62,393 bases of DNA, taken from positions 1 to 62,393 of the forward strand of contig JBHHYR010000002.1 in assembly GCA_046757585.1 (NCBI GenBank). The letters are read 5' to 3'. Numbering within the stretch: the stretch's first letter is position 1; every line of letters begins with the position of its first letter. The DNA is from Candidatus Binatia bacterium. Lineage in GTDB: Bacteria; Desulfobacterota; Binatia; HRBIN30. Shown in pieces: positions 1-62,393 of this stretch. The translations under genes and the position numbers were made by a program. The notes under the pieces are model-generated. The model saw only the letters and a list, made by a program, of their open reading frames with translations, searched no databases and was not told where the DNA came from.

Positions 1-957
1 GAAGGGTCGGAGTGGGTGGTTCCGGGACGTGCCACCGCCGTGCTTCCTCCGGGCGCGGGCCCTTTCGATTTCGTCTTTCTGGCCACACAGCCGCCACAGG
101 TGGAAGAGGCGGCACGCTCAGCGCTGCCTTGCCTGGCCCAGCAGGGATTGATGGTGTGCTTCCAAAACGGCCTGTGCGAGCGGCGGGTCGCAGCAGTTGC
201 CGGGGCCCACCGTTGTCTAGGAGCCATCGTCGCGTGGGGCGGCTCGATGCGTACACCTGGCGTCTACGAGCGCACCTCCACCGGCGGATTCGTTGTCGGC
301 CGACTGGACGGAGCTTCCGATCCACGACTGCAACTTCTCCGGTCGGTGCTCGCTGCGGTTGCCCCAGTCGAGATCACCAGCAATCTTCTCGGCGCACGAT
401 GGAGTAAGCTGGCCATCAATTGCGCCATTAGTTCCCTGGGAACGATTGGTGGCGATCGCCTGGGTGCCCTGGTGCGGTACCGCTTCGCCCGTCGCTTGGC
501 GCTTGAGGTCATGACCGAGGTGGTAACTGTTGCGCGAGCGCGTCAGGTGCGCTTGGAGAAAATTTCCGGCACCATTGACCTCGACTGGGTGGCATTGACG
601 GCGGCGGAGCGTACCGCAGCTGGTTCTGCGTCGCTGATGGCCAAGCACGCGCTGCTGCTGGCGGTTGGTGCCAAGTACCGGCGCCTGCGCTCTTCCATGC
701 TCCTGGCGATCGAACGTGGTCGCGAGCCGGCAGTCGATTTTCTGAACGGAGAAGTGGTGTCGGCTGGGCAAGAGGTGGGGGTCGCAGTGCCGTTGAATGC
801 CCGCGTCGTCGAAGTTATCCGTGCGATCGCCGGCGGCGTCCTGCACCCAGGTATGCCCTTGCTGCGTGCGCTTTACGCAGCATCTCAGGGTGAACTGGGC
901 GCGCCGCCGGGGCATCCGGAACCGCCAGCCAGCGATTCTCCACCCCCTCCGGCGTGA
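1..957 (+). CDS. panE: 2-dehydropantoate 2-reductase (ketopantoate reductase, ApbA/PanE family), 5' end outside the window
   Basis: The frame is open from base 1. ORF 16..957 shows the KPR-family C-terminal pattern (NLLGARWSKLAINCAISSLGTI; MLLAIERGREPAVDFLNGEVV). The N-terminal GxGxxG Rossmann segment is absent, so the true start lies upstream. Confidence 0.8.
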   Translation, partial: EGSEWVVPGRATAVLPPGAGPFDFVFLATQPPQVEEAARSALPCLAQQGLMVCFQNGLCERRVAAVAGAHRCLGAIVAWGGSMRTPGVYERTSTGGFVVGRLDGASDPRLQLLRSVLAAVAPVEITSNLLGARWSKLAINCAISSLGTIGGDRLGALVRYRFARRLALEVMTEVVTVARARQVRLEKISGTIDLDWVALTAAERTAAGSASLMAKHALLLAVGAKYRRLRSSMLLAIERGREPAVDFLNGEVVSAGQEVGVAVPLNARVVEVIRAIAGGVLHPGMPLLRALYAASQGELGAPPGHPEPPASDSPPPPA

Positions 958-1014
958 GGGATATCGACAGCCAGCACGGTTCCTATGACACGAGTGACCG
1001 ACGGTGATCACCCG

Positions 1015-2781
1015 TCACGTTGTCTTGCGAGCGGTGGGGCCCCGAAGGTAAGTGCTGGCACGTTCGGGAGTGATGTTCCCATACCGGACGAGTTCATCGA
1101 ACAGGTCAAGTGCTACACGATCTCCGGACAGAATACCACGGGACGGGTGGGCGGTCAGATAGCGGTCGGTGAAGATCCGGGCCACGAGGGCCTTACGCGC
1201 AGAGCCGCGGTGCGTGAGCTCCCAAGACGCCTGCTCTAACAGTAAGGCGGCTTGAGTCAGGTCTGCGAGATAGCCGGTGATGGCGCGCGCATGGAGCTGC
1301 ACGGCATCTCGCTCCATCATCGCGACAGCGGTGAGGATCTCACGCACGTCGGCGAGTCCCGCCCGAACCGCTTCGACTGGAACAGCGAGGCCCTCATGTC
1401 GACTCTGCTCCAGTGCCGTATCGACGCGTGCCAGCAACGCGTCGTGCGCTCGCTCCTTCGTCATCGAGCGCAGGACGTCCAGGCAGATGACGTTTTCGGC
1501 GCCTTCCCAGATAGTGTGGCACTGGGCGTCGCGCAGCTGGCGAGCCAGCGGCCAGTTCTCGATATAGCCATTGCCGCCGTGCAGCTCGACGGCCAGGGAA
1601 GCGCACTGTATGCCGCGACGTGTGACTCGGAACTTGGCTAGGGGAACCAGGATGCGGCTCAATGCCCGTGCCTCGTTGCCCCCGTCTGTTGCTGCTGCGA
1701 ACACCATCGCCGCCGCCGCCTCGAGATCCACTAGCATGTGCGTGAGCTGCTCGCGCACCATGGGCTGGTTCCACAGGAGCTTGCCGAAGGCTTCGCGGTG
1801 TGCAACGTAAATCGCCGACTCGAGAAAGCAGCGGCGCATGATCCCCAGGCCCATGGTGGCAACGCCGATACGCGAGTCGTTGACCATCTCCATCATGCGA
1901 TTGAGCCCGCGGCCGTCCGGTACCGTCGAGCTTCCGGCCAGCAAGTACGCCTCTGCATCGCGCAGCTCGACTTCAGCAGTCGGCACAGATCGCGTCCCGA
2001 GCTTGTCCTTGATGCGACGGATGTGGATTGCGTTGTGGCGCCCGTTCCGCCTCCACTTCGGCACCAGGAAGAGGGCCAGTCCGCGGACCCCTGCCGGCGC
2101 CCCCTCGGGCCGCGCGAGCGCCATGATCACACCGCCATCGACGTTCGAGCAGAACCACTTCTCCCCGCTCAGGACCCAGCCGTCAGGGCTCAAACGGGCC
2201 GTCGTGGTGACGGCACCGCCGAGGTCAGAGCCGCCGAGCTTCTCTGTCAAGAACATGGAGCCGTCTATGGCATCGTCGTAACGCGTCGTGGTCATCCGGG
2301 CAAAGAATCGTTCTCGAACATCGGGGGGCGCGTACCGGTTGATCAGCGCCGCCGCGGCCGTCGTCATCCCCAGCGAGCACACCATTCCCGTGTCGGCCTG
2401 GCACACCAGGTACTGTAACGCCCGCAGAAGCACCGGCGGAACCGCGCGCCCCCGCCCTTTTGCTTCTTCACTCCACCGCAAGCCGAGAAAGCCCATCTCC
2501 CACAAGTCGCGTTTGGTGGCGAGGGCGGCTGGATGATGGACGACATGGTTCACCTCTTCACCCCAGCGGTCGTAGCGTTCCAAGCGCGGCGGGTTCTTAT
2601 CCACGATTTCGGCGCGTTCGGCGATGGGGCCGCCGCACACGGCGCCCATGCGTGACAAGTGGATGTCTGCCCACTCGCGGTCTTCGGCAGCGAGATGGAA
2701 GTCCATCAAGAAGTGAAGGTCGGGATCTACGTCGTACCAGTTCAATCCGCAGCCCTGCTCGAACCGTCCGTAGTCGATCAT
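1015..2781 (-). CDS. acyl-CoA dehydrogenase family protein (AidB-like long form)
   Basis: ORF 1015..2883 has ACAD-type motifs (GEKWFCSNVDGG; ELHGGNGYIENWPLARQLRDAQ). Start placed at ATG 2781 (MIDYGRFEQ...), which has AAGGAG 9 nt upstream. The 34 codons further upstream look like read-through. Confidence 0.8.
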   Translation of the reverse strand: MIDYGRFEQGCGLNWYDVDPDLHFLMDFHLAAEDREWADIHLSRMGAVCGGPIAERAEIVDKNPPRLERYDRWGEEVNHVVHHPAALATKRDLWEMGFLGLRWSEEAKGRGRAVPPVLLRALQYLVCQADTGMVCSLGMTTAAAALINRYAPPDVRERFFARMTTTRYDDAIDGSMFLTEKLGGSDLGGAVTTTARLSPDGWVLSGEKWFCSNVDGGVIMALARPEGAPAGVRGLALFLVPKWRRNGRHNAIHIRRIKDKLGTRSVPTAEVELRDAEAYLLAGSSTVPDGRGLNRMMEMVNDSRIGVATMGLGIMRRCFLESAIYVAHREAFGKLLWNQPMVREQLTHMLVDLEAAAAMVFAAATDGGNEARALSRILVPLAKFRVTRRGIQCASLAVELHGGNGYIENWPLARQLRDAQCHTIWEGAENVICLDVLRSMTKERAHDALLARVDTALEQSRHEGLAVPVEAVRAGLADVREILTAVAMMERDAVQLHARAITGYLADLTQAALLLEQASWELTHRGSARKALVARIFTDRYLTAHPSRGILSGDRVALDLFDELVRYGNITPERASTYLRGPTARKTT

Positions 2782-3095
2782 CACGCTTCGCTCCTTGGAT
2801 GGGAACCCTGACTTCGCTGGCAAAGGTAGTCCGAGAATCGCTAGCGTGCAACTCTGCGTGCGACGGTGCCACGTTGCGTCCACGGTGTTGGGACAGCAGC
2901 CGCTACGTGCCCCCGGGCGGCGCGCTCGTCATAACGGGGCGCATATGATCGTCGCGGCAGAAAGAGCGTGTGTGGCGGAGCCGGGACGCGTTTCGATGGG
3001 CCCCTGAGTTCGGATGGGGTACCTTGACTCGCGGCGCGATCCGTGGAAGCCATCAGCACCTGGGTTGGTACGGCGGTGGGCCGCCGGTTGAGGGA

Positions 3096-3857
3096 ATGGT
3101 GCTAAGCGTGCACAAGGAACGGTTCCGAGCCCTCCTGCGGGATGTGGCGCGCCGCATGGGCCTCACGGCGAGGACGGTGGACCAACTGGTGCGCAGCGCC
3201 CAGATGGGCCGCTGGAAGAAGGGACAGAATATATTCAGTCCCGAAGACACGGCGGATTTCGTCAACTTCCTGGTTGTCGGAGTCGTCAAGGTCAGCTGCC
3301 CGTCCGGTGCCGGCACGGTCTGCGTGCAGCTGATCCGCCCCGGCCAGTTCTTCGGTTTGAACTGGTATGCCGACAAAGGGCAGCCGCGCCTCTTTTCTGC
3401 CAGCGCATTTACGGATGCAACCGTTGCGATCATCACGAACGACATGATGGCCGAGCTGGTGGCCTCGTCACCCCCGCCCGGGGTGCTGGGGGTCGTGTCG
3501 TTCAGCTGGCGCGTCTTGAGCCGTTTGCTCTACGAAAAATGCTGCTTGCTAGGTCTGCGGCTCGAGGAACGTCTGATCCACCAGCTTGCCGTGCTTGCGC
3601 GTGACTTCGGTTGCGATGCCGACACGGGAATCTTGATCGATCTGCCGTTGACGCACGCCGACCTGGCTGAATTCGCACTGGCGTCCCGTGCCAACGTGGC
3701 CCGGGTGATGAAGCGCTTCGAGCGCGGGGGACTGATTGCAAAGGATCGGCGCAAGATTCTGATTACGGCGCGCTTCTTCGACCAACGTTACAACCCCGGT
3801 GTTTCGCAGATTCTTCGCGGCGACCTCGTGCCTTCACCGAGCCGCAGCATCGCGTAG
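3096..3857 (+). CDS. Crp/Fnr-family transcriptional regulator
   Basis: ORF 2970..3857 has a cNMP-binding-like beta-roll (FSPEDTADFVNFLVVGVVKV...QFFGL) followed by a C-terminal HTH (LTHADLAEFALASRANVARVMKRFERGGLI). The start is uncertain between 2970 and 3096; the internal ATG at 3096 was chosen. Confidence 0.7.
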   Translation: MVLSVHKERFRALLRDVARRMGLTARTVDQLVRSAQMGRWKKGQNIFSPEDTADFVNFLVVGVVKVSCPSGAGTVCVQLIRPGQFFGLNWYADKGQPRLFSASAFTDATVAIITNDMMAELVASSPPPGVLGVVSFSWRVLSRLLYEKCCLLGLRLEERLIHQLAVLARDFGCDADTGILIDLPLTHADLAEFALASRANVARVMKRFERGGLIAKDRRKILITARFFDQRYNPGVSQILRGDLVPSPSRSIA

Positions 3858-3897
3858 CAGCCTGTAGTCTCACGCAGCACAATAAATCCGCGCAATG

Positions 3898-3913
3898 TGT
3901 GCCGGAAGGCACA
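3898..3913 (+). promoter_or_regulatory. inverted repeat TGTGCC-GGAA-GGCACA, either a small hairpin or a Crp-family-like operator
   Basis: Perfect 6-bp arms with a 4-nt centre. It lies 40 nt downstream of the Crp/Fnr-family gene and about 85 nt upstream of the 3999 ORF. No U-tract follows. Confidence 0.25.
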
Positions 3914-3998
3914 GGGTGGGTCTAGGAGGCCTTCTGCGCCCCAGATACACTGCCGCCCGCTAGGGGGGCGGAGTCGAACTTAGGGAACGAGGAGAACC

Positions 3999-4361
3999 AT
4001 GGACGGCAACTTCGACCAAGATGCAGAATTTGACGAGTACTTGTGGCCGCTCAATGGCGAGGCCTCGGGGATCAACTTGGACCTATTGTCCGAAGAGCTG
4101 AGAATTCGCCAGCGACTGGCCGAAATCATGGCGCACGTGCGCGAAACACACTTACAGCCCCGACTGCGGCGCTGGGCCAGCCGACTCACTTGCGAGACGA
4201 CCAAGGCCGTCGCACAAGCCATCGTCGCGGGTCCCGAAGAAGGTCCGCCGTGGGAGCAGGCACTCGGGCACCCCGTGCCGCGCGCGCTCCGCGATGAGTG
4301 GCGCCAGCTGGCGTCCCGCTTGAGAGCGCTCAAGGCCGATCGCCGCCGGCACAGCGACTGA
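3999..4361 (+). CDS. hypothetical protein (120 aa, acidic N-terminus, Arg-rich C-terminus)
   Basis: ATG is preceded by GAGGAG at 4-nt spacing. No recognisable family motif. Confidence 0.5.
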   Translation: MDGNFDQDAEFDEYLWPLNGEASGINLDLLSEELRIRQRLAEIMAHVRETHLQPRLRRWASRLTCETTKAVAQAIVAGPEEGPPWEQALGHPVPRALRDEWRQLASRLRALKADRRRHSD

Positions 4362-4485
4362 TCGCTGACCGAGCGCACGTCGGGTTCGACGCCGTGTGGG
4401 GAAGACGGGGCGACCCTTACACCCTGTCGCATCTCCTGATCGCTGCTTTTCCGGTGCTGTCTTTGCAGGCGGCTCGGTCTTTCGG

Positions 4486-4514
4486 TTGACGCCCCGGACC
4501 GGCATTTGTACAGT
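4486..4514 (+). promoter_or_regulatory. possible sigma-70-type promoter (TTGACG-17 nt-TACAGT)
   Basis: The hexamers have 17-nt spacing and lie about 20 nt upstream of the GTG start at 4535. The -10 element matches in only 4 of 6 positions. Confidence 0.25.
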
Positions 4515-4534
4515 GCGCCAACGCTGGTACGCCT

Positions 4535-5236
4535 GTGGAATGGTTCCTGGTCACGCTGCAGATCTATCGGAAAGTCTTCACCCGTGCTGCCACTCTGGCT
4601 GTCAGAAACTGGGCCGTCCTGGGCAGCGTGTTCGTTTATTCCGCCGTCATGTCTGTGACTGTCGGGGTGTCATTGCGGCTTGGCATTCTCGGCGGCTTCC
4701 TCCTGAGCCTTGTTTGGGCGGCGTGTGTGGGGTCGTTCTTGTACCTCGTCGAGATGATTGTGCGTACCTCCAAGGTGAACCTGGAGGACTTCCGGCGGAG
4801 CTTTGGCATGTACCTGTGGGACGTCGTCGGCATCATGTTCGTCTTCTGGATGTTCTTCACGCTTGCGACCCCCGCACTGCTACAATTGCGTCAGGGCTTT
4901 CTCGTCCTCTTGTGCGCGCGCATTGCGATATTTGTTCTCTTCAACGCCGTCCCCGAGCTGATCTATTTGGGGCACCACTCGGCCCTTGCCCTGCTGTCGG
5001 AGAGCTATGCATTCATTGCTGCGAATTGGATCGAGTGGTTTCCTGCCAACCTGGCAGCGGCAGCGATCCTCTACGGCGTCTGGTCCCTGCCCGCTGACGG
5101 TGTGGGCGTCTACCTGCAACGTGCGGCCCTGGGATTGCTGGTGTACTTCACCATGGTGATGCGCGGGTTCCTGTTCATCGAGCTGAACGGCTCAACGCAT
5201 CGCGGCCGAGCCTTCAGGTATCGCGCCGGAGGATAG
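4535..5236 (+). CDS. hypothetical multi-pass membrane protein
   Basis: 233-aa ORF with about 6 long hydrophobic segments (e.g. LGILGGFLLSLVWAACVGSFLYLV; VVGIMFVFWMFFTLATPALL). No family recognised. Confidence 0.6.
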   Translation: MEWFLVTLQIYRKVFTRAATLAVRNWAVLGSVFVYSAVMSVTVGVSLRLGILGGFLLSLVWAACVGSFLYLVEMIVRTSKVNLEDFRRSFGMYLWDVVGIMFVFWMFFTLATPALLQLRQGFLVLLCARIAIFVLFNAVPELIYLGHHSALALLSESYAFIAANWIEWFPANLAAAAILYGVWSLPADGVGVYLQRAALGLLVYFTMVMRGFLFIELNGSTHRGRAFRYRAGG

Positions 5237-5250
5237 CGGCTGCCCTCCCC

Positions 5251-5278
5251 GGGGGAAGGGCAAGAGCACCCTTCCCCC
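5251..5278 (+). terminator. perfect 10-bp GC-rich hairpin between convergent ORFs
   Basis: GGGGGAAGGG-caagagca-CCCTTCCCCC lies 15 nt after the stop at 5236. The trailing U-tract is weak (TTCCGCGTTAT). Confidence 0.35.
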
Positions 5279-5300
5279 TTCCGCGTTATACGCGCCACCC

Positions 5301-5507
5301 TCACGCGGCGCGCTGTCGCAATTGCTTGTCGCCAGTGATGACGTGCCGTGGCAGTGGCTGGTGCTCTGACTGCGGCTGCCGGAGGGCATGGCAGACTACG
5401 ACCCACACGGGTGCCACGGCCACGAGCATGCCGAGGCAGGCCACAGTCGCGCTCATGGTGAATTCCACGGCGTTCGGCACAGGCGCTGTGAATAGGAGCC
5501 ATTCCAT
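5301..5507 (-). CDS. hypothetical small membrane protein (68 aa)
   Basis: AGAGGG sits upstream of the ATG. There is one hydrophobic helix (ATVACLGMLVAVAPVWVVVC). No homology recognised; it could be spurious. Confidence 0.3.
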   Translation of the reverse strand: MEWLLFTAPVPNAVEFTMSATVACLGMLVAVAPVWVVVCHALRQPQSEHQPLPRHVITGDKQLRQRAA

Positions 5508-5640
5508 TCGATTCCCTCTTTCGATTATGCCCGCCCGATTGCGTATGATCGGCGCGCTCGTTGAGAGGTGCTTCCGCTAGGCGCTCCCTTGCGGATCTGC
5601 CGGGGTCGGAAGGGTGCCAGCGGATAGGCTGCACATCTGC

Positions 5641-5907
5641 CTAGTGGACCATGCCGACGCTGCCGCTACGGCCCGCTTCTGCCATGAGGGCGGTTACGCC
5701 AGGCTCCCCGCTTCCGAGGAACCACTCCATCGGACGGCCCGTGTAGCATGCAATGCGAAACAACACCTCGGTCGACGGGATTCGTCCGTTGAGATAGTTG
5801 TAGAGAGCTGAAAGGCTGACACCGATCTCATAGGCAAATGCCTTCGGCTCATCAGCGACCACCTCCCGCAGACGTTGCGCTACCAGCTGTGCATTGATCT
5901 GACCCAT
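5641..5907 (-). CDS. XRE-family helix-turn-helix transcriptional regulator (88 aa)
   Basis: HTH_3-like core (FAYEIGVSLSALYNYLNGRIPSTEVLFRIACYTGRPMEWF). GGGGAGGG RBS lies upstream of the ATG. Confidence 0.75.
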   Translation of the reverse strand: MGQINAQLVAQRLREVVADEPKAFAYEIGVSLSALYNYLNGRIPSTEVLFRIACYTGRPMEWFLGSGEPGVTALMAEAGRSGSVGMVH

Positions 5908-5996
5908 TGTCGTTCCCTCCCCTCTGGGTCCTGCTCACGGCGCCGCGGGTGACCCACAGGCCGGTCGGTCCTTTCCGTACGGGGACATCAAAATGA

Positions 5997-6034
5997 CCAA
6001 ACAAAAAAGGCCACCGAGCTTGCGCCCGGTGGCC
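5997..6034 (-). terminator. rho-independent terminator, read on the minus strand
   Basis: Minus strand reads GGCCACCGGGC-GCAA-GCTCGGTGGCC followed by TTTTTTGTTTGG. This is an 11-bp stem with one mismatch, a GNRA-type loop and a strong U-tract. Confidence 0.7.
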
Positions 6035-6062
6035 TTTCGTCCTCAAAGGGTTGACTAGTTGT

Positions 6063-6284
6063 TTACAGTTTCCCCTCCCTTGGATGGCCACCGGACACCC
6101 AGCACGGGCTAATCTTGGCAGTGAGCGTATCCAGCATCGGTACGACACCTGCACGAGACGCCGCGCGGAAGCTCGCTGAGCTGCGCACCTGCCAGTGCGC
6201 GTCCCGCTGCCCGTGCTGCCCGTTCATGCTCGCGTATGTGTGTCGCATCCTCTGGAAGCTCTCGCTCACGTTGCTACAACGCAT
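6063..6284 (-). CDS. hypothetical small protein (73 aa); alternatively a non-coding transcript
   Basis: The ORF ends 29 nt before the strong terminator. Third-codon positions are GC-rich like neighbouring genes. The RBS is poorly spaced (AAGGAAAG about 12 nt upstream) and no family was recognised. Confidence 0.3.
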   Translation of the reverse strand: MRCSNVSESFQRMRHTYASMNGQHGQRDAHWQVRSSASFRAASRAGVVPMLDTLTAKISPCWVSGGHPREGKL

Positions 6285-6375
6285 TTAGCCACGGCTTTCC
6301 TTGCAATGCAAGCATGTCGTTTTTACGGTCGTTGAACGGTGAGCCGGTGTGAAAACTGTGTTATCGTAACCGGCG

Positions 6376-7515
6376 GTGGCGATCCTGAAAGCCAAAGTCC
6401 GCGTCGGCGTCATTTTCGGGGGGCGTTCCGGCGAGCACGAAATATCCATGCGCTCGGCGCGCTGCATTGTCGACGCGATCGATCGAAACGAGTACGCGAT
6501 CGAGTTGATCGGTATTGATCGCCGGGGCCGCTGGTATCTGCTCGATGAGCCTGCGTTCCGCCAGCTGACCCAAGCTGCCCTTCCAGGCTTCGACGGAATG
6601 GGTACCGAGGTCATCCTTCCGCCAGTTCCTGGTGCGAGACAGCTCCTTGATCGTGCCCGAACCACGGCTCAGGTTGGTCAACTGGATGTTGTCTTCCCCG
6701 TCCTGCACGGGACCTACGGAGAAGACGGCACAGTGCAGGGCGTACTGGAGCTGGCGGACGTTCCTTACGTTGGGGCTGGGGTGCTGGGCTCCGCCATCGG
6801 GATGGACAAGGACGTGCAGAAACGCTTGCTGCAAGCCGCTGACATTGCAATTGTCCCGTTCTTCACGATGACCAGGTCTCAGTGGGCCGCGGGGGTCGAA
6901 GCGGTTGTCGCGCGCGCTGTCGGGCTTGGCTTCCCAGTGTTTGTGAAGCCTGCAAACCTCGGATCGTCCGTCGGGATCAGCAAGGTGAAAACCGTCGATG
7001 CGCTACCACCGGCGGTAAGTAGCGCGTTGGAATACGACACGAAGGTGCTGATCGAAAAGGGCCTTGATGCACGGGAGATCGAGTGCGCGGTGCTTGGCAA
7101 TGACGATCCCAGGGCGTCGGTTCCCGGGGAAATCTGCCCGCGTGCGGAGTTCTACTCCTACGAAGCGAAGTATGTCGATACGCATGGTGCCACGCTCCGC
7201 ATTCCCGCACCGCTGGCGGAATCGGATACGGTGGCCGTGCAAGAGCTCGCCGTGCGCGTGTTTCAACTCCTCGACTGTGCGGGTATGGCGCGGGTTGATT
7301 TCTTTCGCGAACGTGCCAGCGGCAAGCTCTACGTCAACGAACTCAACACCATTCCGGGCTTCACCACCATCAGCATGTATCCCAAATTATGGGAAGCGTC
7401 CGGTATCCCGTACACAGAACTCGTGCGCCGACTGATCGATCTGGCGCTCGAACGTCACGCCCAGCGGAACCGCCTCCGGCGGGCCTACACCCCGAGGGTC
7501 GCCGGTCGGGAGTGA
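6376..7515 (+). CDS. ddl: D-alanine--D-alanine ligase
   Basis: Canonical Ddl pattern: VGVIFGGRSGEHEISMRSA, VFPVLHGTYGEDGTVQG, FPVFVKPANLGSSVGISKV, YVNELNTIPGFTTISMYPKLW. Confidence 0.95.
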   Translation: MAILKAKVRVGVIFGGRSGEHEISMRSARCIVDAIDRNEYAIELIGIDRRGRWYLLDEPAFRQLTQAALPGFDGMGTEVILPPVPGARQLLDRARTTAQVGQLDVVFPVLHGTYGEDGTVQGVLELADVPYVGAGVLGSAIGMDKDVQKRLLQAADIAIVPFFTMTRSQWAAGVEAVVARAVGLGFPVFVKPANLGSSVGISKVKTVDALPPAVSSALEYDTKVLIEKGLDAREIECAVLGNDDPRASVPGEICPRAEFYSYEAKYVDTHGATLRIPAPLAESDTVAVQELAVRVFQLLDCAGMARVDFFRERASGKLYVNELNTIPGFTTISMYPKLWEASGIPYTELVRRLIDLALERHAQRNRLRRAYTPRVAGRE

Positions 7516-7517
7516 GG

Positions 7518-8009
7518 TCAGTCCGCTTCGTGTCGTGCGAGCAGGCCCGCGGCAGCTCGCAGGCCGAGAAGGTAGCTATCGGCACCAAACCCGACGATCT
7601 GTCCGACGGCCATGTCGGCGATCAGCGAGCGGTGACGAAAGGCTTCGCGTGTGTAGATGTTGGACAAGTGCACTTCGACGACCGGAACCGCTGCGGCCAG
7701 GAGCGCGTCGCGAATGGCCACGCTGGTGTGGGTATATGCTCCCGCATTGATAATGATTCCGTGGACGGAGCTGCCAGCAGTCTGGATACGATCGACGATC
7801 TGGCCTTCACTGTTCGACTGAAACGTTTCCAGGCTCACGCCGAGCTCTTCTGCCAGTGTGGCGAGCCGAGCATCGATCTCGGCGAGCGTTGCGTGGCCGT
7901 ATGTTGCCGGCTCGCGCACCCCGAGGAGGTTCAGGTTGGGGCCGTGCACGACAAGAATGCGCCTGCGTGCACGCGAGTGAGGAGCGGCGCGCTTCCGCGT
8001 CTGAGCCAT
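7518..8009 (-). CDS. aroQ: type II 3-dehydroquinate dehydratase
   Basis: [40 protein letters not shown] and [16 protein letters not shown] are hallmark AroQ motifs. Confidence 0.95.
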
Positions 8010-8020
8010 GGCCGGGCGTG

Positions 8021-11000
8021 TCAGTCGATGGTCCCGCTGGCGACGACAAACGTCCCGGTTCCGTTCGGAGAGTCGATTGTCACAACCACCGACGTCGACT
8101 GAGGCGGATCCGTATCAGCAGGGTCTGCGTCCGCCACCACGAACTGGAACAGCGTCAAGCCACCCACCAATTGGTTGAAGGAGTGGCCGTCGGGGATGGT
8201 GATGTCCGCGCCGACTACGTCACCCCCGTTTGCCGTGATTGAGACTGTCGAGCCGCCCACGAGGGGATTCAGGAGGTCGTCATGCACTTCCAAAGTAAAT
8301 GCTTGCGACCCCCCTTGCGGGACGGCGAAAGTGGTGGGACTGGCTGCCGGCGTGACGAGGCTGCCAGAAAACGTGATGGCAGTCGTTCCCGACACGAAGA
8401 TGTTGTTGTCCCACACGCCCGTGGTGCCTTGACTGTCCCAGATTCCGTCCAGCGAACCGGCATCAACGAACAGCTCAAATGCGGTGCTGGTGTCGAAGGC
8501 GCCGTTGCAGAGCGGGCTCGGAGGCGTGATCGGACATCCCACGTCAGCGGGCGGCAGCGGGCGGAAGTCTATGAACGGCTCGAGCACGTCGTCCGTGAGG
8601 ACAGTATCGGTTCCCGAGCCAACACAGGGGGGCGTGCTCGTTCCCTCACAGTCGAAACGGCCATTGCCGTTGTTGTCCAGGAACGCTTCCTCACCGCGGG
8701 TGAAGGCGAGAACGGTTACAATCCCGCTTGGAGGCACAGTACCTTCCGACAAAAGGGTTGCCGTTGCCACCCCGGTAGAGTCGGTTGTGGTCGGATTGAC
8801 CACGCTCGCCGCGTTAGTGATGAATGAGACCGAGGTGCCGGGGGGGACGGCGTTCCCAAAGCGGTCGTTGACAAACACCGATATCGTATCTTGAAGGCCG
8901 AAAGTGACACGCCCCGCGATGTTCCGGACCGCCGGAGCGAGGCTGAAGTGATTGACCGCCGGCGGGGCACCTAGAATGCTCACGACCTGGGAATCGACAA
9001 AGATGTCGGGAGTTCCGTCGCCATCGCTGTCAGCCATCGCGGTGACCCGCACCGTCGTCGCGCGGGTGCCACTTGTGAGGGTCGTGCGTACGAACCCGTT
9101 TGGATCCGTCGTCGCGGCGACTGGATCAAGGATCTCAGATCCGCTTCCCGTGAGTTTGAACTGCACGGGGGCACCGGCAATCGGATCACTGCGGGTGTTG
9201 CTTGCTTGAAAAGTCAGCGTCGATTGTTCCGGCAGTCCCGAACCCCTGACGCCGATTTGTGATGGGTCCGCGCTGACGAAAGCGATCGAGCCCAAGGCCA
9301 AAGTTGGCGTGATGGTTGGTGACTCGGTCGGCGTCGGGGTGGGCTGGCCAGTGGGAAAGGGAGTAACCGTTCGCGTGCTGGTTGGTGTCCGTGTGGCGGT
9401 GCCCGTCGGGGTGATTGTAGCGGTTGGTGTTGGTCGTGTGTCTGGCAGGGTGATGGCTCGCACGTCCTCAACGAAATCCCCGGCCGCTGTCTGCACGCGA
9501 GCGCGGACAGTCACGGTGGTTCCTTGCAGGCTTTGCACATACTTGATGCACGACAAGGCGTCGCCTGGCTGCGGTACCACGGTGAAGCTGACGGTGCACG
9601 GCTGGGGCTCGTTCGTGAAGCCCGGGCTCGTGACAGATACACCGGCGACCGGACCCACCAAGCTGAACTCTACCGGAACGCCATCACCGACGACGACACC
9701 GGCGGCGTCGGTCACCACAGCGCCCAGTACGCTCGTGAAGGTCCCGTCACCATTATCGCTCCGCTGGTTCACGATCAGGTCCAGTTTCACGAACGCCGCA
9801 CCGGGAGTGGGCGCTCGTGTACTCGTCGGCGTCGGCGTATTCGCGGGAGGTAACGTGGCCGTCAACGTTGGCGTCGGTGTCTGTGTCGGGACCATGGTGG
9901 CACTCGGTAGAGCTGTGGGGGTTGCAGTGGGAGCGGCGAGGAAGGTGATCAAGCTCTGCACGGTCACCGACCCATTGCCGCCGCCCGGCAGCGAGCCAAG
10001 ATCGGAGTTCACCGTCACAACCACAGCATCAGTTTCAGGTTGTGACGCGTCGGCTACCTTGTCCACAACTGAGAACTGGAACCGGTTGACACCGTCGATG
10101 ATGTGATCGTTCGTCTGCGCGTCCGCGAGCGTGAAGCTGCTGATCCCTGCCACGCGCCCTCTCGTGCCTTCGACAGAGACGGCAACAGTCGACCCCCCCA
10201 CGATCGGGTTGCCCACGCCCGGGTTGCCGACTGGGTCGGGATTGTCGCTGACGATGAGCGTGAAGTCGCGTGCGCCGCCGGCCTCAACAGGACCAGACTC
10301 CGCCGCGAGCAGCACAACACTGGTTGGTCCGGAGAAAGTCGTGCAGATGGTGTCGAAGACAACGAGCTGATCGCTGCACGTCGGTACACCCATCCCCTGA
10401 TCAGCGTCGAACACGCCGTTGCCGTTGAGATCGATGAAGTCCTCATCGTTGTCGTGGACCCCGTCGCAGTTGGTATCATAGAATGGTTCCGGCACGTTCA
10501 GCAGCGTATCGTCGGCATCGCACACACCGTTGCCGTTCAGATCGGTGAAGGGGCGTTCACCCCGTGTGGTTGCCAGGCTTGCGACGATGCCGTTTGCCGC
10601 GATGGGCTCCTGCAAGATCAACGTTGCGGTGGCTTGTCCCAGCGCATTCGTGGTGGCTGGATTCGCGATGGCCCCGCCCTGGGTCGTAAAGGTGACCGCA
10701 GTTCCTGGGGGAACCGGGTTCCCGAAGCGGTCTGCCACGAAAGCCGTGATCTGATCCTCCAGGCCAAAGGTGACGCGTCCGGAGATGTTGTTGAATTCGT
10801 GCGCCAGGCTGAAATTCGGTTGTGAGGGTGGTCCACCCAGGATGCTGACCGGAGTCGAACGTGTGACCAGGTTGATCGTGGGCGTCACAACCTGGGCAGT
10901 GACCTGTGCACTCAGGGCCCGTGCACCGCTGGTCAACGTTACCTGTGCCCTACCGCTTTCGTCTGTGACCGCTTGATTCGGCGCGATGGTTTCGTCTGCG

Positions 11001-13579
11001 ATCTTTGCCAGCGAGAAGTTGAGGGCAATGCCGGGCAAGGGGGTACCGACAGAGTCAGTGACTTCAAAGGTCAAGGTCGATTGCTCCGGGAGCCCCGAGC
11101 CGCGCACCCCGATCGTGGCCGGTTGGGCTCCCACAAACCGGATCGCGGCGGGTTCGGCGGTCGTCCCTGGCGTCGGCGTACCGCCTCCCGCGCTAACGAT
11201 CGGTACCGAGATATTCGTAATTTGAAGCCCGCCGCCGGCGACACGCAAGCTCGCACTGCCCGAAGGAGTGCCAGCAGGGATGATCAAGGTGGCAGCGGCT
11301 TCGCCATCCTCGTTCGTCAACACCGAGCGATCAATGGTGCCAACGGTCGTGGTGAACCGCACCCGCACGTTTTCAACGGAGTTCAGCTCGCTGTCGAAGG
11401 CTGTCACTCGGACGATAGCCAGCCCGTCCGAGTCGCTGGTCACGGAGACCATGGGGGGGCTGACATGTGCCTGCAAGTCGAGGAGGCGGCCGGGGAGGGT
11501 GAGCGCTCGTCCGCTCAAGCTGCTTACCACAGCCCCAACCGAGGCACGCACACGCACCTCACTCGCCTGCTGGAGGATTGGATACCGGAGGCATGTGATC
11601 GCAGTCCCCGGCTGCGGCGAAACCGGAATGCCGGTTTGCACGACGAATTGCGAAACATCGCATGGCGGTATCCCGTTGGTTGTCGAGTTGCTGCTGATGG
11701 CGACGTTGCGTGATGGGTCGGTGTCATCCTCGCTACAGGTGCCGCCGCTACACTCGGCGTCGGTGGCACAGGGCTGGCCATCGCTAGTGCCGCCGGCACA
11801 GACGCGGCGCGCCAACACTTCGAAGAACACCGGCGTGCCGTCCTCGACGGTATTGCCCTGTGCGTCAGTGACGACCGCACTGACGGTCGTCAACAGGGTT
11901 CCATCGTTGTTGTCTACGGAGCGTGAGTTGATCGTCAAGCCGATTCGGCTCACGGGCCCGGAAGTCACGGTGACGACGACCTGTTGTTCAGTCAAGGGCG
12001 AGGGAACGCCGTCGACCGTGGTGTCAGTGCAGGCGGCCACGGTCACGGGACCAGTCTGTGGTCCACTGCGTACCTGGATCACTGCAAAACCTGCCCTGTC
12101 GGAGACGGACACCGGATCGTCAGGTTGACACAGCGTTGTGGGGACAGGGGTGGGGCTACCACTCGGCGTCGGCGAGGTTGGTGGCAGGATGACAGCCCCT
12201 GGGGCACTCTGAGCCGTCACCACGTGGTAGTGGACACGCACGCCTGCCAGCGGATTCCCGTTGTTGTCGAATACCCGGCCGATGATGGAGGCCAACTCCG
12301 TACCGCCAGTTCCAGCTGCCTGGATCCGTGTTGGGCTCGCTCCCAGAGTGACGCCAGCTGGTTCACCCGGCGGAACGCCTGGATTGATCGGACCCGGGCC
12401 CACACGCCCCGCAACGACGTTGATTTTCGTTGAACCGCTCACACCGCCGGCCAGGGCGCTCACGGTATATTCCTGCTCTATCGCCCCGATAGGGATCTGG
12501 AGCACAGACATGGCGATCCCAGCCTCCGAGCCTGTTACCCTAGTTCGGTCGATGAGTGGGCTCGCCTTGCCGACCGGTGTGACAAACAATACATCAATTC
12601 CGTTGATCGGCTTGTTGTCCGCGTCAAGGACCGCAGCGGTGACGTTGATCGTACCGCCGGACTGGCTGCCGACGGTCGCCGGGTCAGCCTGCAGGACCAC
12701 TGAAACCACCGGTTTCGTGCTGACACCAGAGACGATGTTGACGTCGACATTGCCAACCTTGTCGCACGCCAGGGCCGACACAGTGAGGGTTCCGAATGTG
12801 GAGTTCGGCGGGATAGTCAGCCGCGTTGAAGCGTGACCTGGAAGGTCACCATCGGTTCCGGTTGTCTTCACAAGTGGATTGAAGCTGGCAATTCGTGGCT
12901 TCACGTCGAACAGCACGTTGATGTTGGACACCGGCAAATTGTTGGAGTCGAACACCACCGCCGTTATTTGTGGGGTTCCACCGGCCTGGCTGCTGACATT
13001 GAAGGTGTCGGTCTGCACAATGATCGTTTGCACATCGCTACACGGCTGGGGAGTGGGCGTGGCCGCCAAGGAACCAGTCGGTGTCGCCGTGCCAGCGGAC
13101 GGGCCACTCACGATGACCGTCAGGACGGCCGACAGCCCTTCGAACTGCGGGCCCGTGGCAGTCACCGTCAATGCAAACCTTCCGCCCGCGACAGCGCGTA
13201 CGGAGCCCGATAGCAAGCCACTTTCTCCGGTGACGCCCATCCCGCCCTGAGGCGACAACACTTGCAGACCCGCTCCGCTCACCACGCTGATCGGTTGGTT
13301 GGCTGCCGGCTGGCCGGTGGAATCGGTCAGTGTCACGCTGAAGGTTGCCGCTTGACCTGGGACCAGACTGACATCTGCCACCTCGAGTGTGATCGTACCG
13401 GCCGTGGATGTCTCGGTTCTCTGATTGCGAGTCGAGCCGGCCCGCAGAGGCGTCGGCGATGGTGATGGCCGCACACCTTGCGGTGCGGCGCCACTCCCGC
13501 CACCACCACCGCAGTTGGTCGTGACCAACGTCAGGCCGACAATCAGCCCCCACCTCAACCCCGTCATCTGGCGCCCCAT
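8021..13579 (-). CDS. giant secreted, possibly lipidated surface protein with bacterial Ig-like (Big_1/invasin-like) repeats, DxNGNG-type Ca-binding-like loops and Pro/Thr linkers
   Basis: ORF 8021..13615. Start moved to ATG 13579 ([28 protein letters not shown]), which has GAGGAGG 7 nt upstream; the GTG at 13615 overlaps the upstream stop and is an alternative. Signal peptide with a non-canonical lipobox-like TTNC. Repeated Ig-like modules are present (e.g. [22 protein letters not shown]). Confidence 0.85.
8024..9793 (-). repeat. C-terminal super-module copy 2 of the giant protein (approx. aa 1275-1864 in the 13615 numbering)
   Basis: Collinear with copy 1. [24 protein letters not shown] aligns with [51 protein letters not shown] aligns with [55 protein letters not shown] aligns with [29 protein letters not shown]. 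Confidence 0.7.
9302..9442 (-). repeat. Pro/Thr-rich low-complexity linker 2
   Basis: Translated [46 protein letters not shown]. Confidence 0.8.
9800..9937 (-). repeat. Pro/Thr-rich low-complexity linker 1
   Basis: Translated [43 protein letters not shown]. Confidence 0.8.
9941..11950 (-). repeat. super-module copy 1 of the giant protein (approx. aa 556-1225)
   Basis: See copy 2. Same domain order: Ig-like, Cys-containing segment, linker, [15 protein letters not shown] domain, GRVTFGL domain, DLNGNG loops, and a C-terminal pair of beta-rich domains. Confidence 0.7.
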
Positions 13580-13611
13580 GAAAATGCCTCCTCGGATTGC
13601 GCTGCCCGTCT

Positions 13612-14268
13612 TCACGGCAGACCCGCCGTGGTGCCGGAGGACGGGCAGTTGTCAAAATCGTCGAACCGAACGACATAACTGGTGCTGGTCTTGAACGATT
13701 GGTTCACGTCTGATCCGAAGAAGGTGACCGCCAGGTTCAATGTGCCCGGGAGAATCTGTGCCTTGCGGTCGAAATCTACCAGCAGGATGCCGTTGATTGT
13801 GGTCTCGCTACGGAGACAGGACCCGGTTACCCCGGTAGCGCCTCCGCTGCAGTCGGCGTCCAGCGCGCACGGCCTGGCGTCAGTGTCGCACCTACCACCC
13901 TGCACGTTGCCGTTGAGGACCCCGTTGAACACCTTCAACGAATCCGGCAATCCGCTCTTCGGTCCGAAGTCGACGGTGTAGCGTTCGAGGCGGATATCGG
14001 CCCCTTGTTCGTTGCGAAAAACACCGTTGACTGTTGTCTCGGTGAACGGCTCGAAAACCGGGTTTCCGTCCGCGTCTATCGAGCACAGCTCCTGCATGAT
14101 GTCCACTTCGCCGCTGCTCGGGCGGACGGAATCGGCCTGGGTGATGCCGCTCCCGTCGAAGCCGAGGAAACGCAACACCAAGCGATTTCCACTCGTCGAC
14201 CCACACCCCATCAACGCCAACAATATGACCGCTCGCATCCCCATCGCGGTTCCGTACAGCCGCCGCAT
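13612..14268 (-). CDS. hypothetical lipoprotein (218 aa)
   Basis: AGAGGAGGG RBS. Signal peptide with lipobox LLALMGC. The stop overlaps the upstream GTG of the giant gene. Carries a Cys-rich motif, CDTDARPCALDADCSGG. Confidence 0.7.
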   Translation of the reverse strand: MRRLYGTAMGMRAVILLALMGCGSTSGNRLVLRFLGFDGSGITQADSVRPSSGEVDIMQELCSIDADGNPVFEPFTETTVNGVFRNEQGADIRLERYTVDFGPKSGLPDSLKVFNGVLNGNVQGGRCDTDARPCALDADCSGGATGVTGSCLRSETTINGILLVDFDRKAQILPGTLNLAVTFFGSDVNQSFKTSTSYVVRFDDFDNCPSSGTTAGLP

Positions 14269-14297
14269 GAAACCCTCCTCTTTCGGACGACGATCAC

Positions 14298-15413
14298 TCA
14301 GTGTGCCGCAAGCTCAGCGATCTCGTGAGCTGTCAGGTCCTCGAATCGCGTTTGTCCCACATCCTCGACGCACACAAACTTCACCTTGCCAGCCGCTGCT
14401 TTCTTGTCGCTCTCCATGGCCGATTCCAGCCGCGGCCAAGTCACCTCGCGCGGCAGTTCCACGGGCAGTCCGCTACGCTTCAGGAGCCCTACGAGACGTT
14501 CCATCGTTTCTGGCGTGCAGTACCCACGAGCACTGGAAATCCTGGCAGCAAATGCCATGCCTGCTGCGACAGCTTCCCCGTGAAGGTAGCGCTGGTACGC
14601 CGTTAGACTTTCAATCGCATGCCCGATCGTATGACCAAAGTTCAGGATCGAGCGATAACCGGCTTCCCGTTCGTCGCGGTGTACCACCATTGCCTTCAGG
14701 GCGCAGCACCGGCGTACGATGGCACGGAGCAACTCCTCATCCAGAGCGAGCAGCCGGTCTAGCTCCTGCTCGATGAGCGCGAACAGCTTGGAATCAAGGA
14801 TGACGGCGTACTTGATGACTTCGGCCAAACCGGCGACGAACTCTTTGCGCGGCAGCGTGTGCAGGACATCGAGATCGGCGAGGACGAGGCGAGGCTGATA
14901 GAACGCTCCAATCAAATTCTTGCCAGCAGGATGATTGATGGCGGTCTTGCCACCGACGCTGGAGTCAACCTGCGCCAGCAGTGTTGTCGGCAGCTGCACG
15001 AAGGGGACACCCCGGAGAAAGGTGGCTGCGGCAAAACCACTCAAATCCCCCACCACCCCGCCGCCGAGCGCCAGAATTGGAGAGCTGCGCTCCAGGTGTG
15101 CAGCCACCAAGCGATCGTACACGAACGTTAGCCACGTCAGGTTTTTGTGCTCTTCTCCGTCAGGGATCATGATGCTGGTGGTCTCGAAGCCCGCTTCCCG
15201 CAGCGAGGTGATGACACGGTCGAGATAGAGGGCGCCGACGGTTGGATTGCTGACGATCACTGTCCGGCGGGCAGCACCGAGTGCCGCGAGACGCGACCCG
15301 ACCTCGTCCAAGAGATCGCGCCCAATGACAATGGGGTAGGAGCGATCCCCCAGCTCAACGATGATCGTTTCCAGCTGTCGTTCGGGCGGCTTCTGCGCCG
15401 CACGCGATCTCAC
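14298..15413 (-). CDS. aroB: 3-dehydroquinate synthase
   Basis: GGGVVGDLSGFAAATFLRGVPFVQLPTTLLAQVDSSVGGKTAINH and NFGHTIGHAIE are canonical AroB motifs. The GTG start overlaps the aroK stop (GTGA). Confidence 0.95.
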   Translation of the reverse strand: MRSRAAQKPPERQLETIIVELGDRSYPIVIGRDLLDEVGSRLAALGAARRTVIVSNPTVGALYLDRVITSLREAGFETTSIMIPDGEEHKNLTWLTFVYDRLVAAHLERSSPILALGGGVVGDLSGFAAATFLRGVPFVQLPTTLLAQVDSSVGGKTAINHPAGKNLIGAFYQPRLVLADLDVLHTLPRKEFVAGLAEVIKYAVILDSKLFALIEQELDRLLALDEELLRAIVRRCCALKAMVVHRDEREAGYRSILNFGHTIGHAIESLTAYQRYLHGEAVAAGMAFAARISSARGYCTPETMERLVGLLKRSGLPVELPREVTWPRLESAMESDKKAAAGKVKFVCVEDVGQTRFEDLTAHEIAELAAH

Positions 15414-15931
15414 GTCTGCACCCCCTCGCTGGGTGTTCGGCGCAGGAAGGCGAGGATCTCTTCTAGGACGGCTGTAGCGCTGCGGTCCGATGTATCGATC
15501 GTCACGTCAGCCCGAGCGTATACGGGCGCACGCTCAGACATGAGCTGGCGCACGCGCGTGCCCGGCTCACTGCCTAGTAGCGGGCGAGTGTCATTCGGAG
15601 CGGTGCGTCGTAGGATGACGTCGATGTCGGCGGTCAGGCAAATGATCGGTCCTGCGGCATGCATTCGTTCATAGTTGGCCTGGTCGACAATGGCGCCGCC
15701 ACCGGTGGCGATGACCGCGTCCTGTCGGACTGTCTCGGCGATCACGCGTCTCTCGATCCGACGGAAATACGGCTCGCCTTTGGTCGCGAAGATGGACGCG
15801 ATGGAGGTTCCCTCCAGCTGCTCGATACGATGATCCGTGTCAATGAACGGTTTGTGCAGACGCGCCGCCAGCAGTCGCCCGACGGTGGTTTTCCCCGTTC
15901 CCATGAAGCCAGTGAGGATCACGCTCATCAT
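15410..15931 (-). CDS. aroK: shikimate kinase
   Basis: ORF 15410..16054. Start moved to the internal ATG at 15931 (MMSVILTGFMGTGKTTVGRLLA), just upstream of Walker A. The region further upstream overlaps the pilQ 3' end. Confidence 0.9.
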   Translation of the reverse strand: MMSVILTGFMGTGKTTVGRLLAARLHKPFIDTDHRIEQLEGTSIASIFATKGEPYFRRIERRVIAETVRQDAVIATGGGAIVDQANYERMHAAGPIICLTADIDVILRRTAPNDTRPLLGSEPGTRVRQLMSERAPVYARADVTIDTSDRSATAVLEEILAFLRRTPSEGVQT

Positions 15932-15986
15932 CACCGCCGGGCCTCTGCCGCGTCGTGGCACCGTCTCATCGCGTGGCGTGTCCCGA

Positions 15987-18149
15987 CTACCCTTCCGTGC
16001 GCGCGTTTCGGTTCTTCCAAAGATCCTGTGCCGATGGCAGCTCGGGCGAGACACCGGTCATGATGCGAGGTGTGAGAAACACGAGCAGGTCTTCGCGCCG
16101 GTTGGACCTGCTGAGACTGCGGAAGAGCCAGCCCAAGCCAGGAATGTCCTTGAAGAAGGGGATACCGGTCCGCTGATCGTTGAAGTTTTCGCGGTAGATG
16201 CCGCCCAGTACTATGGTCTGACCATCCTTAACCAGGATGTGCGAGTTTGCCTCGCGGCTGATTTCGGTCGGAATCTGATCCACCGTTCGCGTGAAGTCGG
16301 CTTGGCTCGACTTGGCGAACATGTCGAGCAGCACGAAGCCGTCCGATGAGACCTGGGGAGTCACGACCAGGACGATTCCGGTCTCGATCTTCTCGGTCGC
16401 TGTGGACTGGCCGCCAGCCGCGCCGCCCGCTCCCGTGTTGATGACCGTTCCGGTGGAGGGCAGTTTCACTCGGATGATGGTGAGGCTCTTGATCGTGGCA
16501 GCGACGTTGTTGAGCGTTACAACCCGGGGACGCGAAATGACCCGTGCCTTGCCTTCCTTTTCCAGCGCGGTCAGGCGGGCGTTGAGGGCATGCTCCCCAT
16601 CGAGGGATCCAAGGGCCAAGTCGAGGGCGCTCCCCGCTCCAGGCACGACGCCGTTGGCGGGAAAATCGGCGATGAACGGTACGCCGCCGGTGCCAGTGCC
16701 GAGCCCGGCTCCCCCTACACCGATCGTCCCGGGGAAGTTGACCCCGGTTGTGTTGCCGGTCTGTGGACCAACCGACGCGCGATAGCCCCACTGGATACCG
16801 AGATCACGAGCGAAATCAGTGGTCGCTTCGACAATGTTCGATTCAATCAAGACCTGCGGGGCTTGCACGTCGAGACGACGAACCAGCTCACGTGCGTTGT
16901 TGACGCCCCGCTGGATGTCGCGCACAATCAACGTGTTGGTGAACTCGTCGACCAGCACGGTGCCACGGCGCGTGAGCACTCCATCCTCTTCTTCTTCTTC
17001 ACCTCGCCCGGTGCGCCCGAACTGGCCTCCCCGGGATTGGAGACGGAGCGCTGCTGCTGCCGCCCCGCTGATGATTTCCGCCAGTTTGGTTGCCTTGGCA
17101 TAGTTGACGTGTAGATACGCCACCCGCAGAGGCTCTACGGACTTTGCCGCTTCTTGCGCCCTACGGAGCTCCTCGCGCTCCTCGCGCAACCGTTTGACCG
17201 TCGAAATGCGAATGACGTTGCCGTCGCGTACACTTTCCAGGTTCAGTACTTGCAGGACAATGTCAAGCGCCTGGTCCCACGGCACGTCGAAGAGGCGGAG
17301 CGTCACCTTGCCGCGCACATCGCCGGTCGCCACGATATTCAATTTACTGACTTCGGCCAGCAGGCGCAGGACGTTGTGGACATCAGCGTCTTTGAAGTCC
17401 AAAGACACGTGCCGGCCCTGATAGCCTTTGCGGACGAGTGAGGACTCCACCCGTGCCCCGCCTTCCTTTTTGGAACGCGGCTTGCGTTCGGGAGCGGAGC
17501 CCGCACGCGCGGCAGCCGGTTGCGTGGTGCGCGCCTCTCGCAGACCGGGCGTGGCTTCCGCAAGCGGCTGCTGCTGTTCCTGCTCCACCGCACGCCGCGT
17601 GAATACAAGTTGCTCGCGCACCGGCCGTGTTCCCCCGGTCGGTTCCCCGAGAAACGCCACAACGGTGTCGTTGAGGTCGTTGACAGTATAGGCTGGTGTA
17701 GCGTCACCTCGCAGCGCCAGTGTCAGCCGAATCGTTCCTTCGTGCCGTGCGACGCGAACTTCGGAAATCAGCGGATTCTGAACGGCGTACTTCTGCGCAC
17801 TCGCCTCCGCTTCGCCCTTGCCACCGGTGATGTCGATGACCAGGCGCGTGGGCTGTGCCAAGAGATAATGCGTGACCGCAGCCGGCGGACCGGTCAACTT
17901 GACGAACAAGCCCTGCTGCCCGTTGTCCTCGATGAGTTTGATCTCGCGGATGTCCAGCCTGGCACTTGACGGAGCGTCCAGGGTCGGGGCCGTTTCGGTC
18001 AGTTGCTGGTGTGTCCCTTGCAATGGAGATGTCGCCGAAACTGCAGATTCCTTCGAGACGACCACTGGTCGGGCGCAGCCCCCGATGGCAAGCACACCGA
18101 GCAACGTAATTCTCCACCACCCCGTACCCGCACCGCTCCATCGTATCAT
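15987..18149 (-). CDS. pilQ: type IV pilus secretin PilQ
   Basis: C-terminal secretin domain (VISRPRVVTLNNVAATIKS; GIPFFKDIPGLGWLFRS). Two AMIN-like N-terminal repeats. Start at ATG 18149 (MIRWSG...), which overlaps the pilP stop (ATGA). N-terminus ends in LAIGGC. Confidence 0.9.
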   Translation of the reverse strand: MIRWSGAGTGWWRITLLGVLAIGGCARPVVVSKESAVSATSPLQGTHQQLTETAPTLDAPSSARLDIREIKLIEDNGQQGLFVKLTGPPAAVTHYLLAQPTRLVIDITGGKGEAEASAQKYAVQNPLISEVRVARHEGTIRLTLALRGDATPAYTVNDLNDTVVAFLGEPTGGTRPVREQLVFTRRAVEQEQQQPLAEATPGLREARTTQPAAARAGSAPERKPRSKKEGGARVESSLVRKGYQGRHVSLDFKDADVHNVLRLLAEVSKLNIVATGDVRGKVTLRLFDVPWDQALDIVLQVLNLESVRDGNVIRISTVKRLREEREELRRAQEAAKSVEPLRVAYLHVNYAKATKLAEIISGAAAAALRLQSRGGQFGRTGRGEEEEEDGVLTRRGTVLVDEFTNTLIVRDIQRGVNNARELVRRLDVQAPQVLIESNIVEATTDFARDLGIQWGYRASVGPQTGNTTGVNFPGTIGVGGAGLGTGTGGVPFIADFPANGVVPGAGSALDLALGSLDGEHALNARLTALEKEGKARVISRPRVVTLNNVAATIKSLTIIRVKLPSTGTVINTGAGGAAGGQSTATEKIETGIVLVVTPQVSSDGFVLLDMFAKSSQADFTRTVDQIPTEISREANSHILVKDGQTIVLGGIYRENFNDQRTGIPFFKDIPGLGWLFRSLSRSNRREDLLVFLTPRIMTGVSPELPSAQDLWKNRNARTEG

Positions 18150-18619
18150 TGCCGCTCCCGCACTGGCTGGTTGGAACCTTCCTCTTTGGGGGTTTCCAGA
18201 ACGATCCGGTTCACTTGTTCCTTGCCATAGAAGTCGAGCACCCGTTCTTGCACGACAATACGCTCGGGTTCGATCGCCGTCACCACGCCGCCGTTGGGTC
18301 CGATCGGCGTGCCGAGCGTGACGATGTATCCCATGCCGGCGCTGTCCTCGAGCATGGCACGCGGTGGCCGCACTTCCCACACGGTAGCGACGACGGTGAG
18401 CTGCCCGAGCTCGTAGCGTTGGAGAGGTGTCAGTCGGGCGCGCGCCCGGGGATGGATGTCAAGGGTGAAAGGCCGGAACGGGTCGCGACGGCCAGCAGGG
18501 TTGTACGGCTGGCTGTCGCGACCCGCCTCCACTGGCTGTACCGGGGAGTCCGGCGCGCCGTACGCGACTGAAGCCGCCGCCAGAAGCACCGCAACCCACA
18601 CCAAACGACGTGCTGTCAA
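18146..18619 (-). CDS. pilP: type IV pilus assembly protein PilP
   Basis: Lies between pilO and pilQ. TTG start overlaps the pilO stop (TTGA) and is preceded by AAGGGAGG. Hydrophobic N-terminal anchor (LVWVAVLLAAASVAYG). Confidence 0.7.
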   Translation of the reverse strand: MTARRLVWVAVLLAAASVAYGAPDSPVQPVEAGRDSQPYNPAGRRDPFRPFTLDIHPRARARLTPLQRYELGQLTVVATVWEVRPPRAMLEDSAGMGYIVTLGTPIGPNGGVVTAIEPERIVVQERVLDFYGKEQVNRIVLETPKEEGSNQPVRERQ

Positions 18620-19242
18620 CGCTTGCCTCCCTTTTGCTTCTCCTTCTGCTTCGCGATCCGTTCGCGCTCCGCCTTGTCGAGAAACCGAAAAGTAACGGCG
18701 ATACACGAAGTATCCAGTTGCAGGGTATTCCCCGCGAGCTTGGATGGGCTCTTGATCGCGACATCGGTGACGTTGACGATACGCGCCATCCGCCCCACCT
18801 TGTCAAAGAAGCTTGCGACCTGGTGATAGGTGCCCCGCACGAGGATATCGACCGGCACCTCGGCGTAGAAATCTTCGTATTGCTCCGTACGCTGCTTGAA
18901 CTTGAGGATCTCCAAACCCGCCTCGCGCCCGAGCGAGGAGATGTTGCTCAGGAGATCGGGGATCTCCTTCGTGTCCGGCAGCTGCGCAACCGCCATACGC
19001 AGATTGGCATCAAGCTCAAGCACCTCCCGACGTGTCCGATCCAAGTTCGACACCAGTGCGGCCTTACGATCGTGGTCGAGCTGCAGCTGGCTTCGTCGCC
19101 CTTCCTTGAGGGTAATCTCAGCGCCGCGTGGCCAATACAGGAAGTAGGCGTAGAGGAAGAAGACAAAGGCGACGCCTCCGACCAACACGAGAACGCGCTG
19201 GCGCAGCGGCAATTCGAAGAGACGCTCGAGCAGGGCGTTCAT
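18616..19242 (-). CDS. pilO: type IV pilus assembly protein PilO
   Basis: N-terminal TM segment (VLVLVGGVAFVFFLYAYFLYW), then a coiled coil, then a ferredoxin-like C-terminus (YEDFYAEVPVDILVRGTYHQVASFFDKV), typical of PilO. Confidence 0.85.
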   Translation of the reverse strand: MNALLERLFELPLRQRVLVLVGGVAFVFFLYAYFLYWPRGAEITLKEGRRSQLQLDHDRKAALVSNLDRTRREVLELDANLRMAVAQLPDTKEIPDLLSNISSLGREAGLEILKFKQRTEQYEDFYAEVPVDILVRGTYHQVASFFDKVGRMARIVNVTDVAIKSPSKLAGNTLQLDTSCIAVTFRFLDKAERERIAKQKEKQKGGKR

Positions 19243-19251
19243 GCCGTCCTC

Positions 19252-19881
19252 TCATGCACTGCCGCGGCCCGGCGCACCAGGGTCCTGGGCCGGCTGTTGC
19301 TTGTCCCCACCTCTGCCGAGGTAGTCGAGGGTGGCCTTGATAATGAACTTCTTGAACAGTGGTCCGGGCCCGCTGCGCAGCCTGCCGCGGCCCGGCTTGC
19401 TCTGGGACGTCTCGACGAGGTCCACAGCGTAGAAGTACTTGGAATTCTGCAGATGCCGCATGAAGGCTGCAATGGTCTGATTGTCCAGGGCCATACCAGT
19501 GATCGTGGCGGCTCCGCCCACCTCGCTGAAGTCGACCAGCCAGAGTTTATCCGGCGTAGCGGTGCTGAGATCCTCGAGGGTTCGCACCGGCCCCACGCGC
19601 TTCTGTTTCAAAACGTCAATGACCTTCAGCTTGGCTTTCAGCGCGGCGCGTTTCTCGTTGAGGTCACGCACCTCGTGCGCCTGCTGGTCGAGCTGTGCGA
19701 TCTCCTCGCTGAGCTCATTGATCTCCCGGTCCAAACGAGCCAACTTCCGCCCTTGGAGCACGTAGGGCACTACCATGACGAGCGCGGCGACAGTGAAGCC
19801 GAGAACGGCGACTGACAGCTGCTGGCGCCGGCCTAACGCGCGTTGGGCTTCGCGAATTGGCAGCAGATTGATACGGATCAT
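19252..19881 (-). CDS. pilN: type IV pilus assembly protein PilN
   Basis: Canonical PilN N-terminus MIRINLLPIRE followed by a TM helix and a coiled coil. Confidence 0.85.
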   Translation of the reverse strand: MIRINLLPIREAQRALGRRQQLSVAVLGFTVAALVMVVPYVLQGRKLARLDREINELSEEIAQLDQQAHEVRDLNEKRAALKAKLKVIDVLKQKRVGPVRTLEDLSTATPDKLWLVDFSEVGGAATITGMALDNQTIAAFMRHLQNSKYFYAVDLVETSQSKPGRGRLRSGPGPLFKKFIIKATLDYLGRGGDKQQPAQDPGAPGRGSA

Positions 19882-20996
19882 TTGTCGTCCGGGCGCCGGA
19901 TCGCGAGGCCCATAGCGACCGCGAATTCCGGTCCTTGTGCGCGCAGCTGCGGACTGTCAACCGCCGGATCAAGGGTAATGTGGCCAAATGGGTTGGCAAC
20001 CTCCACCGGCGCCTGCACCCGTTCACTGAGTTGCTGCACCAATCCGGGCATGCGTGCGACGCCACCACTCAAATACACCACGTCGATCGTTTCGTCGGTG
20101 GCTGCAGTCCAAAAGAAACTGAGGGCGTGATGAATTTCCTCGATCAGGGCTGCTGCGGCCGAGTTGCTCACCGCCGCTGCCTGCTCTGCATCGGTGCCCG
20201 CCGGTGCCGTGCCCGCCTTGAATGCTTCGGCATCCGCCGGGCGCATGTCGAGCTCGCGTACCAGGGCTTCACTAATGTCACGACCGCCGACCGGTACGTC
20301 ACCCGTGAACGTCGATCGGCCATCTTTCAGGATATTGATCGATGAGTACCGCGCACCAATGTTGACCAGGGCGATCACCCGGTCGGCCGCGGGCTCATAA
20401 TTCGCCTCGAACATGTTCTCTAGCGCAAAATAGTCCACGTCGACCACGACGGGTGCCAGCCCGGCGGCCCGGACCGTCTCGGCGTAGCTGGCCACAATGT
20501 CCTTTTTCGCGGCTGCGAGCAGGACCTCCATCCGCTTGCCGTCATCCAAGTAGTCGGTGATCTGATAATCGAGGTTCACGTTTTCCAGATCTTCCGGGAT
20601 GAAATTGCCGGCTTCAAACAAGATGGTATTCTCCAGTTCCCGGGCGCTCTGAGCGGGCAATGTGACGCGCTTGATAATGACTGCCGGACCGGGGACCGCG
20701 GTAATCACTTTGCGGGCACGCATGCCACGGCCTGCGGTCAATGCCCGGGTCGCCTCGGCTACGGCCGAGGTCTCGTTCACCATGTTGTTCTGAATCGCGG
20801 AGGCCGGTGTTGGTGCGGTACCCGCGTTGGTGACGTGCAGTTGCCCGGTGCGCCCCCGAATTTCTAGAATCTTTATGGTACTGGATCCGATGTCGACGCT
20901 GAGATACGACTCCTCGCGTCGCATCGGGTTCAACTCTGACAGTGACGCGGTGAAAAAATGGCCTGCCCGACTGGCCCAGCTGCCCCCTATGGCCAT
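19878..20996 (-). CDS. pilM: type IV pilus assembly ATPase-fold protein PilM
   Basis: Actin-like fold motifs (LSVDIGSSTIKILE; VVDVDYFALENMF; VYLSGGVARMPGL). The stop overlaps the pilN start (ATGA). The start could instead be the ATG at 20924. Confidence 0.9.
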   Translation of the reverse strand: MAIGGSWASRAGHFFTASLSELNPMRREESYLSVDIGSSTIKILEIRGRTGQLHVTNAGTAPTPASAIQNNMVNETSAVAEATRALTAGRGMRARKVITAVPGPAVIIKRVTLPAQSARELENTILFEAGNFIPEDLENVNLDYQITDYLDDGKRMEVLLAAAKKDIVASYAETVRAAGLAPVVVDVDYFALENMFEANYEPAADRVIALVNIGARYSSINILKDGRSTFTGDVPVGGRDISEALVRELDMRPADAEAFKAGTAPAGTDAEQAAAVSNSAAAALIEEIHHALSFFWTAATDETIDVVYLSGGVARMPGLVQQLSERVQAPVEVANPFGHITLDPAVDSPQLRAQGPEFAVAMGLAIRRPDDK

Positions 20997-21072
20997 TTAT
21001 GACCGCCCTTCCGCATCCTCATCCCCTTCGAACCCCCCTTCCACCGCACTGGGTTCCTCACCGTCCGGCCTG

Positions 21073-21101
21073 AGTATGATGTCCTCGGCGTATGATGTCA
21101 A
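21073..21101 (-). promoter_or_regulatory. candidate sigma-70-type promoter for the pilM operon (TTGACA-17 nt-CATACT on the minus strand)
   Basis: Perfect -35 hexamer, 17-nt spacer, and a -10 element matching 4 of 6 positions. It lies 77 nt upstream of the 20996 start and is embedded in a 10-bp direct repeat. Confidence 0.35.
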
Positions 21102-21294
21102 CAACGACTCCGAATCGGCACGCGGCATCCCGTACGATGTTCTCGATGTGCGTTGCAGCCGCGCAGCGAATTCTAGGCCATCGGGCGCGGCTCGCTAACT
21201 CCGCTGCTCACTCGCCGCCGCCAGAGCCTGCGGTGACAAAGTTGTGCCGTCGGCCCTTTTCGTACAGCAAGACGTCCCAGGGGCAGCGCGCGTG

Positions 21295-21957
21295 TCAGTT
21301 GCAAGCATGCCGCGCGCGAGCGGGGCACCGCTCAACGTCCCGGCTTTGCCTGCGGTGAAACCCGCTGGCCACAGCATAGACCTCGGCGGATTCTTTGCGC
21401 GTTGCTTGTGGTCTGGTGAGTCGCACGTCGTCAAAGAGTGTACGCAACGGTTCGAGGGTGCCCGGCAAGTCAGGGCTCGTGAACAGTTTGACGACGAGTT
21501 TGCCACCTGGTCTCAAGATGCCACTCGCGAACCGCAGGACGCACCTGACCAGTGCTTGCGCCAATGCTTCATCACGTGCCCGGATACCCGTCAGCTTGGG
21601 TGCGAGATCGGACAGCACAAGATCAGCCTTGCCCGCGCATGCCGCAGCAACCCGTGCTTGAGTGTCGGGGTCGGTGATGTCGCCAGTAATCGTTGTGACG
21701 TTGCGTTCCCCTAATGGAGCGATCGGTCGCAGGTCGACACCAATGACTTTTCCGCTCCGGCCGACCTGTTGCGCTGCCACCTGCAGCCATCCGCCCGGCC
21801 AGGCGCCCAGATCGACCACCCGGGCGCCTCGGTGAAAGAGGCGACCGCCTTCGGCGAGCTGCAAGAGCTTGAACGCGGCCCGCGAGCGGTAGCCCGCCGC
21901 CTTTGCACGCGTATAGAAGACGTCCTTGCGTCGGTACACTGTGACCAACGCTACCAC
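21295..21957 (-). CDS. rlmE: 23S rRNA (uridine-2'-O)-methyltransferase RlmE/FtsJ
   Basis: YRSRAAFKLLQL, VVDLGAWPGGWLQVA, DLVLSDLAPKLTG and VVKLF are the FtsJ-family signature blocks. Confidence 0.9.
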   Translation of the reverse strand: MVALVTVYRRKDVFYTRAKAAGYRSRAAFKLLQLAEGGRLFHRGARVVDLGAWPGGWLQVAAQQVGRSGKVIGVDLRPIAPLGERNVTTITGDITDPDTQARVAAACAGKADLVLSDLAPKLTGIRARDEALAQALVRCVLRFASGILRPGGKLVVKLFTSPDLPGTLEPLRTLFDDVRLTRPQATRKESAEVYAVASGFHRRQSRDVERCPARARHACN

Positions 21958-22031
21958 TCAGCTCCTACCTCATCAAATCGGCCCACCATATCTTCACTTC
22001 GGACGTAGTGGCCGCTACAGTGGGCCCACTC

Positions 22032-24236
22032 ATGATGAATGTGGATGCCGCTCACTTGAACCCACAGCAGCGTGCTGCAGTCTTGTACACCGACGGGCCA
22101 CTACTCGTCCTCGCTGGCGCGGGGAGTGGCAAGACACGGGTGCTGACGCATCGCATTGCCCATTTGGTCCTCGAACACGGTGTCAAGCCAGACCAGATTT
22201 GTGCCGTGACCTTTACCAACAGGGCCGCGCGCGAGATGCGCGAGCGCACGGCTCGGCTGTTCGAGACCGGCGGGCGGGTGTGCCTCACGACTTTTCACTC
22301 TTTCTGTGCCCGCGTCCTGCGCCGGCATGCGGAGCGCATCGGCCGCCAAAATGACTTTGTGATTTACGATGATCACGATCAGCGAACTCTGATACGGCAG
22401 ATCGCGGCGGCGCTGCAGCTCGCCGAAGACGCTTACCCTCCGGCTCGGCTGCTGGCGGCTCTTGATCGGGCCAAGAATGAAAGTCGCCTGCCAGAAGATC
22501 TGTCGGCCGCCGCCGCCGATTCTGTGTCCCGTACGATCGCGGAGGTGTACGCTCGCTACCAGGCCGCACTAACTGCGAACAACGCCTTTGATTTCGGCGA
22601 CCTCTTGCTTGCCGCAGTGGATCTTTTTCAGCGCCACCCTACGGTCCTCGCCACGTACCAGAACCAGGTTCGCTACCTGATGGTGGACGAGTATCAGGAT
22701 ACCAACCGCGCCCAGTACGAGCTCGTCCGGATGCTCGCGGCGGTGCATCGCAACGTCTGCGTGGTAGGGGACGAGGACCAGAGCATCTACCACTGGCGCG
22801 GGGCGGATCTGCGCAATATCCTGGATTTCGAAAAGGATTTTCCTGACGCGCGCGTGCTGCGGCTCGAGCAGAACTATCGTTCCACTAAGACCATCCTGGC
22901 AGCGGCAGGAGGGGTGATCCAGCACAACTCTCTACGCAAGGGCAAGATGCTGTGGACCGCGAACGACGCCGGGAAGCCGATTATCGGCCACGCTGCGATC
23001 GACGAACGTGCGGAAGCCCGATACGTCGTAGAACGCCTCAAAGGGCTCATCGCGAGCGGCTCGGCCGCAGGGGACATCGCGGTCTTCTACCGAACCAACG
23101 CGCAGTCGCGCGCGCTGGAGGAAGAGCTCGTGCGGGCAGGCGTGGGGTATAGCATCGTCGGGTCGACGCGCTTCTACGATCGTAAAGAGGTCAGAGACCT
23201 CTTGGCCTACCTGCGCGTGATTGCCAATCCCCAAGACAGTGTGAGTCTGCTCCGTATCATCAACGTACCACCGCGCGGAATCGGGCAGACCACCCTGGCT
23301 GTCGTCGAGCGGACCGCAGCCGAACGTGATTTGCCGCTGGCGCGCGTCGTTGCTGCCGCGGAACGCCTCGATCTGACCCCCGCAGCCCGCGCACGCCTGG
23401 CAGACTTTGATCACCTGTGGACGCGGCTGCGTGCCGTTCCCGTGGGATCGGTCGCGGCAGTTGTGCGCGCGGTTCTCGCCGAGACTGGTTACCGGGAGCG
23501 GCTGCTGGCGTCAGGGACGCCGGAAGCGGATGCACGGGTCGAAAACATCGATGAGCTACTGGCCGTGAGCGAAGAGTTTGACGCCACTACAGACGACCCG
23601 TCACTAGCGACCTTCCTCGAGCAGGTGGCGCTGGTTGCCGAAGTGGATACGTACGCTGCCAGCCGGGATCGTGTGACGTTGATGACCCTCCATAACTCCA
23701 AGGGCCTGGAGTTCCCGGTTGTGTTCATCACCGGCTTGGAGGACGGACTCTTCCCGCATGAGCGGTCTCTCAATCATGCGCACTCGCTCGAGGAAGAGCG
23801 GCGCCTCTGTTACGTGGGCTTTACGCGCGCGCGCGAGCGCCTGTACCTCGTCTATGCGCTGCATCGTCACCTCTTCGGGCGGCCGCAGCAACGTCCCCCC
23901 TCCCGCTTTCTCGCCGAGATCCCCGAGGCGCTCCTGCGATGGGAGCGAGACGAGCGATCGGAGCAGTCGGAGGGCGAAACCATCGATTATTCATACTCCC
24001 AGCTGCCAGCGGGGGCGTGCGCCTCAACCCCTGCTCCCGGGCGCCCGGTGTCGATCACCGGGAACGGCGACTTCCGCGTCGGCGGACGCGTCCGCCATCC
24101 CGTGTTCGGCATGGGAGTGGTCCGTGCCGTGGATGGCAGCGGCCAGCGCACGAAACTGACGGTTCGCTTCGACCGTGCGGGGCTGAAGAAGCTGGTTGCC
24201 CGCTACGCGTCGCTCGAACCGCTCGATCACCGGTAA
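22032..24236 (+). CDS. pcrA: ATP-dependent DNA helicase, UvrD/PcrA family
   Basis: SF1 helicase motifs: LNPQQRAAV, AGAGSGKT, TFHSFC, VDEYQDTN, VVGDEDQSIY, TLHNSKGLEF, YVGFTRAR. Start chosen at ATG 22032; a GTG at 22008 is also possible. Confidence 0.9.
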   Translation: MMNVDAAHLNPQQRAAVLYTDGPLLVLAGAGSGKTRVLTHRIAHLVLEHGVKPDQICAVTFTNRAAREMRERTARLFETGGRVCLTTFHSFCARVLRRHAERIGRQNDFVIYDDHDQRTLIRQIAAALQLAEDAYPPARLLAALDRAKNESRLPEDLSAAAADSVSRTIAEVYARYQAALTANNAFDFGDLLLAAVDLFQRHPTVLATYQNQVRYLMVDEYQDTNRAQYELVRMLAAVHRNVCVVGDEDQSIYHWRGADLRNILDFEKDFPDARVLRLEQNYRSTKTILAAAGGVIQHNSLRKGKMLWTANDAGKPIIGHAAIDERAEARYVVERLKGLIASGSAAGDIAVFYRTNAQSRALEEELVRAGVGYSIVGSTRFYDRKEVRDLLAYLRVIANPQDSVSLLRIINVPPRGIGQTTLAVVERTAAERDLPLARVVAAAERLDLTPAARARLADFDHLWTRLRAVPVGSVAAVVRAVLAETGYRERLLASGTPEADARVENIDELLAVSEEFDATTDDPSLATFLEQVALVAEVDTYAASRDRVTLMTLHNSKGLEFPVVFITGLEDGLFPHERSLNHAHSLEEERRLCYVGFTRARERLYLVYALHRHLFGRPQQRPPSRFLAEIPEALLRWERDERSEQSEGETIDYSYSQLPAGACASTPAPGRPVSITGNGDFRVGGRVRHPVFGMGVVRAVDGSGQRTKLTVRFDRAGLKKLVARYASLEPLDHR

Positions 24237-24478
24237 CCGCCGATGTCCTCGTGCGGCCGATGCCCGAAAAACTTCTCGAGAGACGGCCGTGACACCAGGT
24301 AGTGCAAGGGCCTGAAAATCAGCCACTCTGCGGTGTATCCGATCGGATTCAGCAGATACGCCGCTACCCGCAAGGGGTGTGACTGCGTATCATCATACTC
24401 GTCGGACACTGCCGCAGCCGGACCTGCGGCACACGCTAGGGTCACGGCAAGCAATGCAGCGGCGATGAATCGCTTCAT
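24227..24478 (-). CDS. hypothetical small secreted protein or lipoprotein (83 aa)
   Basis: N-terminal signal peptide MKRFIAAALLAVTLACAAGPAAA. The 3' end overlaps the convergent pcrA stop by 10 nt. Confidence 0.5.
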   Translation of the reverse strand: MKRFIAAALLAVTLACAAGPAAAVSDEYDDTQSHPLRVAAYLLNPIGYTAEWLIFRPLHYLVSRPSLEKFFGHRPHEDIGGYR

Positions 24479-24526
24479 GTGGGCCTCCTCTGCTTCTTCA
24501 TAGTAGAGCGCCGCCGCTCCACTGAG

Positions 24527-25306
24527 TCAACGGAGCCAGCCGATGAAACTCAGCTGGCGGCCGGTCGTGACCTGCGCCGCCCGATACGAGAAATAGTCCG
24601 TTGCCGCACACTTCGTGCAGGGCCCAACGCTGACAATGTTGGCCGTTCGGACACCGAGGTGTGCTAGGACTATCGCGGTGGCACGGCGGAGGTCTACACG
24701 GGCTCCGGGGCCCTGATCCCTGCGGATCGCCTCGGGCATCCTCCCCCAGCGCCGTTCGAGCGCGTCCGCAAGGTCGGAGCCGACTTCGTAACAACACTGT
24801 CCGATCGCAGGGCCCAAAGCCACGTGGAGAGCAGCTGGCTCGATCCGAAAGGTCCTCTCAAGGTGTCGTACGACGCGCTCTGCAATGCCCGCTACAGTTC
24901 CGCGCCAGCCGGCGTGCACGGCGGCGACGACTCGTTGCTGCGGGGCGACTAACAGGATGGGGACACAGTCGGCCGTGAGCACACTGAGCCCGACGCCGGC
25001 GGTGTTGCTCACCAGCGCGTCGCCCGTTTCCGTTTCTGCTCCTGGCATGTCCACCGTGACCACGGCGGTACCATGAACCTGGCGGCTGGTTGCAAACTGG
25101 AAGTCGCCTTGGAACGCGCCAGCCATGCGCCGCCAGTTTTCCTGCACTGCCTGTGGATCATCACCGACACGACGTGAGAGGTTCAGCTCCACGAAGGGGC
25201 CGCCGCTGACGCCCCCGCGGCGTCCGTAAAAGCCGTGCACGAGGTTGGGGATTGCTTGCCACCCAGGTACGCACAGCGCCGGCACTCGTTGCACACAACC
25301 CGTCAC
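24527..25306 (-). CDS. pgeF: YfiH/PgeF-family (DUF152, laccase-domain) protein
   Basis: Family pattern: HGFYGRRGGVS, QVHGTAVV, DALVS, LSVLTADCVPILL, AAVHAGWRGT, GPAIGQCCYEVG, FSYR. Confidence 0.85.
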   Translation of the reverse strand: MTGCVQRVPALCVPGWQAIPNLVHGFYGRRGGVSGGPFVELNLSRRVGDDPQAVQENWRRMAGAFQGDFQFATSRQVHGTAVVTVDMPGAETETGDALVSNTAGVGLSVLTADCVPILLVAPQQRVVAAVHAGWRGTVAGIAERVVRHLERTFRIEPAALHVALGPAIGQCCYEVGSDLADALERRWGRMPEAIRRDQGPGARVDLRRATAIVLAHLGVRTANIVSVGPCTKCAATDYFSYRAAQVTTGRQLSFIGWLR

Positions 25307-25311
25307 GACCG

Positions 25312-26787
25312 TCAGGCTCGCTCCGAGCAGCAGAGCTTGACCATTTCCCGCAGATTCGCCGAGCTTGCCTGTTCGAGGTGCAAGATCATGTCAATGGCCC
25401 GCTCCATCTTTTCCTTGCGAAGGGTATAACGGGTCTCGCGCCGAAACTTGTCTTCCACGCACTTGCGGCGCTCGTCAAAGGGACGCCCGGCTCCCCCCAG
25501 TGGGACCTCCTGTGCCGCCTCGAAGGCGCGTCCGTCTTCCATTTCAATGCGCACCTTGGCGCCGAACGACATCTTGAAGCCCGTCAGATCGAGGTTCGCC
25601 AGGTCGAGTTGGAAATGGTTGCCATTTTCATCTGAGCGGGGCTTGACCAGAGAGCGCTCGCGCATCCGCTGGGCCATTCCTTCGTCGAGCGTGAGGTGGA
25701 CGCGGCGCGCGAGCGCCCACGTCGCCTGGTCACGAATCCGCTCGCGGGTAAACCGACGTGCCGTCAGGTCCCGGTCGATCAGGGCGGTGGCAACGTTGTA
25801 GCCGACCGTGAAGTTGAGCGTCACCGGCAAGCTCTCAGGTCCCTTGAGGTGTGGAGTCGCCAGCGCTTCCATGCCGACGGTAAGTGGTCCGGCTGCGATG
25901 TGAACGGCCTTGACCTTCTTCGCATCGATCGAGTGCTGCCGGGCCATCGCAACAACGCAGTCGATTGACGTATCGATGTACGCGCATCCGGGATAGATCT
26001 TGTAGCAGAGTGTGTCCGTCAGCCAGACCTTGCCGAAACCGTCGTAGGCGCCCATGAGTGGCTGGCGCGCGAACACACTCGTGAATCCCTCTGGACCGTC
26101 CATGATGCTGGGCAAGCCGTGCAAGCCGTTGGCCGCAAGTTGCGCAGCCTGAACGCCGAGGGGTGCGGTCATGGATGCGAGCAGCGTCTTCGCCTCCGAG
26201 CCAAAGAACCCTGCCTGCACGGGGTACGTGGGTTGCAGCAGCGAGATGCCCAGCGCCGACTGGATCTGTTGCTGGTCCAGACCCAAGAGTTTGGCGGTGA
26301 TCACTGCACTCCCCACCGAATGGATGAAGCTCCACAATTGACCGTTGAGGGTACCCAGCAGCACGGAAGCGCCGGCGCGGCCTTCGATTTCGTTGGCCAG
26401 GATTTGTGCCAGTAGAAAGTCCCTGCCGTTGACGCCAATCTTCTCGGCCAGTGCCAAAGTCACCAAAACGGCCGAGTGACCCGTGTGGCCTGCGAACAGA
26501 TAATCATCATAGTCGAGAGCCATGCTCAGGGCGGTGTTGGCAAATATCGCGTTGTACAACGACGTCCGCTCCGCTGAGGGGATCATCGTGGCTTCTTTGG
26601 TTCCCCCCCATTCCTTCACCGTGCGGCTCACGGTCCGCCCCGCATCCGAGAAATGCCCCGCATGCACGGCGGCGATAACACTGAGGAATTGATTCTTCGC
26701 CTCCTCGATCACGCGGCGGGGCAAATCTTCGAAGCGAGCCAGCGCGACCCACTCAGCGATACGCCCCGTGGTAGAGTCGGTACTCAT
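25312..26787 (-). CDS. MmgE/PrpD-family protein (2-methylcitrate dehydratase-like)
   Basis: N-terminal IAEWVALARFEDLP and overall length fit the family. Start moved to ATG 26787, which overlaps the upstream stop (ATGA). Confidence 0.8.
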   Translation of the reverse strand: MSTDSTTGRIAEWVALARFEDLPRRVIEEAKNQFLSVIAAVHAGHFSDAGRTVSRTVKEWGGTKEATMIPSAERTSLYNAIFANTALSMALDYDDYLFAGHTGHSAVLVTLALAEKIGVNGRDFLLAQILANEIEGRAGASVLLGTLNGQLWSFIHSVGSAVITAKLLGLDQQQIQSALGISLLQPTYPVQAGFFGSEAKTLLASMTAPLGVQAAQLAANGLHGLPSIMDGPEGFTSVFARQPLMGAYDGFGKVWLTDTLCYKIYPGCAYIDTSIDCVVAMARQHSIDAKKVKAVHIAAGPLTVGMEALATPHLKGPESLPVTLNFTVGYNVATALIDRDLTARRFTRERIRDQATWALARRVHLTLDEGMAQRMRERSLVKPRSDENGNHFQLDLANLDLTGFKMSFGAKVRIEMEDGRAFEAAQEVPLGGAGRPFDERRKCVEDKFRRETRYTLRKEKMERAIDMILHLEQASSANLREMVKLCCSERA

Positions 26788-27332
26788 CCGCGTCCTCCTG
26801 TTCTGCCCGCCGCCAGGCGGGGCAGCACTCGCTCGAGGCATGCTTTGATTTCATCCCGGCAGGCCGCGTATACGTGCTCGTCCTGGCCGACCGGGTCTTC
26901 GATGTCTCCGGAGCCACCGGCGAACGCCTTGAGGGTGAACACGCCCTTGTTGGTCACTTCGGGAAAAGCGTCACGCAGCATCCGCACCTGCTCGTCGGTC
27001 ATAGCCAAGATCAGGTCGGCCTCCGCAAGCAGATGACGGTTGTGTTTCAGATCCGTGGACACGGCATCCGACGGGATGTCGATGCCCTCCTCGCGCAAGA
27101 CGAGGCGTGCGTCCATGGACACCAGGGCACCGTCACGCGCGTAGGGGGCGATCCCCCCCGACGCGACGGTGTGACGATCCTGCAGGCCGCGTTGCACCAG
27201 CATCTTGTTCAGCAGCGCCTCGGCAATCACGCTGCGGCTGGTATTGGCATGGCAGATGAACAGGATTTTCCGGTACGCGAGCAACGCATGACATCCGCTA
27301 CCCGTGGTCGGTTGCCGGACACAGGCCTCCAA
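26784..27332 (-). CDS. low-molecular-weight protein phosphatase (LMW-PTP/arsenate-reductase fold)
   Basis: P-loop CX5R(S/T) in ILFICHANTSRSVIAE and general-acid DP in GDIEDPVG. The start is uncertain: TTG at 27332 or a downstream TTG. Confidence 0.75.
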   Translation of the reverse strand: MEACVRQPTTGSGCHALLAYRKILFICHANTSRSVIAEALLNKMLVQRGLQDRHTVASGGIAPYARDGALVSMDARLVLREEGIDIPSDAVSTDLKHNRHLLAEADLILAMTDEQVRMLRDAFPEVTNKGVFTLKAFAGGSGDIEDPVGQDEHVYAACRDEIKACLERVLPRLAAGRTGGRG

Positions 27333-27347
27333 CCGCGAGCGGTCCGC

Positions 27348-28289
27348 TTATCCTAAGCCGCCGGCAAACACGTCGGCAGTGGTTTCCTTGCGCGTGACGC
27401 CCTTGGCCAATTCAGCCTTCAGTTTGCTCCCGAGCGCTGCCGGCTCCCAGGTAGCATGCTGTTGCACCTTACCCACAGAGTGCCACCCTTGCATCAGCCA
27501 CACCGTCCCGCCACCCACACGGAAGACTTCGCCATGCACGTCCGCGGCACCATCGCTTGCCAGCCAAGCCACGAGCGGAGCGACGTTGCGGGGGCTGAAC
27601 ACGTCGAATTCCCCTTCCTTGACTTCTTGGCCCATGAGCCCTGCGGTGGACGGAGTTGCCTCGACGGTAAGGCGGGTGCGGGCAACGGGCGCGATGGCGT
27701 TGCAGGTGACCCCGTATTTCGCCATTTCCCGATCCACCGTGATGGCGAGCAGTGCCACGGCGGCTTTCGCGGCACCGTAGTTCGTCTGCCCAACGTTTCC
27801 CAGCAGGCCGGAGTCGGATGACGTGTTGATGATGCGGCCGTTGAGCACATTCCCCTTCTTGTGTTCTTCCCGCCAGTATTCGCAGGCATGCCGGCTGACG
27901 TTGAAGGTTCCCTTCAGGTGCACCGCAATCACTGCGTCCCAATCCTCTTCGCTCATGTTGAAAATCATCCGGTCGCGGAGGATGCCGGCGTTGTTGACCA
28001 CGATGTTCAGCGCCCCGAAGGTGTCGAGCGCACACTGGACAATGCGCTTCGCACCCTGGAAGTCAGAAACACTGTCCCCGTTGGCGACCGCTTCGCCGCC
28101 GCTCTTCTTAATTTCTTCGACCACTTCATGGGCTGGACTGGTGCTGGCCCCGGTGCCGTCGAAATGGGCTCCCAGGTCGTTGACAACGACCTTGCAGCCG
28201 TGTTGCGCCATCAACAACGCCTCTTCTCTTCCGATGCCGCGCCCCGACCCCGTGATCACGGCGACTTTTCCCTCCAGCAAACTTGCCAT
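27348..28289 (-). CDS. short-chain dehydrogenase/reductase (classical SDR)
   Basis: TGxxxGIG (ITGSGRGIGRE), NNAG, and the catalytic YxxxK (YGAAKAA). Confidence 0.85.
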   Translation of the reverse strand: MASLLEGKVAVITGSGRGIGREEALLMAQHGCKVVVNDLGAHFDGTGASTSPAHEVVEEIKKSGGEAVANGDSVSDFQGAKRIVQCALDTFGALNIVVNNAGILRDRMIFNMSEEDWDAVIAVHLKGTFNVSRHACEYWREEHKKGNVLNGRIINTSSDSGLLGNVGQTNYGAAKAAVALLAITVDREMAKYGVTCNAIAPVARTRLTVEATPSTAGLMGQEVKEGEFDVFSPRNVAPLVAWLASDGAADVHGEVFRVGGGTVWLMQGWHSVGKVQQHATWEPAALGSKLKAELAKGVTRKETTADVFAGGLG

Positions 28290-28591
28290 GACATCCTCCT
28301 TTCGGAATGAATCTCGCTGACTACGCTGCGTGGTTGTCTTGAAGCGCGTCAGGACAATCGCCGTGTATCTGCCTCGAAAGATCGCGGCTTGTCAAGATTG
28401 CACCACGTTGGCGCCGGATTGCCGAGCGCCGGCGTACCATCCCCTTTCCCGTTGTTCCGCACCAGCAGGTCGGTGCATCGCGGACGCTCGGCAGCGCAGC
28501 GCCAGAACGTGGCCAGCTTCGGGCGAGTGCCCAGCTGGCTGATCGCGCCCCGAGCGCGGCGACCGCCCAATAGTGGGTCGTGCGGGCTCAA

Positions 28592-29977
28592 TTAGGCGGC
28601 GTCGTCTCTAGGTGCGATTCCGAGCTTATCCATCTTGTACTTGAGGATGCGACGGGTGGTGCCAAGTAGCTCCGCGGCACGGGTCTGGTTGTTTTGCGCT
28701 TGGCTCAAAGCGCTGCGGATGAGCTCCTGCTCGAACTGATCCACCGCTTCGCTGAGGCGTGTCTCGCCGCGGAGGACGCTCTGCTGAACGGGGTGCGCTC
28801 GGCCATTCGTGGCAAGGTAATGGGGTAAGTCGTCTACCTTCATGATCGCCGTCGAGGACAGGACCATGGTTCGCTCGACCACGTTTTCTAGCTCGCGCAC
28901 GTTACCCGGCCAGGCATACTGCATGAGCAGGTCAAGGGCGTCGTTGGTGAAGGACTTTTCGGGGATGCCGAGCTCGCGGGACTTCGCCTGCAGGAAGTGG
29001 CGAATGAGGAGTCCGATATCTTCTCGACGCTCACGCAAGGGTGGAAGGTGAACGGAGACCACGTTGAGCCGGTAGAACAGGTCCGGACGAAAGCTGCCGT
29101 CGCGCATGCCCTCGTGCAGGTCACGATTGGTCGCCGCGATCACCCGTACATCCACCTTGATCGGCTGCGCGCCACCAATGCGGGTGAACTCTGCTTGCTC
29201 CAGCACCCGCAAGATCTTGGCCTGCGTACTGGGGTTCATCTCGCCAATTTCGTCGAGAAACAACGTGCTCTGATCGGCAAGCTCGAACTGGCCCAGCTTC
29301 TTCGCGTACGCATCCGTAAAGGCGCCGCGCTCGTGACCGAACAATTCACTCTCGAGCAGGTTGTCCGGAATGGCCGCACAGTTGATGGTTATCATCGGCT
29401 TAGGAGCGCGCGGGCTGTGATAGTGCAGGGCCTTGGCGATCAGCTCCTTGCCCGTCCCGCTCTCGCCGGTGATGAGCACGGTGGTCTTCAAAGGTGCAAC
29501 CATGGACACGGTCTTGAGAACCGCCTGCATCTTTGCGGAACCGCCCACGATGTTTTCGAAGTTATACCGGCGTCCCACCTCTGATCGTAGCGCCTCGACT
29601 TCCCGTGCCAGCGCCGCGGACTGAACGGCACGCTCCACAATCAAGAGCAATTCGTCCACGTCGAACGGCTTGGTGACGTAGTCGCATGCGCCCAGCTTCA
29701 TCGCCGTCACCGCGGTCTTTACCGTCTTCGTGGCGGTGAGCATAACGACCGGCAGGGCCAAGGCGCGCTGCTTGATCTGCTCGAGCGCCTCCAGGCCATC
29801 GAGCCCGGGCATCAGAATGTCCAGGAGCACGACATCCAGCGGCTCGGCGTCAATGATCCGTAGGGCCTCATCGCCGGTGCCCGCGCATAGGACCTCGTAA
29901 CGATCCTTGAGCACCATCCGCAGGGACTGGCGAACCCCAGGCTCGTCATCAACAACTAAGACTCGTCGCTTTTCCAT
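28592..29977 (-). CDS. sigma-54-dependent response regulator (NtrC family: REC, AAA+, Fis-type HTH)
   Basis: REC domain (VLVVDDEPG...LLDILMPGLDG), Walker A GESGTGKE, Walker B TLFLDEIGE, HTH NQTRAAELLGTTRRILKYKM. The sigma-54 contact loop reads GAFTDA, not GAFTGA. Start chosen at ATG 29977. Confidence 0.9.
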   Translation of the reverse strand: MEKRRVLVVDDEPGVRQSLRMVLKDRYEVLCAGTGDEALRIIDAEPLDVVLLDILMPGLDGLEALEQIKQRALALPVVMLTATKTVKTAVTAMKLGACDYVTKPFDVDELLLIVERAVQSAALAREVEALRSEVGRRYNFENIVGGSAKMQAVLKTVSMVAPLKTTVLITGESGTGKELIAKALHYHSPRAPKPMITINCAAIPDNLLESELFGHERGAFTDAYAKKLGQFELADQSTLFLDEIGEMNPSTQAKILRVLEQAEFTRIGGAQPIKVDVRVIAATNRDLHEGMRDGSFRPDLFYRLNVVSVHLPPLRERREDIGLLIRHFLQAKSRELGIPEKSFTNDALDLLMQYAWPGNVRELENVVERTMVLSSTAIMKVDDLPHYLATNGRAHPVQQSVLRGETRLSEAVDQFEQELIRSALSQAQNNQTRAAELLGTTRRILKYKMDKLGIAPRDDAA

Positions 29978-31736
29978 TTCCAGTTTCAAGCTCTTCCCGA
30001 CTTGGCAACCAGACGGTGATGGATGCGGGTTCGGCGGCCGATTCAATTTCGATGCGCCCTCCGTTGCGTTCGATCAACGTCTTGGCGAACACCAGACCCA
30101 GCGGCAGAACCGCATCCTTACTGGCGTCCACCCCGTCAAGCAGATTCGCGAGCTTAGCGGTGACTGGATGCTGGCCGCCCGCATACTCGAAGGTGAGCGC
30201 CGTCCCGGTCTTCGCGGGATGGATGGCGAGGGTTTGTCCTTCCTGCAGATCTCGGCTGATGACACGCACCAGGTTTGCGAAGGCATAGACAATCTGGGCG
30301 GCGTCGACAAAGACTGGCAGCGGATCGGGCGGGCGATAATCAAGTGTTACACGCCGTCCGCTCAGCTCCGGAGCCAGATCACTCAGCGCGGGTGCCAGCA
30401 GAGCGTTGAAGGGGACATCGCGCAAGGCCGGGGTCCGAAAGCGGGTGAACTGCAACAGGTTTTCCAGCGCGCGATCCATGCGCTCCACCGCCTCGCCGGT
30501 CAGGCGCGCCACTGCCTCGCGACCCTCCCGGTCACCGAGCAGCCTTTCCAGGTGCTGGGTGACAGTCTTGATCGTGACCATGGGATTCTTGAACTCGTGG
30601 GCGAGCTCGTTGACGATCAAGTCGACCGTCCCGTCAGGCGCTCGTTCCCTCACTGGTGCTCGACTGGGATGGCGGGTGACTGTCTCTTCGGAGGGAACGA
30701 TCCGGCCGTAGCCGAAGAGAAGGTCATCAGCGTCGATGGTGCGGCTCTGCTTGAGCGCGATAGTGCGCGTGAGCACTGCCTCCAGCTCAGCCAGGTTGCC
30801 GAACCAGAGATAGTGGGTGAGTCGCTCGGTCGCACGTTCCGTGAACGTGACCGGATCCGCTGACAGGAGGCGCGTCAGATCGGCGGCGATCCGGTTCGCA
30901 ATCGCCGGGATGTCCTGCGGTCGCTCGCGCAACGGTGGCAGCGTGATGGGCAGGACGCCCAGCCGGTAGAAGAGATCCTTCGCGAGGCTTTGTGACCGGG
31001 CGAGATCCTGTAGGCTTTGCGAGGTACTGCACATCAAGCGGACCGCGTGCCACCCCTTATCGGAACCGAAACCCCCGCAGTCGAGTAGCTCCAGCAGCAG
31101 CAGCTGTCCCTCTGGATTCACGCGGCCGACATCTTGCACGAAGAGGGTCAGGTCCCCCGCGTCGAGCGCGCCCGCTTGCTGCAGCGCCGCACGAGTGCAG
31201 CTGGCGGGGGAGAGCGTGACAAAGCGGCCAGCCGAGCATGCCGTATGGATCGCTCGCGCCAGTCGTGCCTTGCCGGTTCCCGGCTCCCCGCAGATGAGAA
31301 CTGGCAGCGCCGTGCCGGTGGCCCGGCGCACCAGGGCCGCCGCTTCCCTCGGCAACACCGGCCCCTCCAGGATCGACCAGAAACCAAACGCCGGCTGCGC
31401 TTGCACACTGGCCAGCAGAGCCTGCACGCTCGACCGCAGTTTCTCGGGCTCGAACCAGCGCGGGAGAGTTGCGGAACGATTCGCTAGGCTGCGCTGCGGC
31501 CGACCTTCACTTTGCAGCCACAGGACCGGGCGCGCAGCTGGGAGCAACGCTGCCACCCCAGCGGGTAGAGCGTCATCCCCGACGATGAACAAATCCGCGT
31601 CGCTCAATTCAGGCGGCTGGCGCAGGCATTCCTGGGGAGTGAAGCCGTGTACCCGGTACTCGGAACCCAGAACGATCGCGATCGTCTCGCGAATAGCGGG
31701 GGAGCTATCGATGACGCATACGCGCACGCAATCCAC
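29949..31736 (-). CDS. hybrid signalling protein: receiver-like N-terminus, degenerate sigma-54-type AAA+ domain (no GAFTGA, no HTH), then HisKA and HATPase_c-like kinase core
   Basis: GTG start with AAGGAGG 8 nt upstream. Walker A GEPGTGKARLARAIH. The stretch DLFYRLGVLPITLPPLRERPQDIP is typical of enhancer-binding proteins. H-box ELAHEFKNPMVTIK. G2-like LGLVFAKTLIERNGGRIEIES. Confidence 0.8.
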   Translation of the reverse strand: MDCVRVCVIDSSPAIRETIAIVLGSEYRVHGFTPQECLRQPPELSDADLFIVGDDALPAGVAALLPAARPVLWLQSEGRPQRSLANRSATLPRWFEPEKLRSSVQALLASVQAQPAFGFWSILEGPVLPREAAALVRRATGTALPVLICGEPGTGKARLARAIHTACSAGRFVTLSPASCTRAALQQAGALDAGDLTLFVQDVGRVNPEGQLLLLELLDCGGFGSDKGWHAVRLMCSTSQSLQDLARSQSLAKDLFYRLGVLPITLPPLRERPQDIPAIANRIAADLTRLLSADPVTFTERATERLTHYLWFGNLAELEAVLTRTIALKQSRTIDADDLLFGYGRIVPSEETVTRHPSRAPVRERAPDGTVDLIVNELAHEFKNPMVTIKTVTQHLERLLGDREGREAVARLTGEAVERMDRALENLLQFTRFRTPALRDVPFNALLAPALSDLAPELSGRRVTLDYRPPDPLPVFVDAAQIVYAFANLVRVISRDLQEGQTLAIHPAKTGTALTFEYAGGQHPVTAKLANLLDGVDASKDAVLPLGLVFAKTLIERNGGRIEIESAAEPASITVWLPSREELETGNGKATSLSC

Positions 31737-32013
31737 TCAACGGCCTCCTTCCCCTCGCTTCGCGTCAAGCCCCAAAAGACACCCAACGCTACACGCTTTT
31801 TGCCCGGAAAGTCAATCCGGAGCCGGAACTGGTCCCAGCCGCAGAATTCTCTTGAAAAAGTTTAACCGGGCGTGGTAACGATCGATAAGGTTGGGTTGCA
31901 TTGTATTTGGGCGCTTTTACGGCGAGGCGGCCGGGGGCGCTCGTGCGAGTGAGGAAAACACGTTTGTGGTGATGCCGCTAGCGGTCGATACGTTGGCCCG
32001 GACGAGGTAGCCG

Positions 32014-32697
32014 GTGGAAAGTGCACGGCGGGGCGGTCCGCTACGCGCAGACCACGGCCCCTCGCAACGACCGGAAGCGTCGCCAGACGACGCGCAGATA
32101 GTGCTTGTCCGCCCTCAGGTGGTTGAGGACGTCGGCCACGTCTTGGGCAATTTATTCCAGAGAATCTATCATCTCATCGGTTTGACCAGTGCGACCGATG
32201 CTGCCGTTGCGGCGCAGCTCCAGTGTAGTACCCAACACCTCGAAGAATTCCTCCAGCTGGCTGTCGACTACTTCGCGCCACTGTCGCTGAAGTTGGAGTA
32301 TCTGTCGGGCATGGAGATTGCGCAGGGTCTCGCGCGGCAAATGAGCGATGCCCTCGGATCCTCGGTCATGATCGGCGCCAAGCTCCCGGACGGTGGACGA
32401 TTGCTTGTCGACCCCGGCCGGCTGGCGCACGCTTTCACGCTGTTGGCGTTGCAGCTACATGCAGACGACGGATGCAAGGGTGGCATCGAGGCGAAGGTGC
32501 TGCAGAAGCCGGCGGGCCGCTCCATGGTGCTGCGCGCGTCGATCCCATCGCGGTGTGTGTCGACGCCGTCGTCGGAAGCTGAGGTTCAATGGGCCGTGGC
32601 GGAAAAACTCCTAGAAATTCAGGGGGGTAGTCTGCAGCAGAAGACGGTATCGTCAGGAGAGGTCCTGTGGGAGATTCTGCTTCCCTTTCAGCCATGA
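32014..32697 (+). CDS. stand-alone cytoplasmic histidine-kinase-core-like protein with degenerate ATP-lid motifs
   Basis: H-box-like VVEDVGHVLGNLFQRIYHL. N-box position reads LAHAFTLLALQL, with no Asn. No DxGxG. C-terminal ...EKLLEIQGGSL.... The stop overlaps the next start (ATGA). The start codon is uncertain. Confidence 0.5.
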   Translation: MESARRGGPLRADHGPSQRPEASPDDAQIVLVRPQVVEDVGHVLGNLFQRIYHLIGLTSATDAAVAAQLQCSTQHLEEFLQLAVDYFAPLSLKLEYLSGMEIAQGLARQMSDALGSSVMIGAKLPDGGRLLVDPGRLAHAFTLLALQLHADDGCKGGIEAKVLQKPAGRSMVLRASIPSRCVSTPSSEAEVQWAVAEKLLEIQGGSLQQKTVSSGEVLWEILLPFQP

Positions 32698-34121
32698 CGC
32701 CGCCATTGCTGGCGATGGTGACCCGTATCTTGATCGTCGATGACGATCCGTTGATCCGGCGGCAACTTGAGGGCCTGTACAGCAGCCAGGCGTACGTGGT
32801 GGACTGCGCTGCCGACGTGCAGGAGGCGATCGAAAAGTTGGATACGGCGGACTTTTCGCTCGCAGTGGTTGATCTCAAGATGCCCGGCAAGGACGGCATC
32901 ACTTTGACGGGCGAAATCCGGCAGCGCTGGCCGACGGTGGACGTCATCATGATCACCGGCTACGGCAGCATTAAGGGGGCTGTCGAGGCGATGCGGCAGG
33001 GGGCGTGCGATTACATCACGAAGCCGTTTGAACCCGACGACATTCTGTTGGCGACCCAGAAGGTGCTCGAACGACGGCGTCTCCTCGATGAAATCGATTA
33101 CCTGCGCAAGCAGCTATCTGACCGGTACACCTTTGCCAAGATGGTCAGCCGGGATCCGGGAATGCTCGAGCTGTTTTCCACGATCGAGATGCTCGCGCAG
33201 AGTGACGTGACGGTGGTGATTAGCGGAGAGTCGGGGACAGGCAAGGAATTGGTGGCACGCGCCATTCATTTCCAAGGCAAACGTAAGGCCGGGCGCTTCG
33301 TGGCCATCAACTGCGCTGCGGTACCGGAAACGCTCCTGGAGAGCGAACTGTTCGGTTACGAGCGGGGTGCTTTCACGGGCGCGACGCAGGAGCGGGTCGG
33401 AAAGATCGAATCCGCGAATGGTGGCACTCTCTTCTTGGACGAGGTCGAAAGCATTCCGGTGGCGATGCAAGCGAAGCTACTGCGGGTGTTGGAGGAACGC
33501 GCCATCGAACGGCTCGGGAGCAATCGGCGCATCGGTGTGGATATGCGCGTGGTCGCGGCCACCAACCAGGATCTCGCCCAAGCCGTGTCGAACGGACGTA
33601 TGCGCGAAGATTTCTACTACCGGATCAACGTGGTGCCGGTCCAACTCCCCCCCTTGCGCGAGCGGATCACCGACGTACCGTTGCTGGTGGCCGATTTCTT
33701 GCGGAGTCATGAAATGGCACGTGAAAAGGGCATCAATCGCGTTTCGGAAGAAGCCTTGTCGCGGCTCATGGGATACAGCTGGCCCGGCAACATCCGCGAG
33801 TTGCTCAACGTCTTGGAACGGGCGGTCTTGCGAGCCAAGGGTGGTACCATTCGCGAGGTGGAGGTCCCAGGCGGACAGTCGCGCATTCCATCTGAACGAA
33901 CCGACCGCGATTTTCGTGTGTCGTTGCGGCAGTTCTTGAAGGCTGCGGAGCGGCAATATATTGCCCGCGTGCTGGAGCATTATCGGGGAAGCATCGCGCC
34001 GGCGGCTCGGCATGCTGTGATCGACCAAGCGACCCTGCACCGCAAGATCCGCTTGCACAGATTGCGTGCAAGTGAGTTCCGTCGGAACGGGCGGGGCGCC
34101 CGCAGCAAGGTGACGGAATGA
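32694..34121 (+). CDS. sigma-54-dependent response regulator (NtrC family) with canonical GAFTGA
   Basis: REC domain (ILIVDDDPL...VVDLKMPGKDG), GESGTGKE, ESELFGYERGAFTGA, TLFLDEVES, and a C-terminal HTH. Start at 32694 overlaps the upstream stop. Confidence 0.9.
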   Translation: MTPPLLAMVTRILIVDDDPLIRRQLEGLYSSQAYVVDCAADVQEAIEKLDTADFSLAVVDLKMPGKDGITLTGEIRQRWPTVDVIMITGYGSIKGAVEAMRQGACDYITKPFEPDDILLATQKVLERRRLLDEIDYLRKQLSDRYTFAKMVSRDPGMLELFSTIEMLAQSDVTVVISGESGTGKELVARAIHFQGKRKAGRFVAINCAAVPETLLESELFGYERGAFTGATQERVGKIESANGGTLFLDEVESIPVAMQAKLLRVLEERAIERLGSNRRIGVDMRVVAATNQDLAQAVSNGRMREDFYYRINVVPVQLPPLRERITDVPLLVADFLRSHEMAREKGINRVSEEALSRLMGYSWPGNIRELLNVLERAVLRAKGGTIREVEVPGGQSRIPSERTDRDFRVSLRQFLKAAERQYIARVLEHYRGSIAPAARHAVIDQATLHRKIRLHRLRASEFRRNGRGARSKVTE

Positions 34122-34238
34122 GCCGAAAGACGGTCACGCCTTGCGCCGTTGCAAGCTCATGTTGCCAGTCACCGCTACATCTGGCGGCGGTGCGAGGGTC
34201 CGGCGGTCGTCGTTCAGCGTTTGTTGCCCCTGCGAGTG

Positions 34239-34254
34239 TGGCACGGCTGTTGCG
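34239..34254 (+). promoter_or_regulatory. sigma-54 (-24/-12) promoter, TGGCACGGCTGTTGCG
   Basis: Matches TGGCACG-N4-TTGC at every specified position with correct GG/GC spacing. It lies 117 nt downstream of the sigma-54 activator gene and 21 nt upstream of the first EPS-locus start codon (34275). Confidence 0.6.
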
Positions 34255-34274
34255 CTGAGGGAATACGGTGTTTC

Positions 34275-36383
34275 ATGTATTGTGAGTTCTACCAGCTGAC
34301 GGAACCGCCGTTCAATGTCACCCCGGACCCCAAGTTCCTTTACCTGAACGCTCGGTATCGGGAGGCGATCGCTTCGCTCAATTACGGGATCACGCAGCGC
34401 AAGGGTTTCATCACCCTGATTGGGGAAGCCGGAACCGGCAAGACGACTCTGCTGAACAAGTTGCTCGAGGAGCTGGATCCCAAGACCAAGTCGGTCTTCA
34501 TCTTCAACACGAACGTGAATTTCGAGGAAATCCTCGAGTACATGTTCGCGGAGTTCGCGCTGCCCATTCACAATGGCAAGAAGCTCTACATGCTGCAGCG
34601 GTTGAATAGTTTCTTACTGGAAGAGTTGCGCGGCGGTGGCAACGTCGCGCTGTTGATCGATGAGTCTCAAGATCTCGAGTTCTCAGTGCTCGAGGACCTG
34701 CGGTTGCTTTCCAACCTGGAAACCGCGAAGGAAAAAATCCTGCAGATCGTCTTGTCCGGGCAACCGGAGCTAGGGCAGAAGTTGAGCAACCCGATTCTGC
34801 GGCAGCTCCGGCAGCGGATCGGAATCAACTGTCGCCTGCTGCCGCTGTCACGTGATGAAATTTCAGAATACATTCAGTACCGGCTGCAAGCAGCTGGGTG
34901 TCCCGATCTCAAGCTCTTCTCGCGGGACGCGGAAGAGCAGATCTATCGCTTCTCGCGGGGTGTTCCTCGTCTGGTCAACGTGGTGTGTGACAACGCAATG
35001 GTGATCGGTTACGCACTCGGTAAGAAACGCATCGGTGGAGACGTGATTACCGAGGCGGCGGCCGATCTTTTGTCGGTGGAACCGCCACAGCAAGCGCCGG
35101 GCGAAGGTGCCGTCGAGGTGGCTGCGCTGCCGCCCCCGCTGGAGCCGAAGAGGCGCTGGCGGGCGCGTTTTGGCGTCGTGAGCCTCGTTGTAGCTGCCAC
35201 CCTGGTGGGGCTGCTGTCCGTTGGCAGAACGGTCTTGCACCGGCGGGGTGACAACGACAACAACGTCACGCCGACTTTGGAACGCCCGCATCTCGAGGTG
35301 ATCCGGCCGGGTGCGGAACCAGAGAGCGTGGGGGTGGAAGTCCCTCTGGCGCGCGAGCACAGAGCCGCAGCCGGTGCCGCTGCACCGGCCCGTCGACCGG
35401 TCACCAACCTCGCTGCGGCAGCCGGTGGAAAACGCGCAGCAGGCGAAGCGGTTGCCATGCGCCCGCTGACTGTTCCGGCGCAGGGAGCACTGGCGTCGAA
35501 ACCATCGGCTCATCAACAGGCGGCTGCGCCGCAGGCTCTACCAAATCCGCAGCTTGGGCGGCCTGCGAGGCGGGAAGCAGCGCCTCCACCCGTGCCTGCT
35601 CTGGCACCGCAGGTGCCCGCGTCGCACGAGGTGCGCCCACCCGGCGGTGGGGGGGCGCCCGTCGAGGGAAGCGTGCGGGTGGTGCGGGGTGCGGAGCGGC
35701 CGCCTGCGCCGCCTCCCGTGGCTCTGCCGAAGGTGTCCGAGGCCACGCAACCGATGCCGGGACTGGCTCCGCTGGCCAAGAAGGATGAAGAGGTGAACCC
35801 GCCGGTGGCTGAGCAGCCCGTGCCACAGCTCGCCCGGGCCGGCCAGCACACGACACACATCCCCCCCGCTCGCAAACCACCGCGGAAAGCGGAAACGACG
35901 CAGGCAACCGGCGGGGAGCGGCTGCCGCGCATCGACGGCGTGAAGTTTTCGCGGATCGTTGTGCAAAGCGGAGACTCGATGTCTGCAATCGCGTTCCGCA
36001 AGTACGGCCAGGCAAGCTACACAATCCTCGACCTTCTGAAGCTCGCCAATCCGGACCTGGAAGATATCGATCTGATTGCCGTGGGTCAGAGGATCCGTTT
36101 GCCGGAATTGGGCGACAGCTTTCCCATTCTCGATCACGGCTCTGGCCACTACGCGCTCCTGGTGTTTTCGACGCCGCTCAGGCGCCGTGCGGCGCGGCTC
36201 CAGCAGGCGCTGCAGAGCCGGGGGTTCGACGCGCATGTCTCCGCGGGCAGCGTGGGCAGCAACAAGCCTATGTTTCGGGTCGTGCTTTCCGGTTTCACCG
36301 ACCGGGGGGCTGTGGTGAAGGCCGGAAAGCGGCTGCAGAAGTTGTTCCGCCAGGAGACGCGATTCGCGCAGTTGGGCGGCTAG
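34275..36383 (+). CDS. ExeA-like AAA ATPase with TM helix, Pro/Ala-rich linker, LysM-like and SPOR-like peptidoglycan-binding domains
   Basis: N-terminus MYCEFYQLTEPPFNVTPDPKFLYLN and Walker A GEAGTGKTTLL are typical of ExeA/GspA-type ATPases. TM segment FGVVSLVVAATLVGLLSVG. C-terminal parts: VQSGDSMSAIAFRKYG...IAVGQRIRLP, then HYALLVFSTPLRRRAARLQQAL...FRVVLSGF. ORF track start 34149 was moved to ATG 34275. Confidence 0.8.
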   Translation: MYCEFYQLTEPPFNVTPDPKFLYLNARYREAIASLNYGITQRKGFITLIGEAGTGKTTLLNKLLEELDPKTKSVFIFNTNVNFEEILEYMFAEFALPIHNGKKLYMLQRLNSFLLEELRGGGNVALLIDESQDLEFSVLEDLRLLSNLETAKEKILQIVLSGQPELGQKLSNPILRQLRQRIGINCRLLPLSRDEISEYIQYRLQAAGCPDLKLFSRDAEEQIYRFSRGVPRLVNVVCDNAMVIGYALGKKRIGGDVITEAAADLLSVEPPQQAPGEGAVEVAALPPPLEPKRRWRARFGVVSLVVAATLVGLLSVGRTVLHRRGDNDNNVTPTLERPHLEVIRPGAEPESVGVEVPLAREHRAAAGAAAPARRPVTNLAAAAGGKRAAGEAVAMRPLTVPAQGALASKPSAHQQAAAPQALPNPQLGRPARREAAPPPVPALAPQVPASHEVRPPGGGGAPVEGSVRVVRGAERPPAPPPVALPKVSEATQPMPGLAPLAKKDEEVNPPVAEQPVPQLARAGQHTTHIPPARKPPRKAETTQATGGERLPRIDGVKFSRIVVQSGDSMSAIAFRKYGQASYTILDLLKLANPDLEDIDLIAVGQRIRLPELGDSFPILDHGSGHYALLVFSTPLRRRAARLQQALQSRGFDAHVSAGSVGSNKPMFRVVLSGFTDRGAVVKAGKRLQKLFRQETRFAQLGG

Positions 36384-36392
36384 TGTGGGCTG

Positions 36393-36899
36393 ATGGCGGG
36401 ACAGAGATCCGAGTGGTTCGTGATCAGTACCAAGGCGCGCCGGGAGGAGTTTGCGCGCCAGCAGCTCGGGCGCCGGGGTGTCGAGACGTTTCTGCCGCGG
36501 ATCATGGAGCCTGGACGGTTGCGGGAAAAGCCGGAGATTGCCCCGCTGTTTCCCGGTTACGTCTTCGTCCATATTGCCCTTGACCAGCAGTACTTCGACG
36601 TCGTGTGGACCCCTGGAGTGCGAAAGTTCGTCGGCTTCGGTCCCCGACCCTCCGCTGTCGATGACGGAGTTGTCGACTTTCTCTGTGCGAGGGTCGGTCC
36701 GGAAGGAATCCTGCGCGCCATGCCTGTTTTCAAGCCGGGTGACATGGTGCGCATCAAGCTTGGCTCGTTTCAGGGCCTCGTTGGAATCATTGAGAACCCC
36801 GGCTCCGGTAAGGGGCGGGTGCGGGTGTTGATGGAGTTGTTGCGGCGCCAGACACGTGTCGAGGTGCCGCAACAGATTATAGAACGCGTGTCGGCATAG
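36393..36899 (+). CDS. NusG-family paralog (RfaH/UpxY-like specialised antiterminator)
   Basis: NGN-like N-terminus (WFVISTKARREEFARQQLGRRGVETFLPRI) and a KOW motif (FKPGDMVRIKLGSFQGLVGIIE). 168 aa, shorter than housekeeping NusG. Confidence 0.8.
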   Translation: MAGQRSEWFVISTKARREEFARQQLGRRGVETFLPRIMEPGRLREKPEIAPLFPGYVFVHIALDQQYFDVVWTPGVRKFVGFGPRPSAVDDGVVDFLCARVGPEGILRAMPVFKPGDMVRIKLGSFQGLVGIIENPGSGKGRVRVLMELLRRQTRVEVPQQIIERVSA

Positions 36900-37119
36900 T
36901 GCCGAGACGCTGGGGAGCAGGCCGTACGTCGGTCGCTCTTGGCAAGGCGCGCTGACTTGCAGATGTGGGTGATAACCGGGCGTCGCTCCGCGGGCGGAGC
37001 TATGCCCACGCGATGCAGGGCTCTCCCGTTGGAGGGGACGCCGTTGAAAAACAGGAGTGGTGGCAAACCGACGCGCCTGTCTGGTTTGCTCCCGCGGCCG
37101 TCGTGTGGCGTTCCCGGAT

Positions 37120-37133
37120 GGCGGAAGCGATTG
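37120..37133 (+). promoter_or_regulatory. ops-like sequence GGCGGAAGCGATTG in the 307-nt leader
   Basis: 9 of the first 10 positions are identical to the E. coli ops core GGCGGTAGCG. It lies 74 nt upstream of the exporter start codon. A chance match in GC-rich DNA is not excluded. Confidence 0.2.
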
Positions 37134-37206
37134 ATAGGTTTTGCGACGGCCCGTATAAGTCGTCGCGGCTTGAGGTGAGTGGGAAACCGGCGAGAGGTTC
37201 AGTCAA

Positions 37207-37923
37207 ATGGGTAGGACGCGATTCGTTCCTATGCGCAGCGCTTGGTTGATTTTGGCGTTTGCCGCGTGCTCGTGCGCCCGGCAGACGACCCAGCCCGTGC
37301 GGTTGCCACCGCTGGATGCGGCAGGCGCGGGCGTGAGTATGCTGAAGCCCGGGGAGTATCGCTTGCAGCCTGGTGACGTCATACGAGTAAAGTTTCTCTT
37401 TCATCCGGAACTGGATGTGAAGATGCCGATTCGTCCTGACGGTGACATCACCTTGCAAGTGGCCGGTGAGATTCACGCCGCCGGCCTAACGACCGCTGAC
37501 CTGGCGAAGGTGGTGCAGCAACGCAGCAGCGATCGTCTGCGGGAACCTGAAGTCGCGGTCTTGGTCGCGCAGCTGGCGCAGCAAAAGGTCTACGTTGGCG
37601 GTGAGGTCCGAGTCCCCGGGTTTGTAGTCTACCGGGCCGGCTTGAGCCCCCTCCAGGCGATCATGGACCGGGGTGGGTTTACCGCCACCGCCCGGGTTGA
37701 CAGCGTACTGCGGCTGTCCCCCGGGCAGAACGAATATCAGGGTACACGTCTGGATTTTACCAAGCCGCTGTCCGAAGGAGCCCCAGACAGCACCTGGCTG
37801 GCCGCGGGTGATGTCCTCTTTGTGCCGCGTACGTTCATTGGCGACGTGAATAGGTTCGTCAGGCTGTACATCCGCGGGGTCCTTCCGATCGAGCCTCGCG
37901 TGGGCGCCGGGACATCCTTCTAG
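37207..37923 (+). CDS. polysaccharide export outer-membrane lipoprotein (Wza/Poly_export plus SLBB)
   Basis: Lipobox LILAFAACSC. Poly_export motif YRLQPGDVIRVKF...PIRPDGDITL. SLBB-like KVYVGGEVRVPGFVVY. Confidence 0.85.
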   Translation: MGRTRFVPMRSAWLILAFAACSCARQTTQPVRLPPLDAAGAGVSMLKPGEYRLQPGDVIRVKFLFHPELDVKMPIRPDGDITLQVAGEIHAAGLTTADLAKVVQQRSSDRLREPEVAVLVAQLAQQKVYVGGEVRVPGFVVYRAGLSPLQAIMDRGGFTATARVDSVLRLSPGQNEYQGTRLDFTKPLSEGAPDSTWLAAGDVLFVPRTFIGDVNRFVRLYIRGVLPIEPRVGAGTSF

Positions 37924-37944
37924 GGTGGGAGGGAGACGCATTCG

Positions 37945-39504
37945 ATGGCCAACGAACCTCCGCGTCATAATCGAACGAACGGTTTGCGCAATGGCCCTGG
38001 CAATACCAACGCCAACGTGCACGGGCCGTACGCCGGCTACCTTGGTGGTGGCCAGAATGCCAGCGAACAAGTGCGGGATATTCTTCACGTGCTGTTCAAA
38101 CGGAAGCGCTTCATCGCCGCAGTGTTCTTGGCGATTACCCTTCCCGGGTTGATCGCCACACTGGTTCGCAAGCCCCGTTACGTTGCCAGTGCGAAGGTGA
38201 TGATTTCTAAGGAACGGACTGACCCCACTGTGCAGCCGACCGAGCTGACCAGGCTGGAAACCATTCAACTCAACGAGTCTCTAGTCAATTCCGAGGTACA
38301 CGTCATCACTAGCCGTGATCTTTTGGAGCACGTCGTGCGGGCGCTGGCCCTTTCAGGCGACGGAGGTGGCCCGTCGCGTCTGCTCTCGCGCCGGAGGCCG
38401 TTCGGCAAACAGGTGCTCACGATGGCGCGCAGCCTGAGCGTCACGCCGATCAAAGCGTCGAACGTGATTCAAGTCTCCTACCGGGCTGCGGACCCGGCGC
38501 GCGCCGCGCGCATCGTCAATCGTGTGGTCGACGAGTATCTCGCCTACCATGCGACGGTCCATGGCACCAAAGGGCTGCCCCGCTTCTACGATGAGCAGCA
38601 ACGCATTCTCGGGCGGAAGCTGCGTCGCGCGGAAGACGCGCTGGCCGCCTTTGCAACCGAACACGGCATCGTTGCCCCACAGGACGAGATCGAGGCCACG
38701 CTGCACACCGTGAGCAAGGTGCAAGGCTCGTTGCGGGATGTGACGACCAGTATCGTCGGTGCCGAAGAGCGCATCCGCGCCATTCGTGACCAGATTGCAT
38801 CGCAGCCAGAGGTGGTCAAGCAATCCCAGTTCCTCGACGTGAACCCAGTCATCACGCAACTTGCGACGCAAATCGTGGACCGCCAAGTTGATCGGGTCGC
38901 GCTGCGGCGAAAGTATACCGATAAAGACCGTCACGTGCGTGATAACGAAGAAGAAATTGCCGCGCTGGAGCAGCAAATCAAGGATGAGAAGCGCGAGAAC
39001 CCAACAATTGTGACGCACCAGATTTTCCGCAGCAATCCATTGCGAGAGGATCGTTTGCGTACCTTGCTCGAGCTGGAAAGCTCCCTCAGAGAGCTGCGGG
39101 CGCGGCAGGCCACGCTGGAAGAGGAAGAAAGTCGGGCGAACCGACGCCTGGTCAGTCTGCAGCGGCAGCGTGTCGAGTACGACCGCTTGAACCAGCAAGT
39201 CAGAAACAACCGCGACACCTATGAGCTCTACATCAAACGAGCGCAGGAGGCGCGCATCAGCCAGGCGATGGATGAACAAAAGCTAGTCAATGTCGACGTC
39301 GTGGAACGGCCGGCCTTGCCTCTCCCGCGTGCCGATAGACGGCGGATCTCGGTGGTTGTGCTGATCATTGCGGGTTTGGTCGTTGGCATTGCGGGCGCGT
39401 TCGGTCGCGAATACATGAGCCGCTCTCTACGTTCGGAGTACGATGTCGGGCGGCATCTGGGCCTGCCGCTGCTTGCGAGCATCGGTGATGCTTCCAGAGC
39501 GTGA
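37945..39504 (+). CDS. polysaccharide chain-length determinant (Wzz/GumC-type PCP)
   Basis: N-terminal TM (FIAAVFLAITLPGLIATLV) followed by PRYVASAKVMI. Long coiled-coil periplasmic region. C-terminal TM (ISVVVLIIAGLVVGIAGAF). Confidence 0.8.
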   Translation: MANEPPRHNRTNGLRNGPGNTNANVHGPYAGYLGGGQNASEQVRDILHVLFKRKRFIAAVFLAITLPGLIATLVRKPRYVASAKVMISKERTDPTVQPTELTRLETIQLNESLVNSEVHVITSRDLLEHVVRALALSGDGGGPSRLLSRRRPFGKQVLTMARSLSVTPIKASNVIQVSYRAADPARAARIVNRVVDEYLAYHATVHGTKGLPRFYDEQQRILGRKLRRAEDALAAFATEHGIVAPQDEIEATLHTVSKVQGSLRDVTTSIVGAEERIRAIRDQIASQPEVVKQSQFLDVNPVITQLATQIVDRQVDRVALRRKYTDKDRHVRDNEEEIAALEQQIKDEKRENPTIVTHQIFRSNPLREDRLRTLLELESSLRELRARQATLEEEESRANRRLVSLQRQRVEYDRLNQQVRNNRDTYELYIKRAQEARISQAMDEQKLVNVDVVERPALPLPRADRRRISVVVLIIAGLVVGIAGAFGREYMSRSLRSEYDVGRHLGLPLLASIGDASRA

Positions 39505-40250
39505 TTGGGCGCGCAGAACCGACCTTGAGCAAAATATACGAAGCCCTCAAGAAGGCGGAGCAGGATCGGGAGCGCACGCGCCTGCGTACCTATGCGCGTC
39601 CGGCGGCGGGCTCGGGGAGACCGGTGCCGACGGATGGGACGGAGGAAGACTACCAGAAGCTGCGCGCCAGCCTGGTATCGATCGCCGTCCCCTCGGGGTT
39701 GCACACCATTCTGATCACGGCGCCGCGGCATGGCGAAGGGGTGACGACGGTGGCTATCGGGCTTGCGACGGCGCTTGCCCAGGAACGCGAGTCGCGGGTC
39801 GTGCTGGTGGAAGGGAATCTGCGGACGCCCTGTTTCAGTACGCTGCTGCCCTTGACCACCGAATCCGGCCTGGCAGACTTTGCCGCCGGACGCGTGGCGC
39901 CGGAAGTACTGGCGACGCGCGTTGATGCGCTCAATTTCTCCGTGATCTCCGCAGGAGCCGCTCCCAGCCTTCCCATCAATTTTGAAATGCTCGATGCGCT
40001 GCTCACGCGACTGCGATCGCAGTTCGACTTCATCGTCATCGACGGGCCGCCCGTGAACCAATACGCGGACGCCAGCGTCCTGGCAACGAAAGTTGACGGC
40101 GTGATTCTCGTGGTTGAAGCGGACAGTACTCCTGTCGTGGACGCCGAGACGGCGAAGCGGCAGCTCGATAAAGTTGGGACGCGCATCCTGGGTGTCGTGC
40201 TGAACCGGCGGCGGTCCTACATTCCAGCGTTTCTCGAGAGCATTCTCTGA
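39501..40250 (+). CDS. BY-kinase/MinD-fold ATPase-like protein with degenerate Walker A and A' motifs
   Basis: GTG start overlaps the upstream stop (GTGA). Walker A position reads APRHGEGVTT, with Val where the Lys is expected. Walker A' reads LVEGNLRTP. Walker B FDFIVIDGPP is intact. No C-terminal Tyr cluster. Confidence 0.7.
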   Translation: MIGRAEPTLSKIYEALKKAEQDRERTRLRTYARPAAGSGRPVPTDGTEEDYQKLRASLVSIAVPSGLHTILITAPRHGEGVTTVAIGLATALAQERESRVVLVEGNLRTPCFSTLLPLTTESGLADFAAGRVAPEVLATRVDALNFSVISAGAAPSLPINFEMLDALLTRLRSQFDFIVIDGPPVNQYADASVLATKVDGVILVVEADSTPVVDAETAKRQLDKVGTRILGVVLNRRRSYIPAFLESIL

Positions 40251-40268
40251 GAGCAAGGCGACACGTGG

Positions 40269-41699
40269 GTGCAAGCGACTGGTACAAAGCAAACGTCGGG
40301 ATCGCGTGGACTCGGACCGACGCTGGCTCTGCTGCTTCTCGCTGCCTTGATTGGCATCGGCACCACCGTGGCCGGTGCTCTGGCGGTGCTGCCGGTATTC
40401 GGGCTGCTGTTGATTGTCTGGATCGTGGCGCGCCCCGAGTACGGTATCGCACTGTTCCTGTCGACGTTTCTCATGAACTACCCCAAGGCGTTGCAAGGAA
40501 CAGGATTCTTGACGATCAACAATGTCTTAGGAGGCATCTTCCTAGTCCTGCTCGCGTACGAGGTGTACCGCGAGGAAGACTGGTGGTTCCTGCGTGCCCC
40601 GGAAGTGCAGATCCTCGTGTTCATCGTCTTTGCCTTTTATCTTTCGGGGCGTTTTCATGCGCCGGACTCCGCCAAGCTGAGCCTGCTCGGCGTGCAGGTG
40701 ACCACTGCCGCGAATCTGCGAACCTTCATCAATCGGGTGGCCTTTGTCGTGTTCTTCATCAATTTCATCCGTGCGCCAGAACATATCCGCATGATCTATG
40801 TGCTGGCCCTGGCATTCATGGTTGTTACCGCGCTGACCGGGATTCAAAGTGTGTTGCAGGGGGGTGGGCTTTACGGTCAGCGTGCTACCGCTCGTGTCAT
40901 CCTCGCGGCCGTCAACCCAAACCGGTTGGCCATGTTCGCCATCCTTGCCATTGCGGGGCTGTGGTATCTGGCGCAGTCGTTGCAGCCGGTGGCGCTGCGC
41001 TTCGTCATTATCCCGACTATTGTTGTTCTCGCGTTGGCGGTGTTCATGACGGCATCACGCGGCGGTCTGCTTGGTCTGGGCGTGTGCGCTCTGGTCATTC
41101 TCATCGACCAACGTGCCTCCCTCACCATCATATTCAACCTGGCCCTGGCAGGGGTGCTCCTGATGATGTTGGTCCTCCGGTTTGTGCCGGCGAAGAGCCT
41201 CGAACGCATCACCAATTTGCCTGGGACGCAAGCCGGACGGACGGGAGAAGGAGCCGGGTCGTTGCAGCGGCGGCAATACGCCTGGCGGATTGCAATCGAC
41301 ATGGCTCGGGAAAGTCCGTTTCTCGGTGTGGGCATGGGCAATTGGGAGGTGGCGCGCTTTCTAAGGGATCCCACGCGTTCCACCGGCGCGCCGCACAGTT
41401 CCTACTTGCTGGCACTGGTGGAGGGTGGCGCCTTTTGCCTGACCGGTTTCCTCGTCTTGCTCTGGCGCACATGGCGCAACCTGCGCATTTCCGAGGATTA
41501 CCTCAGCGATCCGGCCTTCCCGCTCGCGGACCTACTCTGGATTGTGAAGAGTGCCAAGGTCAGCCTTGTGGTCTTGGTCTTCTTCTCGATTTTCGCGGAT
41601 CTCTGGCAATTGGTCATTCTGTTCTGGCTGGTGGGTCTGGGCATTGTGATTCGCCGGATGGTCGAGCGCACGGCCCTCGAAGAGATTGTCGCTTACTGA
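40269..41699 (+). CDS. O-antigen ligase/polymerase-like (Wzy_C) integral membrane protein
   Basis: About 10-12 hydrophobic helices and a large loop with MTASRGGLLGLGV...GAPHSSYLLALVEGG, typical of the Wzy_C/O-antigen-ligase family. GTG start. Confidence 0.75.
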   Translation: MQATGTKQTSGSRGLGPTLALLLLAALIGIGTTVAGALAVLPVFGLLLIVWIVARPEYGIALFLSTFLMNYPKALQGTGFLTINNVLGGIFLVLLAYEVYREEDWWFLRAPEVQILVFIVFAFYLSGRFHAPDSAKLSLLGVQVTTAANLRTFINRVAFVVFFINFIRAPEHIRMIYVLALAFMVVTALTGIQSVLQGGGLYGQRATARVILAAVNPNRLAMFAILAIAGLWYLAQSLQPVALRFVIIPTIVVLALAVFMTASRGGLLGLGVCALVILIDQRASLTIIFNLALAGVLLMMLVLRFVPAKSLERITNLPGTQAGRTGEGAGSLQRRQYAWRIAIDMARESPFLGVGMGNWEVARFLRDPTRSTGAPHSSYLLALVEGGAFCLTGFLVLLWRTWRNLRISEDYLSDPAFPLADLLWIVKSAKVSLVVLVFFSIFADLWQLVILFWLVGLGIVIRRMVERTALEEIVAY

Positions 41700-41731
41700 G
41701 TGCGACGGCGGAGCGACGAGTGGACGCAGCG

Positions 41732-42601
41732 ATGTACGCGCGGTTTCTGCAAGCTACGGGACACCGTGTTGTATCGACCCGCTCGGCGTATTGGTACGAT
41801 GCCAGTCGCGGCTTTTTTCTGAGCGCGCCAGCGCACCGGCTGTACGAGCCGGCCGACGACGAAGTGCGCGTCGTCCTACGGCAACCGCTGTGTCTTGGGG
41901 TACGCTTTGCGACGCCGCTCCACGGCAGTGGCAAACTCAGCTACCAGATCGTGTGCGACGACCAGAAATATGGCCTTGAGGGACTGACCGGAAACGTGCG
42001 CAGCAAAGTGCGTCGGGGCCTCAAACGGTGCGAGGTGGGGCCCGTCGCGTTGCCGGTGATCGCTACGGCAGGGCGCCGTGCCCACCAGGACACCCTGGCA
42101 CGTCAGGGGCGCGACGGTGGCTTGCGCGGCGAAAGCTGGCATCGGTTCTGGGCTGCGGCGGCGGGCACCGCTGGGGTCGAAGGCTGGGGAGCTTGGCGAG
42201 GCGACGTGCTGGCAGCGTTCTTGGTCACCGTGACGTTTGACGACAGTGTCGAGTTTTTGCTGGCACGCTCGCGCACCGATGAACTCGCAGCGTATCCCAA
42301 TAACGCGTTGATTTTCTATGTGGCCGAAGAGATGCTGGTGCGTCGCCATGTGCGAGAAATCACGTTCGGGCTGGAATCGCTGGAACCGGTTGCCCCACTA
42401 GACGAATTCAAGCTCGGCATGGGTTTCCGGCGCCGACCACTCCGCCAAAAGGTTGTGTTCCGCCCGTTCGTCCGCGCGCTGCTGCGCCAAGCACCGGTGC
42501 GGGCGCTCGTTCACCGCTGGAGCGACCGACACGGGTCTGCCGCGGTCTTTTGGCGCAAGGCGGCCGGGCTGCTGCGGTTTGCCGAAGAGGGCGGCCTGTA
42601 G
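41732..42601 (+). CDS. FemAB-like/GNAT-fold acyltransferase (CelD/BcsL-like)
   Basis: This is the C-terminal part of the long ORF 40265..42601. LAAFLVTVTFDDSVEFLLARSRTDELAAYPNNALIFYVAEEM resembles FemAB-type Acetyltransf_6 proteins. Start at ATG 41732 or GTG 41720. Confidence 0.55.
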   Translation: MYARFLQATGHRVVSTRSAYWYDASRGFFLSAPAHRLYEPADDEVRVVLRQPLCLGVRFATPLHGSGKLSYQIVCDDQKYGLEGLTGNVRSKVRRGLKRCEVGPVALPVIATAGRRAHQDTLARQGRDGGLRGESWHRFWAAAAGTAGVEGWGAWRGDVLAAFLVTVTFDDSVEFLLARSRTDELAAYPNNALIFYVAEEMLVRRHVREITFGLESLEPVAPLDEFKLGMGFRRRPLRQKVVFRPFVRALLRQAPVRALVHRWSDRHGSAAVFWRKAAGLLRFAEEGGL

Positions 42602-42613
42602 GGGACAGCCCTG

Positions 42614-43453
42614 ATGCACGGGCGCAACGCCGCTGTTGCCCGCCGGTACTATCCGGGCTATCGACCGCCCAAGCAGGCCTATCAGGAGGTCTTGGATCAG
42701 CAGGTGCAGTCAGACACCTCGTGGCTCGACATCGGATGTGGCCGGCGGGTGTGCGCGGACAAGACACTCAATCGGCTGTTGCCACGCCGCGCTCGTCTGA
42801 CCGTGGGATGCGATCGTGATCCTTACATTTCTGGCCATTCCAGCGTTAGGAACTTGGTGTTGTGCGACGCGGCGGCGTTGCCGTTTCGCAACGGCGTCTT
42901 CAGCTTGGTTTCCGCCTCCATGGTGCTGGAGCACTTGGAAGACCCCGAAGCAGTGTTTCGTGAAGTTGCCCGGGTGAGCCAGCCGGGCGGACGCTTCGTG
43001 GTCTTCACCCCCAACCGCTACAACTATGCAATGCTAGTTGCCGCTGTCACGCCGCATCGCTTCCACGTGCTCTGGAGGAAGTTTACCCATTACCTGGCTC
43101 GCGGACAGTGGCGGGATTTTGGTGCCGATCTCTTCCCGACTTGGTACCGGGCCAATTCCGCCAGCTGCCTGCGGTCTTTGCTCTCCCGGACGGCGTTCAA
43201 GGAAGAGCGAGTACAGTACTTGTCGCTCGCTCACTCGTTCGGCTTCGTGAGGCCGCTGTACGTGTTGTCGCTGCTGTTGGAACGGGCCATTCATCGCTGT
43301 GGCTTCCACATCCTGAAGGCGGATATTCTGGCTGTCTTCGTACACGACGGCCGAGCGCACACGTTGGGTCAGGGGCAAGGGGATGGCGGCGCCAGCCGGC
43401 CAGCCTCGAGTGGTGTTGCCGCCTGGAACGGCCGAGGTGCGGATGGCGTTTGA
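42614..43453 (+). CDS. class I SAM-dependent methyltransferase
   Basis: Motif I WLDIGCGRR and post-I/II LPFRNGVFSLVSASMVLEHL...PGGRFVV. Confidence 0.8.
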   Translation: MHGRNAAVARRYYPGYRPPKQAYQEVLDQQVQSDTSWLDIGCGRRVCADKTLNRLLPRRARLTVGCDRDPYISGHSSVRNLVLCDAAALPFRNGVFSLVSASMVLEHLEDPEAVFREVARVSQPGGRFVVFTPNRYNYAMLVAAVTPHRFHVLWRKFTHYLARGQWRDFGADLFPTWYRANSASCLRSLLSRTAFKEERVQYLSLAHSFGFVRPLYVLSLLLERAIHRCGFHILKADILAVFVHDGRAHTLGQGQGDGGASRPASSGVAAWNGRGADGV

Positions 43454-44657
43454 GAGTGCCAGTGGTATCCGAGCCGGGTCCACGGCTCAGCGGACAGTGG
43501 CGACGCGGACCGTTCCGTTTCATCGTCCTGACATCGGCGAGGAAGAAGTCAGTGCGGTGGTCGAGACACTTCGCTCGGGGTGGCTGACGCTGGGGCCACG
43601 GAGCCAGGCGTTCGAACAGGAATTTGCACGGGAAGTTGGAGCCCCGCACGCTGTCGCGGTCAACTCCTGCACCGCAGCACTACATCTCGCGCTGGACGGG
43701 CTGCAGCTCAGGCCTGGCGACGAAGTCATCACCAGCACGTTCACGTTCGCAGCAACTGGCGCCACGATCATCCACGCGGGTGCGCGGCCCGTCCTCGTCG
43801 ACTGCACGGCGGATACGCTCAACCTGGATCCGAGCGATGTTGCGCGGAAGGTGACACCCCGCACTCGGGCGATCGTGCCGGTGCATTTCGCGGGTCATCC
43901 GGCCGCCATGGATGAGCTGCTAGAGATCGCGCGGGCGCATCATCTCAGCGTCGTTGAAGACGGGGCGCATGCTCTGCCGGCCAGCTATCGCGGCCGGCGC
44001 GTCGGGAGCATCGGTGATCTGACCGCTTTCAGCTTCTATGCCACCAAGAACCTGACCACGGGCGAGGGGGGTATGCTGACCTTGGCCGACGGGGCTCTGG
44101 CCGAGCGCTTGCGAGCACGGCGGCTGCATGGCATGAGCCGCGACGCCTGGCGGCGCTATCGTGCCGACGGATCGTGGCGTTACGATGTGTCCTCGCCCGG
44201 CTTCAAGTACCACATGACAGATACTGCTGCCGCCATGGGATTAGTGCAGCTCCGGCGGCTCCCGGCGTTGCACCGCAGGCGCCGGCAGCTCGTGGCCCTG
44301 TACGACGAGCTCCTGGCCGGCACGGAGGAATTGCAGCTGCCCAGCGCACAGCCAGAAGTCGAACACGCCTGGCATCTGTACGTGATCCGGGTGCGACCAG
44401 AGCGGCTGCGGAGCCACCGCGACCGCATCATGGAAGAGTTGAAGGCGCAGGGGATCAGCACCAACGTGCACTTCATTCCGCTTCATTTGCATTCCTACTA
44501 CCGTGGCACCTTCGGTTATCGGCCTGAGGACTTCCCGGTCGCGTCTGCCGTCGCCGAGACGATCATGTCCCTGCCGCTTTTCACCTTGATGTCAGATGAG
44601 GACGTGCGCTACGTTGCGTCACGACTCCGCAGGATCCTGGATGGAAATCGACGTTGA
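43443..44657 (+). CDS. DegT/DnrJ/EryC1/StrS-family sugar aminotransferase
   Basis: VPFHRPDIGEEEV, LGPRSQAFEQEFA, and the PLP-Lys region DLTAFSFYATKNLTTGEGG. Start moved to ATG 43443. Confidence 0.9.
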   Translation: MAFESASGIRAGSTAQRTVATRTVPFHRPDIGEEEVSAVVETLRSGWLTLGPRSQAFEQEFAREVGAPHAVAVNSCTAALHLALDGLQLRPGDEVITSTFTFAATGATIIHAGARPVLVDCTADTLNLDPSDVARKVTPRTRAIVPVHFAGHPAAMDELLEIARAHHLSVVEDGAHALPASYRGRRVGSIGDLTAFSFYATKNLTTGEGGMLTLADGALAERLRARRLHGMSRDAWRRYRADGSWRYDVSSPGFKYHMTDTAAAMGLVQLRRLPALHRRRRQLVALYDELLAGTEELQLPSAQPEVEHAWHLYVIRVRPERLRSHRDRIMEELKAQGISTNVHFIPLHLHSYYRGTFGYRPEDFPVASAVAETIMSLPLFTLMSDEDVRYVASRLRRILDGNRR

Positions 44658-46158
44658 TGCCGCGAAGCGTGAATCCACCCTGGCGCGACGTCAACACGCT
44701 GCGGCGCGAGCCGGTCGGAGTGAGCGTGCCATGACGCGGCCAGGCATGTTTGCGAAGCACTGCGTGGATTTTACGTTGGCGCTCGCGGGAGTGATCTGCC
44801 TGTTACCGCTACTCGTGACCGTTGCCGTGCTCATCAAGTTGGATACGCCGGGACCGGTCTTCTTCCGACAGAAGCGGGTGGGACGGGGTGGCCGCCTCTT
44901 TGACATTTACAAGTTCCGAACCATGGTGGAGCGGGCCTACTTGATGGGATCGCGCCTGACGGTCAAGCGCGATCCGCGCGTCACGCGGCTTGGCAGGTTT
45001 CTGCGGTGGTCCAAGATCGATGAGTTGCCGCAGTTGCTCAACGTCTTGAGAGGCGAGATGAGCTTGATTGGGCCGCGCCCCGAAGACGCGCATTTCGTCA
45101 AATTCTACACCCCTCGGCAACGGCGCGTGTTGACGGTACGGCCCGGCGTTGTGGGTCCGAGCCAGATCTGGGGGCGGGACGAGGTCGAGGACTACCCCGA
45201 AGGGATCAAGGACACCGAGCAGTACTACGTGGAGCACATCCTGCCGGCGAAGCTGGAGCGCGACCTCGAGTACGTGGCAGCTGCGACGTTCTGGGGCGAC
45301 ATGTTATTGTTCGTCCGGGGTGCGTGGATCACGGTGCGCGGCGCGTTCCGGGCGAAGTACCTGTGGCGCCGCCGGCGACGCATAGCCCTCATGGGTCTCG
45401 ATGTGGCGCTGGCAGCCGCTTCGTATGCGCTGGCGCTGTTGATTCGTTTCGACTGGCACTGGCCAGGGCACGCAGAGTACACGCTCCAGACGATGGCACT
45501 CATCGCCCTGATCCGGCCCGTGGTGCTGGGGTACTTCGGGGCCTACCAGGGTGTCCTGTCGTACTTCGGATGGTGGGATCTCGTGGCCCTGTTCAAGGCG
45601 GTGTCGGTAGGGTCGGTGGCGGTTGCGGGGGTGACCTACTTCGCGGGCTCTCAGACGCATCCACGATCCGTGTTCGTGATCGACTGGGCGTTGCTGCTGT
45701 CGTTCCTGGTCAGCTCGCGCTATCTGTTCCGCACATGGGCGCGCCGGCATCCACGACGGCACGCGCGAGAAAGGGCAATCATAGTGGGTGCGGGACACGG
45801 TGGGGAACAGATCAGTCGTGCCTTACTTGAAGACCCGTCCTCCGGCTACCGTCCGATCGGTTTTATCGACGAGTCGCCAGAGCGATGGGGCTCCCGGATT
45901 CATGGCATCAAGGTCCTTGGCGGGGCCGCCGAGATGCGGCTGGCGCTTTCCGCGAATGGCGTCCGCGTAGTCTTCGTTTGTCTGTCGGATCTCACAGAGC
46001 CAACCGCCCGCGAGATAGCGGAGATCTGCACGAACGCCGGCATCGAATGTCGGATGCTTCCAGCCCTGAGCGAACTCTTGAATACTGACAGCTTCACCAT
46101 CGAACGGGCGGCCGGACAGACACCACCTGTGGCCGCACCGCACACCGAGCTGACGTGA
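44641..46158 (+). CDS. phosphoglycosyl transferase (bacterial sugar transferase domain) fused C-terminally to a 4-TM plus Rossmann-like (WbpM/PglF N-terminal-type) module
   Basis: PGT core: GPVFFRQKRVGRGGRLFDIYKFRTM and SKIDELPQLLNVLRGEMSLIGPRP. Downstream are TM helices and RAIIVGAGHGGEQISRALLED...YRPIGFIDES...IHGIKVLG. The start could also be ATG 44731. Confidence 0.8.
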   Translation: MEIDVDAAKRESTLARRQHAAARAGRSERAMTRPGMFAKHCVDFTLALAGVICLLPLLVTVAVLIKLDTPGPVFFRQKRVGRGGRLFDIYKFRTMVERAYLMGSRLTVKRDPRVTRLGRFLRWSKIDELPQLLNVLRGEMSLIGPRPEDAHFVKFYTPRQRRVLTVRPGVVGPSQIWGRDEVEDYPEGIKDTEQYYVEHILPAKLERDLEYVAAATFWGDMLLFVRGAWITVRGAFRAKYLWRRRRRIALMGLDVALAAASYALALLIRFDWHWPGHAEYTLQTMALIALIRPVVLGYFGAYQGVLSYFGWWDLVALFKAVSVGSVAVAGVTYFAGSQTHPRSVFVIDWALLLSFLVSSRYLFRTWARRHPRRHARERAIIVGAGHGGEQISRALLEDPSSGYRPIGFIDESPERWGSRIHGIKVLGGAAEMRLALSANGVRVVFVCLSDLTEPTAREIAEICTNAGIECRMLPALSELLNTDSFTIERAAGQTPPVAAPHTELT

Positions 46159-46303
46159 TCGGCAGCTTCTGCGTCCAGTGCTTTTGAACGAGCGCCCGTG
46201 CGCCGTCACCGGCGCGCGAGGCGTGTGACGGCACGAGAGCGCCACCCGCAGTGCGAAGGATTTTCCGCGCGCCCGGCCGTCGTATTAGAGGAAGGAGGGT
46301 ACC

Positions 46304-47311
46304 ATGCGAGATGGCATTGTCTTGGTCACCGGGGGAGCCGGGTACATCGGCTCCCATCTGCTCCGTCAGCTATTGCAGCGGGGATATCAAGTGCGCGTCC
46401 TCGATAAGTTCCTGTACGGGGAGCATGGCATTGCCGAACTGCGCGGGAATCCGAACCTCGAGGTGCGCTACGGTGACATCTGCAACATCCGGGATGTCGT
46501 GCAAGCAGTCAACGGTGTACGGACGGTCGTCGCCCTGGCTGCGCTGGTCGGCGATGCCGCCTGTGACCTGGATCCCCGAGAAGCACTGACAACGAACTTT
46601 GAGGCAACGCGTTGTTTACTGGAGAGCTGCCGTGAAGCCGGAGTGGAACGTGTGGTGTTTGCATCGTCGTGCAGTGTGTACGGCGCCAACGGCAACGAGC
46701 TGCTCCACGAGACTTCGTATCTCAACCCCGTCTCTCTCTATGCGCGCACCCGTATCATGTCGGAAGAGGTGCTGTTGCAAGAGCGCGGTCCCGTTGAAGT
46801 CGTCGTCCTGCGCCTGTCAACTGTATGCGGCTTGTCGCCCCGGATGCGCTTCGATCTCATGGTCAATACGATCACCGCCCGGGCCAGCGTCGAGGGACGG
46901 GTGCGTATCGTTGGCGCCAATCAATGGCGCCCGCATATACACGTGCAGGACGCTGCCCGGGCCTTCCTGTGCGCGGTCGAGGCGCCGTCTCAGGCTACGG
47001 CTGAACGGGTGTTCAACGTCGGTGCGGAGGGCCTCAATTTTACCGTGGGGGAAATCGCCGAGAAGGTAGTGCAGCAGATTCCAGGCACGGTTGTCGAGTA
47101 CTTCGACCGGATCGAGGACAAGCGTAGTTACCGGGTGGCCTTCGACCGCATCCGTGAGGAGCTGGGATTCGTGCCACTGCGCTCGGTCGACGACGCCATC
47201 CGCGAGGTCCGTACGATGCTGCAAACCGGTGAAGTGGGCGATTACGCTGATGACGTGTACCACAACGTCAAGTTTCTCCGACACTACAAGGGCCGTCGTG
47301 GGCCGAGGTGA
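46304..47311 (+). CDS. extended-SDR NAD-dependent epimerase/dehydratase-like protein with YxxxR in place of YxxxK
   Basis: Strong RBS GGAAGGAGGG. VLVTGGAGYIGSHL. The catalytic-tyrosine region reads SLYARTRIMSE. Confidence 0.8.
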   Translation: MRDGIVLVTGGAGYIGSHLLRQLLQRGYQVRVLDKFLYGEHGIAELRGNPNLEVRYGDICNIRDVVQAVNGVRTVVALAALVGDAACDLDPREALTTNFEATRCLLESCREAGVERVVFASSCSVYGANGNELLHETSYLNPVSLYARTRIMSEEVLLQERGPVEVVVLRLSTVCGLSPRMRFDLMVNTITARASVEGRVRIVGANQWRPHIHVQDAARAFLCAVEAPSQATAERVFNVGAEGLNFTVGEIAEKVVQQIPGTVVEYFDRIEDKRSYRVAFDRIREELGFVPLRSVDDAIREVRTMLQTGEVGDYADDVYHNVKFLRHYKGRRGPR

Positions 47312-48411
47312 ACGCCGGGACGTGCGCGCCGATGAAGACAGCAACCCACTTCCGGGTTGCACTTGTGGGTTGCGGTCGGATCGCCCACGTACACTGCCGG
47401 TACCTACGTCAGATGTCACAGGTGCTGCTGGTCGGGGCGTGCGATCGCAGCCGCGCAGCGCGAGAGGCGTTGACCGCCCGCTGGCAAGTGCCCACATATG
47501 CCGATATCGACGAGCTGTTGAGCGCGGCTCAGCCGGATGTTGTTCACGTCGTGACACCGCCGGCAACACACGCCGTCCTGGCGCAGCGCCTGCTCGACGC
47601 TCGGGTCCATGTGCTGGTCGAAAAGCCCATGGCTCTCACGGTGGCCGATGCCGATGCCATGCTTGCAGCCGCCCGGCGGGCCGGCAGGCACCTCACCGTC
47701 GACCACAACCGCTGGTTCGATCCCGTTGTCCAGCGGGCGCGGTCGTTGCTGGAGGCGGGGCGGCTGGGGACGCTCGTCGGTGTCGAAGTGTTCCAGGGGG
47801 CAGCGGTTGAGACGGAGCTGCGAGCAACACAAGCCGGACATTGGAAAAACTCCCTGCCCGGCGGCAGCCTGTACGATCTTGCGCCCCATCCCTGCTATCT
47901 GTTGCGCAACTTCGTGGGAAGGATCGCCGACGTGCAAGTGGTCACCCGCGCCGATCCAGGTCGACGATTGCGCGAGCTGCGTGCCGTTGTCGATGGCGAG
48001 CAGGCGCTTGGTGTTCTGACCATTTCCCTCGAGGCAGCTCCATTCATGAACCGGGTAACGCTGTTCGGCACGACCATGAGCGCGGAGGTCAATCTGAACA
48101 ACATGACGCTGGTGCTGCGCCGTACCCACCGGGTTCCCAAGCTCATCGGCAAGGTATTGCCCAATGTCGATGAGGCACTGCAGCTGCTGAGGGCCACGCT
48201 GCTCAACGGTTTCGAGTTCATCCGCGGCCGGCAACGCTACTATCCCGGTATGGGCGTTCACTTGCGCCTGTTGTACGGCGCCTTGGCAGCCGGCCAGCCC
48301 CCGCCAGTGCGCGCGGAAGACGGCCGCGAGGCCGTGTGGCTCGTCCAACAGATCTGGGAGCGGGCGGGGGTGACCATCACCGCCCCGTCGCGACGGATGG
48401 CACGCGCGTGA
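47308..48411 (+). CDS. Gfo/Idh/MocA-family oxidoreductase
   Basis: N-terminal Rossmann segment FRVALVGCGRIAH and the EKP motif HVLVEKPMAL. The start overlaps the upstream stop. Confidence 0.85.
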   Translation: MNAGTCAPMKTATHFRVALVGCGRIAHVHCRYLRQMSQVLLVGACDRSRAAREALTARWQVPTYADIDELLSAAQPDVVHVVTPPATHAVLAQRLLDARVHVLVEKPMALTVADADAMLAAARRAGRHLTVDHNRWFDPVVQRARSLLEAGRLGTLVGVEVFQGAAVETELRATQAGHWKNSLPGGSLYDLAPHPCYLLRNFVGRIADVQVVTRADPGRRLRELRAVVDGEQALGVLTISLEAAPFMNRVTLFGTTMSAEVNLNNMTLVLRRTHRVPKLIGKVLPNVDEALQLLRATLLNGFEFIRGRQRYYPGMGVHLRLLYGALAAGQPPPVRAEDGREAVWLVQQIWERAGVTITAPSRRMARA

Positions 48412-49418
48412 AGGCGTTGGTGACCGGCGGCAACGGGTTCCTGGGTAGGAGCATCGTGCGCCGTTTGTTGCGCGACGGGGTGAGCGTGCGTGCGCTGCTA
48501 CGGGCCGGCCGCTCGCTCGACATCCCTGGGGTGGACGTGTGCGAAGGGGACATTTGCGATGATGCTGCGGTGGAAACGGCGGTTCGCGGGGTCGACTGGG
48601 TTGTCCATGCGGCGGCGCGCGTCCAGACGTCTGGGGTGTGGGAGGAGTTCGCCGAGGTCAATGTCCGTGGGACGCGGCGACTCATCTGCGCGGCACACGC
48701 GGCCCAGGTACGGCGTATCGTCCACATCAGTTCGCTGAGCGTGTATGCGGTGCCACGTGATGGCGTGACGATTACTGAAGAGAGCCCATACGAGAGTGAA
48801 GCTGAGACACGCGGTGGCTATAGCCGGTCGAAACTAGCTGCGGACCGCTTGGCCCTCGACGCAGCGCAACGCGGGGCGCCTGTGGTAGTTTTGCGCCCCG
48901 GCCTGCTCTACGGCCCTGGTAAACGGCCACCGCTGGCCCGGCGGGCGTTGAGCGTCGGCCGGTTCAAGCTGATTTTGGCGAGGCCCGACTATCGATTACC
49001 GCTCGCCTACGTCGATAACGTTGCTGACGCGGTATCGCTGGCGGTGCGTACCGAGGCCGCTCTGGGCCGTGCCGTGACGCTCGTCGATGAAAACGTCCGT
49101 CAAGCCGAGTATCTTGCGCAGTATCGTGCGGCGTCGGGCGAAACCTGGCGTGCCTTGTTCCTACCGGTGGGTGCCGTTGCACTCTTGGCCCTGGTGACGG
49201 AACGTGGATTTCGGGTGCTCGGGCGCCGCCCACCCGTCAGCTACCATCAGGTCTGCCGTGCGACGTACAGCGCACGTTACGATTGTTCACGCGCCGCGCA
49301 CCTCCTGGGCTGGCATCCGGCGGTCAGCGTGCAGGAAGGCTTGCGGCGCAGTTTCGCCTCCCTGCGTCCAGCGGCCCAGAAGGCCAGTGCACCGGCAATA
49401 GTAGGCCTGATGTCATGA
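48408..49418 (+). CDS. NAD-dependent epimerase/dehydratase (3-beta-HSD-like extended SDR)
   Basis: GTG start overlaps the upstream stop (GTGA). KALVTGGNGFLGRSI. Catalytic YSRSK. Confidence 0.8.
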   Translation: MKALVTGGNGFLGRSIVRRLLRDGVSVRALLRAGRSLDIPGVDVCEGDICDDAAVETAVRGVDWVVHAAARVQTSGVWEEFAEVNVRGTRRLICAAHAAQVRRIVHISSLSVYAVPRDGVTITEESPYESEAETRGGYSRSKLAADRLALDAAQRGAPVVVLRPGLLYGPGKRPPLARRALSVGRFKLILARPDYRLPLAYVDNVADAVSLAVRTEAALGRAVTLVDENVRQAEYLAQYRAASGETWRALFLPVGAVALLALVTERGFRVLGRRPPVSYHQVCRATYSARYDCSRAAHLLGWHPAVSVQEGLRRSFASLRPAAQKASAPAIVGLMS

Positions 49419-50215
49419 CGCCGATCGATCAGCCGCCCGCCCTGAAGCACTACTACCAGGATCGAGCCGTTGTCGATTCGTATACCGAGCGCCGCATCGG
49501 CCAACCGCTGAACGGCTTACTGCATCGTCGTCAGGTGGAGTTTCTCAACCGCATGGTAGGCGAGCGGTCGCCGCACACGTTGCTGGAAGTCGCCTGCGGG
49601 CCCGGCCGCTTGACGGCGGAGATTCGCGGCGTGCGGCGCGGTATCGCCGTCGACGCCAGCCCCGCGATGCTCGAGGTTGCTGGGCAGCGGACCAACGGGG
49701 CCACGGCACACTGGTCGTTCGTGCGCACGGACGCATTTGTGCTGCCCTTCCGTTCGGAAGCATTCGATGCCGCCTACACGCTGCGCTTCATTCGCCACTT
49801 CCAGCTGGAGGACCGGCACCGTCTCTATACGGAGGTCCACCGCGTATTGCGGCGGCGGGGGGTTTTCGTGATCGATGCACTCAACCGCGACGTCTCGCTC
49901 CCCTATCGGCGCAAGCGTGGCCTCGACCGGTATCCCATTTACGACGCTCTATACCGCCGAGAAGAAATCGAAGCGGAGCTGCGCTCGGCGGGGTTTCGAG
50001 TCGTCTGCGTGGAGGGACTGATCAAGCACTATCCGGTGCAGCGTCTGTTCAACCGGCTGCGCCGCGTGAAGCTCGACCGTATCGCGACCGCCGTCATTGC
50101 GTCGATCGAACACCTGCCAGGGAGGCATCCGTCGAGCTGGATGTTGCTATGCGAAAAGGAAGGTGACTCGGGTACGACACCGTCGGCTGCTCTGACGGGC
50201 TGCGGGGGGTCGTGA
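49415..50215 (+). CDS. class I SAM-dependent methyltransferase
   Basis: ATG overlaps the upstream stop (ATGA). Motif I LLEVACGPGRL, and FDAAYTLRFIRHF. Confidence 0.8.
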   Translation: MTPIDQPPALKHYYQDRAVVDSYTERRIGQPLNGLLHRRQVEFLNRMVGERSPHTLLEVACGPGRLTAEIRGVRRGIAVDASPAMLEVAGQRTNGATAHWSFVRTDAFVLPFRSEAFDAAYTLRFIRHFQLEDRHRLYTEVHRVLRRRGVFVIDALNRDVSLPYRRKRGLDRYPIYDALYRREEIEAELRSAGFRVVCVEGLIKHYPVQRLFNRLRRVKLDRIATAVIASIEHLPGRHPSSWMLLCEKEGDSGTTPSAALTGCGGS

Positions 50216-50245
50216 TTCTCGGCGGTGAAGCATGAGGAGTCTCGG

Positions 50246-51562
50246 ATGACGACGACAGCACGACCGCAACGTAAACGAACCGCCGCGCGCGACATCCACG
50301 CACTCAGGCGCAACGGCGTCGGCCGCGTACACCTGAAATGCGCCCGCTGCGGTTACGAGGTGGCGTACGCGCGGCGCGAGGAAAAATGTGAGGCGTGCGG
50401 CTGGGAGTGGCTGGATCTGGTGTATCGGGGCGTCACGCGTGACGACATCATCAACGACAGCGACGCCTTGGGACGGGGCTCAATGTGGCGCTACCGGAGG
50501 TTGCTTCCGATCGAGGATGATCGCCACATCGTGAGCATGGGCGAGGGCATGACACCGCTGCTGCACGGGGCGAAATTCGGCGCACGTTTGGGCCTGCACC
50601 ACGTCTACATCAAAGACGAACGTCCCTCGGCGACCGGCTCGTTCAAAGATCGCGCCGCCTCGATTTGTATCAGCAACTGGGTTGAGCTGGGGATCAAGGA
50701 GATGGCTGTCAGTTCGACGGGCAACGTCGCGGCGTCTTTTGCCGCGTACAGCGCGCGGGCCGGAATCCAGCTGTGGATCTTCATGCCTGAGAAGGTCAAC
50801 GCAACGAAATATACTGAGGTGCTCTTCTACGGACAGAACGTCATCAAAGTTGAGGGCACGTATGACCAGGCGGGCATCATGGCGAAGCGGTTTGCGCAGG
50901 ACAAAGGCATACCCGTTGATCCGGGAATTCGCAGTCCCTTTCGTCGCGAATCGATGAAATCCCTGGCGTTTGAAATCGCCGAAGATCTGAACTGGGACGT
51001 GCCCGATTGGTACGTGCAGGCAGTCAGTGGCGGGATCGGGCCGCTGGGCGTGTGGAAGGGCTTCCAAGAGCTCTACGCATTAGGCCTGACGCACAAGATG
51101 CCAAAGATCGCCTGCATCCAGGCCTCCGGATGTGCGCCAATGGCGCAGGCATTTCTGCTCGATAGCGATGAGATCCTCGAGGTGACACCGCATACCGAAA
51201 TCGAGACCCTGACGACCGGGCGCCCCGCAGGGTATCCGCTCATCTACAAGGTCGTGAAGGAAAGCGGAGGACACATCGGCTCGGTCGACGATGACGAGGC
51301 CTTCCGCGCACAGGAGTTGCTAGCGCAATCGGAGGGCATCTTTGCGGAGTCGGCAGCAGCGGTCGCAGCCGGGGGACTGGTTCGGATGGCGAACGAAGGA
51401 CTCATCAAGCCCGACGAAACCGTCGTGTGCGTGTGTTCCGGCAAGGGCCTGCGCGACATCGGTTTCGTGCGCCGGCGCATGAAACAGTCGGTCTTCATCA
51501 GCTTGCCCGGCGAGTGCGCGGACTTTTCCACGATTCGGATGCATCGTGACCGAGCAAGATGA
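50246..51562 (+). CDS. threonine-synthase-like PLP-dependent (fold type II) enzyme with an N-terminal zinc ribbon
   Basis: GAGGAG lies 6 nt upstream of ATG 50246. Zn ribbon: CARCGY...CEACGW. PLP-lysine motif TGSFKDRAAS. The GGIGP loop reads SGGIGPLG. Confidence 0.8.
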   Translation: MTTTARPQRKRTAARDIHALRRNGVGRVHLKCARCGYEVAYARREEKCEACGWEWLDLVYRGVTRDDIINDSDALGRGSMWRYRRLLPIEDDRHIVSMGEGMTPLLHGAKFGARLGLHHVYIKDERPSATGSFKDRAASICISNWVELGIKEMAVSSTGNVAASFAAYSARAGIQLWIFMPEKVNATKYTEVLFYGQNVIKVEGTYDQAGIMAKRFAQDKGIPVDPGIRSPFRRESMKSLAFEIAEDLNWDVPDWYVQAVSGGIGPLGVWKGFQELYALGLTHKMPKIACIQASGCAPMAQAFLLDSDEILEVTPHTEIETLTTGRPAGYPLIYKVVKESGGHIGSVDDDEAFRAQELLAQSEGIFAESAAAVAAGGLVRMANEGLIKPDETVVCVCSGKGLRDIGFVRRRMKQSVFISLPGECADFSTIRMHRDRAR

Positions 51563-51589
51563 GCATGTGCGTGACGGAAGGTGTTGGGT

Positions 51590-52969
51590 ATGGACAGCCG
51601 ATTCAGTGATTTCATTGGTGCAGATGAGCAGGGGCACCTGTGGGTCGACCGTTGCCCAGCCGCAGACCTCGTGCAACGGTTCGGGTCTCCGCTCTACGTG
51701 ACGTCCGAAGCGCAGATCCGGCACAACTACCGCCGGTTCCTCAAGGCGTTCACCGACCGTTATCCGGACAACCGGATCATCGTCTTGTACGCGTTGAAGG
51801 CGAACAACAACCTCGCGATCCGCAGAATCTTCTACCAGGAAGGGGCGGGGTGCGACTGCTTTGGCGTAGCGGAGCTGTGGGCGACGTTCGCGGGTGGGGC
51901 CGATCCGGCAACGGTGGTGCTGAACGGTTCCAACAAACCTGAGGACGAGCTGCGAGAGGCAGTCAGGTTGGGGGTAACCGTAACCGTGGACAGCTTCGAG
52001 GAACTCGGAATGCTGAACGGGATCGCCGGGGCGGTGGGCCGCAAGGTCCGCATCCATGTCCGCTTGAAGCCGCGGCTGGAGGGCTGCGATGGTGTCTACG
52101 GGATGTTCTCGGACACCGTCGAAGTTGCGCGAGTGATCGAAACTTGGAAATGGGGCATGACATTCGCCGAAGCCTTGGCCACGGTGCAGCGTGCGCTTGA
52201 GTTGCCGTGGATCGAGCTGGTGGGTCTGCACTGTCACATCGGCCGGCAGACGGGCGAGCCGTCGCCGTACCGGGCGCAAGTGCGGGCTGTGGTGGAGCAG
52301 GCGGCAGCACTGTATGAGAAAACGCGCTGGCGGGCGCGCGTCTTTGACCTCGGTGGCGGTTTCGCACATGGGCGCGACCCCGAGGGACGACACAGCGTCG
52401 CGCACGTACCGCCGATTGAAGAATTCGCCGAAACCCTGACGTCCGCCCTGCGTGCCGAACTGGCCCGGCACCGCTTCCCGCCGCCTGCGCTCGAGTTCGA
52501 GCCCGGCCGGTTCCTGATCGGCAATACGACCGTGTTGCTCGGCACCGTCGGGGTGGTCAAGCGGACACCTGAGCTTGGGCGTGTGTGGGTACATGTCGAC
52601 TGCAGCAGCAATCAGCTCACGCGCATCATGAGCCGTGGAGATTACTACCACATCGTCGCTGCGCAGAAGCTGAACGATCCAGCCACCGAGGAGGTCGATG
52701 TGGTGGGTCCGCTCTGTATGCCGGATGTACTCGGTAGCCGGCGGAAGCTGCCTGCGCTGCACCGCGGCGATCTCGTTGCAGTGCTGGACGCTGGCATGTA
52801 CGCCGAAACGACCTCGAGTCAGTTCAACGGGCAGCCACGTCCGGCCACGGTGCTAGTGCACGGGGACGAGGCGGAGATCATCAAAACCGCAGAAACCATC
52901 GAAGACGTGTTCGCCCACCACCGGGTTCCGCAGCGGCTGGGGGGATTGGATCGGCGGCCGTCGCCGTGA
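51590..52969 (+). CDS. Orn/DAP/Arg-decarboxylase-family (fold type III) PLP decarboxylase
   Basis: FGSPLYVTSE, PLP-Lys YALKANNN, HCHIGRQ, DLGGGF, EPGRFL, GPLCMPDVL. Start placed at ATG 51590 (GGAAGGTG upstream); the ORF track start is GTG 51581. Confidence 0.85.
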   Translation: MDSRFSDFIGADEQGHLWVDRCPAADLVQRFGSPLYVTSEAQIRHNYRRFLKAFTDRYPDNRIIVLYALKANNNLAIRRIFYQEGAGCDCFGVAELWATFAGGADPATVVLNGSNKPEDELREAVRLGVTVTVDSFEELGMLNGIAGAVGRKVRIHVRLKPRLEGCDGVYGMFSDTVEVARVIETWKWGMTFAEALATVQRALELPWIELVGLHCHIGRQTGEPSPYRAQVRAVVEQAAALYEKTRWRARVFDLGGGFAHGRDPEGRHSVAHVPPIEEFAETLTSALRAELARHRFPPPALEFEPGRFLIGNTTVLLGTVGVVKRTPELGRVWVHVDCSSNQLTRIMSRGDYYHIVAAQKLNDPATEEVDVVGPLCMPDVLGSRRKLPALHRGDLVAVLDAGMYAETTSSQFNGQPRPATVLVHGDEAEIIKTAETIEDVFAHHRVPQRLGGLDRRPSP

Positions 52970-54531
52970 CCGCCGACCGCATGGCCGAAGCGGTCGCGGT
53001 CCTGAAAGCACTCAGCTCGGACGGCACCGTTCCCAGGTCTGATCTACCCTACGACGAGGTGCTCGCTGCACCGCAGCGATATCTCGGCCCGTTCTCTGCG
53101 CTCCCCGCTTCCTTGCAGCTGTATCTGATACGGTTCTATCGGACGGAAGAGGAAGTCCGGACGCTTGCCAGCGGGCCGCTGTCGCACAGCCTGATCTGTG
53201 GCGGTGCCGTGCTCAGCCGCATCCTCTACCGTAGCGAGCACCTCGCCGCACGGGTGCAAGCGCGGACACGGGAGCCGTGGAAAGGGCGTGCCGGCCGGGT
53301 CCGGCGGTGGCTCCGGCGGACGGCGCGGCAGTCCACCCACCTACCCTTCATCCTGCGCCGGTGGCTGCATCGCGCAGGCGCCTGGCTCCGCTTGCATACG
53401 GGACGTCCGCAGTTGGCGACGGTTCTCCGCGCCTCCGGCTTCGACGATCGACCGCTGGGGGCAGGGTATCTCGACGGCCTACGGCAGCTCCCCGGTTGTA
53501 TTTCGGTTCTGAAGCGACCCCAGGCCGCGGTGACCTACGCACAGCTGGTCGGCCTCGACTTCGTGCGCTCAGGGGGGATCCACTGGTTTCTCGAGGCGAA
53601 CTGCAATCCTGTCCTCATGGATGCCCGCCTCGCCCTGCACACCCCCGGTGGGGATCCGTGGGTGAACAACATGCTTCGTTGCGTGCTCACCCGTGGGTAT
53701 CGGCGCCTGATCACCTACGGATATCGGCCGTTTCCGCACGGGCATGGTGTGGCCCTGATCGAGGCGGGTCGCCGCCTCGGTGTTGATGTCAAACTCATCG
53801 ACGATTTCTTCTTCCGCCGCCATCCCGGTCACGAACGTGCATGGTTGATGCACAATGGAGCCTCGGACGCTTTCGTCGTGCGCGCCAAGACCTTCGACGT
53901 GCTCTTTGACCGCGCGGTCTTGTCGAAACAGCAGACGCGGCAGATCATCGATCAAGCGCCCGTTGATTGGGCGGCGGCCGGGGTTGCTCTACCTCCCCTC
54001 GTATGTCCGGGCCAGCAGGCGCCGCATTACCAGCCCGATTCTCGCTTCCCCAACATCGTCGCCAAGCGTGATGACTTGGACCGTGGAGCTGGCGTGTCCT
54101 TCTACAAACTCCCGCGCGTACCCGCGAAGGCGGACTGCGACGCCGATTATTTCGAGGAGTACCGCGTGCCCGATCCGTGTCCGTTCCAGATCGTCCGGGG
54201 ACAGCAACGTGCCCTTCCGGGCGGTGCTCAGAACGCTTGGAAGATCCGGAGCTATGCGCTGCTCACGCCTGAGGGGGCCGAATACCTCTCGTCGATCAAG
54301 GTCATTTCGGGCGTGCGCGTTCCGGATCATCTGCCGGACGGGAGAGTCGCGCGGAAAAATATCTACTTGGCCACCATTAACGAGGGAGGGGTGTACAGTG
54401 CGGTGACATCGGACGAGGAGGAGGTCTACCGGCGGATCGTCACGGTGGTGGGTGGGGCGTTGCTGCATTGGTTGAGGCTGAAGCATGGACCGGACTTCAA
54501 CGACCATGCCGGCGAATCACTCACACGATGA
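52966..54531 (+). CDS. hypothetical protein with ATP-grasp-like segments (sugar-transfer-associated ATP-grasp type)
   Basis: GTG overlaps the upstream stop (GTGA). The segment VGLDFVRSGGIHWFLEANCNP resembles the Mg/ATP-binding end of an ATP-grasp fold. A second region, PNIVAKRDDLDRGAGVSFYKLP...YFEEYRVPD...WKIRSYALL, resembles the central ATP-grasp strands. Confidence 0.55.
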   Translation: MTADRMAEAVAVLKALSSDGTVPRSDLPYDEVLAAPQRYLGPFSALPASLQLYLIRFYRTEEEVRTLASGPLSHSLICGGAVLSRILYRSEHLAARVQARTREPWKGRAGRVRRWLRRTARQSTHLPFILRRWLHRAGAWLRLHTGRPQLATVLRASGFDDRPLGAGYLDGLRQLPGCISVLKRPQAAVTYAQLVGLDFVRSGGIHWFLEANCNPVLMDARLALHTPGGDPWVNNMLRCVLTRGYRRLITYGYRPFPHGHGVALIEAGRRLGVDVKLIDDFFFRRHPGHERAWLMHNGASDAFVVRAKTFDVLFDRAVLSKQQTRQIIDQAPVDWAAAGVALPPLVCPGQQAPHYQPDSRFPNIVAKRDDLDRGAGVSFYKLPRVPAKADCDADYFEEYRVPDPCPFQIVRGQQRALPGGAQNAWKIRSYALLTPEGAEYLSSIKVISGVRVPDHLPDGRVARKNIYLATINEGGVYSAVTSDEEEVYRRIVTVVGGALLHWLRLKHGPDFNDHAGESLTR

Positions 54532-55994
54532 GTGTAAACCCGGACGGTGTCCGAGGAGGGAAACCGGACACGGTTGTAGCGGGAGCGGGCAATACGGTCG
54601 CCCCAGCTCACGACGTGCGCCCGGACGGTACCCTACCGCGCGATCGCAGCCTCACCCAGGACATATTTGGCACGTACAGTACGCGCCTCCTGATCATAGG
54701 GCTCAGCGTGATCACGGGTGTGATCACCGCCCGGATGCTTGGGCCACACAATCGTGGCGTGTTCGCGCTGGTCTACCAGTTTGCGGCGACGGTGGTGACT
54801 TTTGCGAAGATGGGTCTGGCCCAGTCGAGTGTCTACAGCATCCGGCGCGAGCGGGTGGGGGCCGAGCGAGTCGCTGCAAATGCCCTGTGCGTCGCACTCG
54901 TGCTCGGTCTCGCGTCGGCCCTGCTCGCCTTCGGCTTGCGGCACCGCCTGCTGGCAACAATGTTGCGCGGCGTGCCACAGTGGGCCCTGCTGATCTCCTT
55001 GCCAGTTATTCCGATCCTTCTGTTCGAAAGCTACTTCTACGCCATCCTGCAGGCACTCGGCAAATTCGGTTTGTACAACCGGCGGATGCTGATCGGCACG
55101 GTCTCGTTGGTACTTGGCCTGTTCACATTTCTCGTCGTGATACGCGGCGGTCTGGAAGCCGCGATCCTGGTTGTGGTGTGCAATCCCATCTTGATGGACG
55201 CCTGGCTCCTGGTGACGATGCACCGGATGTTTCCGTTGTCTGTACGTCCCGAGATGCCTCTGTTGTGGCGACAGGTGCGCTTCGGTGTGAAGTCGCACGC
55301 CCAGGTGCTTGCCCAGCATATGCATCTGCGGGCCGATGTGTATCTCGTGGCGTACTTTCTCAACCCTGCCCAAGTGGCGTTCTATATTCTGGCGGTTCGC
55401 TTGGCGGAGTTCATGCTCGACATCCCACGCACTGTCAGCATGGCCCTGTACCCGCGGCTCGCGTCTCTTGACGACCGGGCGATGCATCGCCTCACGGCGC
55501 AGGCTTGTCGACGGACGATATTGCTGACCACGGTTGGGGGGACACTCCTCAGCGTCGCTGGCCCGATGTTGATCGTGCTGTGGTATGGATACGCCTATGC
55601 GCCAGCCGGGCGGCCTCTGCCGTTGATTGCTGCCGGGATTGTGATGTTGTCGGTCTTCGTTTCGTTGACCCAGAGCTTCACCAGCCGCAACCGACAGCAG
55701 ATCAACATCATTGCGGGCCTGATCGCCCTAGTGGGTAACATCACGCTCAACGTGTTTCTGATTCCCGCCATGGGCATTCTCGGTGCCGCGCTATCCAGTG
55801 CCATCTCGTACGGGGTTGCATCGGCGTTGTTGCTGGCGTTTTTTGTCCGCGCCTCCGGTCTCTCCGTGGCGGAGGTTCTGATCCCCCAAGGGGACGACTT
55901 GCGCTACTTCTGGAATCTCCTGACCGGGCTGATGAATCGGAGCATGGCCGTGAGTGCCCGCTGGGCCGCTGCTCGGAGGAGAACGCTGCCGTGA
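54528..55994 (+). CDS. polysaccharide flippase (Wzx/MOP superfamily)
   Basis: ATG overlaps the upstream stop (ATGA). About 12-14 TM helices across 488 aa. The N-terminal pattern IFGTYSTRLLIIGLSVITGVITARMLGP is typical of Polysacc_synt proteins. Confidence 0.8.
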   Translation: MSVNPDGVRGGKPDTVVAGAGNTVAPAHDVRPDGTLPRDRSLTQDIFGTYSTRLLIIGLSVITGVITARMLGPHNRGVFALVYQFAATVVTFAKMGLAQSSVYSIRRERVGAERVAANALCVALVLGLASALLAFGLRHRLLATMLRGVPQWALLISLPVIPILLFESYFYAILQALGKFGLYNRRMLIGTVSLVLGLFTFLVVIRGGLEAAILVVVCNPILMDAWLLVTMHRMFPLSVRPEMPLLWRQVRFGVKSHAQVLAQHMHLRADVYLVAYFLNPAQVAFYILAVRLAEFMLDIPRTVSMALYPRLASLDDRAMHRLTAQACRRTILLTTVGGTLLSVAGPMLIVLWYGYAYAPAGRPLPLIAAGIVMLSVFVSLTQSFTSRNRQQINIIAGLIALVGNITLNVFLIPAMGILGAALSSAISYGVASALLLAFFVRASGLSVAEVLIPQGDDLRYFWNLLTGLMNRSMAVSARWAAARRRTLP

Positions 55995-56743
55995 AGTCGG
56001 TCCACAACCGGCGGGATACAACTCCGCGAACTTCAACCTCAGCGACTCCGAGCAGCTGGGCCACGCTGCGTGAGTACGTCAAGAGCCGGGGGGTATGGGG
56101 TACCGCACGCCGCCTGTTCACTGCGTTCGTGTACCATCGTGAGCATCTGGTCCTCTACTACAAGCCGATGGACCAGGAGATACAGCGGGTGACGGCGAAG
56201 GTTGCTGGCGTCATGCGGCGCGCTACGGTGGAGGATCTCGAGAGGCTCGATGTCTTCTCACATCATTACACACAAGCGCAGTTCAGACGATGGATTGAAA
56301 AAGGCTGGGCGTGGGTTTTCGAACACGACGGAAAGCTGATCGCCTACCGGGTGGTGACGCAAGAGTTGCCTCGGGTGGGCGCCCCTCGAGACCTGGTGCA
56401 ACTGGAGCCAACCGATGTCTGGGTGGTTAATATGTACACGCTGCCTGAGTATCAGGGGCTGCGCGTCCAAGCTGCACTGATCACGCACGTCCTCGCTGTG
56501 AACCAGGCCGCGGGCTTCAAACGGGAGATCAGCATCGGCCGACTCGACAACGAATCATCTCGTCGCACCATTGGATTGTCGGGCGGCCGCGAGATGGAAG
56601 AGATCATCTCTACCCGCTTGTTCGGCATCACGCGCTACCGGCTCAAGAAAACTGGGGCTCGGCGATACTACGACGGTCAAACCGTGGCCCGCACGAGTGG
56701 GAAGGAGCAACCGCGTGGCGAGAGTAACCTCCGAGGCGCTTAG
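55991..56743 (+). CDS. GNAT-family N-acetyltransferase
   Basis: GTG overlaps the upstream stop (GTGA). Motif A region: VVNMYTLPEYQGLRVQAALITHVLAV. Confidence 0.7.
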   Translation: MKSVHNRRDTTPRTSTSATPSSWATLREYVKSRGVWGTARRLFTAFVYHREHLVLYYKPMDQEIQRVTAKVAGVMRRATVEDLERLDVFSHHYTQAQFRRWIEKGWAWVFEHDGKLIAYRVVTQELPRVGAPRDLVQLEPTDVWVVNMYTLPEYQGLRVQAALITHVLAVNQAAGFKREISIGRLDNESSRRTIGLSGGREMEEIISTRLFGITRYRLKKTGARRYYDGQTVARTSGKEQPRGESNLRGA

Positions 56744-57869
56744 CGGGGTAGCCGGCCAAGATGTGACCGGTGCTCTGGCGGCGGCGACTTTCCGCTTCCG
56801 GACGGATGCCCCGGAACTCGCCCGGTATGCCCGCGCACACCTGGCGACCTTGGTTACCAAAGCTGGAGGGCCAGTGCGCATCTGTTCCACGCTCCGCTGG
56901 CACGAAGGCCAGCCCCCCCGAGATCGTACCGGCGCCTTTCCCGAACTCGCGAGCATGGAACGGATTGATCGGGATCTCTACATCGCCCCCGGACGGTTGT
57001 GTTGGTTTCGTATCGACGACCTGCGTGATCTGCACCTGTACCTGAGTTGGCGGGAGGACCGGCTGACGGTTGAAGGGGACTTCTACTACCGCCTTGCCAG
57101 TGACTGGTATCGCGACCGAGCGAAGCGCGTGCTCTACCCCCGGCGCGTTGGAGAACTACGGCGGCGGCGCTTTACCACATTACTCTATTATCTAGTCTAC
57201 TACCCTTGCTGGTGGTGGCTGGAAGAGACGCAAGATCTGCACCCGATTCACGCCGCCGGTGTCCGGACGAGCAGGAGCGGCATCCTGCTCGGTGGCGCGA
57301 GCGGTGTTGGTAAATCGACGCTCGCGGTCGCGCTGGCCAGCCTACCAGGGGCCAAACTCCTGTCGGACAGCTTTGTGCTGCACAACGGAGCCGACATGTT
57401 TGCGGTGCCAGAGCCAATTCTCTTGGACGCGTGGAGCCGGCAGTGGCTGGGTAGCAAGGGCGATGAACTCGAGGCGATCGATTGGCGCTATTGTCTCAAC
57501 CGCACCGGTTACCGCCTGCCTACCTTCCGTCTGGCCGCCGATGGCCGAGCCGGCCTGCTCCTGTTCCCAAGGCGTTCGCCGGAGACGTACGTCAAGCCGA
57601 TCTCCTCTGAACAAGCCCACGAGCGCTTGAGCGCCGCTGATCTCATCATCAACGATCTGCGGCGTTACTGGGCCTTCGCCGCGGTTGTCGAGCATCTGGT
57701 ACCGGGTCGGCTGGTGGCGCGGCGAGAGGCACAGCTGGCACGGTTGACCGCCGCGGTGCCCGGTTACGAAATTGGGCTGAAGGCGGACGCGACGTGCACG
57801 GCTACAGTGGGCTCGATCTTGGAGCTCGTGGCAGATCAGCAGTTGCGCACCGCAAACGCGCGCCAGTGA
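56715..57869 (+). CDS. HprK-related P-loop protein (HPr kinase C-terminal-domain-like)
   Basis: GTG 56715 has GAAGGAG 8 nt upstream. HAAGVRTSRSGILLGGASGVGKSTLAVALASLPGAKLLSDSFV parallels the HprK/P catalytic-domain P-loop and the following DD-type strand. Confidence 0.65.
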   Translation: MARVTSEALSGVAGQDVTGALAAATFRFRTDAPELARYARAHLATLVTKAGGPVRICSTLRWHEGQPPRDRTGAFPELASMERIDRDLYIAPGRLCWFRIDDLRDLHLYLSWREDRLTVEGDFYYRLASDWYRDRAKRVLYPRRVGELRRRRFTTLLYYLVYYPCWWWLEETQDLHPIHAAGVRTSRSGILLGGASGVGKSTLAVALASLPGAKLLSDSFVLHNGADMFAVPEPILLDAWSRQWLGSKGDELEAIDWRYCLNRTGYRLPTFRLAADGRAGLLLFPRRSPETYVKPISSEQAHERLSAADLIINDLRRYWAFAAVVEHLVPGRLVARREAQLARLTAAVPGYEIGLKADATCTATVGSILELVADQQLRTANARQ

Positions 57870-57875
57870 CCGGCG

Positions 57876-59099
57876 GTGATGATCCGGGTGCTCTTGGTCG
57901 AAGCCTCGAGCGGGGGTGTGGTGGGTGGCTCGCTGACCGGCTTGTATCACTTGATTCGCGGCCTCGACCGCAGGCGCTTCAGCCCCGCGCTGGTCTTGTA
58001 CGAGCGCAAGGCGATCGAGACGGACATGAGTTGCCTCGGCGTACCCGTGTACCACGTGCGCCGGCACCACATACGCAAAGACCATGCCCTGCTTCAGTAC
58101 AGGGGCTACCAGCGGGTCAAGGCATCGCGCAGTGTCCGCACAGTGTTGAGCTTGGGGCGGCAGACCTTGCGTCTAATAGTGGAGGAGGCGCCAGCGGCTC
58201 TGCAGCTTGCTCGTGTGGTGCGGCGGTTCGGAGCGGACGTCGTCCACTTGGGCAACGGGGTGCGTGCCAACTTCGATGGTGTGCTGGCCTGTGTGCTGAT
58301 GGGCGTGCCATGCGTGTGCCACGTGAAAGGCTTCGAGAAGTACTCCGGTCGCGAGCGCCGGTTGGCTCGCCACATCGACGCACTCGTGTGCATGACACAC
58401 GCGGTGGAGGACCATTGCGTGCGCAACGGGGTGCGTGGCCGCACGATTCAGGTGGTGTATGACGCACTCGACGAGGGAGCCTTTGTGGCGAAGCGCAGTG
58501 CGGCGGCTATTCGGGCAGAGTTCGGAGTCGAAAACGGCGCACCGTGTGTGGGCGTGATCGGCAACATTCAGGAATGGAAAGGGCAAGCCATACTCGTCGA
58601 GGCGATGGCCCGTGTCAGCCGTGCGGTGCCCAACGCACACGCGTTCATCGTCGGCGGCGTGCATCGGGCGGGCACCACGTACCACGTGCAGCTGCAGGAA
58701 CGCATACGCGCCTTGGGCCTGGAGCATGTTCTGTCCGTGATAGGTTTCCGTGAGGATATCGCGGACCTCATGAACGCCTTGGATGTGATCGTCCATACTT
58801 CCGTGCGCCCCGAACCGTTCGGCCGGGTCATTCTCGAAGGAATGCTTCTTGGGAAACCCGTGGTTGCGAGCGCGGCGGGCGGCGTACCAGAACTAATCCG
58901 GGATGGCGAGACCGGCTTTCTTGCGCCGCCTGGAGACGCCGCAGGCTTGGCCGAGCGGTTAATCCCGTTGCTGCAAGATGCCGACTTGCGGCAACGGATC
59001 GGGCGGCAGGCTCAAAGGTGGGTACGGCAGCAGTTTAGTCTCAGCGGCCACGTTTCGGCTCTGTCCACCATCTACGAGAACCTCGCAAGGACACGATGA
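57876..59099 (+). CDS. glycosyltransferase family 4 (GT-B, Glycos_transf_1)
   Basis: MIRVLLVEASSGGVVGG N-terminus. E-x7-E region VHTSVRPEPFGRVILEGMLLGKPVVASAAGGVPELI. Confidence 0.85.
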   Translation: MMIRVLLVEASSGGVVGGSLTGLYHLIRGLDRRRFSPALVLYERKAIETDMSCLGVPVYHVRRHHIRKDHALLQYRGYQRVKASRSVRTVLSLGRQTLRLIVEEAPAALQLARVVRRFGADVVHLGNGVRANFDGVLACVLMGVPCVCHVKGFEKYSGRERRLARHIDALVCMTHAVEDHCVRNGVRGRTIQVVYDALDEGAFVAKRSAAAIRAEFGVENGAPCVGVIGNIQEWKGQAILVEAMARVSRAVPNAHAFIVGGVHRAGTTYHVQLQERIRALGLEHVLSVIGFREDIADLMNALDVIVHTSVRPEPFGRVILEGMLLGKPVVASAAGGVPELIRDGETGFLAPPGDAAGLAERLIPLLQDADLRQRIGRQAQRWVRQQFSLSGHVSALSTIYENLARTR

Positions 59100-59103
59100 C
59101 CTT

Positions 59104-60885
59104 ATGCGGATATTAGGCATATCCTGTTTTTATCACGATGCCGCTGCAGCCCTGATCGAAGACGGGGAGCTCATCGCAGCGGCCGAGGAGGAGCGGTTCA
59201 GTCGCAAGAAGCACGACGCCGGATTCCCTCGGCTAGCCATCCGCTACTGCCAGGAAGCGGCGGGTGTGGCGGCACGGGACCTCGATTACGTCGTCTTTTA
59301 TGAGAAGCCGTTCGTCAAATTCGAGCGCATTCTGACAACTGCACTCAGCGTGGTCCCGAAATCATGGAAAGTGTTCGGCGATGCCATGACGACTTGGCTG
59401 CTGGACAAGCTGTGGGTGAAGAACCTCATTCGGCAGGAACTGGCCATCCCTGCCGGGCGCATCTTGTTCAGCGAGCATCATCTTTCCCACGCGGCGAGTA
59501 CGTTCTTGTGCTCGCCGTTCGACCAGGCAGCTATCCTGACGGTCGATGGCGTGGGCGAGTGGGCTACCGCTACCATGGGCCACGGCAAGGGAACCGACAT
59601 CAAGCTGTTGCGCGAGGTGCGCTTTCCACATTCGGTGGGCCTCCTGTACAGCGCATTCACTGCGTTCCTCGGTTTCGAGGTCAACGAAGGCGAGTACAAG
59701 GTCATGGGGATGGCACCGTACGGCACAGCGCGGTACGTGGACAAGGTGCGGAAACTCGTCCATCTCGATTCCGACGGCAGCTTTTGGCTCGACATGGATT
59801 ATTTCTGCTTCCACCACTCGTCCACACGAACGTACAATTCGAAATTCACTGATCTGTTCGGGGAGCCGCGCGACCCCGCCTGGCATTTCTTTACCGAGAC
59901 GTCGGGCTATCCGTCGTACTTCGAGCCAAAACCATCAAACTATAGCCAGCTGGCGGCCAGGAATCAGTACTACGCCGACATTGCCGCCAGCATCCAAGAT
60001 GTGACTGAGGAGATTGTCCTGAACATGGTACGGCGGTTGCGCCAGGAGACTGGCCTCGACCGCATCTGCCTGGCGGGAGGTGTGGCGCTGAACAGCGTCG
60101 CCAACGGGCGCATTCTGCGCGACACATCGATCCGCGATGTGTACATTCAGCCAGCCGCTGGCGACGGTGGCGGCGCGCTAGGTGCTGCCCTCTACGCCTA
60201 CCACTGCGTGCTCGGCCAGCCCCGTCGGTTCCTCATGCGTCACGCGTACTGGGGACAGGCGTTCAGTGCCGGTGAAATCAACGACTTCGTACGCGGGTGT
60301 GGTCTGCCGTCGCGGACCTACTCCAACGAAGACACACTCATTGATGCGGTGGTTGAAGAACTCCAGGCGGGCCGGGTGGTCGGATGGTTCCAGGGACGTT
60401 TCGAATGGGGCCCGCGGGCGCTGGGTTCACGCAGTATACTGGCGGACCCACGCCGACACGAGATGAAGGAGGTCGTCAATATCAAGATCAAGTTCCGTGA
60501 GCCGTTCCGCCCCTTTGCTCCGTCCGTTCTGGCCGAGAGCGCCGAGCGCTTTTTCGCTCTTCCGGAAGCACCACGGCACTACCCGGCCCGCTTCATGCTG
60601 TACGTCGTGGACGTGAAGCCGGGACAAGACGAGGTGCTCCCCGCCATCACCCATGTGGACGGTACTGCGCGGCTGCAGACCGTGCACAAGGGCGAGAGCA
60701 GGCTGTACTACGACCTGATCGAGCGTTTCGGGCAGCGAACCGGCGTTCCCGTCCTCCTGAACACCTCCTTTAACCTCAAGGGTGAGCCCATCGTGACCAC
60801 TCCAGCCGATGCCTTCAGCACATTCGCACGAAGCGGCATGGACACGGTGGTGTTGGGCGACTGCCTCGTTCGCAAGGAGCCGTGA
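59104..60885 (+). CDS. carbamoyltransferase (NodU/CmcH family)
   Basis: MRILGISCFYHDAAAALIEDG, EHHLSHAASTF, HVDGTARLQTV, LLNTSFNLKGEPIV. ORF track start 58978 was moved to ATG 59104. Confidence 0.9.
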   Translation: MRILGISCFYHDAAAALIEDGELIAAAEEERFSRKKHDAGFPRLAIRYCQEAAGVAARDLDYVVFYEKPFVKFERILTTALSVVPKSWKVFGDAMTTWLLDKLWVKNLIRQELAIPAGRILFSEHHLSHAASTFLCSPFDQAAILTVDGVGEWATATMGHGKGTDIKLLREVRFPHSVGLLYSAFTAFLGFEVNEGEYKVMGMAPYGTARYVDKVRKLVHLDSDGSFWLDMDYFCFHHSSTRTYNSKFTDLFGEPRDPAWHFFTETSGYPSYFEPKPSNYSQLAARNQYYADIAASIQDVTEEIVLNMVRRLRQETGLDRICLAGGVALNSVANGRILRDTSIRDVYIQPAAGDGGGALGAALYAYHCVLGQPRRFLMRHAYWGQAFSAGEINDFVRGCGLPSRTYSNEDTLIDAVVEELQAGRVVGWFQGRFEWGPRALGSRSILADPRRHEMKEVVNIKIKFREPFRPFAPSVLAESAERFFALPEAPRHYPARFMLYVVDVKPGQDEVLPAITHVDGTARLQTVHKGESRLYYDLIERFGQRTGVPVLLNTSFNLKGEPIVTTPADAFSTFARSGMDTVVLGDCLVRKEP

Positions 60886-60891
60886 GCGAGC

Positions 60892-62106
60892 GTGAGTCGC
60901 GGTCGGGAGCTGCTGGCAGGCGCCGTGCTCGCCGGACTGGGAGTCGCGTGCGCGGCCGCCATGCTCGAGGTCGGAGTGCGATGGCTGCACCTCGTGCCGG
61001 ACAGGTTCTGGAGGCCAGACCCCGTACTCGGTCTCCGGCTGATCCCTGGGAAAGATGGATGGTGGACGCAGGAAGATCGCGAGTTTCTAGTGCCGGTAAA
61101 GGTCAATGCCCACGGCCTCCGAGACGTCGAGCATTCGTACGCCAAACCGCCGGGCACGTTTCGAATCCTCGTGCTTGGCGACTCCTTCGTTGAAGCGATG
61201 CACGTGCCGCTCGAAGCTGCGTTCCCCCGCGTGTTGGAACGGCGACTGAACGCGACTCACCCCAGCCAGCGCGTCGAGGTCATCGGTGCGGGCGTCAGCG
61301 GTTACGGAACCGCTAGCGAGCTGCTGTATTTCGAACGCGAAGGCAGGCGGTATCAGCCGGACATCGTCTTGCTAGCCTTCTATCCCGGCAACGACGTGAA
61401 GAACAACAGTCCTACGCTCGAGGACGTGCTCAAGCCAGTGTACGCTGCTGATGGCAGCCTGCGGCGCGTGGTGCCTGCGGCCGCACCGCGACACTCGAGA
61501 GGTTGGCGTGCGTTGCTTGTCCGTTCGGCAGCGTACCACTATTTTCGTCAGGTGCTCCTTGTGCAGCATCCGCACTTGGCACACAGCCTCGCCGAGTACG
61601 GGTTGCTACGCTACGAGGCATTACGCGCGACATCAGAACACGGTGGCGTCCCTGTGGATTACGGCGTGTATGCAGCTTCGCTGCAGCCAGAATGGCGGGA
61701 GGCGTGGCGACACACGGAGAGCCTCCTGCAAGAGTTGCGGCGGGTCGTGACAGCGAACGGAGCACGCCTGGTGGTTGCGGTACTGTGCGCCCGCGACCAA
61801 ATCTACCCTGCATGGTGGCGAGAGGTTCTAGCGGCGCATCCCCGCATGCAGAGCGCACGCTGGAACCTAGATGCGCCTCAACGTCGCGTCGAACGCTGGT
61901 GCGCGCAACACGGGGTTCCATGTGTGGCGTTGGCCGCCGCGTTTCGTGCGGCCGCTGCGCATAGCGGCGATGTTCTTCACTACCACTACGACGGGCACTG
62001 GACCGTTGCTGGTCACCGCCTGGCAGCAACGGTGTTGCAAGACTTCCTCGAGCAACACCAGTTGGTGCCAAGTCGACAGCAAGGAGCGAAGCATGAAGTT
62101 CACTGA
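60892..62106 (+). CDS. membrane-anchored SGNH/GDSL-type esterase or acyltransferase
   Basis: N-terminal TM LLAGAVLAGLGVACAAAML. Block I RILVLGDSFVEA. Block III FYPGNDV. Block V YDGHWTVAGH. Confidence 0.75.
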   Translation: MSRGRELLAGAVLAGLGVACAAAMLEVGVRWLHLVPDRFWRPDPVLGLRLIPGKDGWWTQEDREFLVPVKVNAHGLRDVEHSYAKPPGTFRILVLGDSFVEAMHVPLEAAFPRVLERRLNATHPSQRVEVIGAGVSGYGTASELLYFEREGRRYQPDIVLLAFYPGNDVKNNSPTLEDVLKPVYAADGSLRRVVPAAAPRHSRGWRALLVRSAAYHYFRQVLLVQHPHLAHSLAEYGLLRYEALRATSEHGGVPVDYGVYAASLQPEWREAWRHTESLLQELRRVVTANGARLVVAVLCARDQIYPAWWREVLAAHPRMQSARWNLDAPQRRVERWCAQHGVPCVALAAAFRAAAAHSGDVLHYHYDGHWTVAGHRLAATVLQDFLEQHQLVPSRQQGAKHEVH

Positions 62107-62272
62107 AGGACTGCGGGAACGTTTCGGGATCGCCGGCGAACTCATGGGGTTCCTCTGGCAGCGCAAACTCTGGTGGCTGATTCCCATGGTGTTCGTGCTG
62201 CTCGTGTTCGGGGGCTTGATGGTGACGGCACAGAGCTCAGCCTTGGGTCCGTTCATCTATACATTATTCTGA
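62093..62272 (+). CDS. small membrane protein (59 aa), resembling the DUF5989-type proteins I recall seeing next to carbamoyltransferases
   Basis: AAGGAG lies 6 nt upstream of the ATG. Sequence MKFTEGLRERFGIAGELMGFLWQRKLWWLIPMVFVLLVFGGLMV. It overlaps the upstream gene by 14 nt. Confidence 0.55.
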   Translation: MKFTEGLRERFGIAGELMGFLWQRKLWWLIPMVFVLLVFGGLMVTAQSSALGPFIYTLF

Positions 62273-62284
62273 CGGGGGGTGCTG

Positions 62285-62393
62285 TGGCGAGTATCTCTAA
62301 TGCGGCCTCCTCTGCGCCGGACAGCACGCGTGGAAAGCTGTTGGTGGCCGTCTTCCTGCTCAACCTCTGCTACATCCTGACCTTCCCGGCTCG
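62285..62393 (+). CDS. 5' fragment of a probable membrane protein, running off the window
   Basis: GTG start followed by a hydrophobic stretch (LLVAVFLLNLCYILTFPA). Too short to classify. Confidence 0.3.

Follow-up and report, generated by a model that had tools for sequence, protein, structure and literature searches.

A 62,393-nucleotide stretch of DNA from a Candidatus Binatia bacterium (hereafter the window) encodes on its reverse strand a 595-amino-acid hybrid protein, here called HYB, in one uninterrupted frame. From its N terminus, HYB comprises a pseudo-receiver, a sigma-54-activator-type AAA+ domain, a lid, a HisKA (DHp) helix pair and a CA-like domain (Table 1). Its 3′ end overlaps the start of a gene for an NtrC-type activator by 29 nt, as had been noted previously from the sequence and is here confirmed. 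The locus holds a second pair of similar logic, in which a stand-alone DHp plus pseudo-CA protein (ORPH) precedes another activator. Pfam scanning finds nothing in ORPH, which carries an invariant His42 and Asn46 (H+4) and has RetS and DivL among its fold matches. A 198-amino-acid version in the collection, from the contig of the window, matches ORPH at 99% identity and 87% query coverage, and the true start may therefore lie downstream of position 32014. The locus also carries genes for an XrtA-system-like ATPase, export, chain-length, tyrosine-kinase and glycosyltransferase functions.

Table 1. Features of the HYB locus, in coordinates of the window.
Feature	Position	Strand	Remarks
Shine-Dalgarno AGGAGG	31744..31749	-	7 nt before the HYB GTG; read from sequence
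HYB, 595-aa hybrid protein	29949..31736	-	GTG start 31736; TGA stop 29949..29951
Pseudo-receiver, residues 1-112	31401..31736	-	phospho-Asp position is Gly
FIVGDD	31572..31589	-	holds Gly at the canonical phospho-Asp position
Degenerate sigma-54-activator-type AAA+ alpha/beta subdomain, residues 129-265	30942..31352	-	
Walker A GEPGTGKA	31266..31289	-	
Degenerate Walker B TLFVQDV	31128..31148	-	canonical form hhhhDE
AAA+ lid, residues 266-340	30717..30941	-	includes LPPLRER
Sensor-II helix YLWFGNLAELEA	30777..30812	-	Ala replaces sensor-II Arg
DHp/HisKA helical hairpin, residues 369-432	30441..30632	-	
H-box ELAHEFKNP	30582..30608	-	His380 at 30597..30599
CA-like (HATPase_c-like) domain	29997..30431	-	without ATP-binding boxes
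N-box region YAFANLVRVISR	30252..30287	-	Mg-binding Asn position is Val492
G2 equivalent VLPLGL	30093..30110	-	
Partner NtrC-type activator	28592..29977	-	REC, sigma-54 AAA+, HTH_8; ATG at 29977
GAFTDA of partner activator	29309..29326	-	sigma-54 loop
ORPH, stand-alone DHp + pseudo-CA protein	32014..32697	+	divergent from HYB; overlaps start of second activator
Second NtrC-type activator	32667..34121	+	canonical GAFTGA; PrsR-like, below model cutoff
Predicted sigma-54-type promoter TGGCACGGCTGTTGCG	34239..34254	+	20 nt before ATG 34275
XrtA/PEP-CTERM-system-like ATPase (AAA_22 + LysM + SPOR)	34275..36383	+	first gene of polysaccharide operon

HYB belongs to a sizeable family. A homologue search returned 587 matches, more than 100 of them full-length at 40–65% identity. 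The family comprises about 130 clusters at 50% identity (E ≤ 1e-30), and relatives are found in 199 stretches of GTDB species-representative genomes. The named sources seen are all metagenome-assembled genomes (MAGs) or metagenomes, chiefly Candidatus Binatia and ‘Deltaproteobacteria’-type MAGs. More than 100 independent full-length homologues share the architecture of HYB. An NtrC-type gene directly follows HYB in all 81 of 81 loci; the two genes overlap by 29 nt at 25 of these loci and by 4 nt at 8. The degenerate look of all of the enzymatic motifs might suggest a decaying pseudogene or a fusion produced by a frameshift or an assembly error, the latter a doubt raised in the earlier note. 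However, this explanation is almost certainly wrong, and is refuted by the conservation of the family: many studies have recovered this single open reading frame of about 595 codons, on independent contigs that number more than 100 and at 30–65% identity, 30 positions in strongly conserved blocks are at 93% or above, the gene has a good Shine-Dalgarno sequence and its synteny is conserved.

Profile and structure searches, whose domain matches lie well outside chance expectation, agree that the middle of HYB is homologous to sigma-54 activators, as had been proposed from the presence of Walker A and the characteristic AAA+ sequence DLFYRLGVLPITLPPLRERPQDIP, both of which are found in the translation. 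Specifically, Pfam matches include Sigma54_activat (E = 2.3e-15), AAA_lid_14 (6.3e-13) and Sigma54_activ_2 (8.4e-13), and the NCBIfam NifA model aligns with residues 133–354 (E = 4.6e-30). Structure modelling, which the earlier note had recommended, yielded an AF2 model with a pLDDT of 75.7, for which Foldseek retrieves both the receiver and AAA+ domains of NtrC1 (1ny5, E = 1e-19) and the HK853 core (6rh0, E = 4e-13); the inter-domain geometry of this model is unreliable (pTM 0.43). The C-terminal region matches Pfam HisKA (E = 2.2e-6; 28.1 bits against a cutoff of 26.9) and, over residues 375–582, NCBIfam AtoS (E = 1.8e-12). No NCBIfam model reaches its own cutoff on HYB, and the Pfam scan of HYB finds neither HTH_8, consistent with the earlier observation that no DNA-binding HTH is present, nor HATPase_c.

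The GAFTGA (L1) loop is the element through which activators of this type contact sigma-54. HYB shares its receiver, AAA+ and lid folds, in identical order, with enhancer-binding proteins (EBPs) of the NtrC/NtrC1/AtoC type, and the best structural matches are NtrC1 (1ny5), NtrC4, NtrX, VpsR and FleQ. The LPPLRER and WxGNxxELE blocks of EBPs are retained, and the AAA+ and lid regions are paralogous to those of the neighbouring activator (29% identity over 409 residues, E = 3e-33). In contrast to EBPs, HYB lacks the phospho-Asp, the GAFTGA/L1 loop, the Walker B DE pair, the sensor-II Arg and the Fis-type HTH, whose place at the C terminus is taken by a histidine-kinase core.

These losses are features of the family rather than of one sequence. 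Motif statistics were compiled for 188 HYB family members, GAFTGA was counted in 84, and receiver columns were fixed by aligning HYB members with 14 true receivers. The altered pocket of the receiver-like N terminus described previously (VIDSSP, FIVGDD) is borne out: the phospho-Asp column is Gly in 31 of 31 members of a distant clade (clade B) and in 21 of 47 clade A members, a clade in which Gly or a non-acidic residue predominates there, the Thr column is not conserved and the Lys is retained only in clade B. HYB therefore does not hold the receiver set of phospho-Asp, acidic pocket, Thr/Ser and Lys. Compared with the partner activator, HYB has about 20 fewer residues between Walker A and Walker B, at the place where GAFTGA sits, and the reported deletion of this loop extends to every member checked, with no GAFTGA-like motif found in 84 of 84. 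Walker A keeps its three glycines (about 98% conserved) and, in 139 of 188 members (74%), its Lys. The changed Walker B that had been pointed out reflects an acidic pair that is not conserved in the family, its positions being variable (D 41, E 26, H 25, S 21 and others). The R-finger R258 is retained in 139 of 188 members, and the sensor-II position is Ala in 136 of 188. The catalytic AAA+ set of Walker A, Walker B, R-finger and sensor-II Arg is thus incomplete in HYB.

The C-terminal core resembles those of ZraS, AtoS, NtrB and PrsK, with which it shares a DHp hairpin bearing H-E-x-x-N-P followed by a CA-type alpha/beta domain. The phospho-acceptor His lies in the expected H-E/D-x-x-N/T context, and the H-box is nearly invariant among the 188 members (H380 in 184, E381 in 174 with Asp in another 9, N384 in 184 and P385 in 184). 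The best solved sequence relative of this core is ZraS (9jfj, E = 1.3e-11), and its top sequence and fold matches are ordinary kinases (ZraS, HK853 and CpxA); DivL is matched weakly (E = 0.006), and ChpT and Spo0B are not among the matches listed. Unlike ZraS, AtoS, NtrB and PrsK, HYB has no sensor or transmembrane region, its N terminus being the activator-derived module.

A further difference from these kinases is that the HYB family as a whole has lost the N-box Asn, G1 and G2. The corresponding columns were identified by alignment to the solved ZraS and HK853 cores. Position 492 is V in 71 of the 188 members, A in 68, S in 14, T in 14 and G in 6, with Asn not among the six commonest residues; the family shows no G1 DxGxG box and no conserved Asp or Gly in the G1 region, and at the G2 position LPLG stands in place of GxGxG. 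Pfam HATPase_c is found in only 2 of the 120 homologues listed and is absent from the query. The CA fold itself is kept, with moderate conservation of D478, N488, G547, R557, N558 and GG. Thus, while the H-box reported in the earlier note stands, its description of the ATP lid as partly degenerate understates a loss that includes the Mg-binding N-box Asn, G1 and G2. The missing canonical boxes predict that the CA domain does not bind ATP, and autophosphorylation of HYB is unlikely given their absence. Mean top-residue frequency is highest in the DHp (0.70), followed by the lid (0.61), the pseudo-CA domain (0.47) and the pseudo-receiver (0.43).

Intact kinases adjoin HYB at most related loci, in the form of a PrsK-like kinase, a downstream REC-HisKA-HATPase_c kinase, or both. 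Directly upstream of HYB in clade B lies a kinase of 7TM-GAF-HisKA-HATPase_c or Cache-HAMP type whose N, G1 and G2 boxes are intact. This upstream PrsK-like kinase is a closer match to the C-terminal core of HYB (E = 1e-14 to 1e-18) than the downstream REC-kinase is, and its DHp helix 1 (GLAHEIRNPLVAIRTFTQLL) closely resembles that of HYB (ELAHELKNPMVTIKTFAQLL). The earlier proposal that HYB is the kinase controlling the adjacent activator is at odds with both these neighbouring true kinases and a CA domain without N-box Asn, G1 and G2. Within the 62 kb of the window scanned, no HisKA/HATPase_c donor kinase was found.

Both local activators match PrsR, and the clade B kinase has the 7TM-GAF-kinase layout of PrsK, which are the two components of a classical system associated with PEP-CTERM/exosortase loci (PMC1569441). 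However, all of these matches fall below curated cutoffs: the activators score 416 and 403 bits on the PrsR model TIGR02915 (cutoff 502.6), and the clade B kinase scores 140 bits on the PrsK model TIGR02916 (cutoff 300). XrtA-system models likewise give only sub-cutoff matches, and exosortase is absent among the ORFs scanned. Judged by the two model cutoffs and an exosortase neighbour, the locus falls outside the PrsK/PrsR system, and the classical pair has no counterpart of HYB (PMC1569441).

Functional parallels come from kinase-like proteins that do not autophosphorylate, which serve as phosphatases, phosphotransferases or partner-binding regulators beside a true kinase (PMC2755868, PMC3433190, PMC5898713). 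RedE of Myxococcus xanthus accepts phosphate from a receiver and acts to dephosphorylate RedF (PMC2755868), and ChpT of Caulobacter, although similar to a histidine kinase, works as a histidine phosphotransferase (PMC3433190). HYB has in common with RedE, ChpT, Spo0B, PhyT and the pseudokinases DivL and RetS a DHp bearing a phosphorylatable His, together with a CA-like domain that makes no use of ATP, as is predicted for HYB from its missing ATP-binding motifs. This likeness is a functional analogy, in that no specific sequence relationship was found, and none of these proteins carries an EBP AAA+ module as HYB does. The earlier note recognized no described class for this architecture, and it appears to be undescribed: literature searches revealed no such class, the names of the source entries are generic and curated NCBIfam cutoffs are not reached.

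From these sequence features, we lean towards the interpretation that HYB is a non-autophosphorylating accessory protein (a phosphatase, phosphate sink or phosphotransferase) for the adjacent activator, with an activator-derived docking module. A role in phosphate transfer or removal is probable because the His is kept and the ATP site is lost. The N-terminal two thirds of HYB would be a copy of an NtrC-type activator that lost its phospho-Asp, sigma-54 loop, Walker B, sensor-II residues and HTH, and the C-terminal third a copy of an NtrB/ZraS/PrsK-type kinase core that lost its ATP boxes and kept its H-box. The DHp would dock on the receiver of the co-translated activator and strip phosphate from it, acting like RedE as a phosphatase or His sink; alternatively, HYB may relay phosphate from another component in the manner of ChpT or Spo0B. 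ATP-driven phosphorylation would fall to separate proteins, such as the kinases found upstream or downstream of HYB in related loci. The output is likely to be sigma-54-dependent control of envelope or exopolysaccharide genes. A part for the AAA+ module in oligomerization or sensing, as suggested earlier, is possible. More speculatively, the pseudo-receiver/AAA+ arm could mimic an activator and so dock on the REC-AAA+ region of the partner or assemble together with it, tying phosphate flow to the assembly state of the partner, or it could instead bind nucleotide as an input.

Several observations weigh against an accessory role of this kind. In HisKA domains, the acidic residue at H+1 supports kinase activity and the Asn or Thr at H+4 supports phosphatase activity (PMC3510030); HYB retains the kinase-specific H+1 Glu, which a pure phosphatase would not need. 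The pseudo-receiver cannot serve as the intermediate Asp of a relay, no obvious donor kinase was found in the 62 kb scanned and the best matches of the core are ordinary kinases (ZraS and HK853). HYB might instead be a working autokinase of the adjacent activator, whose divergent CA domain binds ATP non-canonically and phosphorylates His380, with the AAA+ domain as a sensor or oligomerization input. Such an enzyme would account for the H+1 Glu of the invariant H-box (PMC3510030), for the kept CA fold with its moderately conserved positions, for a kinase-then-regulator order with overlapping genes that is typical of cognate pairs, and for the absence of another kinase near HYB in the window. 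This is nonetheless improbable, since the Mg-binding Asn position is chiefly V or A across the 188 members, G1 is gone, G2 has become LPLG, HATPase_c is not recognized in HYB or in most listed homologues, and most related loci have intact kinases beside HYB.

An alternative free of phosphate chemistry, which we consider unlikely although somewhat less so than an autokinase, is that HYB is a poison subunit or anti-activator. Its REC-AAA+ arm would pair with the partner or enter the partner ring, and the kinase-like part would provide only dimerization and receiver docking; without GAFTGA and catalytic residues, HYB would then block or tune sigma-54 activation. Paralogous activators can form mixed rings, as HrpR and HrpS do (PMC3105312), and the homology of the AAA+ and lid to the partner, the good conservation of the lid, LPPLRER and R-finger regions but not of catalytic residues, and the deletion of GAFTGA in every member all fit. 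However, a purely structural dimerization helix would hardly explain why His380, Glu381, Asn384 and Pro385 are nearly invariant, and the most conserved part of the protein is the DHp, not the AAA+ domain. An effect of this kind could also coexist with the accessory role that we favour.

The accessory interpretation can be extended to a new mode of control, for which we see only a small chance. In this scheme, a DHp tethered to an activator look-alike would form a mixed dimer or ring with the partner, so that removal or transfer of phosphate at the partner receiver is gated by the oligomeric state of the partner, or the reverse. A PrsK-type kinase and a PrsR-type activator would have HYB inserted between them as an obligatory third component, and the HYB and ORPH pairs would form a branched circuit that controls envelope polysaccharide.

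A two-component pathway is commonly understood to consist of a kinase and a regulator. HYB is a conserved third protein derived from dead copies of both, in which strong constraint is confined to the helix with the phosphorylatable histidine and to the AAA+ lid. Its family is currently annotated as ‘sigma 54-interacting transcriptional regulator’ or ‘NtrC family response regulator’, labels that are misleading. If our interpretation is correct, HYB would be the first kinase-like protein in which an EBP AAA+ module has been given a new use as a regulatory or docking domain, and the non-autophosphorylating kinase-like regulators, a small set that includes RedE, ChpT, DivL and RetS, would gain a new class. 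In Candidatus Binatia and related uncultured lineages of soils and sediments, in which the biology of envelopes and biofilms is barely charted, the family is a marker for the regulatory part of exopolysaccharide loci.

The hybrid gene, called HYB, encodes a single uninterrupted frame of 595 aa on the minus strand that begins with a GTG codon, and reading of the sequence reveals AGGAGG 7 nt upstream. Every motif quoted in an earlier note is found in the protein, and the positions of four (FIVGDD, GEPGTGKA, TLFVQDV and ELAHEFKNP) were checked by translating the coordinates. A Pfam search detects Sigma54_activat (E = 2.3e-15), Sigma54_activ_2 (8.4e-13) and AAA_lid_14 (6.3e-13), along with a HisKA domain that barely passes its cutoff (2.2e-6). 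The same search returns no HATPase_c and no HTH_8, in agreement with the earlier view that the protein lacks a DNA-binding HTH. In comparisons with NCBIfam models, residues 133–354 align to NifA-, NtrC- and NorR-type activators (best E = 4.6e-30, with NifA) and residues 375–582 to the AtoS kinase core (1.8e-12), all with scores far under the equivalog cutoffs.

An AlphaFold2 model built from 27 homologues, a check that had been proposed earlier, has confident domains (mean pLDDT 75.7) and unreliable inter-domain packing (pTM 0.43). Foldseek comparisons reveal that its N-terminal two thirds resemble the receiver and AAA+ domains of NtrC1, NtrC4, NtrX, VpsR, FleQ and LuxO (best match 1ny5, E = 1e-19), and that its C-terminal third resembles the HK853 core (4e-13). 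Thus, sequence and structure searches alike identify the middle region as AAA+-related.

A search of 5.8 billion proteins yields 587 matches to HYB, and an exhaustive scan with HMMER, covering 1.84 billion cluster representatives, yields 130 clusters with E ≤ 1e-30. More than 100 homologues are full length (about 590–610 aa, 40–65% identity) with an unchanged Pfam pattern. Remote relatives (roughly 30% identity, 600–660 aa) retain the architecture, and some shorter ones lack the pseudo-receiver. The earlier note had allowed for a frameshift or misassembly joining two genes, and this is excluded by the identical single-ORF layout on more than 100 independent contigs. Relatives are encoded in 199 stretches of species-representative genomes; the best 80 of these are nearly all from metagenome-assembled genomes, labelled Candidatus Binatia, ‘Deltaproteobacteria’, Thermodesulfobacteriota, Syntrophobacteraceae and Polyangiaceae. 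The source names of homologues are generic and conflicting (‘sigma 54-interacting transcriptional regulator’, ‘DNA-binding NtrC family response regulator’ and ‘signal transduction histidine kinase’). Two proteins of about 1040 aa (P0214 and P0378) are called as HYB joined to a C-terminal Glyco_transf_9 (heptosyltransferase) domain, which is either a real fusion or gene-calling read-through.

Motif columns were taken from an alignment of 188 members of 540–690 aa, and those of the N, G1 and G2 ATP-binding boxes were set by HMMER alignment to the solved ZraS (9jfj, E = 1.3e-11) and HK853 cores. At the position of the Mg-coordinating Asn in the N box (492), the common residues are V, A, S, T and G; the DxGxG of G1 is gone and G2 reads LPLG. 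The ATP lid had been described as partly degenerate; the degeneracy is real but not partial, as every ATP-binding box is lost. Without these boxes the kinase-like catalytic (CA) domain should not bind ATP and HYB should not autophosphorylate, so the protein is not expected from its sequence to be the kinase it was earlier taken for.

The AAA+ domain is similarly eroded. Conservation of the three glycines in Walker A is about 98%. At its Lys position only 139 of the 188 members have K (20 have R, 13 Q and 6 A), and the next residue varies. Neither acidic position of Walker B is conserved, and the sensor-II Arg is replaced by Ala in 136/188, with the putative R-finger R258 retained in 139/188. 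A GAFTGA-like motif occurs in none of the 84 non-redundant members from the retrieved loci, and the stretch from Walker A to Walker B is about 20 residues shorter than in the adjacent activator, where the GAFTGA loop sits, which bears out the deletion reported earlier. Lacking GAFTGA, the Walker B pair and the sensor-II Arg, the domain should not be a sigma-54 remodeller and is probably not an ATPase.

In an alignment of the receiver-like domains to 14 bona fide receivers, Gly occupies the phospho-Asp column in all 31 members of a distant clade (clade B), in which Pfam weakly detects Response_reg, and in 21 of 47 members of the clade that includes HYB of the window (clade A); Asp occurs in only 4 of these 47. 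A His-Asp-His relay inside HYB via its own receiver was rejected because this Gly, present in clade B also, means that the receiver is no relay station. The structural matches to FleQ and VpsR raised c-di-GMP as an input, which inspection of the alignment does not support: the AAA+ domain has no conserved Arg at its N-terminal edge, and ‘ARAIH’ after Walker A is generic to activators of this kind.

What remains strongly constrained is H-E-x-x-N-P in the HisKA helix pair (DHp), with H380 in 184, E381 in 174 (plus 9 with Asp), N384 in 184 and P385 in 184 of the 188 members. Phosphatase activity of HisKA domains requires the Asn or Thr at H+4, and their kinase chemistry requires the acidic residue at H+1 (PMC3510030). 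Ranked by mean top-residue frequency, the DHp (0.70) comes first and the AAA+ lid (0.61) second, ahead of the AAA+ alpha/beta subdomain (0.50), the pseudo-CA (0.47) and the pseudo-receiver (0.43). The main targets of selection are therefore the helix with the phosphorylatable His and the lid, and not a nucleotide site.

ORFs of 87 related loci were typed against reference proteins. An NtrC-type activator follows HYB on the same strand in 81 of the 81 loci that reach far enough. The 29-nt overlap reported earlier for the window, where the activator begins with an ATG at 29977, recurs in a total of 25 loci; 8 others overlap by 4 nt, and in the remainder the two genes are no more than 62 nt apart. 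This partner activator has an intact receiver, AAA+ domain (Sigma54_activat, 232 bits) and HTH. Its sigma-54 contact loop is GAFTDA in the window, and among the 81 orthologues adjoining HYB it is GAFTNA (34), GAFTDA (33), GSFTDA (12) or GAFTHA (2), never GAFTGA. A second activator encoded nearby has GAFTGA in 28 of 28 cases; the non-GAFTGA partner loop thus co-occurs with HYB. Variants of this kind are reported in Desulfovibrio vulgaris activators by a study that took them to permit sigma-54 activation (PMC4641369). Downstream of the partner, most related loci encode a REC-HisKA-HATPase_c kinase and then a conserved 227-aa protein, which has no Pfam match and shows no relationship to kinase cores (hhalign probability 0.2%). 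Both are missing from the window, which has a short-chain dehydrogenase and a low-molecular-weight tyrosine phosphatase instead. No window ORF resembles this REC-kinase at E < 1e-6 as a donor, and the large window ORFs scanned, PcrA, PilQ and acyl-CoA dehydrogenase included, contain no kinase.

Coordinates of features in the window and in two related loci (L001 and L067)
Feature	Coordinates	Strand	Remark
HYB	29949..31736	-	
Partner activator	28592..29977	-	
Partner sigma-54 contact loop	29309..29326	-	GAFTDA
ORPH	32014..32697	+	
Second activator	32667..34121	+	
Sigma-54-type promoter	34239..34254	+	TGGCAC-N5-TTGCG
Sigma-54-type promoter, L001	7436..7450	-	TGGCAC-N5-TTGCG
LMWPc phosphatase	26784..27332	-	two genes downstream of HYB-activator operon
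BY-type tyrosine autokinase	39501..40250	+	within polysaccharide operon
Large ORFs in polysaccharide locus	40265..42601, 52966..54531, 55991..56743, 56571..57869	+	no Pfam/NCBIfam match; one of 778 aa
1864-aa protein	8021..13615	-	repeated Big_1 and Invasin_D3 domains
pilM	19878..20996		type IV pilus assembly cluster
pilQ	15987..18380		type IV pilus assembly cluster
REC-HisKA-HATPase_c kinase, L001	13369..14469		equivalents in most related loci
227-aa protein, L001	14469..15152		equivalents in most related loci
Clade B operon, L067	4501..6729, 6707..8590, 8559..10007, 10043..11248		

In clade B (L042–L087), whose HYB proteins are about 30% identical to that of the window, the gene directly upstream of HYB encodes a membrane kinase whose N, G1 and G2 boxes are intact. 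It is of the 7TM-GAF-HisKA-HATPase_c or the Cache-HAMP-HisKA-HATPase_c type, the former being PrsK-like (it scores 140 bits, where the cutoff is 300). The NtrC-type activator and the REC-HisKA-HATPase_c kinase follow, in that order. DHp helix 1 is very similar in the upstream kinase (GLAHEIRNPLVAIRTFTQLLPERY) and the adjacent HYB (ELAHELKNPMVTIKTFAQLLGDRF), which suggests that the two proteins may address one receiver or that their DHps may heterodimerize. The C-terminal core of HYB is much closer to the upstream kinase (E = 1e-14 to 1e-18) than to the downstream REC-kinase (E ≥ 5e-4), and its N-terminal part is closer to the adjacent activator (4e-33) than to the second activator (2e-22). Judging by these similarities, HYB looks as if a paralogue of the flanking regulator had been fused to one of the flanking kinase.

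The divergent module of clade A begins with ORPH, a protein of roughly 225 aa with no Pfam or NCBIfam match, whose gene overlaps and is translationally coupled to that of the second activator, which carries the canonical GAFTGA. Direct BLAST finds no significant similarity between ORPH and HYB. Profile–profile comparison matches ORPH to the HYB C-terminal profile with 97% probability over 190 columns, revealing a DHp and a CA-like domain, and its model (pLDDT 79.5) matches the HK853, ZraS, RetS and DivL cores. His42 and Asn46 (H+4) are invariant, and the H+1 acid and ATP boxes are missing. Its roughly 100 homologues are all called ‘hypothetical’, apart from one mislabelled as an F420 ligase. 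The locus therefore has two pairs, each comprising a pseudo-kinase with a conserved His and an activator.

A sigma-54-type promoter (TGGCAC-N5-TTGC) lies 19–23 nt ahead of the XrtA-type ATPase start codon in the window and 8 other loci (9 of 24 distinct loci) and is the sole positionally conserved site; with the start codon as called, the leader would be very short. No conserved -24/-12 site is present in the HYB/ORPH intergenic region (31737..32013) across 32 loci. Loose promoter matches in the whole window (42) are not above chance (33.6 ± 6).

After the second activator, clade A loci encode an XrtA/PEP-CTERM-system-like ATPase, an RfaH-like antiterminator and polysaccharide export, chain-length, tyrosine-kinase and glycosyltransferase proteins. 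Several genes are XrtA-system-like, all below model cutoffs, and no exosortase was recognized among the window ORFs scanned. The LMWPc phosphatase and the BY-type autokinase may form a Wzb/Wzc-like pair. The 1864-aa protein looks like a large adhesin, and its gene adjoins aroB and a cluster for type IV pilus assembly.

We consider it slightly better than an even chance that HYB is not an autokinase and acts on the adjacent activator through its DHp; each single sub-mechanism is much less probable than this general statement. In this reading, HYB would not autophosphorylate but would serve as an accessory protein, using its DHp to dock on the receiver of the activator with which it is co-translated, and the true kinases would be the products of separate genes. 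It could drain phosphate from that receiver as a phosphatase or reverse-transfer sink, as RedE does (PMC2755868), or relay phosphate from another receiver-containing protein in the manner of ChpT, a kinase-like phosphotransferase (PMC3433190). In the least certain step, the pseudo-REC/AAA+ arm would dock on or co-assemble with the REC-AAA+ module of the partner, which is attractive because the arm is a paralogue of that module. Mixed HrpR/HrpS rings provide a precedent for co-assembly (PMC3105312). Alternatively, the arm could sense nucleotides via its retained P-loop.

A non-canonical yet active autokinase would fit the retained H+1 Glu, the gene order of a cognate pair and the absence of another kinase from the window, but the complete loss of the ATP boxes across 188 sequences makes this quite unlikely. 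A purely structural anti-activator or poison subunit is compatible with an accessory role, yet has difficulty accounting for the invariant His and Asn and seems unlikely as the full explanation. That HYB is a decaying or artefactual fusion is scarcely credible and is refuted by conservation of the family.

HYB is homologous to both enhancer-binding proteins and HisKA kinases but lacks the defining functional features of either. It may resemble RedE, ChpT, Spo0B, PhyT, DivL and RetS by analogy of function only; no specific sequence relationship to these proteins was found, and they have no activator AAA+ module. The system around HYB is similar to the PrsK/PrsR PEP-CTERM regulatory pair (PMC1569441), although all matches fall below curated cutoffs. 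The earlier note placed this architecture in no described class, and likewise no NCBIfam model, source annotation or searchable paper describes it; the absence of an earlier description is not proven because most subscription journals lie outside this coverage. We rate HYB as a kinase-like pseudo-enzyme that has an accessory role in a two-component pathway and carries an unprecedented activator-derived module.

What the first reader, a model, noticed from the sequence alone, without database searches (positions are those of the whole stretch)
50225..54531. Coupled ThrC-like enzyme, fold-III PLP decarboxylase and ATP-grasp-like protein inside the EPS locus: candidate pathway to make a small amine and ligate it to the polymer
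Seen: three consecutive genes sit between a methyltransferase and the Wzx flippase. Spacing is a 27-nt gap, then a GTGA overlap, then an ATGA overlap into the flippase. The ThrC-like protein keeps the PLP lysine (SFKDR) and has a CxxC...CxxC zinc ribbon. The decarboxylase keeps YALKAN, HCHIGRQ, GGGF and EPGR, but its GPLCMPD deviates from the CESGD of LysA. The third protein has ATP-grasp-like strands. Established: capsule and O-antigen uronic acids are amidated with small amines in several bacteria, and in the Campylobacter jejuni capsule this uses PLP enzymes plus an ATP-grasp-type amide ligase. XrtA-type EPS loci are annotated with an associated PLP decarboxylase of unknown role. Inference: this trio makes a non-proteinogenic amine or amino acid and couples it to a carboxylate of the repeat unit. 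I am not aware of a ThrC-like partner in such a module.
Basis: partly seen in the sequence, partly recalled or inferred. Interest (0 to 1): 0.75.

Follow-up and report, generated by a model that had tools for sequence, protein, structure and literature searches.

The report
Amine-decoration gene trio in polysaccharide locus
Three coupled genes in a soil bacterium's slime-polysaccharide locus (two repurposed amino-acid enzymes and a previously undescribed ATP-dependent ligase) most likely make a small amine and attach it to the sugar polymer, a known kind of decoration carried out here by different enzymes.

Summary
Three real, coupled genes lie at 50225-54531, with the 27-nt gap, the GTGA overlap and the ATGA overlap into the Wzx flippase exactly as described, and every quoted motif is present.

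The order ThrC-like, decarboxylase, 521-aa protein, Wzx recurs in about a dozen independent metagenome and MAG contigs, named Candidatus Binatia where a name exists. The decarboxylase lies directly upstream of the 521-aa gene in 12 of 13 testable loci. The ThrC-like gene precedes the decarboxylase in 8 of 9.

The 521-aa protein has no Pfam, NCBIfam or PDB sequence match and only 21 close relatives among 5.8 billion proteins. A confident model (pLDDT 94.5), Foldseek hits and motif alignments place it in the ATP-grasp superfamily. Its segment order is swapped relative to RimK and matches glutathionylspermidine synthetase.

The decarboxylase keeps its catalytic residues and both arginines that bind a distal anion. 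It has lost the glutamate that reads the distal amine of diaminopimelate. The ThrC-like protein belongs to a small separate clade with altered ThrC signature motifs.

The amine-plus-amide-ligase reading is supported in outline. The substrate, the product and the acceptor remain unknown, and no uronic-acid gene is in the window. I rate it a new variant of a known kind.

The parts
50225..51562 (+). P1: ThrC-like fold-type II PLP enzyme with an N-terminal Cys4 zinc ribbon (probable start ATG 50246)
   Evidence: PF00291 matches at 4.5e-64. TIGR00260 thrC scores 183 bits against a cutoff of 167, and PRK08197 scores 295 against 303. The best solved relative is Aquifex ThrC 2zsj at 1.4e-57. The clade has about 17 clusters at 64-83% identity, then drops sharply to about 50% with Chloroflexi ThrC-like::REC fusions. 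The ThrC motifs NSxNPxRxEGQKT and VGNAGN are replaced by DPGIRSPFRRESMKS and VSGGIG.
51581..52969 (+). P2: DAP-decarboxylase-like fold-type III PLP decarboxylase (probable start ATG 51590)
   Evidence: PF02784 and PF00278 match. TIGR01048 lysA scores 315 bits against a cutoff of 298, and TIGR03099 scores 136 against 478. The best solved relative is M. jannaschii LysA 1tuf at 3e-53. Across seven orthologues YALKAN, HCHIGRQ, EPGR, LTR(I/V)MSR and GPLC(M/S)PD are conserved. The Glu of CESGD, which binds the distal amine of DAP, is Met or Ser here.
52966..54531 (+). P3: member of an undescribed protein family. It has a basic helical N-terminal domain (residues 1-170, pI 11.2) and a circularly permuted ATP-grasp-like ligase domain.
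   Evidence: There is no Pfam, NCBIfam or PDB sequence hit. Only 21 relatives exist among 5.8e9 proteins, and 188 distant representatives. The AlphaFold2 model has pLDDT 94.5 and pTM 0.92. Foldseek finds 3k1t at E=3.3e-6 and YgiC-ADP at 1.9e-3. Of 19 weak PDB profile hits, 11 are ATP-grasp enzymes. The match to RimK comes in two pieces in swapped order. Over 80 sequences D198, N212, K367 and R428 are invariant, and E210 and K321 are nearly so.
54528..55994 (+). Wzx-type flippase, translationally coupled to P3 by an ATGA overlap
   Evidence: Polysacc_synt, Polysacc_synt_3 and MurJ hits. The overlap is shown. It lies directly downstream of P3 in 13 of 14 loci and also next to a 28%-identical P3 relative.
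55991..56743 (+). GNAT-family acyltransferase, part of the minimal conserved set P2-P3-Wzx-GNAT
   Evidence: Acetyltransf_1 matches at 7e-5. It is retained in the reduced locus L002. In L003, L004 and L022 it is preceded by an AMP-ligase and a carrier protein.
56571..57869 (+). Conserved P-loop protein distantly related to the HPr kinase C-terminal domain. Possible kinase of the pathway; its role is not shown. The coordinates give the longest ORF, and the true start is probably later.
   Evidence: Weak hits to Hpr_kinase_C and HprK-related kinase A. Present in all full-length loci and absent from L002.
43383..50215 (+). Upstream conserved sugar-precursor genes of the same syntenic block: DegT aminotransferase, polyprenyl-phosphate glycosyl-phosphotransferase, GalE-like epimerase, GFO/IDH/MocA oxidoreductase, HpnA-like SDR and a methyltransferase.
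   Evidence: The synteny is shown. These genes imply an amino sugar in the repeat unit.

Best explanation
The three genes are a dedicated decoration module of a Wzx/Wzy-dependent exopolysaccharide locus in a Candidatus Binatia-type bacterium.

P2 is a DAP-decarboxylase paralogue. Its distal pocket has lost the amine-reading Glu, keeps both anion-binding Arg and has gained further Arg. It decarboxylates an amino acid whose side chain ends in an anionic group (carboxylate, phosphate or sulfonate) and lacks a distal amine, giving a primary amine.

P1 is a ThrC-like PLP enzyme with a rebuilt leaving-group and phosphate site. In most loci it supplies that amino acid from a phosphorylated hydroxy-amino acid such as O-phosphohomoserine or O-phosphoserine.

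P3 is a soluble, very basic, circularly permuted ATP-grasp ligase of the glutathionylspermidine-synthetase type. It activates a carboxylate as an acyl phosphate and joins it to the amine as an amide on the cytoplasmic, lipid-linked repeat unit, just before Wzx flips it.

Shown here:
- the genes and their coupling;
- the conserved synteny;
- the family and fold assignments;
- the conserved catalytic residues and the altered specificity residues.

Inferred:
- the order of the steps;
- the identity of the amino acid and of the amine;
- that the acceptor is a sugar carboxylate.
For: Coupling and junctions were read directly.

Synteny:
- P2 is directly upstream of P3 in 12 of 13 testable independent loci.
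- P1 is upstream of P2 in 8 of 9.
- Wzx is directly downstream of P3 in 13 of 14.
- A 28-33% identical P3 relative is again adjacent to Wzx, and another sits in a GT/Wzy/Asn-synthase polysaccharide locus.

P3 as an ATP-grasp enzyme:
- The model has pLDDT 94.5.
- The only Foldseek hits below E=0.01 are 3k1t (E=3.3e-6, probability 1.0) and YgiC with ADP (E=1.9e-3).
- Of 19 weak profile-versus-PDB hits, 11 are TTL/TTLL, RimK or PurD.
- Pfam near-hits among distant members are RimK (four members), TTL, YheCD and ATP-grasp_3.
- Profile positions 181-205 align with RimK 244-268, which holds the D/E/N Mg2+ site. Positions 328-376 align with RimK 116-163, which holds the ATP lysine and the Gly loop. 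The same Mg2+ segment aligns with Gss 300-333.
- Those residues are invariant in 80 sequences.

YgiC is annotated as a peptide-spermidine ligase, so the nearest structural class joins a carboxylate to a free amine.

P2 pocket: in T. maritima DAPDC, R249 and R285 bind the distal carboxylate and E315 binds the distal amine. E315 substitutions shift the specificity to amino acids without that amine (PMC8277567). P2 has EPGR and LTR conserved and Met in place of E315. The one locus without P1 has Ser there.

P1: it forms a small clade about as rare as P3, with altered ThrC motifs.

Precedent: the C. jejuni HS:2 capsule uses a PLP decarboxylase, an aminotransferase and an ATP-dependent amidoligase acting on polymer-bound GlcA (PMC11800397; PMC11800379).
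Against: - No uronic-acid-forming gene (UDP-sugar 6-dehydrogenase) was found anywhere in the 62-kb window, so a sugar carboxylate acceptor is not demonstrated.
- P1 and P2 both just pass NCBI's equivalog cutoffs for ThrC and LysA, so a plain biosynthetic role is not excluded.
- Sequence-level support for the ATP-grasp assignment is weak. hhalign against YgiC gives a probability of 2%, the matches to RimK score about 5 bits each, and no Pfam model reaches its threshold. The Foldseek TM-scores are low, at 0.32 and 0.37.
- L002 lacks P1 and L028 lacks an adjacent P2.
- No phosphatase like Cj1435 is present, which a phospho-amine route would need.
- The ThrC phosphate-site residue list used here is from memory, because the primary papers were not held.
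Confidence: 0.5

Rival explanations
1. The steps run in the reverse order, as in butirosin biosynthesis (BtrJ/BtrK). P3 first ligates the side-chain carboxylate of an acidic amino acid (Glu, Asp or the P1 product) to the amino group of the DegT-derived amino sugar. P2 then decarboxylates the tethered amino acid at its free alpha centre, leaving an omega-aminoacyl N-acyl group. The conserved GNAT caps that group; in some loci the GNAT is fed by an AMP-ligase and a carrier protein.
For: - An amino-sugar pathway is conserved in the block: DegT, a GFO/IDH/MocA oxidoreductase and SDRs. No uronic-acid gene is present.
- BtrK, which decarboxylates an L-glutamyl carrier protein, is a solved relative of P2 (7ru7 at 6e-32 and 2j66).
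- The minimal conserved set is P2-P3-Wzx-GNAT.
- An AMP-binding gene and a PP-binding gene sit beside the GNAT in L003, L004 and L022.
- The retained Arg pair in P2 could hold an anionic nucleotide-sugar or lipid-pyrophosphate moiety.
- That BtrJ is an ATP-grasp ligase is my own recollection.
Against: - P2 is much closer to LysA (1e-53) than to BtrK.
- The nearest structural class of P3, GspS/YgiC, uses a free amine as nucleophile.
- Nothing shows that P2 can accept a bulky tethered substrate.
Confidence: 0.2
2. P1 and P2 are true threonine synthase and diaminopimelate decarboxylase copies. They boost local supply of Thr or Lys, and P3 ligates the intact amino acid to a uronic acid, as in polysaccharides that carry amide-linked Thr or Lys.
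For: - Both proteins pass the NCBIfam equivalog cutoffs: TIGR00260 at 183 bits against 167, and TIGR01048 at 315 against 298.
- All PLP-binding and catalytic motifs are intact.
- In L021 the P1-P2 pair lies next to housekeeping genes: lon, rplU/rpmA, obg and proB.
- T. maritima E315 mutants keep some DAP activity.
- That polysaccharides with Thr and Lys amides exist is my own recollection.
Against: - The Glu that reads the distal amine of DAP is absent from every orthologue, and a second pocket residue changes from Tyr to Arg.
- Two ThrC signature motifs that are conserved in all five solved ThrC structures are altered.
- The P1 clade has only about 17 clusters, like P3, and its nearest relatives are Chloroflexi REC fusions embedded among sensor kinases rather than in thr operons.
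- P1-P2 adjacency follows P3 and the EPS locus rather than hom/thrB or dap genes.
Confidence: 0.15
3. The trio makes a small soluble product, such as a modified amino acid, a dipeptide-like compound or a polyamine conjugate. That product is unrelated to the polymer, and its place in the EPS locus is incidental or regulatory.
For: - Distant P3 relatives occur outside polysaccharide loci (L013 and L015).
- GspS/YgiC-type and RimK-type ligases make small-molecule or peptide conjugates.
Against: - P3 overlaps wzx by ATGA.
- Adjacency to Wzx is kept in 13 of 14 loci and even at 28-33% identity.
- The whole 15-gene EPS block is co-inherited.
Confidence: 0.08

Closest known systems
Campylobacter jejuni HS:2 capsule amidation (Cj1436 decarboxylase, Cj1437 aminotransferase, Cj1438 C-terminal amidoligase, Cj1435 phosphatase)
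   Same: PLP enzymes make a small amine, and an ATP-dependent ligase of the ATP-grasp class puts it on a sugar carboxylate of the growing polysaccharide. All the genes sit in the polysaccharide locus (PMC11800397; PMC11800379).
   Different: [quoted passage not shown]
- The decarboxylase here is fold-type III and LysA-like.
- A ThrC-like enzyme is added here.
- No HAD phosphatase is present here.
- This is a Wzx/Wzy pathway rather than an ABC-transporter pathway.
- A uronic-acid acceptor is not shown here.
Glutathionylspermidine synthetase / YgiC-YjfC peptide-spermidine ligases, and the uncharacterised protein 3k1t
   Same: These are the best structural matches to the P3 model. The Mg2+-binding D/E/N segment comes before the ATP-lysine segment, as in P3. 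Their chemistry joins a carboxylate to a free amine (annotation).
   Different: There is no significant sequence similarity: hhalign gives a probability of 2% and there is no PF03738 hit. P3 carries a unique basic helical N-terminal domain of 170 residues and is coupled to Wzx.
Diaminopimelate decarboxylase LysA (TIGR01048; 1tuf, 2yxx)
   Same: The fold is shared, identity is about 33%, and the score is just above the equivalog cutoff. Conserved features are the PLP Lys (YALKAN), the His, EPGR, the Cys, the Tyr and both Arg that bind the distal carboxylate.
   Different: - Glu of CESGD becomes Met or Ser.
- Tyr of RPAxY becomes Arg.
- Ser of HIGSQ becomes Arg.
- There is an insertion of about 8 residues.
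- The gene is always next to P3 and Wzx rather than dap genes.
Threonine synthase, class I (TIGR00260; 2zsj, 1uim), and its offshoot cysteate synthase
   Same: About 40% identity to Aquifex ThrC. The PLP Lys (SFKDR), the STGN loop and the overall fold are shared, and the score is above the TIGR00260 cutoff. Cysteate synthase shows that this fold can evolve a new beta-replacement reaction; it scores 124 bits against a cutoff of 325.
   Different: NSxNPxRxEGQKT becomes DPGIRSPFRRESMKS, and VGNAGN becomes VSGGIG. P1 belongs to a separate clade that is sister to Chloroflexi ThrC-like::REC fusions.
XrtA/PEP-CTERM-associated PLP decarboxylase (TIGR03099)
   Same: It has the same fold and also occurs in EPS loci. 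Neighbouring genes in the window give sub-threshold matches to XrtA-associated families.
   Different: P2 scores 136 bits against a cutoff of 478 and is not a member. No exosortase was seen in the window.

Membership tests
Threonine synthase (TIGR00260 / class I ThrC) | Score above the curated equivalog cutoff | tested here: met
   183 bits against a cutoff of 167.1. The more specific PRK08197 model just fails, at 295.2 against 303.
Threonine synthase (TIGR00260 / class I ThrC) | PLP-binding Lys and the substrate-carboxylate loop (S-T-G-N) | tested here: met
   SFKDR and SSTGNV align with 2zsj and 1uim and are invariant in the clade.
Threonine synthase (TIGR00260 / class I ThrC) | Phosphate and leaving-group site motifs NSxNPxRxEGQKT and VGNAGN. 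By my recollection of the T. thermophilus structures these hold T88, N154, S155, R160 and N188. | tested here: not met
   All five solved ThrC keep R-x-EGQKT, and the four class I bacterial ones keep GNAGN. P1 and its clade have RRESMKS and SGGIG, and only the Arg is kept. The residue roles are from memory; the papers were not held.
Threonine synthase (TIGR00260 / class I ThrC) | Genomic role as the housekeeping thrC (sole copy, or linked to hom/thrB) | not testable with these tools
   Only single contigs are available. In every locus inspected, P1 is next to P2.
Diaminopimelate decarboxylase LysA (TIGR01048) | Score above the curated equivalog cutoff, with catalytic residues intact | tested here: met
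   315.1 bits against a cutoff of 297.9. The Lys, His, EPGR, Cys and Tyr are conserved.
Diaminopimelate decarboxylase LysA (TIGR01048) | [quoted passage not shown] | tested here: not met
   It is Met in six orthologues and Ser in one. The role of E315 is taken from PMC8277567.
XrtA-associated PLP decarboxylase (TIGR03099) | Score above the curated cutoff | tested here: not met
   136.5 bits against a cutoff of 478.45.
ATP-grasp superfamily | A significant match to an ATP-grasp sequence model | tested here: not met
   No Pfam or NCBIfam hit for P3. Only sub-threshold hits appear among relatives: YheCD in 3 of 20 members at E=0.24, and RimK in 4 of 80 at best 0.0019. hhalign against YgiC gives a probability of 2%.
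ATP-grasp superfamily | An ATP-grasp-like fold | tested here: inconclusive
   The confident model (pLDDT 94.5) has as its only Foldseek hits below E=0.01 the entries 3k1t (3.3e-6, probability 1.0) and YgiC-ADP (1.9e-3). The TM-scores are only 0.22-0.37. That 3k1t has an ATP-grasp fold is my own recollection.
ATP-grasp superfamily | Mg2+-binding D/E/N triad, ATP-binding Lys and the Gly-rich loop | tested here: met
   G196-x-D198...E210-x-N212 aligns with RimK 244-268 and Gss 300-333. PN-x-V-x-K367...G-x-G-V aligns with RimK 116-163. The residues are invariant or nearly so in 80 sequences. The alignment scores are low.
TupA-like ATP-grasp amidoligase (Cj1438 C-terminal domain type) | A match to the TupA-like ATP-grasp model or fold | tested here: not met
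   No such Pfam hit at E up to 10 in 20 members, or up to 0.1 in 80 members. The fold of Cj1438C is taken from PMC11800379. A direct comparison with the Cj1438 sequence was not possible.
Glutathionylspermidine synthetase / YgiC family | Sequence membership (GSP_synth model), and a segment order with the Mg2+ site before the ATP lysines | tested here: inconclusive
   The order matches and YgiC is the second-best structural hit. There is no sequence-model hit.

The most novel reading that the evidence does not exclude
P3 founds a previously undescribed family of circularly permuted ATP-grasp amidoligases that work on lipid-linked polysaccharide repeat units. P1 and P2 are neofunctionalised ThrC and LysA paralogues that together make a non-proteinogenic amino acid and its amine. 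Candidates are an aminoalkyl phosphate or a sulfonate such as taurine, formed by a cysteate-synthase-like step followed by decarboxylation. The result would be a polysaccharide substituent and a biosynthetic route not yet described.
Probability: 0.35. Interest if true: 0.75.

Novelty: new variant of a known kind. Interest (0 to 1): 0.6.

Why it matters
Amide-linked amines and amino acids change the charge, antigenicity and physical behaviour of bacterial polysaccharides. For nearly all such decorations the enzymes are unknown. The Campylobacter HS:2 system is the one worked-out case cited here.

This locus offers a second, non-homologous solution, with a clear and testable three-enzyme core. 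It assigns a likely fold and catalytic residues to a protein family that no database currently describes, with about 190 divergent representatives. It also gives two concrete examples of genes that automatic annotation would call thrC and lysA but that probably are neither. That matters for metabolic reconstruction of uncultured Binatia.

Tried and rejected
- Pfam, NCBIfam and PDB sequence searches of P3 found nothing usable.
- The first AlphaFold2 model, built from 20 close homologues, was only moderate (pLDDT 71) and gave weak Foldseek hits. It was superseded by the 80-sequence model.
- The third large homology search, run with the 80-sequence alignment, returned only the same 21 close relatives and added nothing.
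- hhalign of the family profile against single E. coli YgiC was not significant.
- A literature search for the combination ThrC, DAP decarboxylase, ATP-grasp and polysaccharide found no paper. A search for '3K1T' found nothing relevant.
- The ThrC mechanism papers and the original Cj1438 paper were not held.
- I considered that P2 is the exosortase-A-associated decarboxylase and rejected it on score.
- I considered that the Chloroflexi ThrC-like::REC relatives are ordinary thrC in a thr operon. The one locus inspected sits among sensor kinases instead.
- I looked for a uronic-acid-forming dehydrogenase and for a phosphatase across the whole window and found none.
- I looked for transmembrane segments in P3 and found none.

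Full report
**1. The observation**

The window holds three consecutive + strand ORFs:
- P1 at 50225-51562 (445 aa);
- P2 at 51581-52969 (462 aa);
- P3 at 52966-54531 (521 aa).

All three show the high third-position GC of real genes in this 62% GC sequence.

- P1 ends at TGA 51560-51562 and P2's ATG is at 51590, leaving 27 nt.
- P2 and P3 share GTGA at 52966-52969.
- P3 and the flippase share ATGA at 54528-54531.

P1 probably starts at ATG 50246, which follows a GAGGAG site. That start gives the 438-aa protein on record. All quoted motifs are present. Upstream lies a class I methyltransferase and downstream a Wzx-type flippase.

**2. Context**

The left half of the window is ordinary chromosome: ddl, aroQ/aroB/aroK, pilMNOQ, uvrD.

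From about 32 kb onward it is a Wzx/Wzy-type exopolysaccharide locus. In order it contains:
- sigma-54 regulators and an RfaH-like antiterminator;
- an export protein, a chain-length determinant, a tyrosine kinase and Wzy;
- a DegT aminotransferase and a polyprenyl-phosphate glycosyl-phosphotransferase;
- two SDR epimerase/reductases, a GFO/IDH/MocA oxidoreductase and a methyltransferase;
- the trio, then Wzx;
- a GNAT, a P-loop protein distantly like HPr kinase, and a GT4;
- a NodU-like carbamoyltransferase and an SGNH/AlgX protein.

Several genes give sub-threshold matches to XrtA/PEP-CTERM-associated families. None reaches its cutoff, and no exosortase was seen. No UDP-sugar 6-dehydrogenase is present.

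**3. Conservation**

P3 has only 21 relatives (54-71% identity) among 5.8 billion clustered proteins. All come from metagenomes or MAGs. The named ones are Candidatus Binatia and one 'Deltaproteobacteria' MAG.

Gene calls and tblastn on the fetched contigs show the same 15-gene order from degT to the SGNH gene. Counting independent loci where the flank exists:
- P2 is directly upstream of P3 in 12 of 13. The exception is L028.
- P1 is directly upstream of P2 in 8 of 9. The exception is L002, where a glycosyltransferase precedes P2.
- Wzx directly follows P3 in 13 of 14.

The minimal set, seen in L002, is P2-P3-Wzx-GNAT.

A P3 relative of about 28-33% identity is again next to Wzx (L012). Another sits among GT, Wzy and Asn-synthase genes (L011). 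More distant relatives occur in unrelated contexts.

Some loci carry two divergent P3 paralogues around wzx (L010 and L012). Some insert an AMP-ligase and a carrier protein before the GNAT.

**4. P3**

No Pfam, NCBIfam or PDB sequence match exists. A profile search of 1.84 billion representatives found 188 relatives.

With 80 of them as the alignment, AlphaFold2 gave pLDDT 94.5 and pTM 0.92. With close homologues alone it had given 71.

Several lines of evidence point the same way:
- Foldseek against the PDB returns only two hits below E=0.01. These are 3k1t (E=3.3e-6, probability 1.0, 434 aligned columns) and E. coli YgiC with ADP (E=1.9e-3). TM-scores are low, at 0.22-0.37. YgiC is annotated as a peptide-spermidine ligase.
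- A profile search of PDB sequences gives only weak hits, but 11 of the 19 are ATP-grasp enzymes: TTL/TTLL, PurD and four RimK-type ligases.
- The Pfam near-hits among distant members are likewise RimK, TTL, YheCD and ATP-grasp_3.
- A local hmmsearch shows the architecture. Profile positions 181-205 (GxD...ExN) align with RimK 244-268, the Mg2+ site at the end of a normal ATP-grasp domain. Positions 328-376 (PNxVxK...GxGV) align with RimK 116-163, the ATP lysine and glycine loop. The order is therefore swapped relative to RimK.
- The same Mg2+ segment aligns with Gss 300-333, where it also precedes the ATP site.
- Over 80 sequences D198, N212, K367 and R428 are invariant, E210 is kept in 78 and K321 in 79.

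P3 has no transmembrane segment. Its first 170 residues form long helices with a pI of 11.2.

My reading is an ATP-grasp-superfamily amide ligase with the permuted, glutathionylspermidine-synthetase-like layout, in a family not yet described. The individual statistics are weak. The agreement between fold, motif order and invariant residues is what carries the conclusion.

**5. P2**

P2 is a fold-type III decarboxylase closest to LysA (1tuf at 3e-53; TIGR01048 at 315 bits against a cutoff of 298). It is not the XrtA-associated family, scoring 136 against 478.

The catalytic residues are kept in all seven orthologues.

Published mutagenesis of T. maritima DAPDC shows that R249 (of EPGR) and R285 bind the distal carboxylate and that E315 (of CES) binds the distal amine. 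Replacing E315 moves activity to amino acids without that amine (PMC8277567).

P2 keeps both Arg but differs at three positions:
- Met replaces E315. In L002, the one locus without P1, it is Ser.
- The Tyr of RPAxY is Arg.
- The Ser of HIGSQ is Arg.

This predicts a substrate with an anionic distal group and no distal ammonium, so not DAP, ornithine or lysine.

**6. P1**

P1 is ThrC-like (2zsj at 1.4e-57). It passes TIGR00260 marginally and just fails PRK08197.

Its orthologues form a tight group of about 17 clusters. Identity then drops sharply to about 50%, with Chloroflexi proteins in which the same domain is fused to a receiver domain. One of those fusions lies among GAF/PAS sensor kinases, not thr genes.

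Both groups differ from canonical ThrC at two signatures:
- RRESMKS or ARESMKT in place of R-x-EGQKT, which all five solved ThrC conserve;
- SGG(I/L/M)G in place of GNAGN, which the four class I bacterial structures conserve.

By my recollection of the T. thermophilus structures, these motifs carry four of the five residues that hold the substrate phosphate. I could not check this in the literature.

P1 is thus a competent PLP enzyme of the ThrC fold with a rebuilt leaving-group site. Its reaction is unknown.

**7. Mechanism**

The best-supported scheme has three steps:
- P1 makes an amino acid from a phosphorylated hydroxy-amino acid. This step is optional across loci.
- P2 decarboxylates an amino acid with an anionic side chain to an amine.
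- P3 couples that amine to a carboxylate through an acyl phosphate, on the cytoplasmic lipid-linked repeat unit just before Wzx acts.

This mirrors the Campylobacter jejuni HS:2 capsule. There, a decarboxylase and an aminotransferase make ethanolamine phosphate and serinol phosphate, and the C-terminal ATP-grasp domain of Cj1438 amidates polymer-bound glucuronate (PMC11800397; PMC11800379).

The enzymes are not the same, however. Cj1438C is TupA-like, whereas P3 is not.

The rivals are:
- A butirosin-like order, with ligation to the amino sugar first and decarboxylation of the tethered amino acid second. The conserved amino-sugar genes, the GNAT and the lack of any uronic-acid gene favour this one.
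- Plain supply of Thr or Lys by true ThrC and LysA copies.
- A soluble product unrelated to the polymer.

The identity of the amine cannot be derived from sequence. An aminoalkyl phosphate and taurine (via a cysteate-synthase-like step) are chemically reasonable guesses that fit the Arg-rich pocket. They are only guesses.

**8. Verdict**

- The finding is real and well conserved.
- It is a new variant of a known kind of system, built around a protein family that no database describes and two probable mis-annotation traps (thrC and lysA).
- I give 0.5 to the amine-plus-amide-ligase model as stated.
- Interest is 0.6.

Noticed in passing
window 44596-46158 (+): The polyprenyl-phosphate glycosyl-phosphotransferase has its Bac_transf catalytic domain at residues 54-245 and its CoA_binding_3 domain at 332-489. 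As I recall, EpsB/WbaP-type enzymes have the opposite order. The NCBIfam models match in two stretches accordingly.
   Followed up: no
window 56571-57869 (+): A conserved 432-aa P-loop protein (GASGVGKST) gives only weak matches to the HPr-kinase C-terminal domain and to 'HprK-related kinase A'. It is present in every full locus and missing from L002, the locus that also lacks P1. It could be a pathway kinase.
   Followed up: partly
L010 7151-11497; L012 1828-6300; L011 8001-10933: Some loci carry two divergent P3 paralogues (30-44% identity to P3), either flanking wzx or in tandem. In L011 they sit next to two asparagine-synthase-like amidotransferases.
   Followed up: partly
L003 9727-12172; L004 5068-7513; L022 14741-17197: In these variants an AMP-forming ligase and a small carrier protein are inserted between wzx and the GNAT. 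This suggests that the GNAT transfers a carrier-bound acyl group there.
   Followed up: no
L018 8001-9653 (P0045 and about 100 similar proteins): Chloroflexi encode a large family of zinc-ribbon ThrC-like domains fused to a C-terminal receiver domain. They share the altered ThrC motifs of P1. The one locus inspected lies among large GAF/PAS sensor kinases.
   Followed up: partly
L021 9001-11652: A 66%-identical P1 and a 72%-identical P2 sit at a contig end, next to housekeeping genes (lon, rplU/rpmA, obg, proB) rather than sugar genes. The contig stops before any P3 could appear.
   Followed up: partly
window 8021-13615 (-): A 1864-aa protein with repeated Big_1 and invasin D3 domains, probably a large surface adhesin, lies between aroQ and aroB.
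   Followed up: no
L001 11611-12792: An extra 393-aa ORF with no Pfam match lies between P3 and wzx in this locus only.
   Followed up: no
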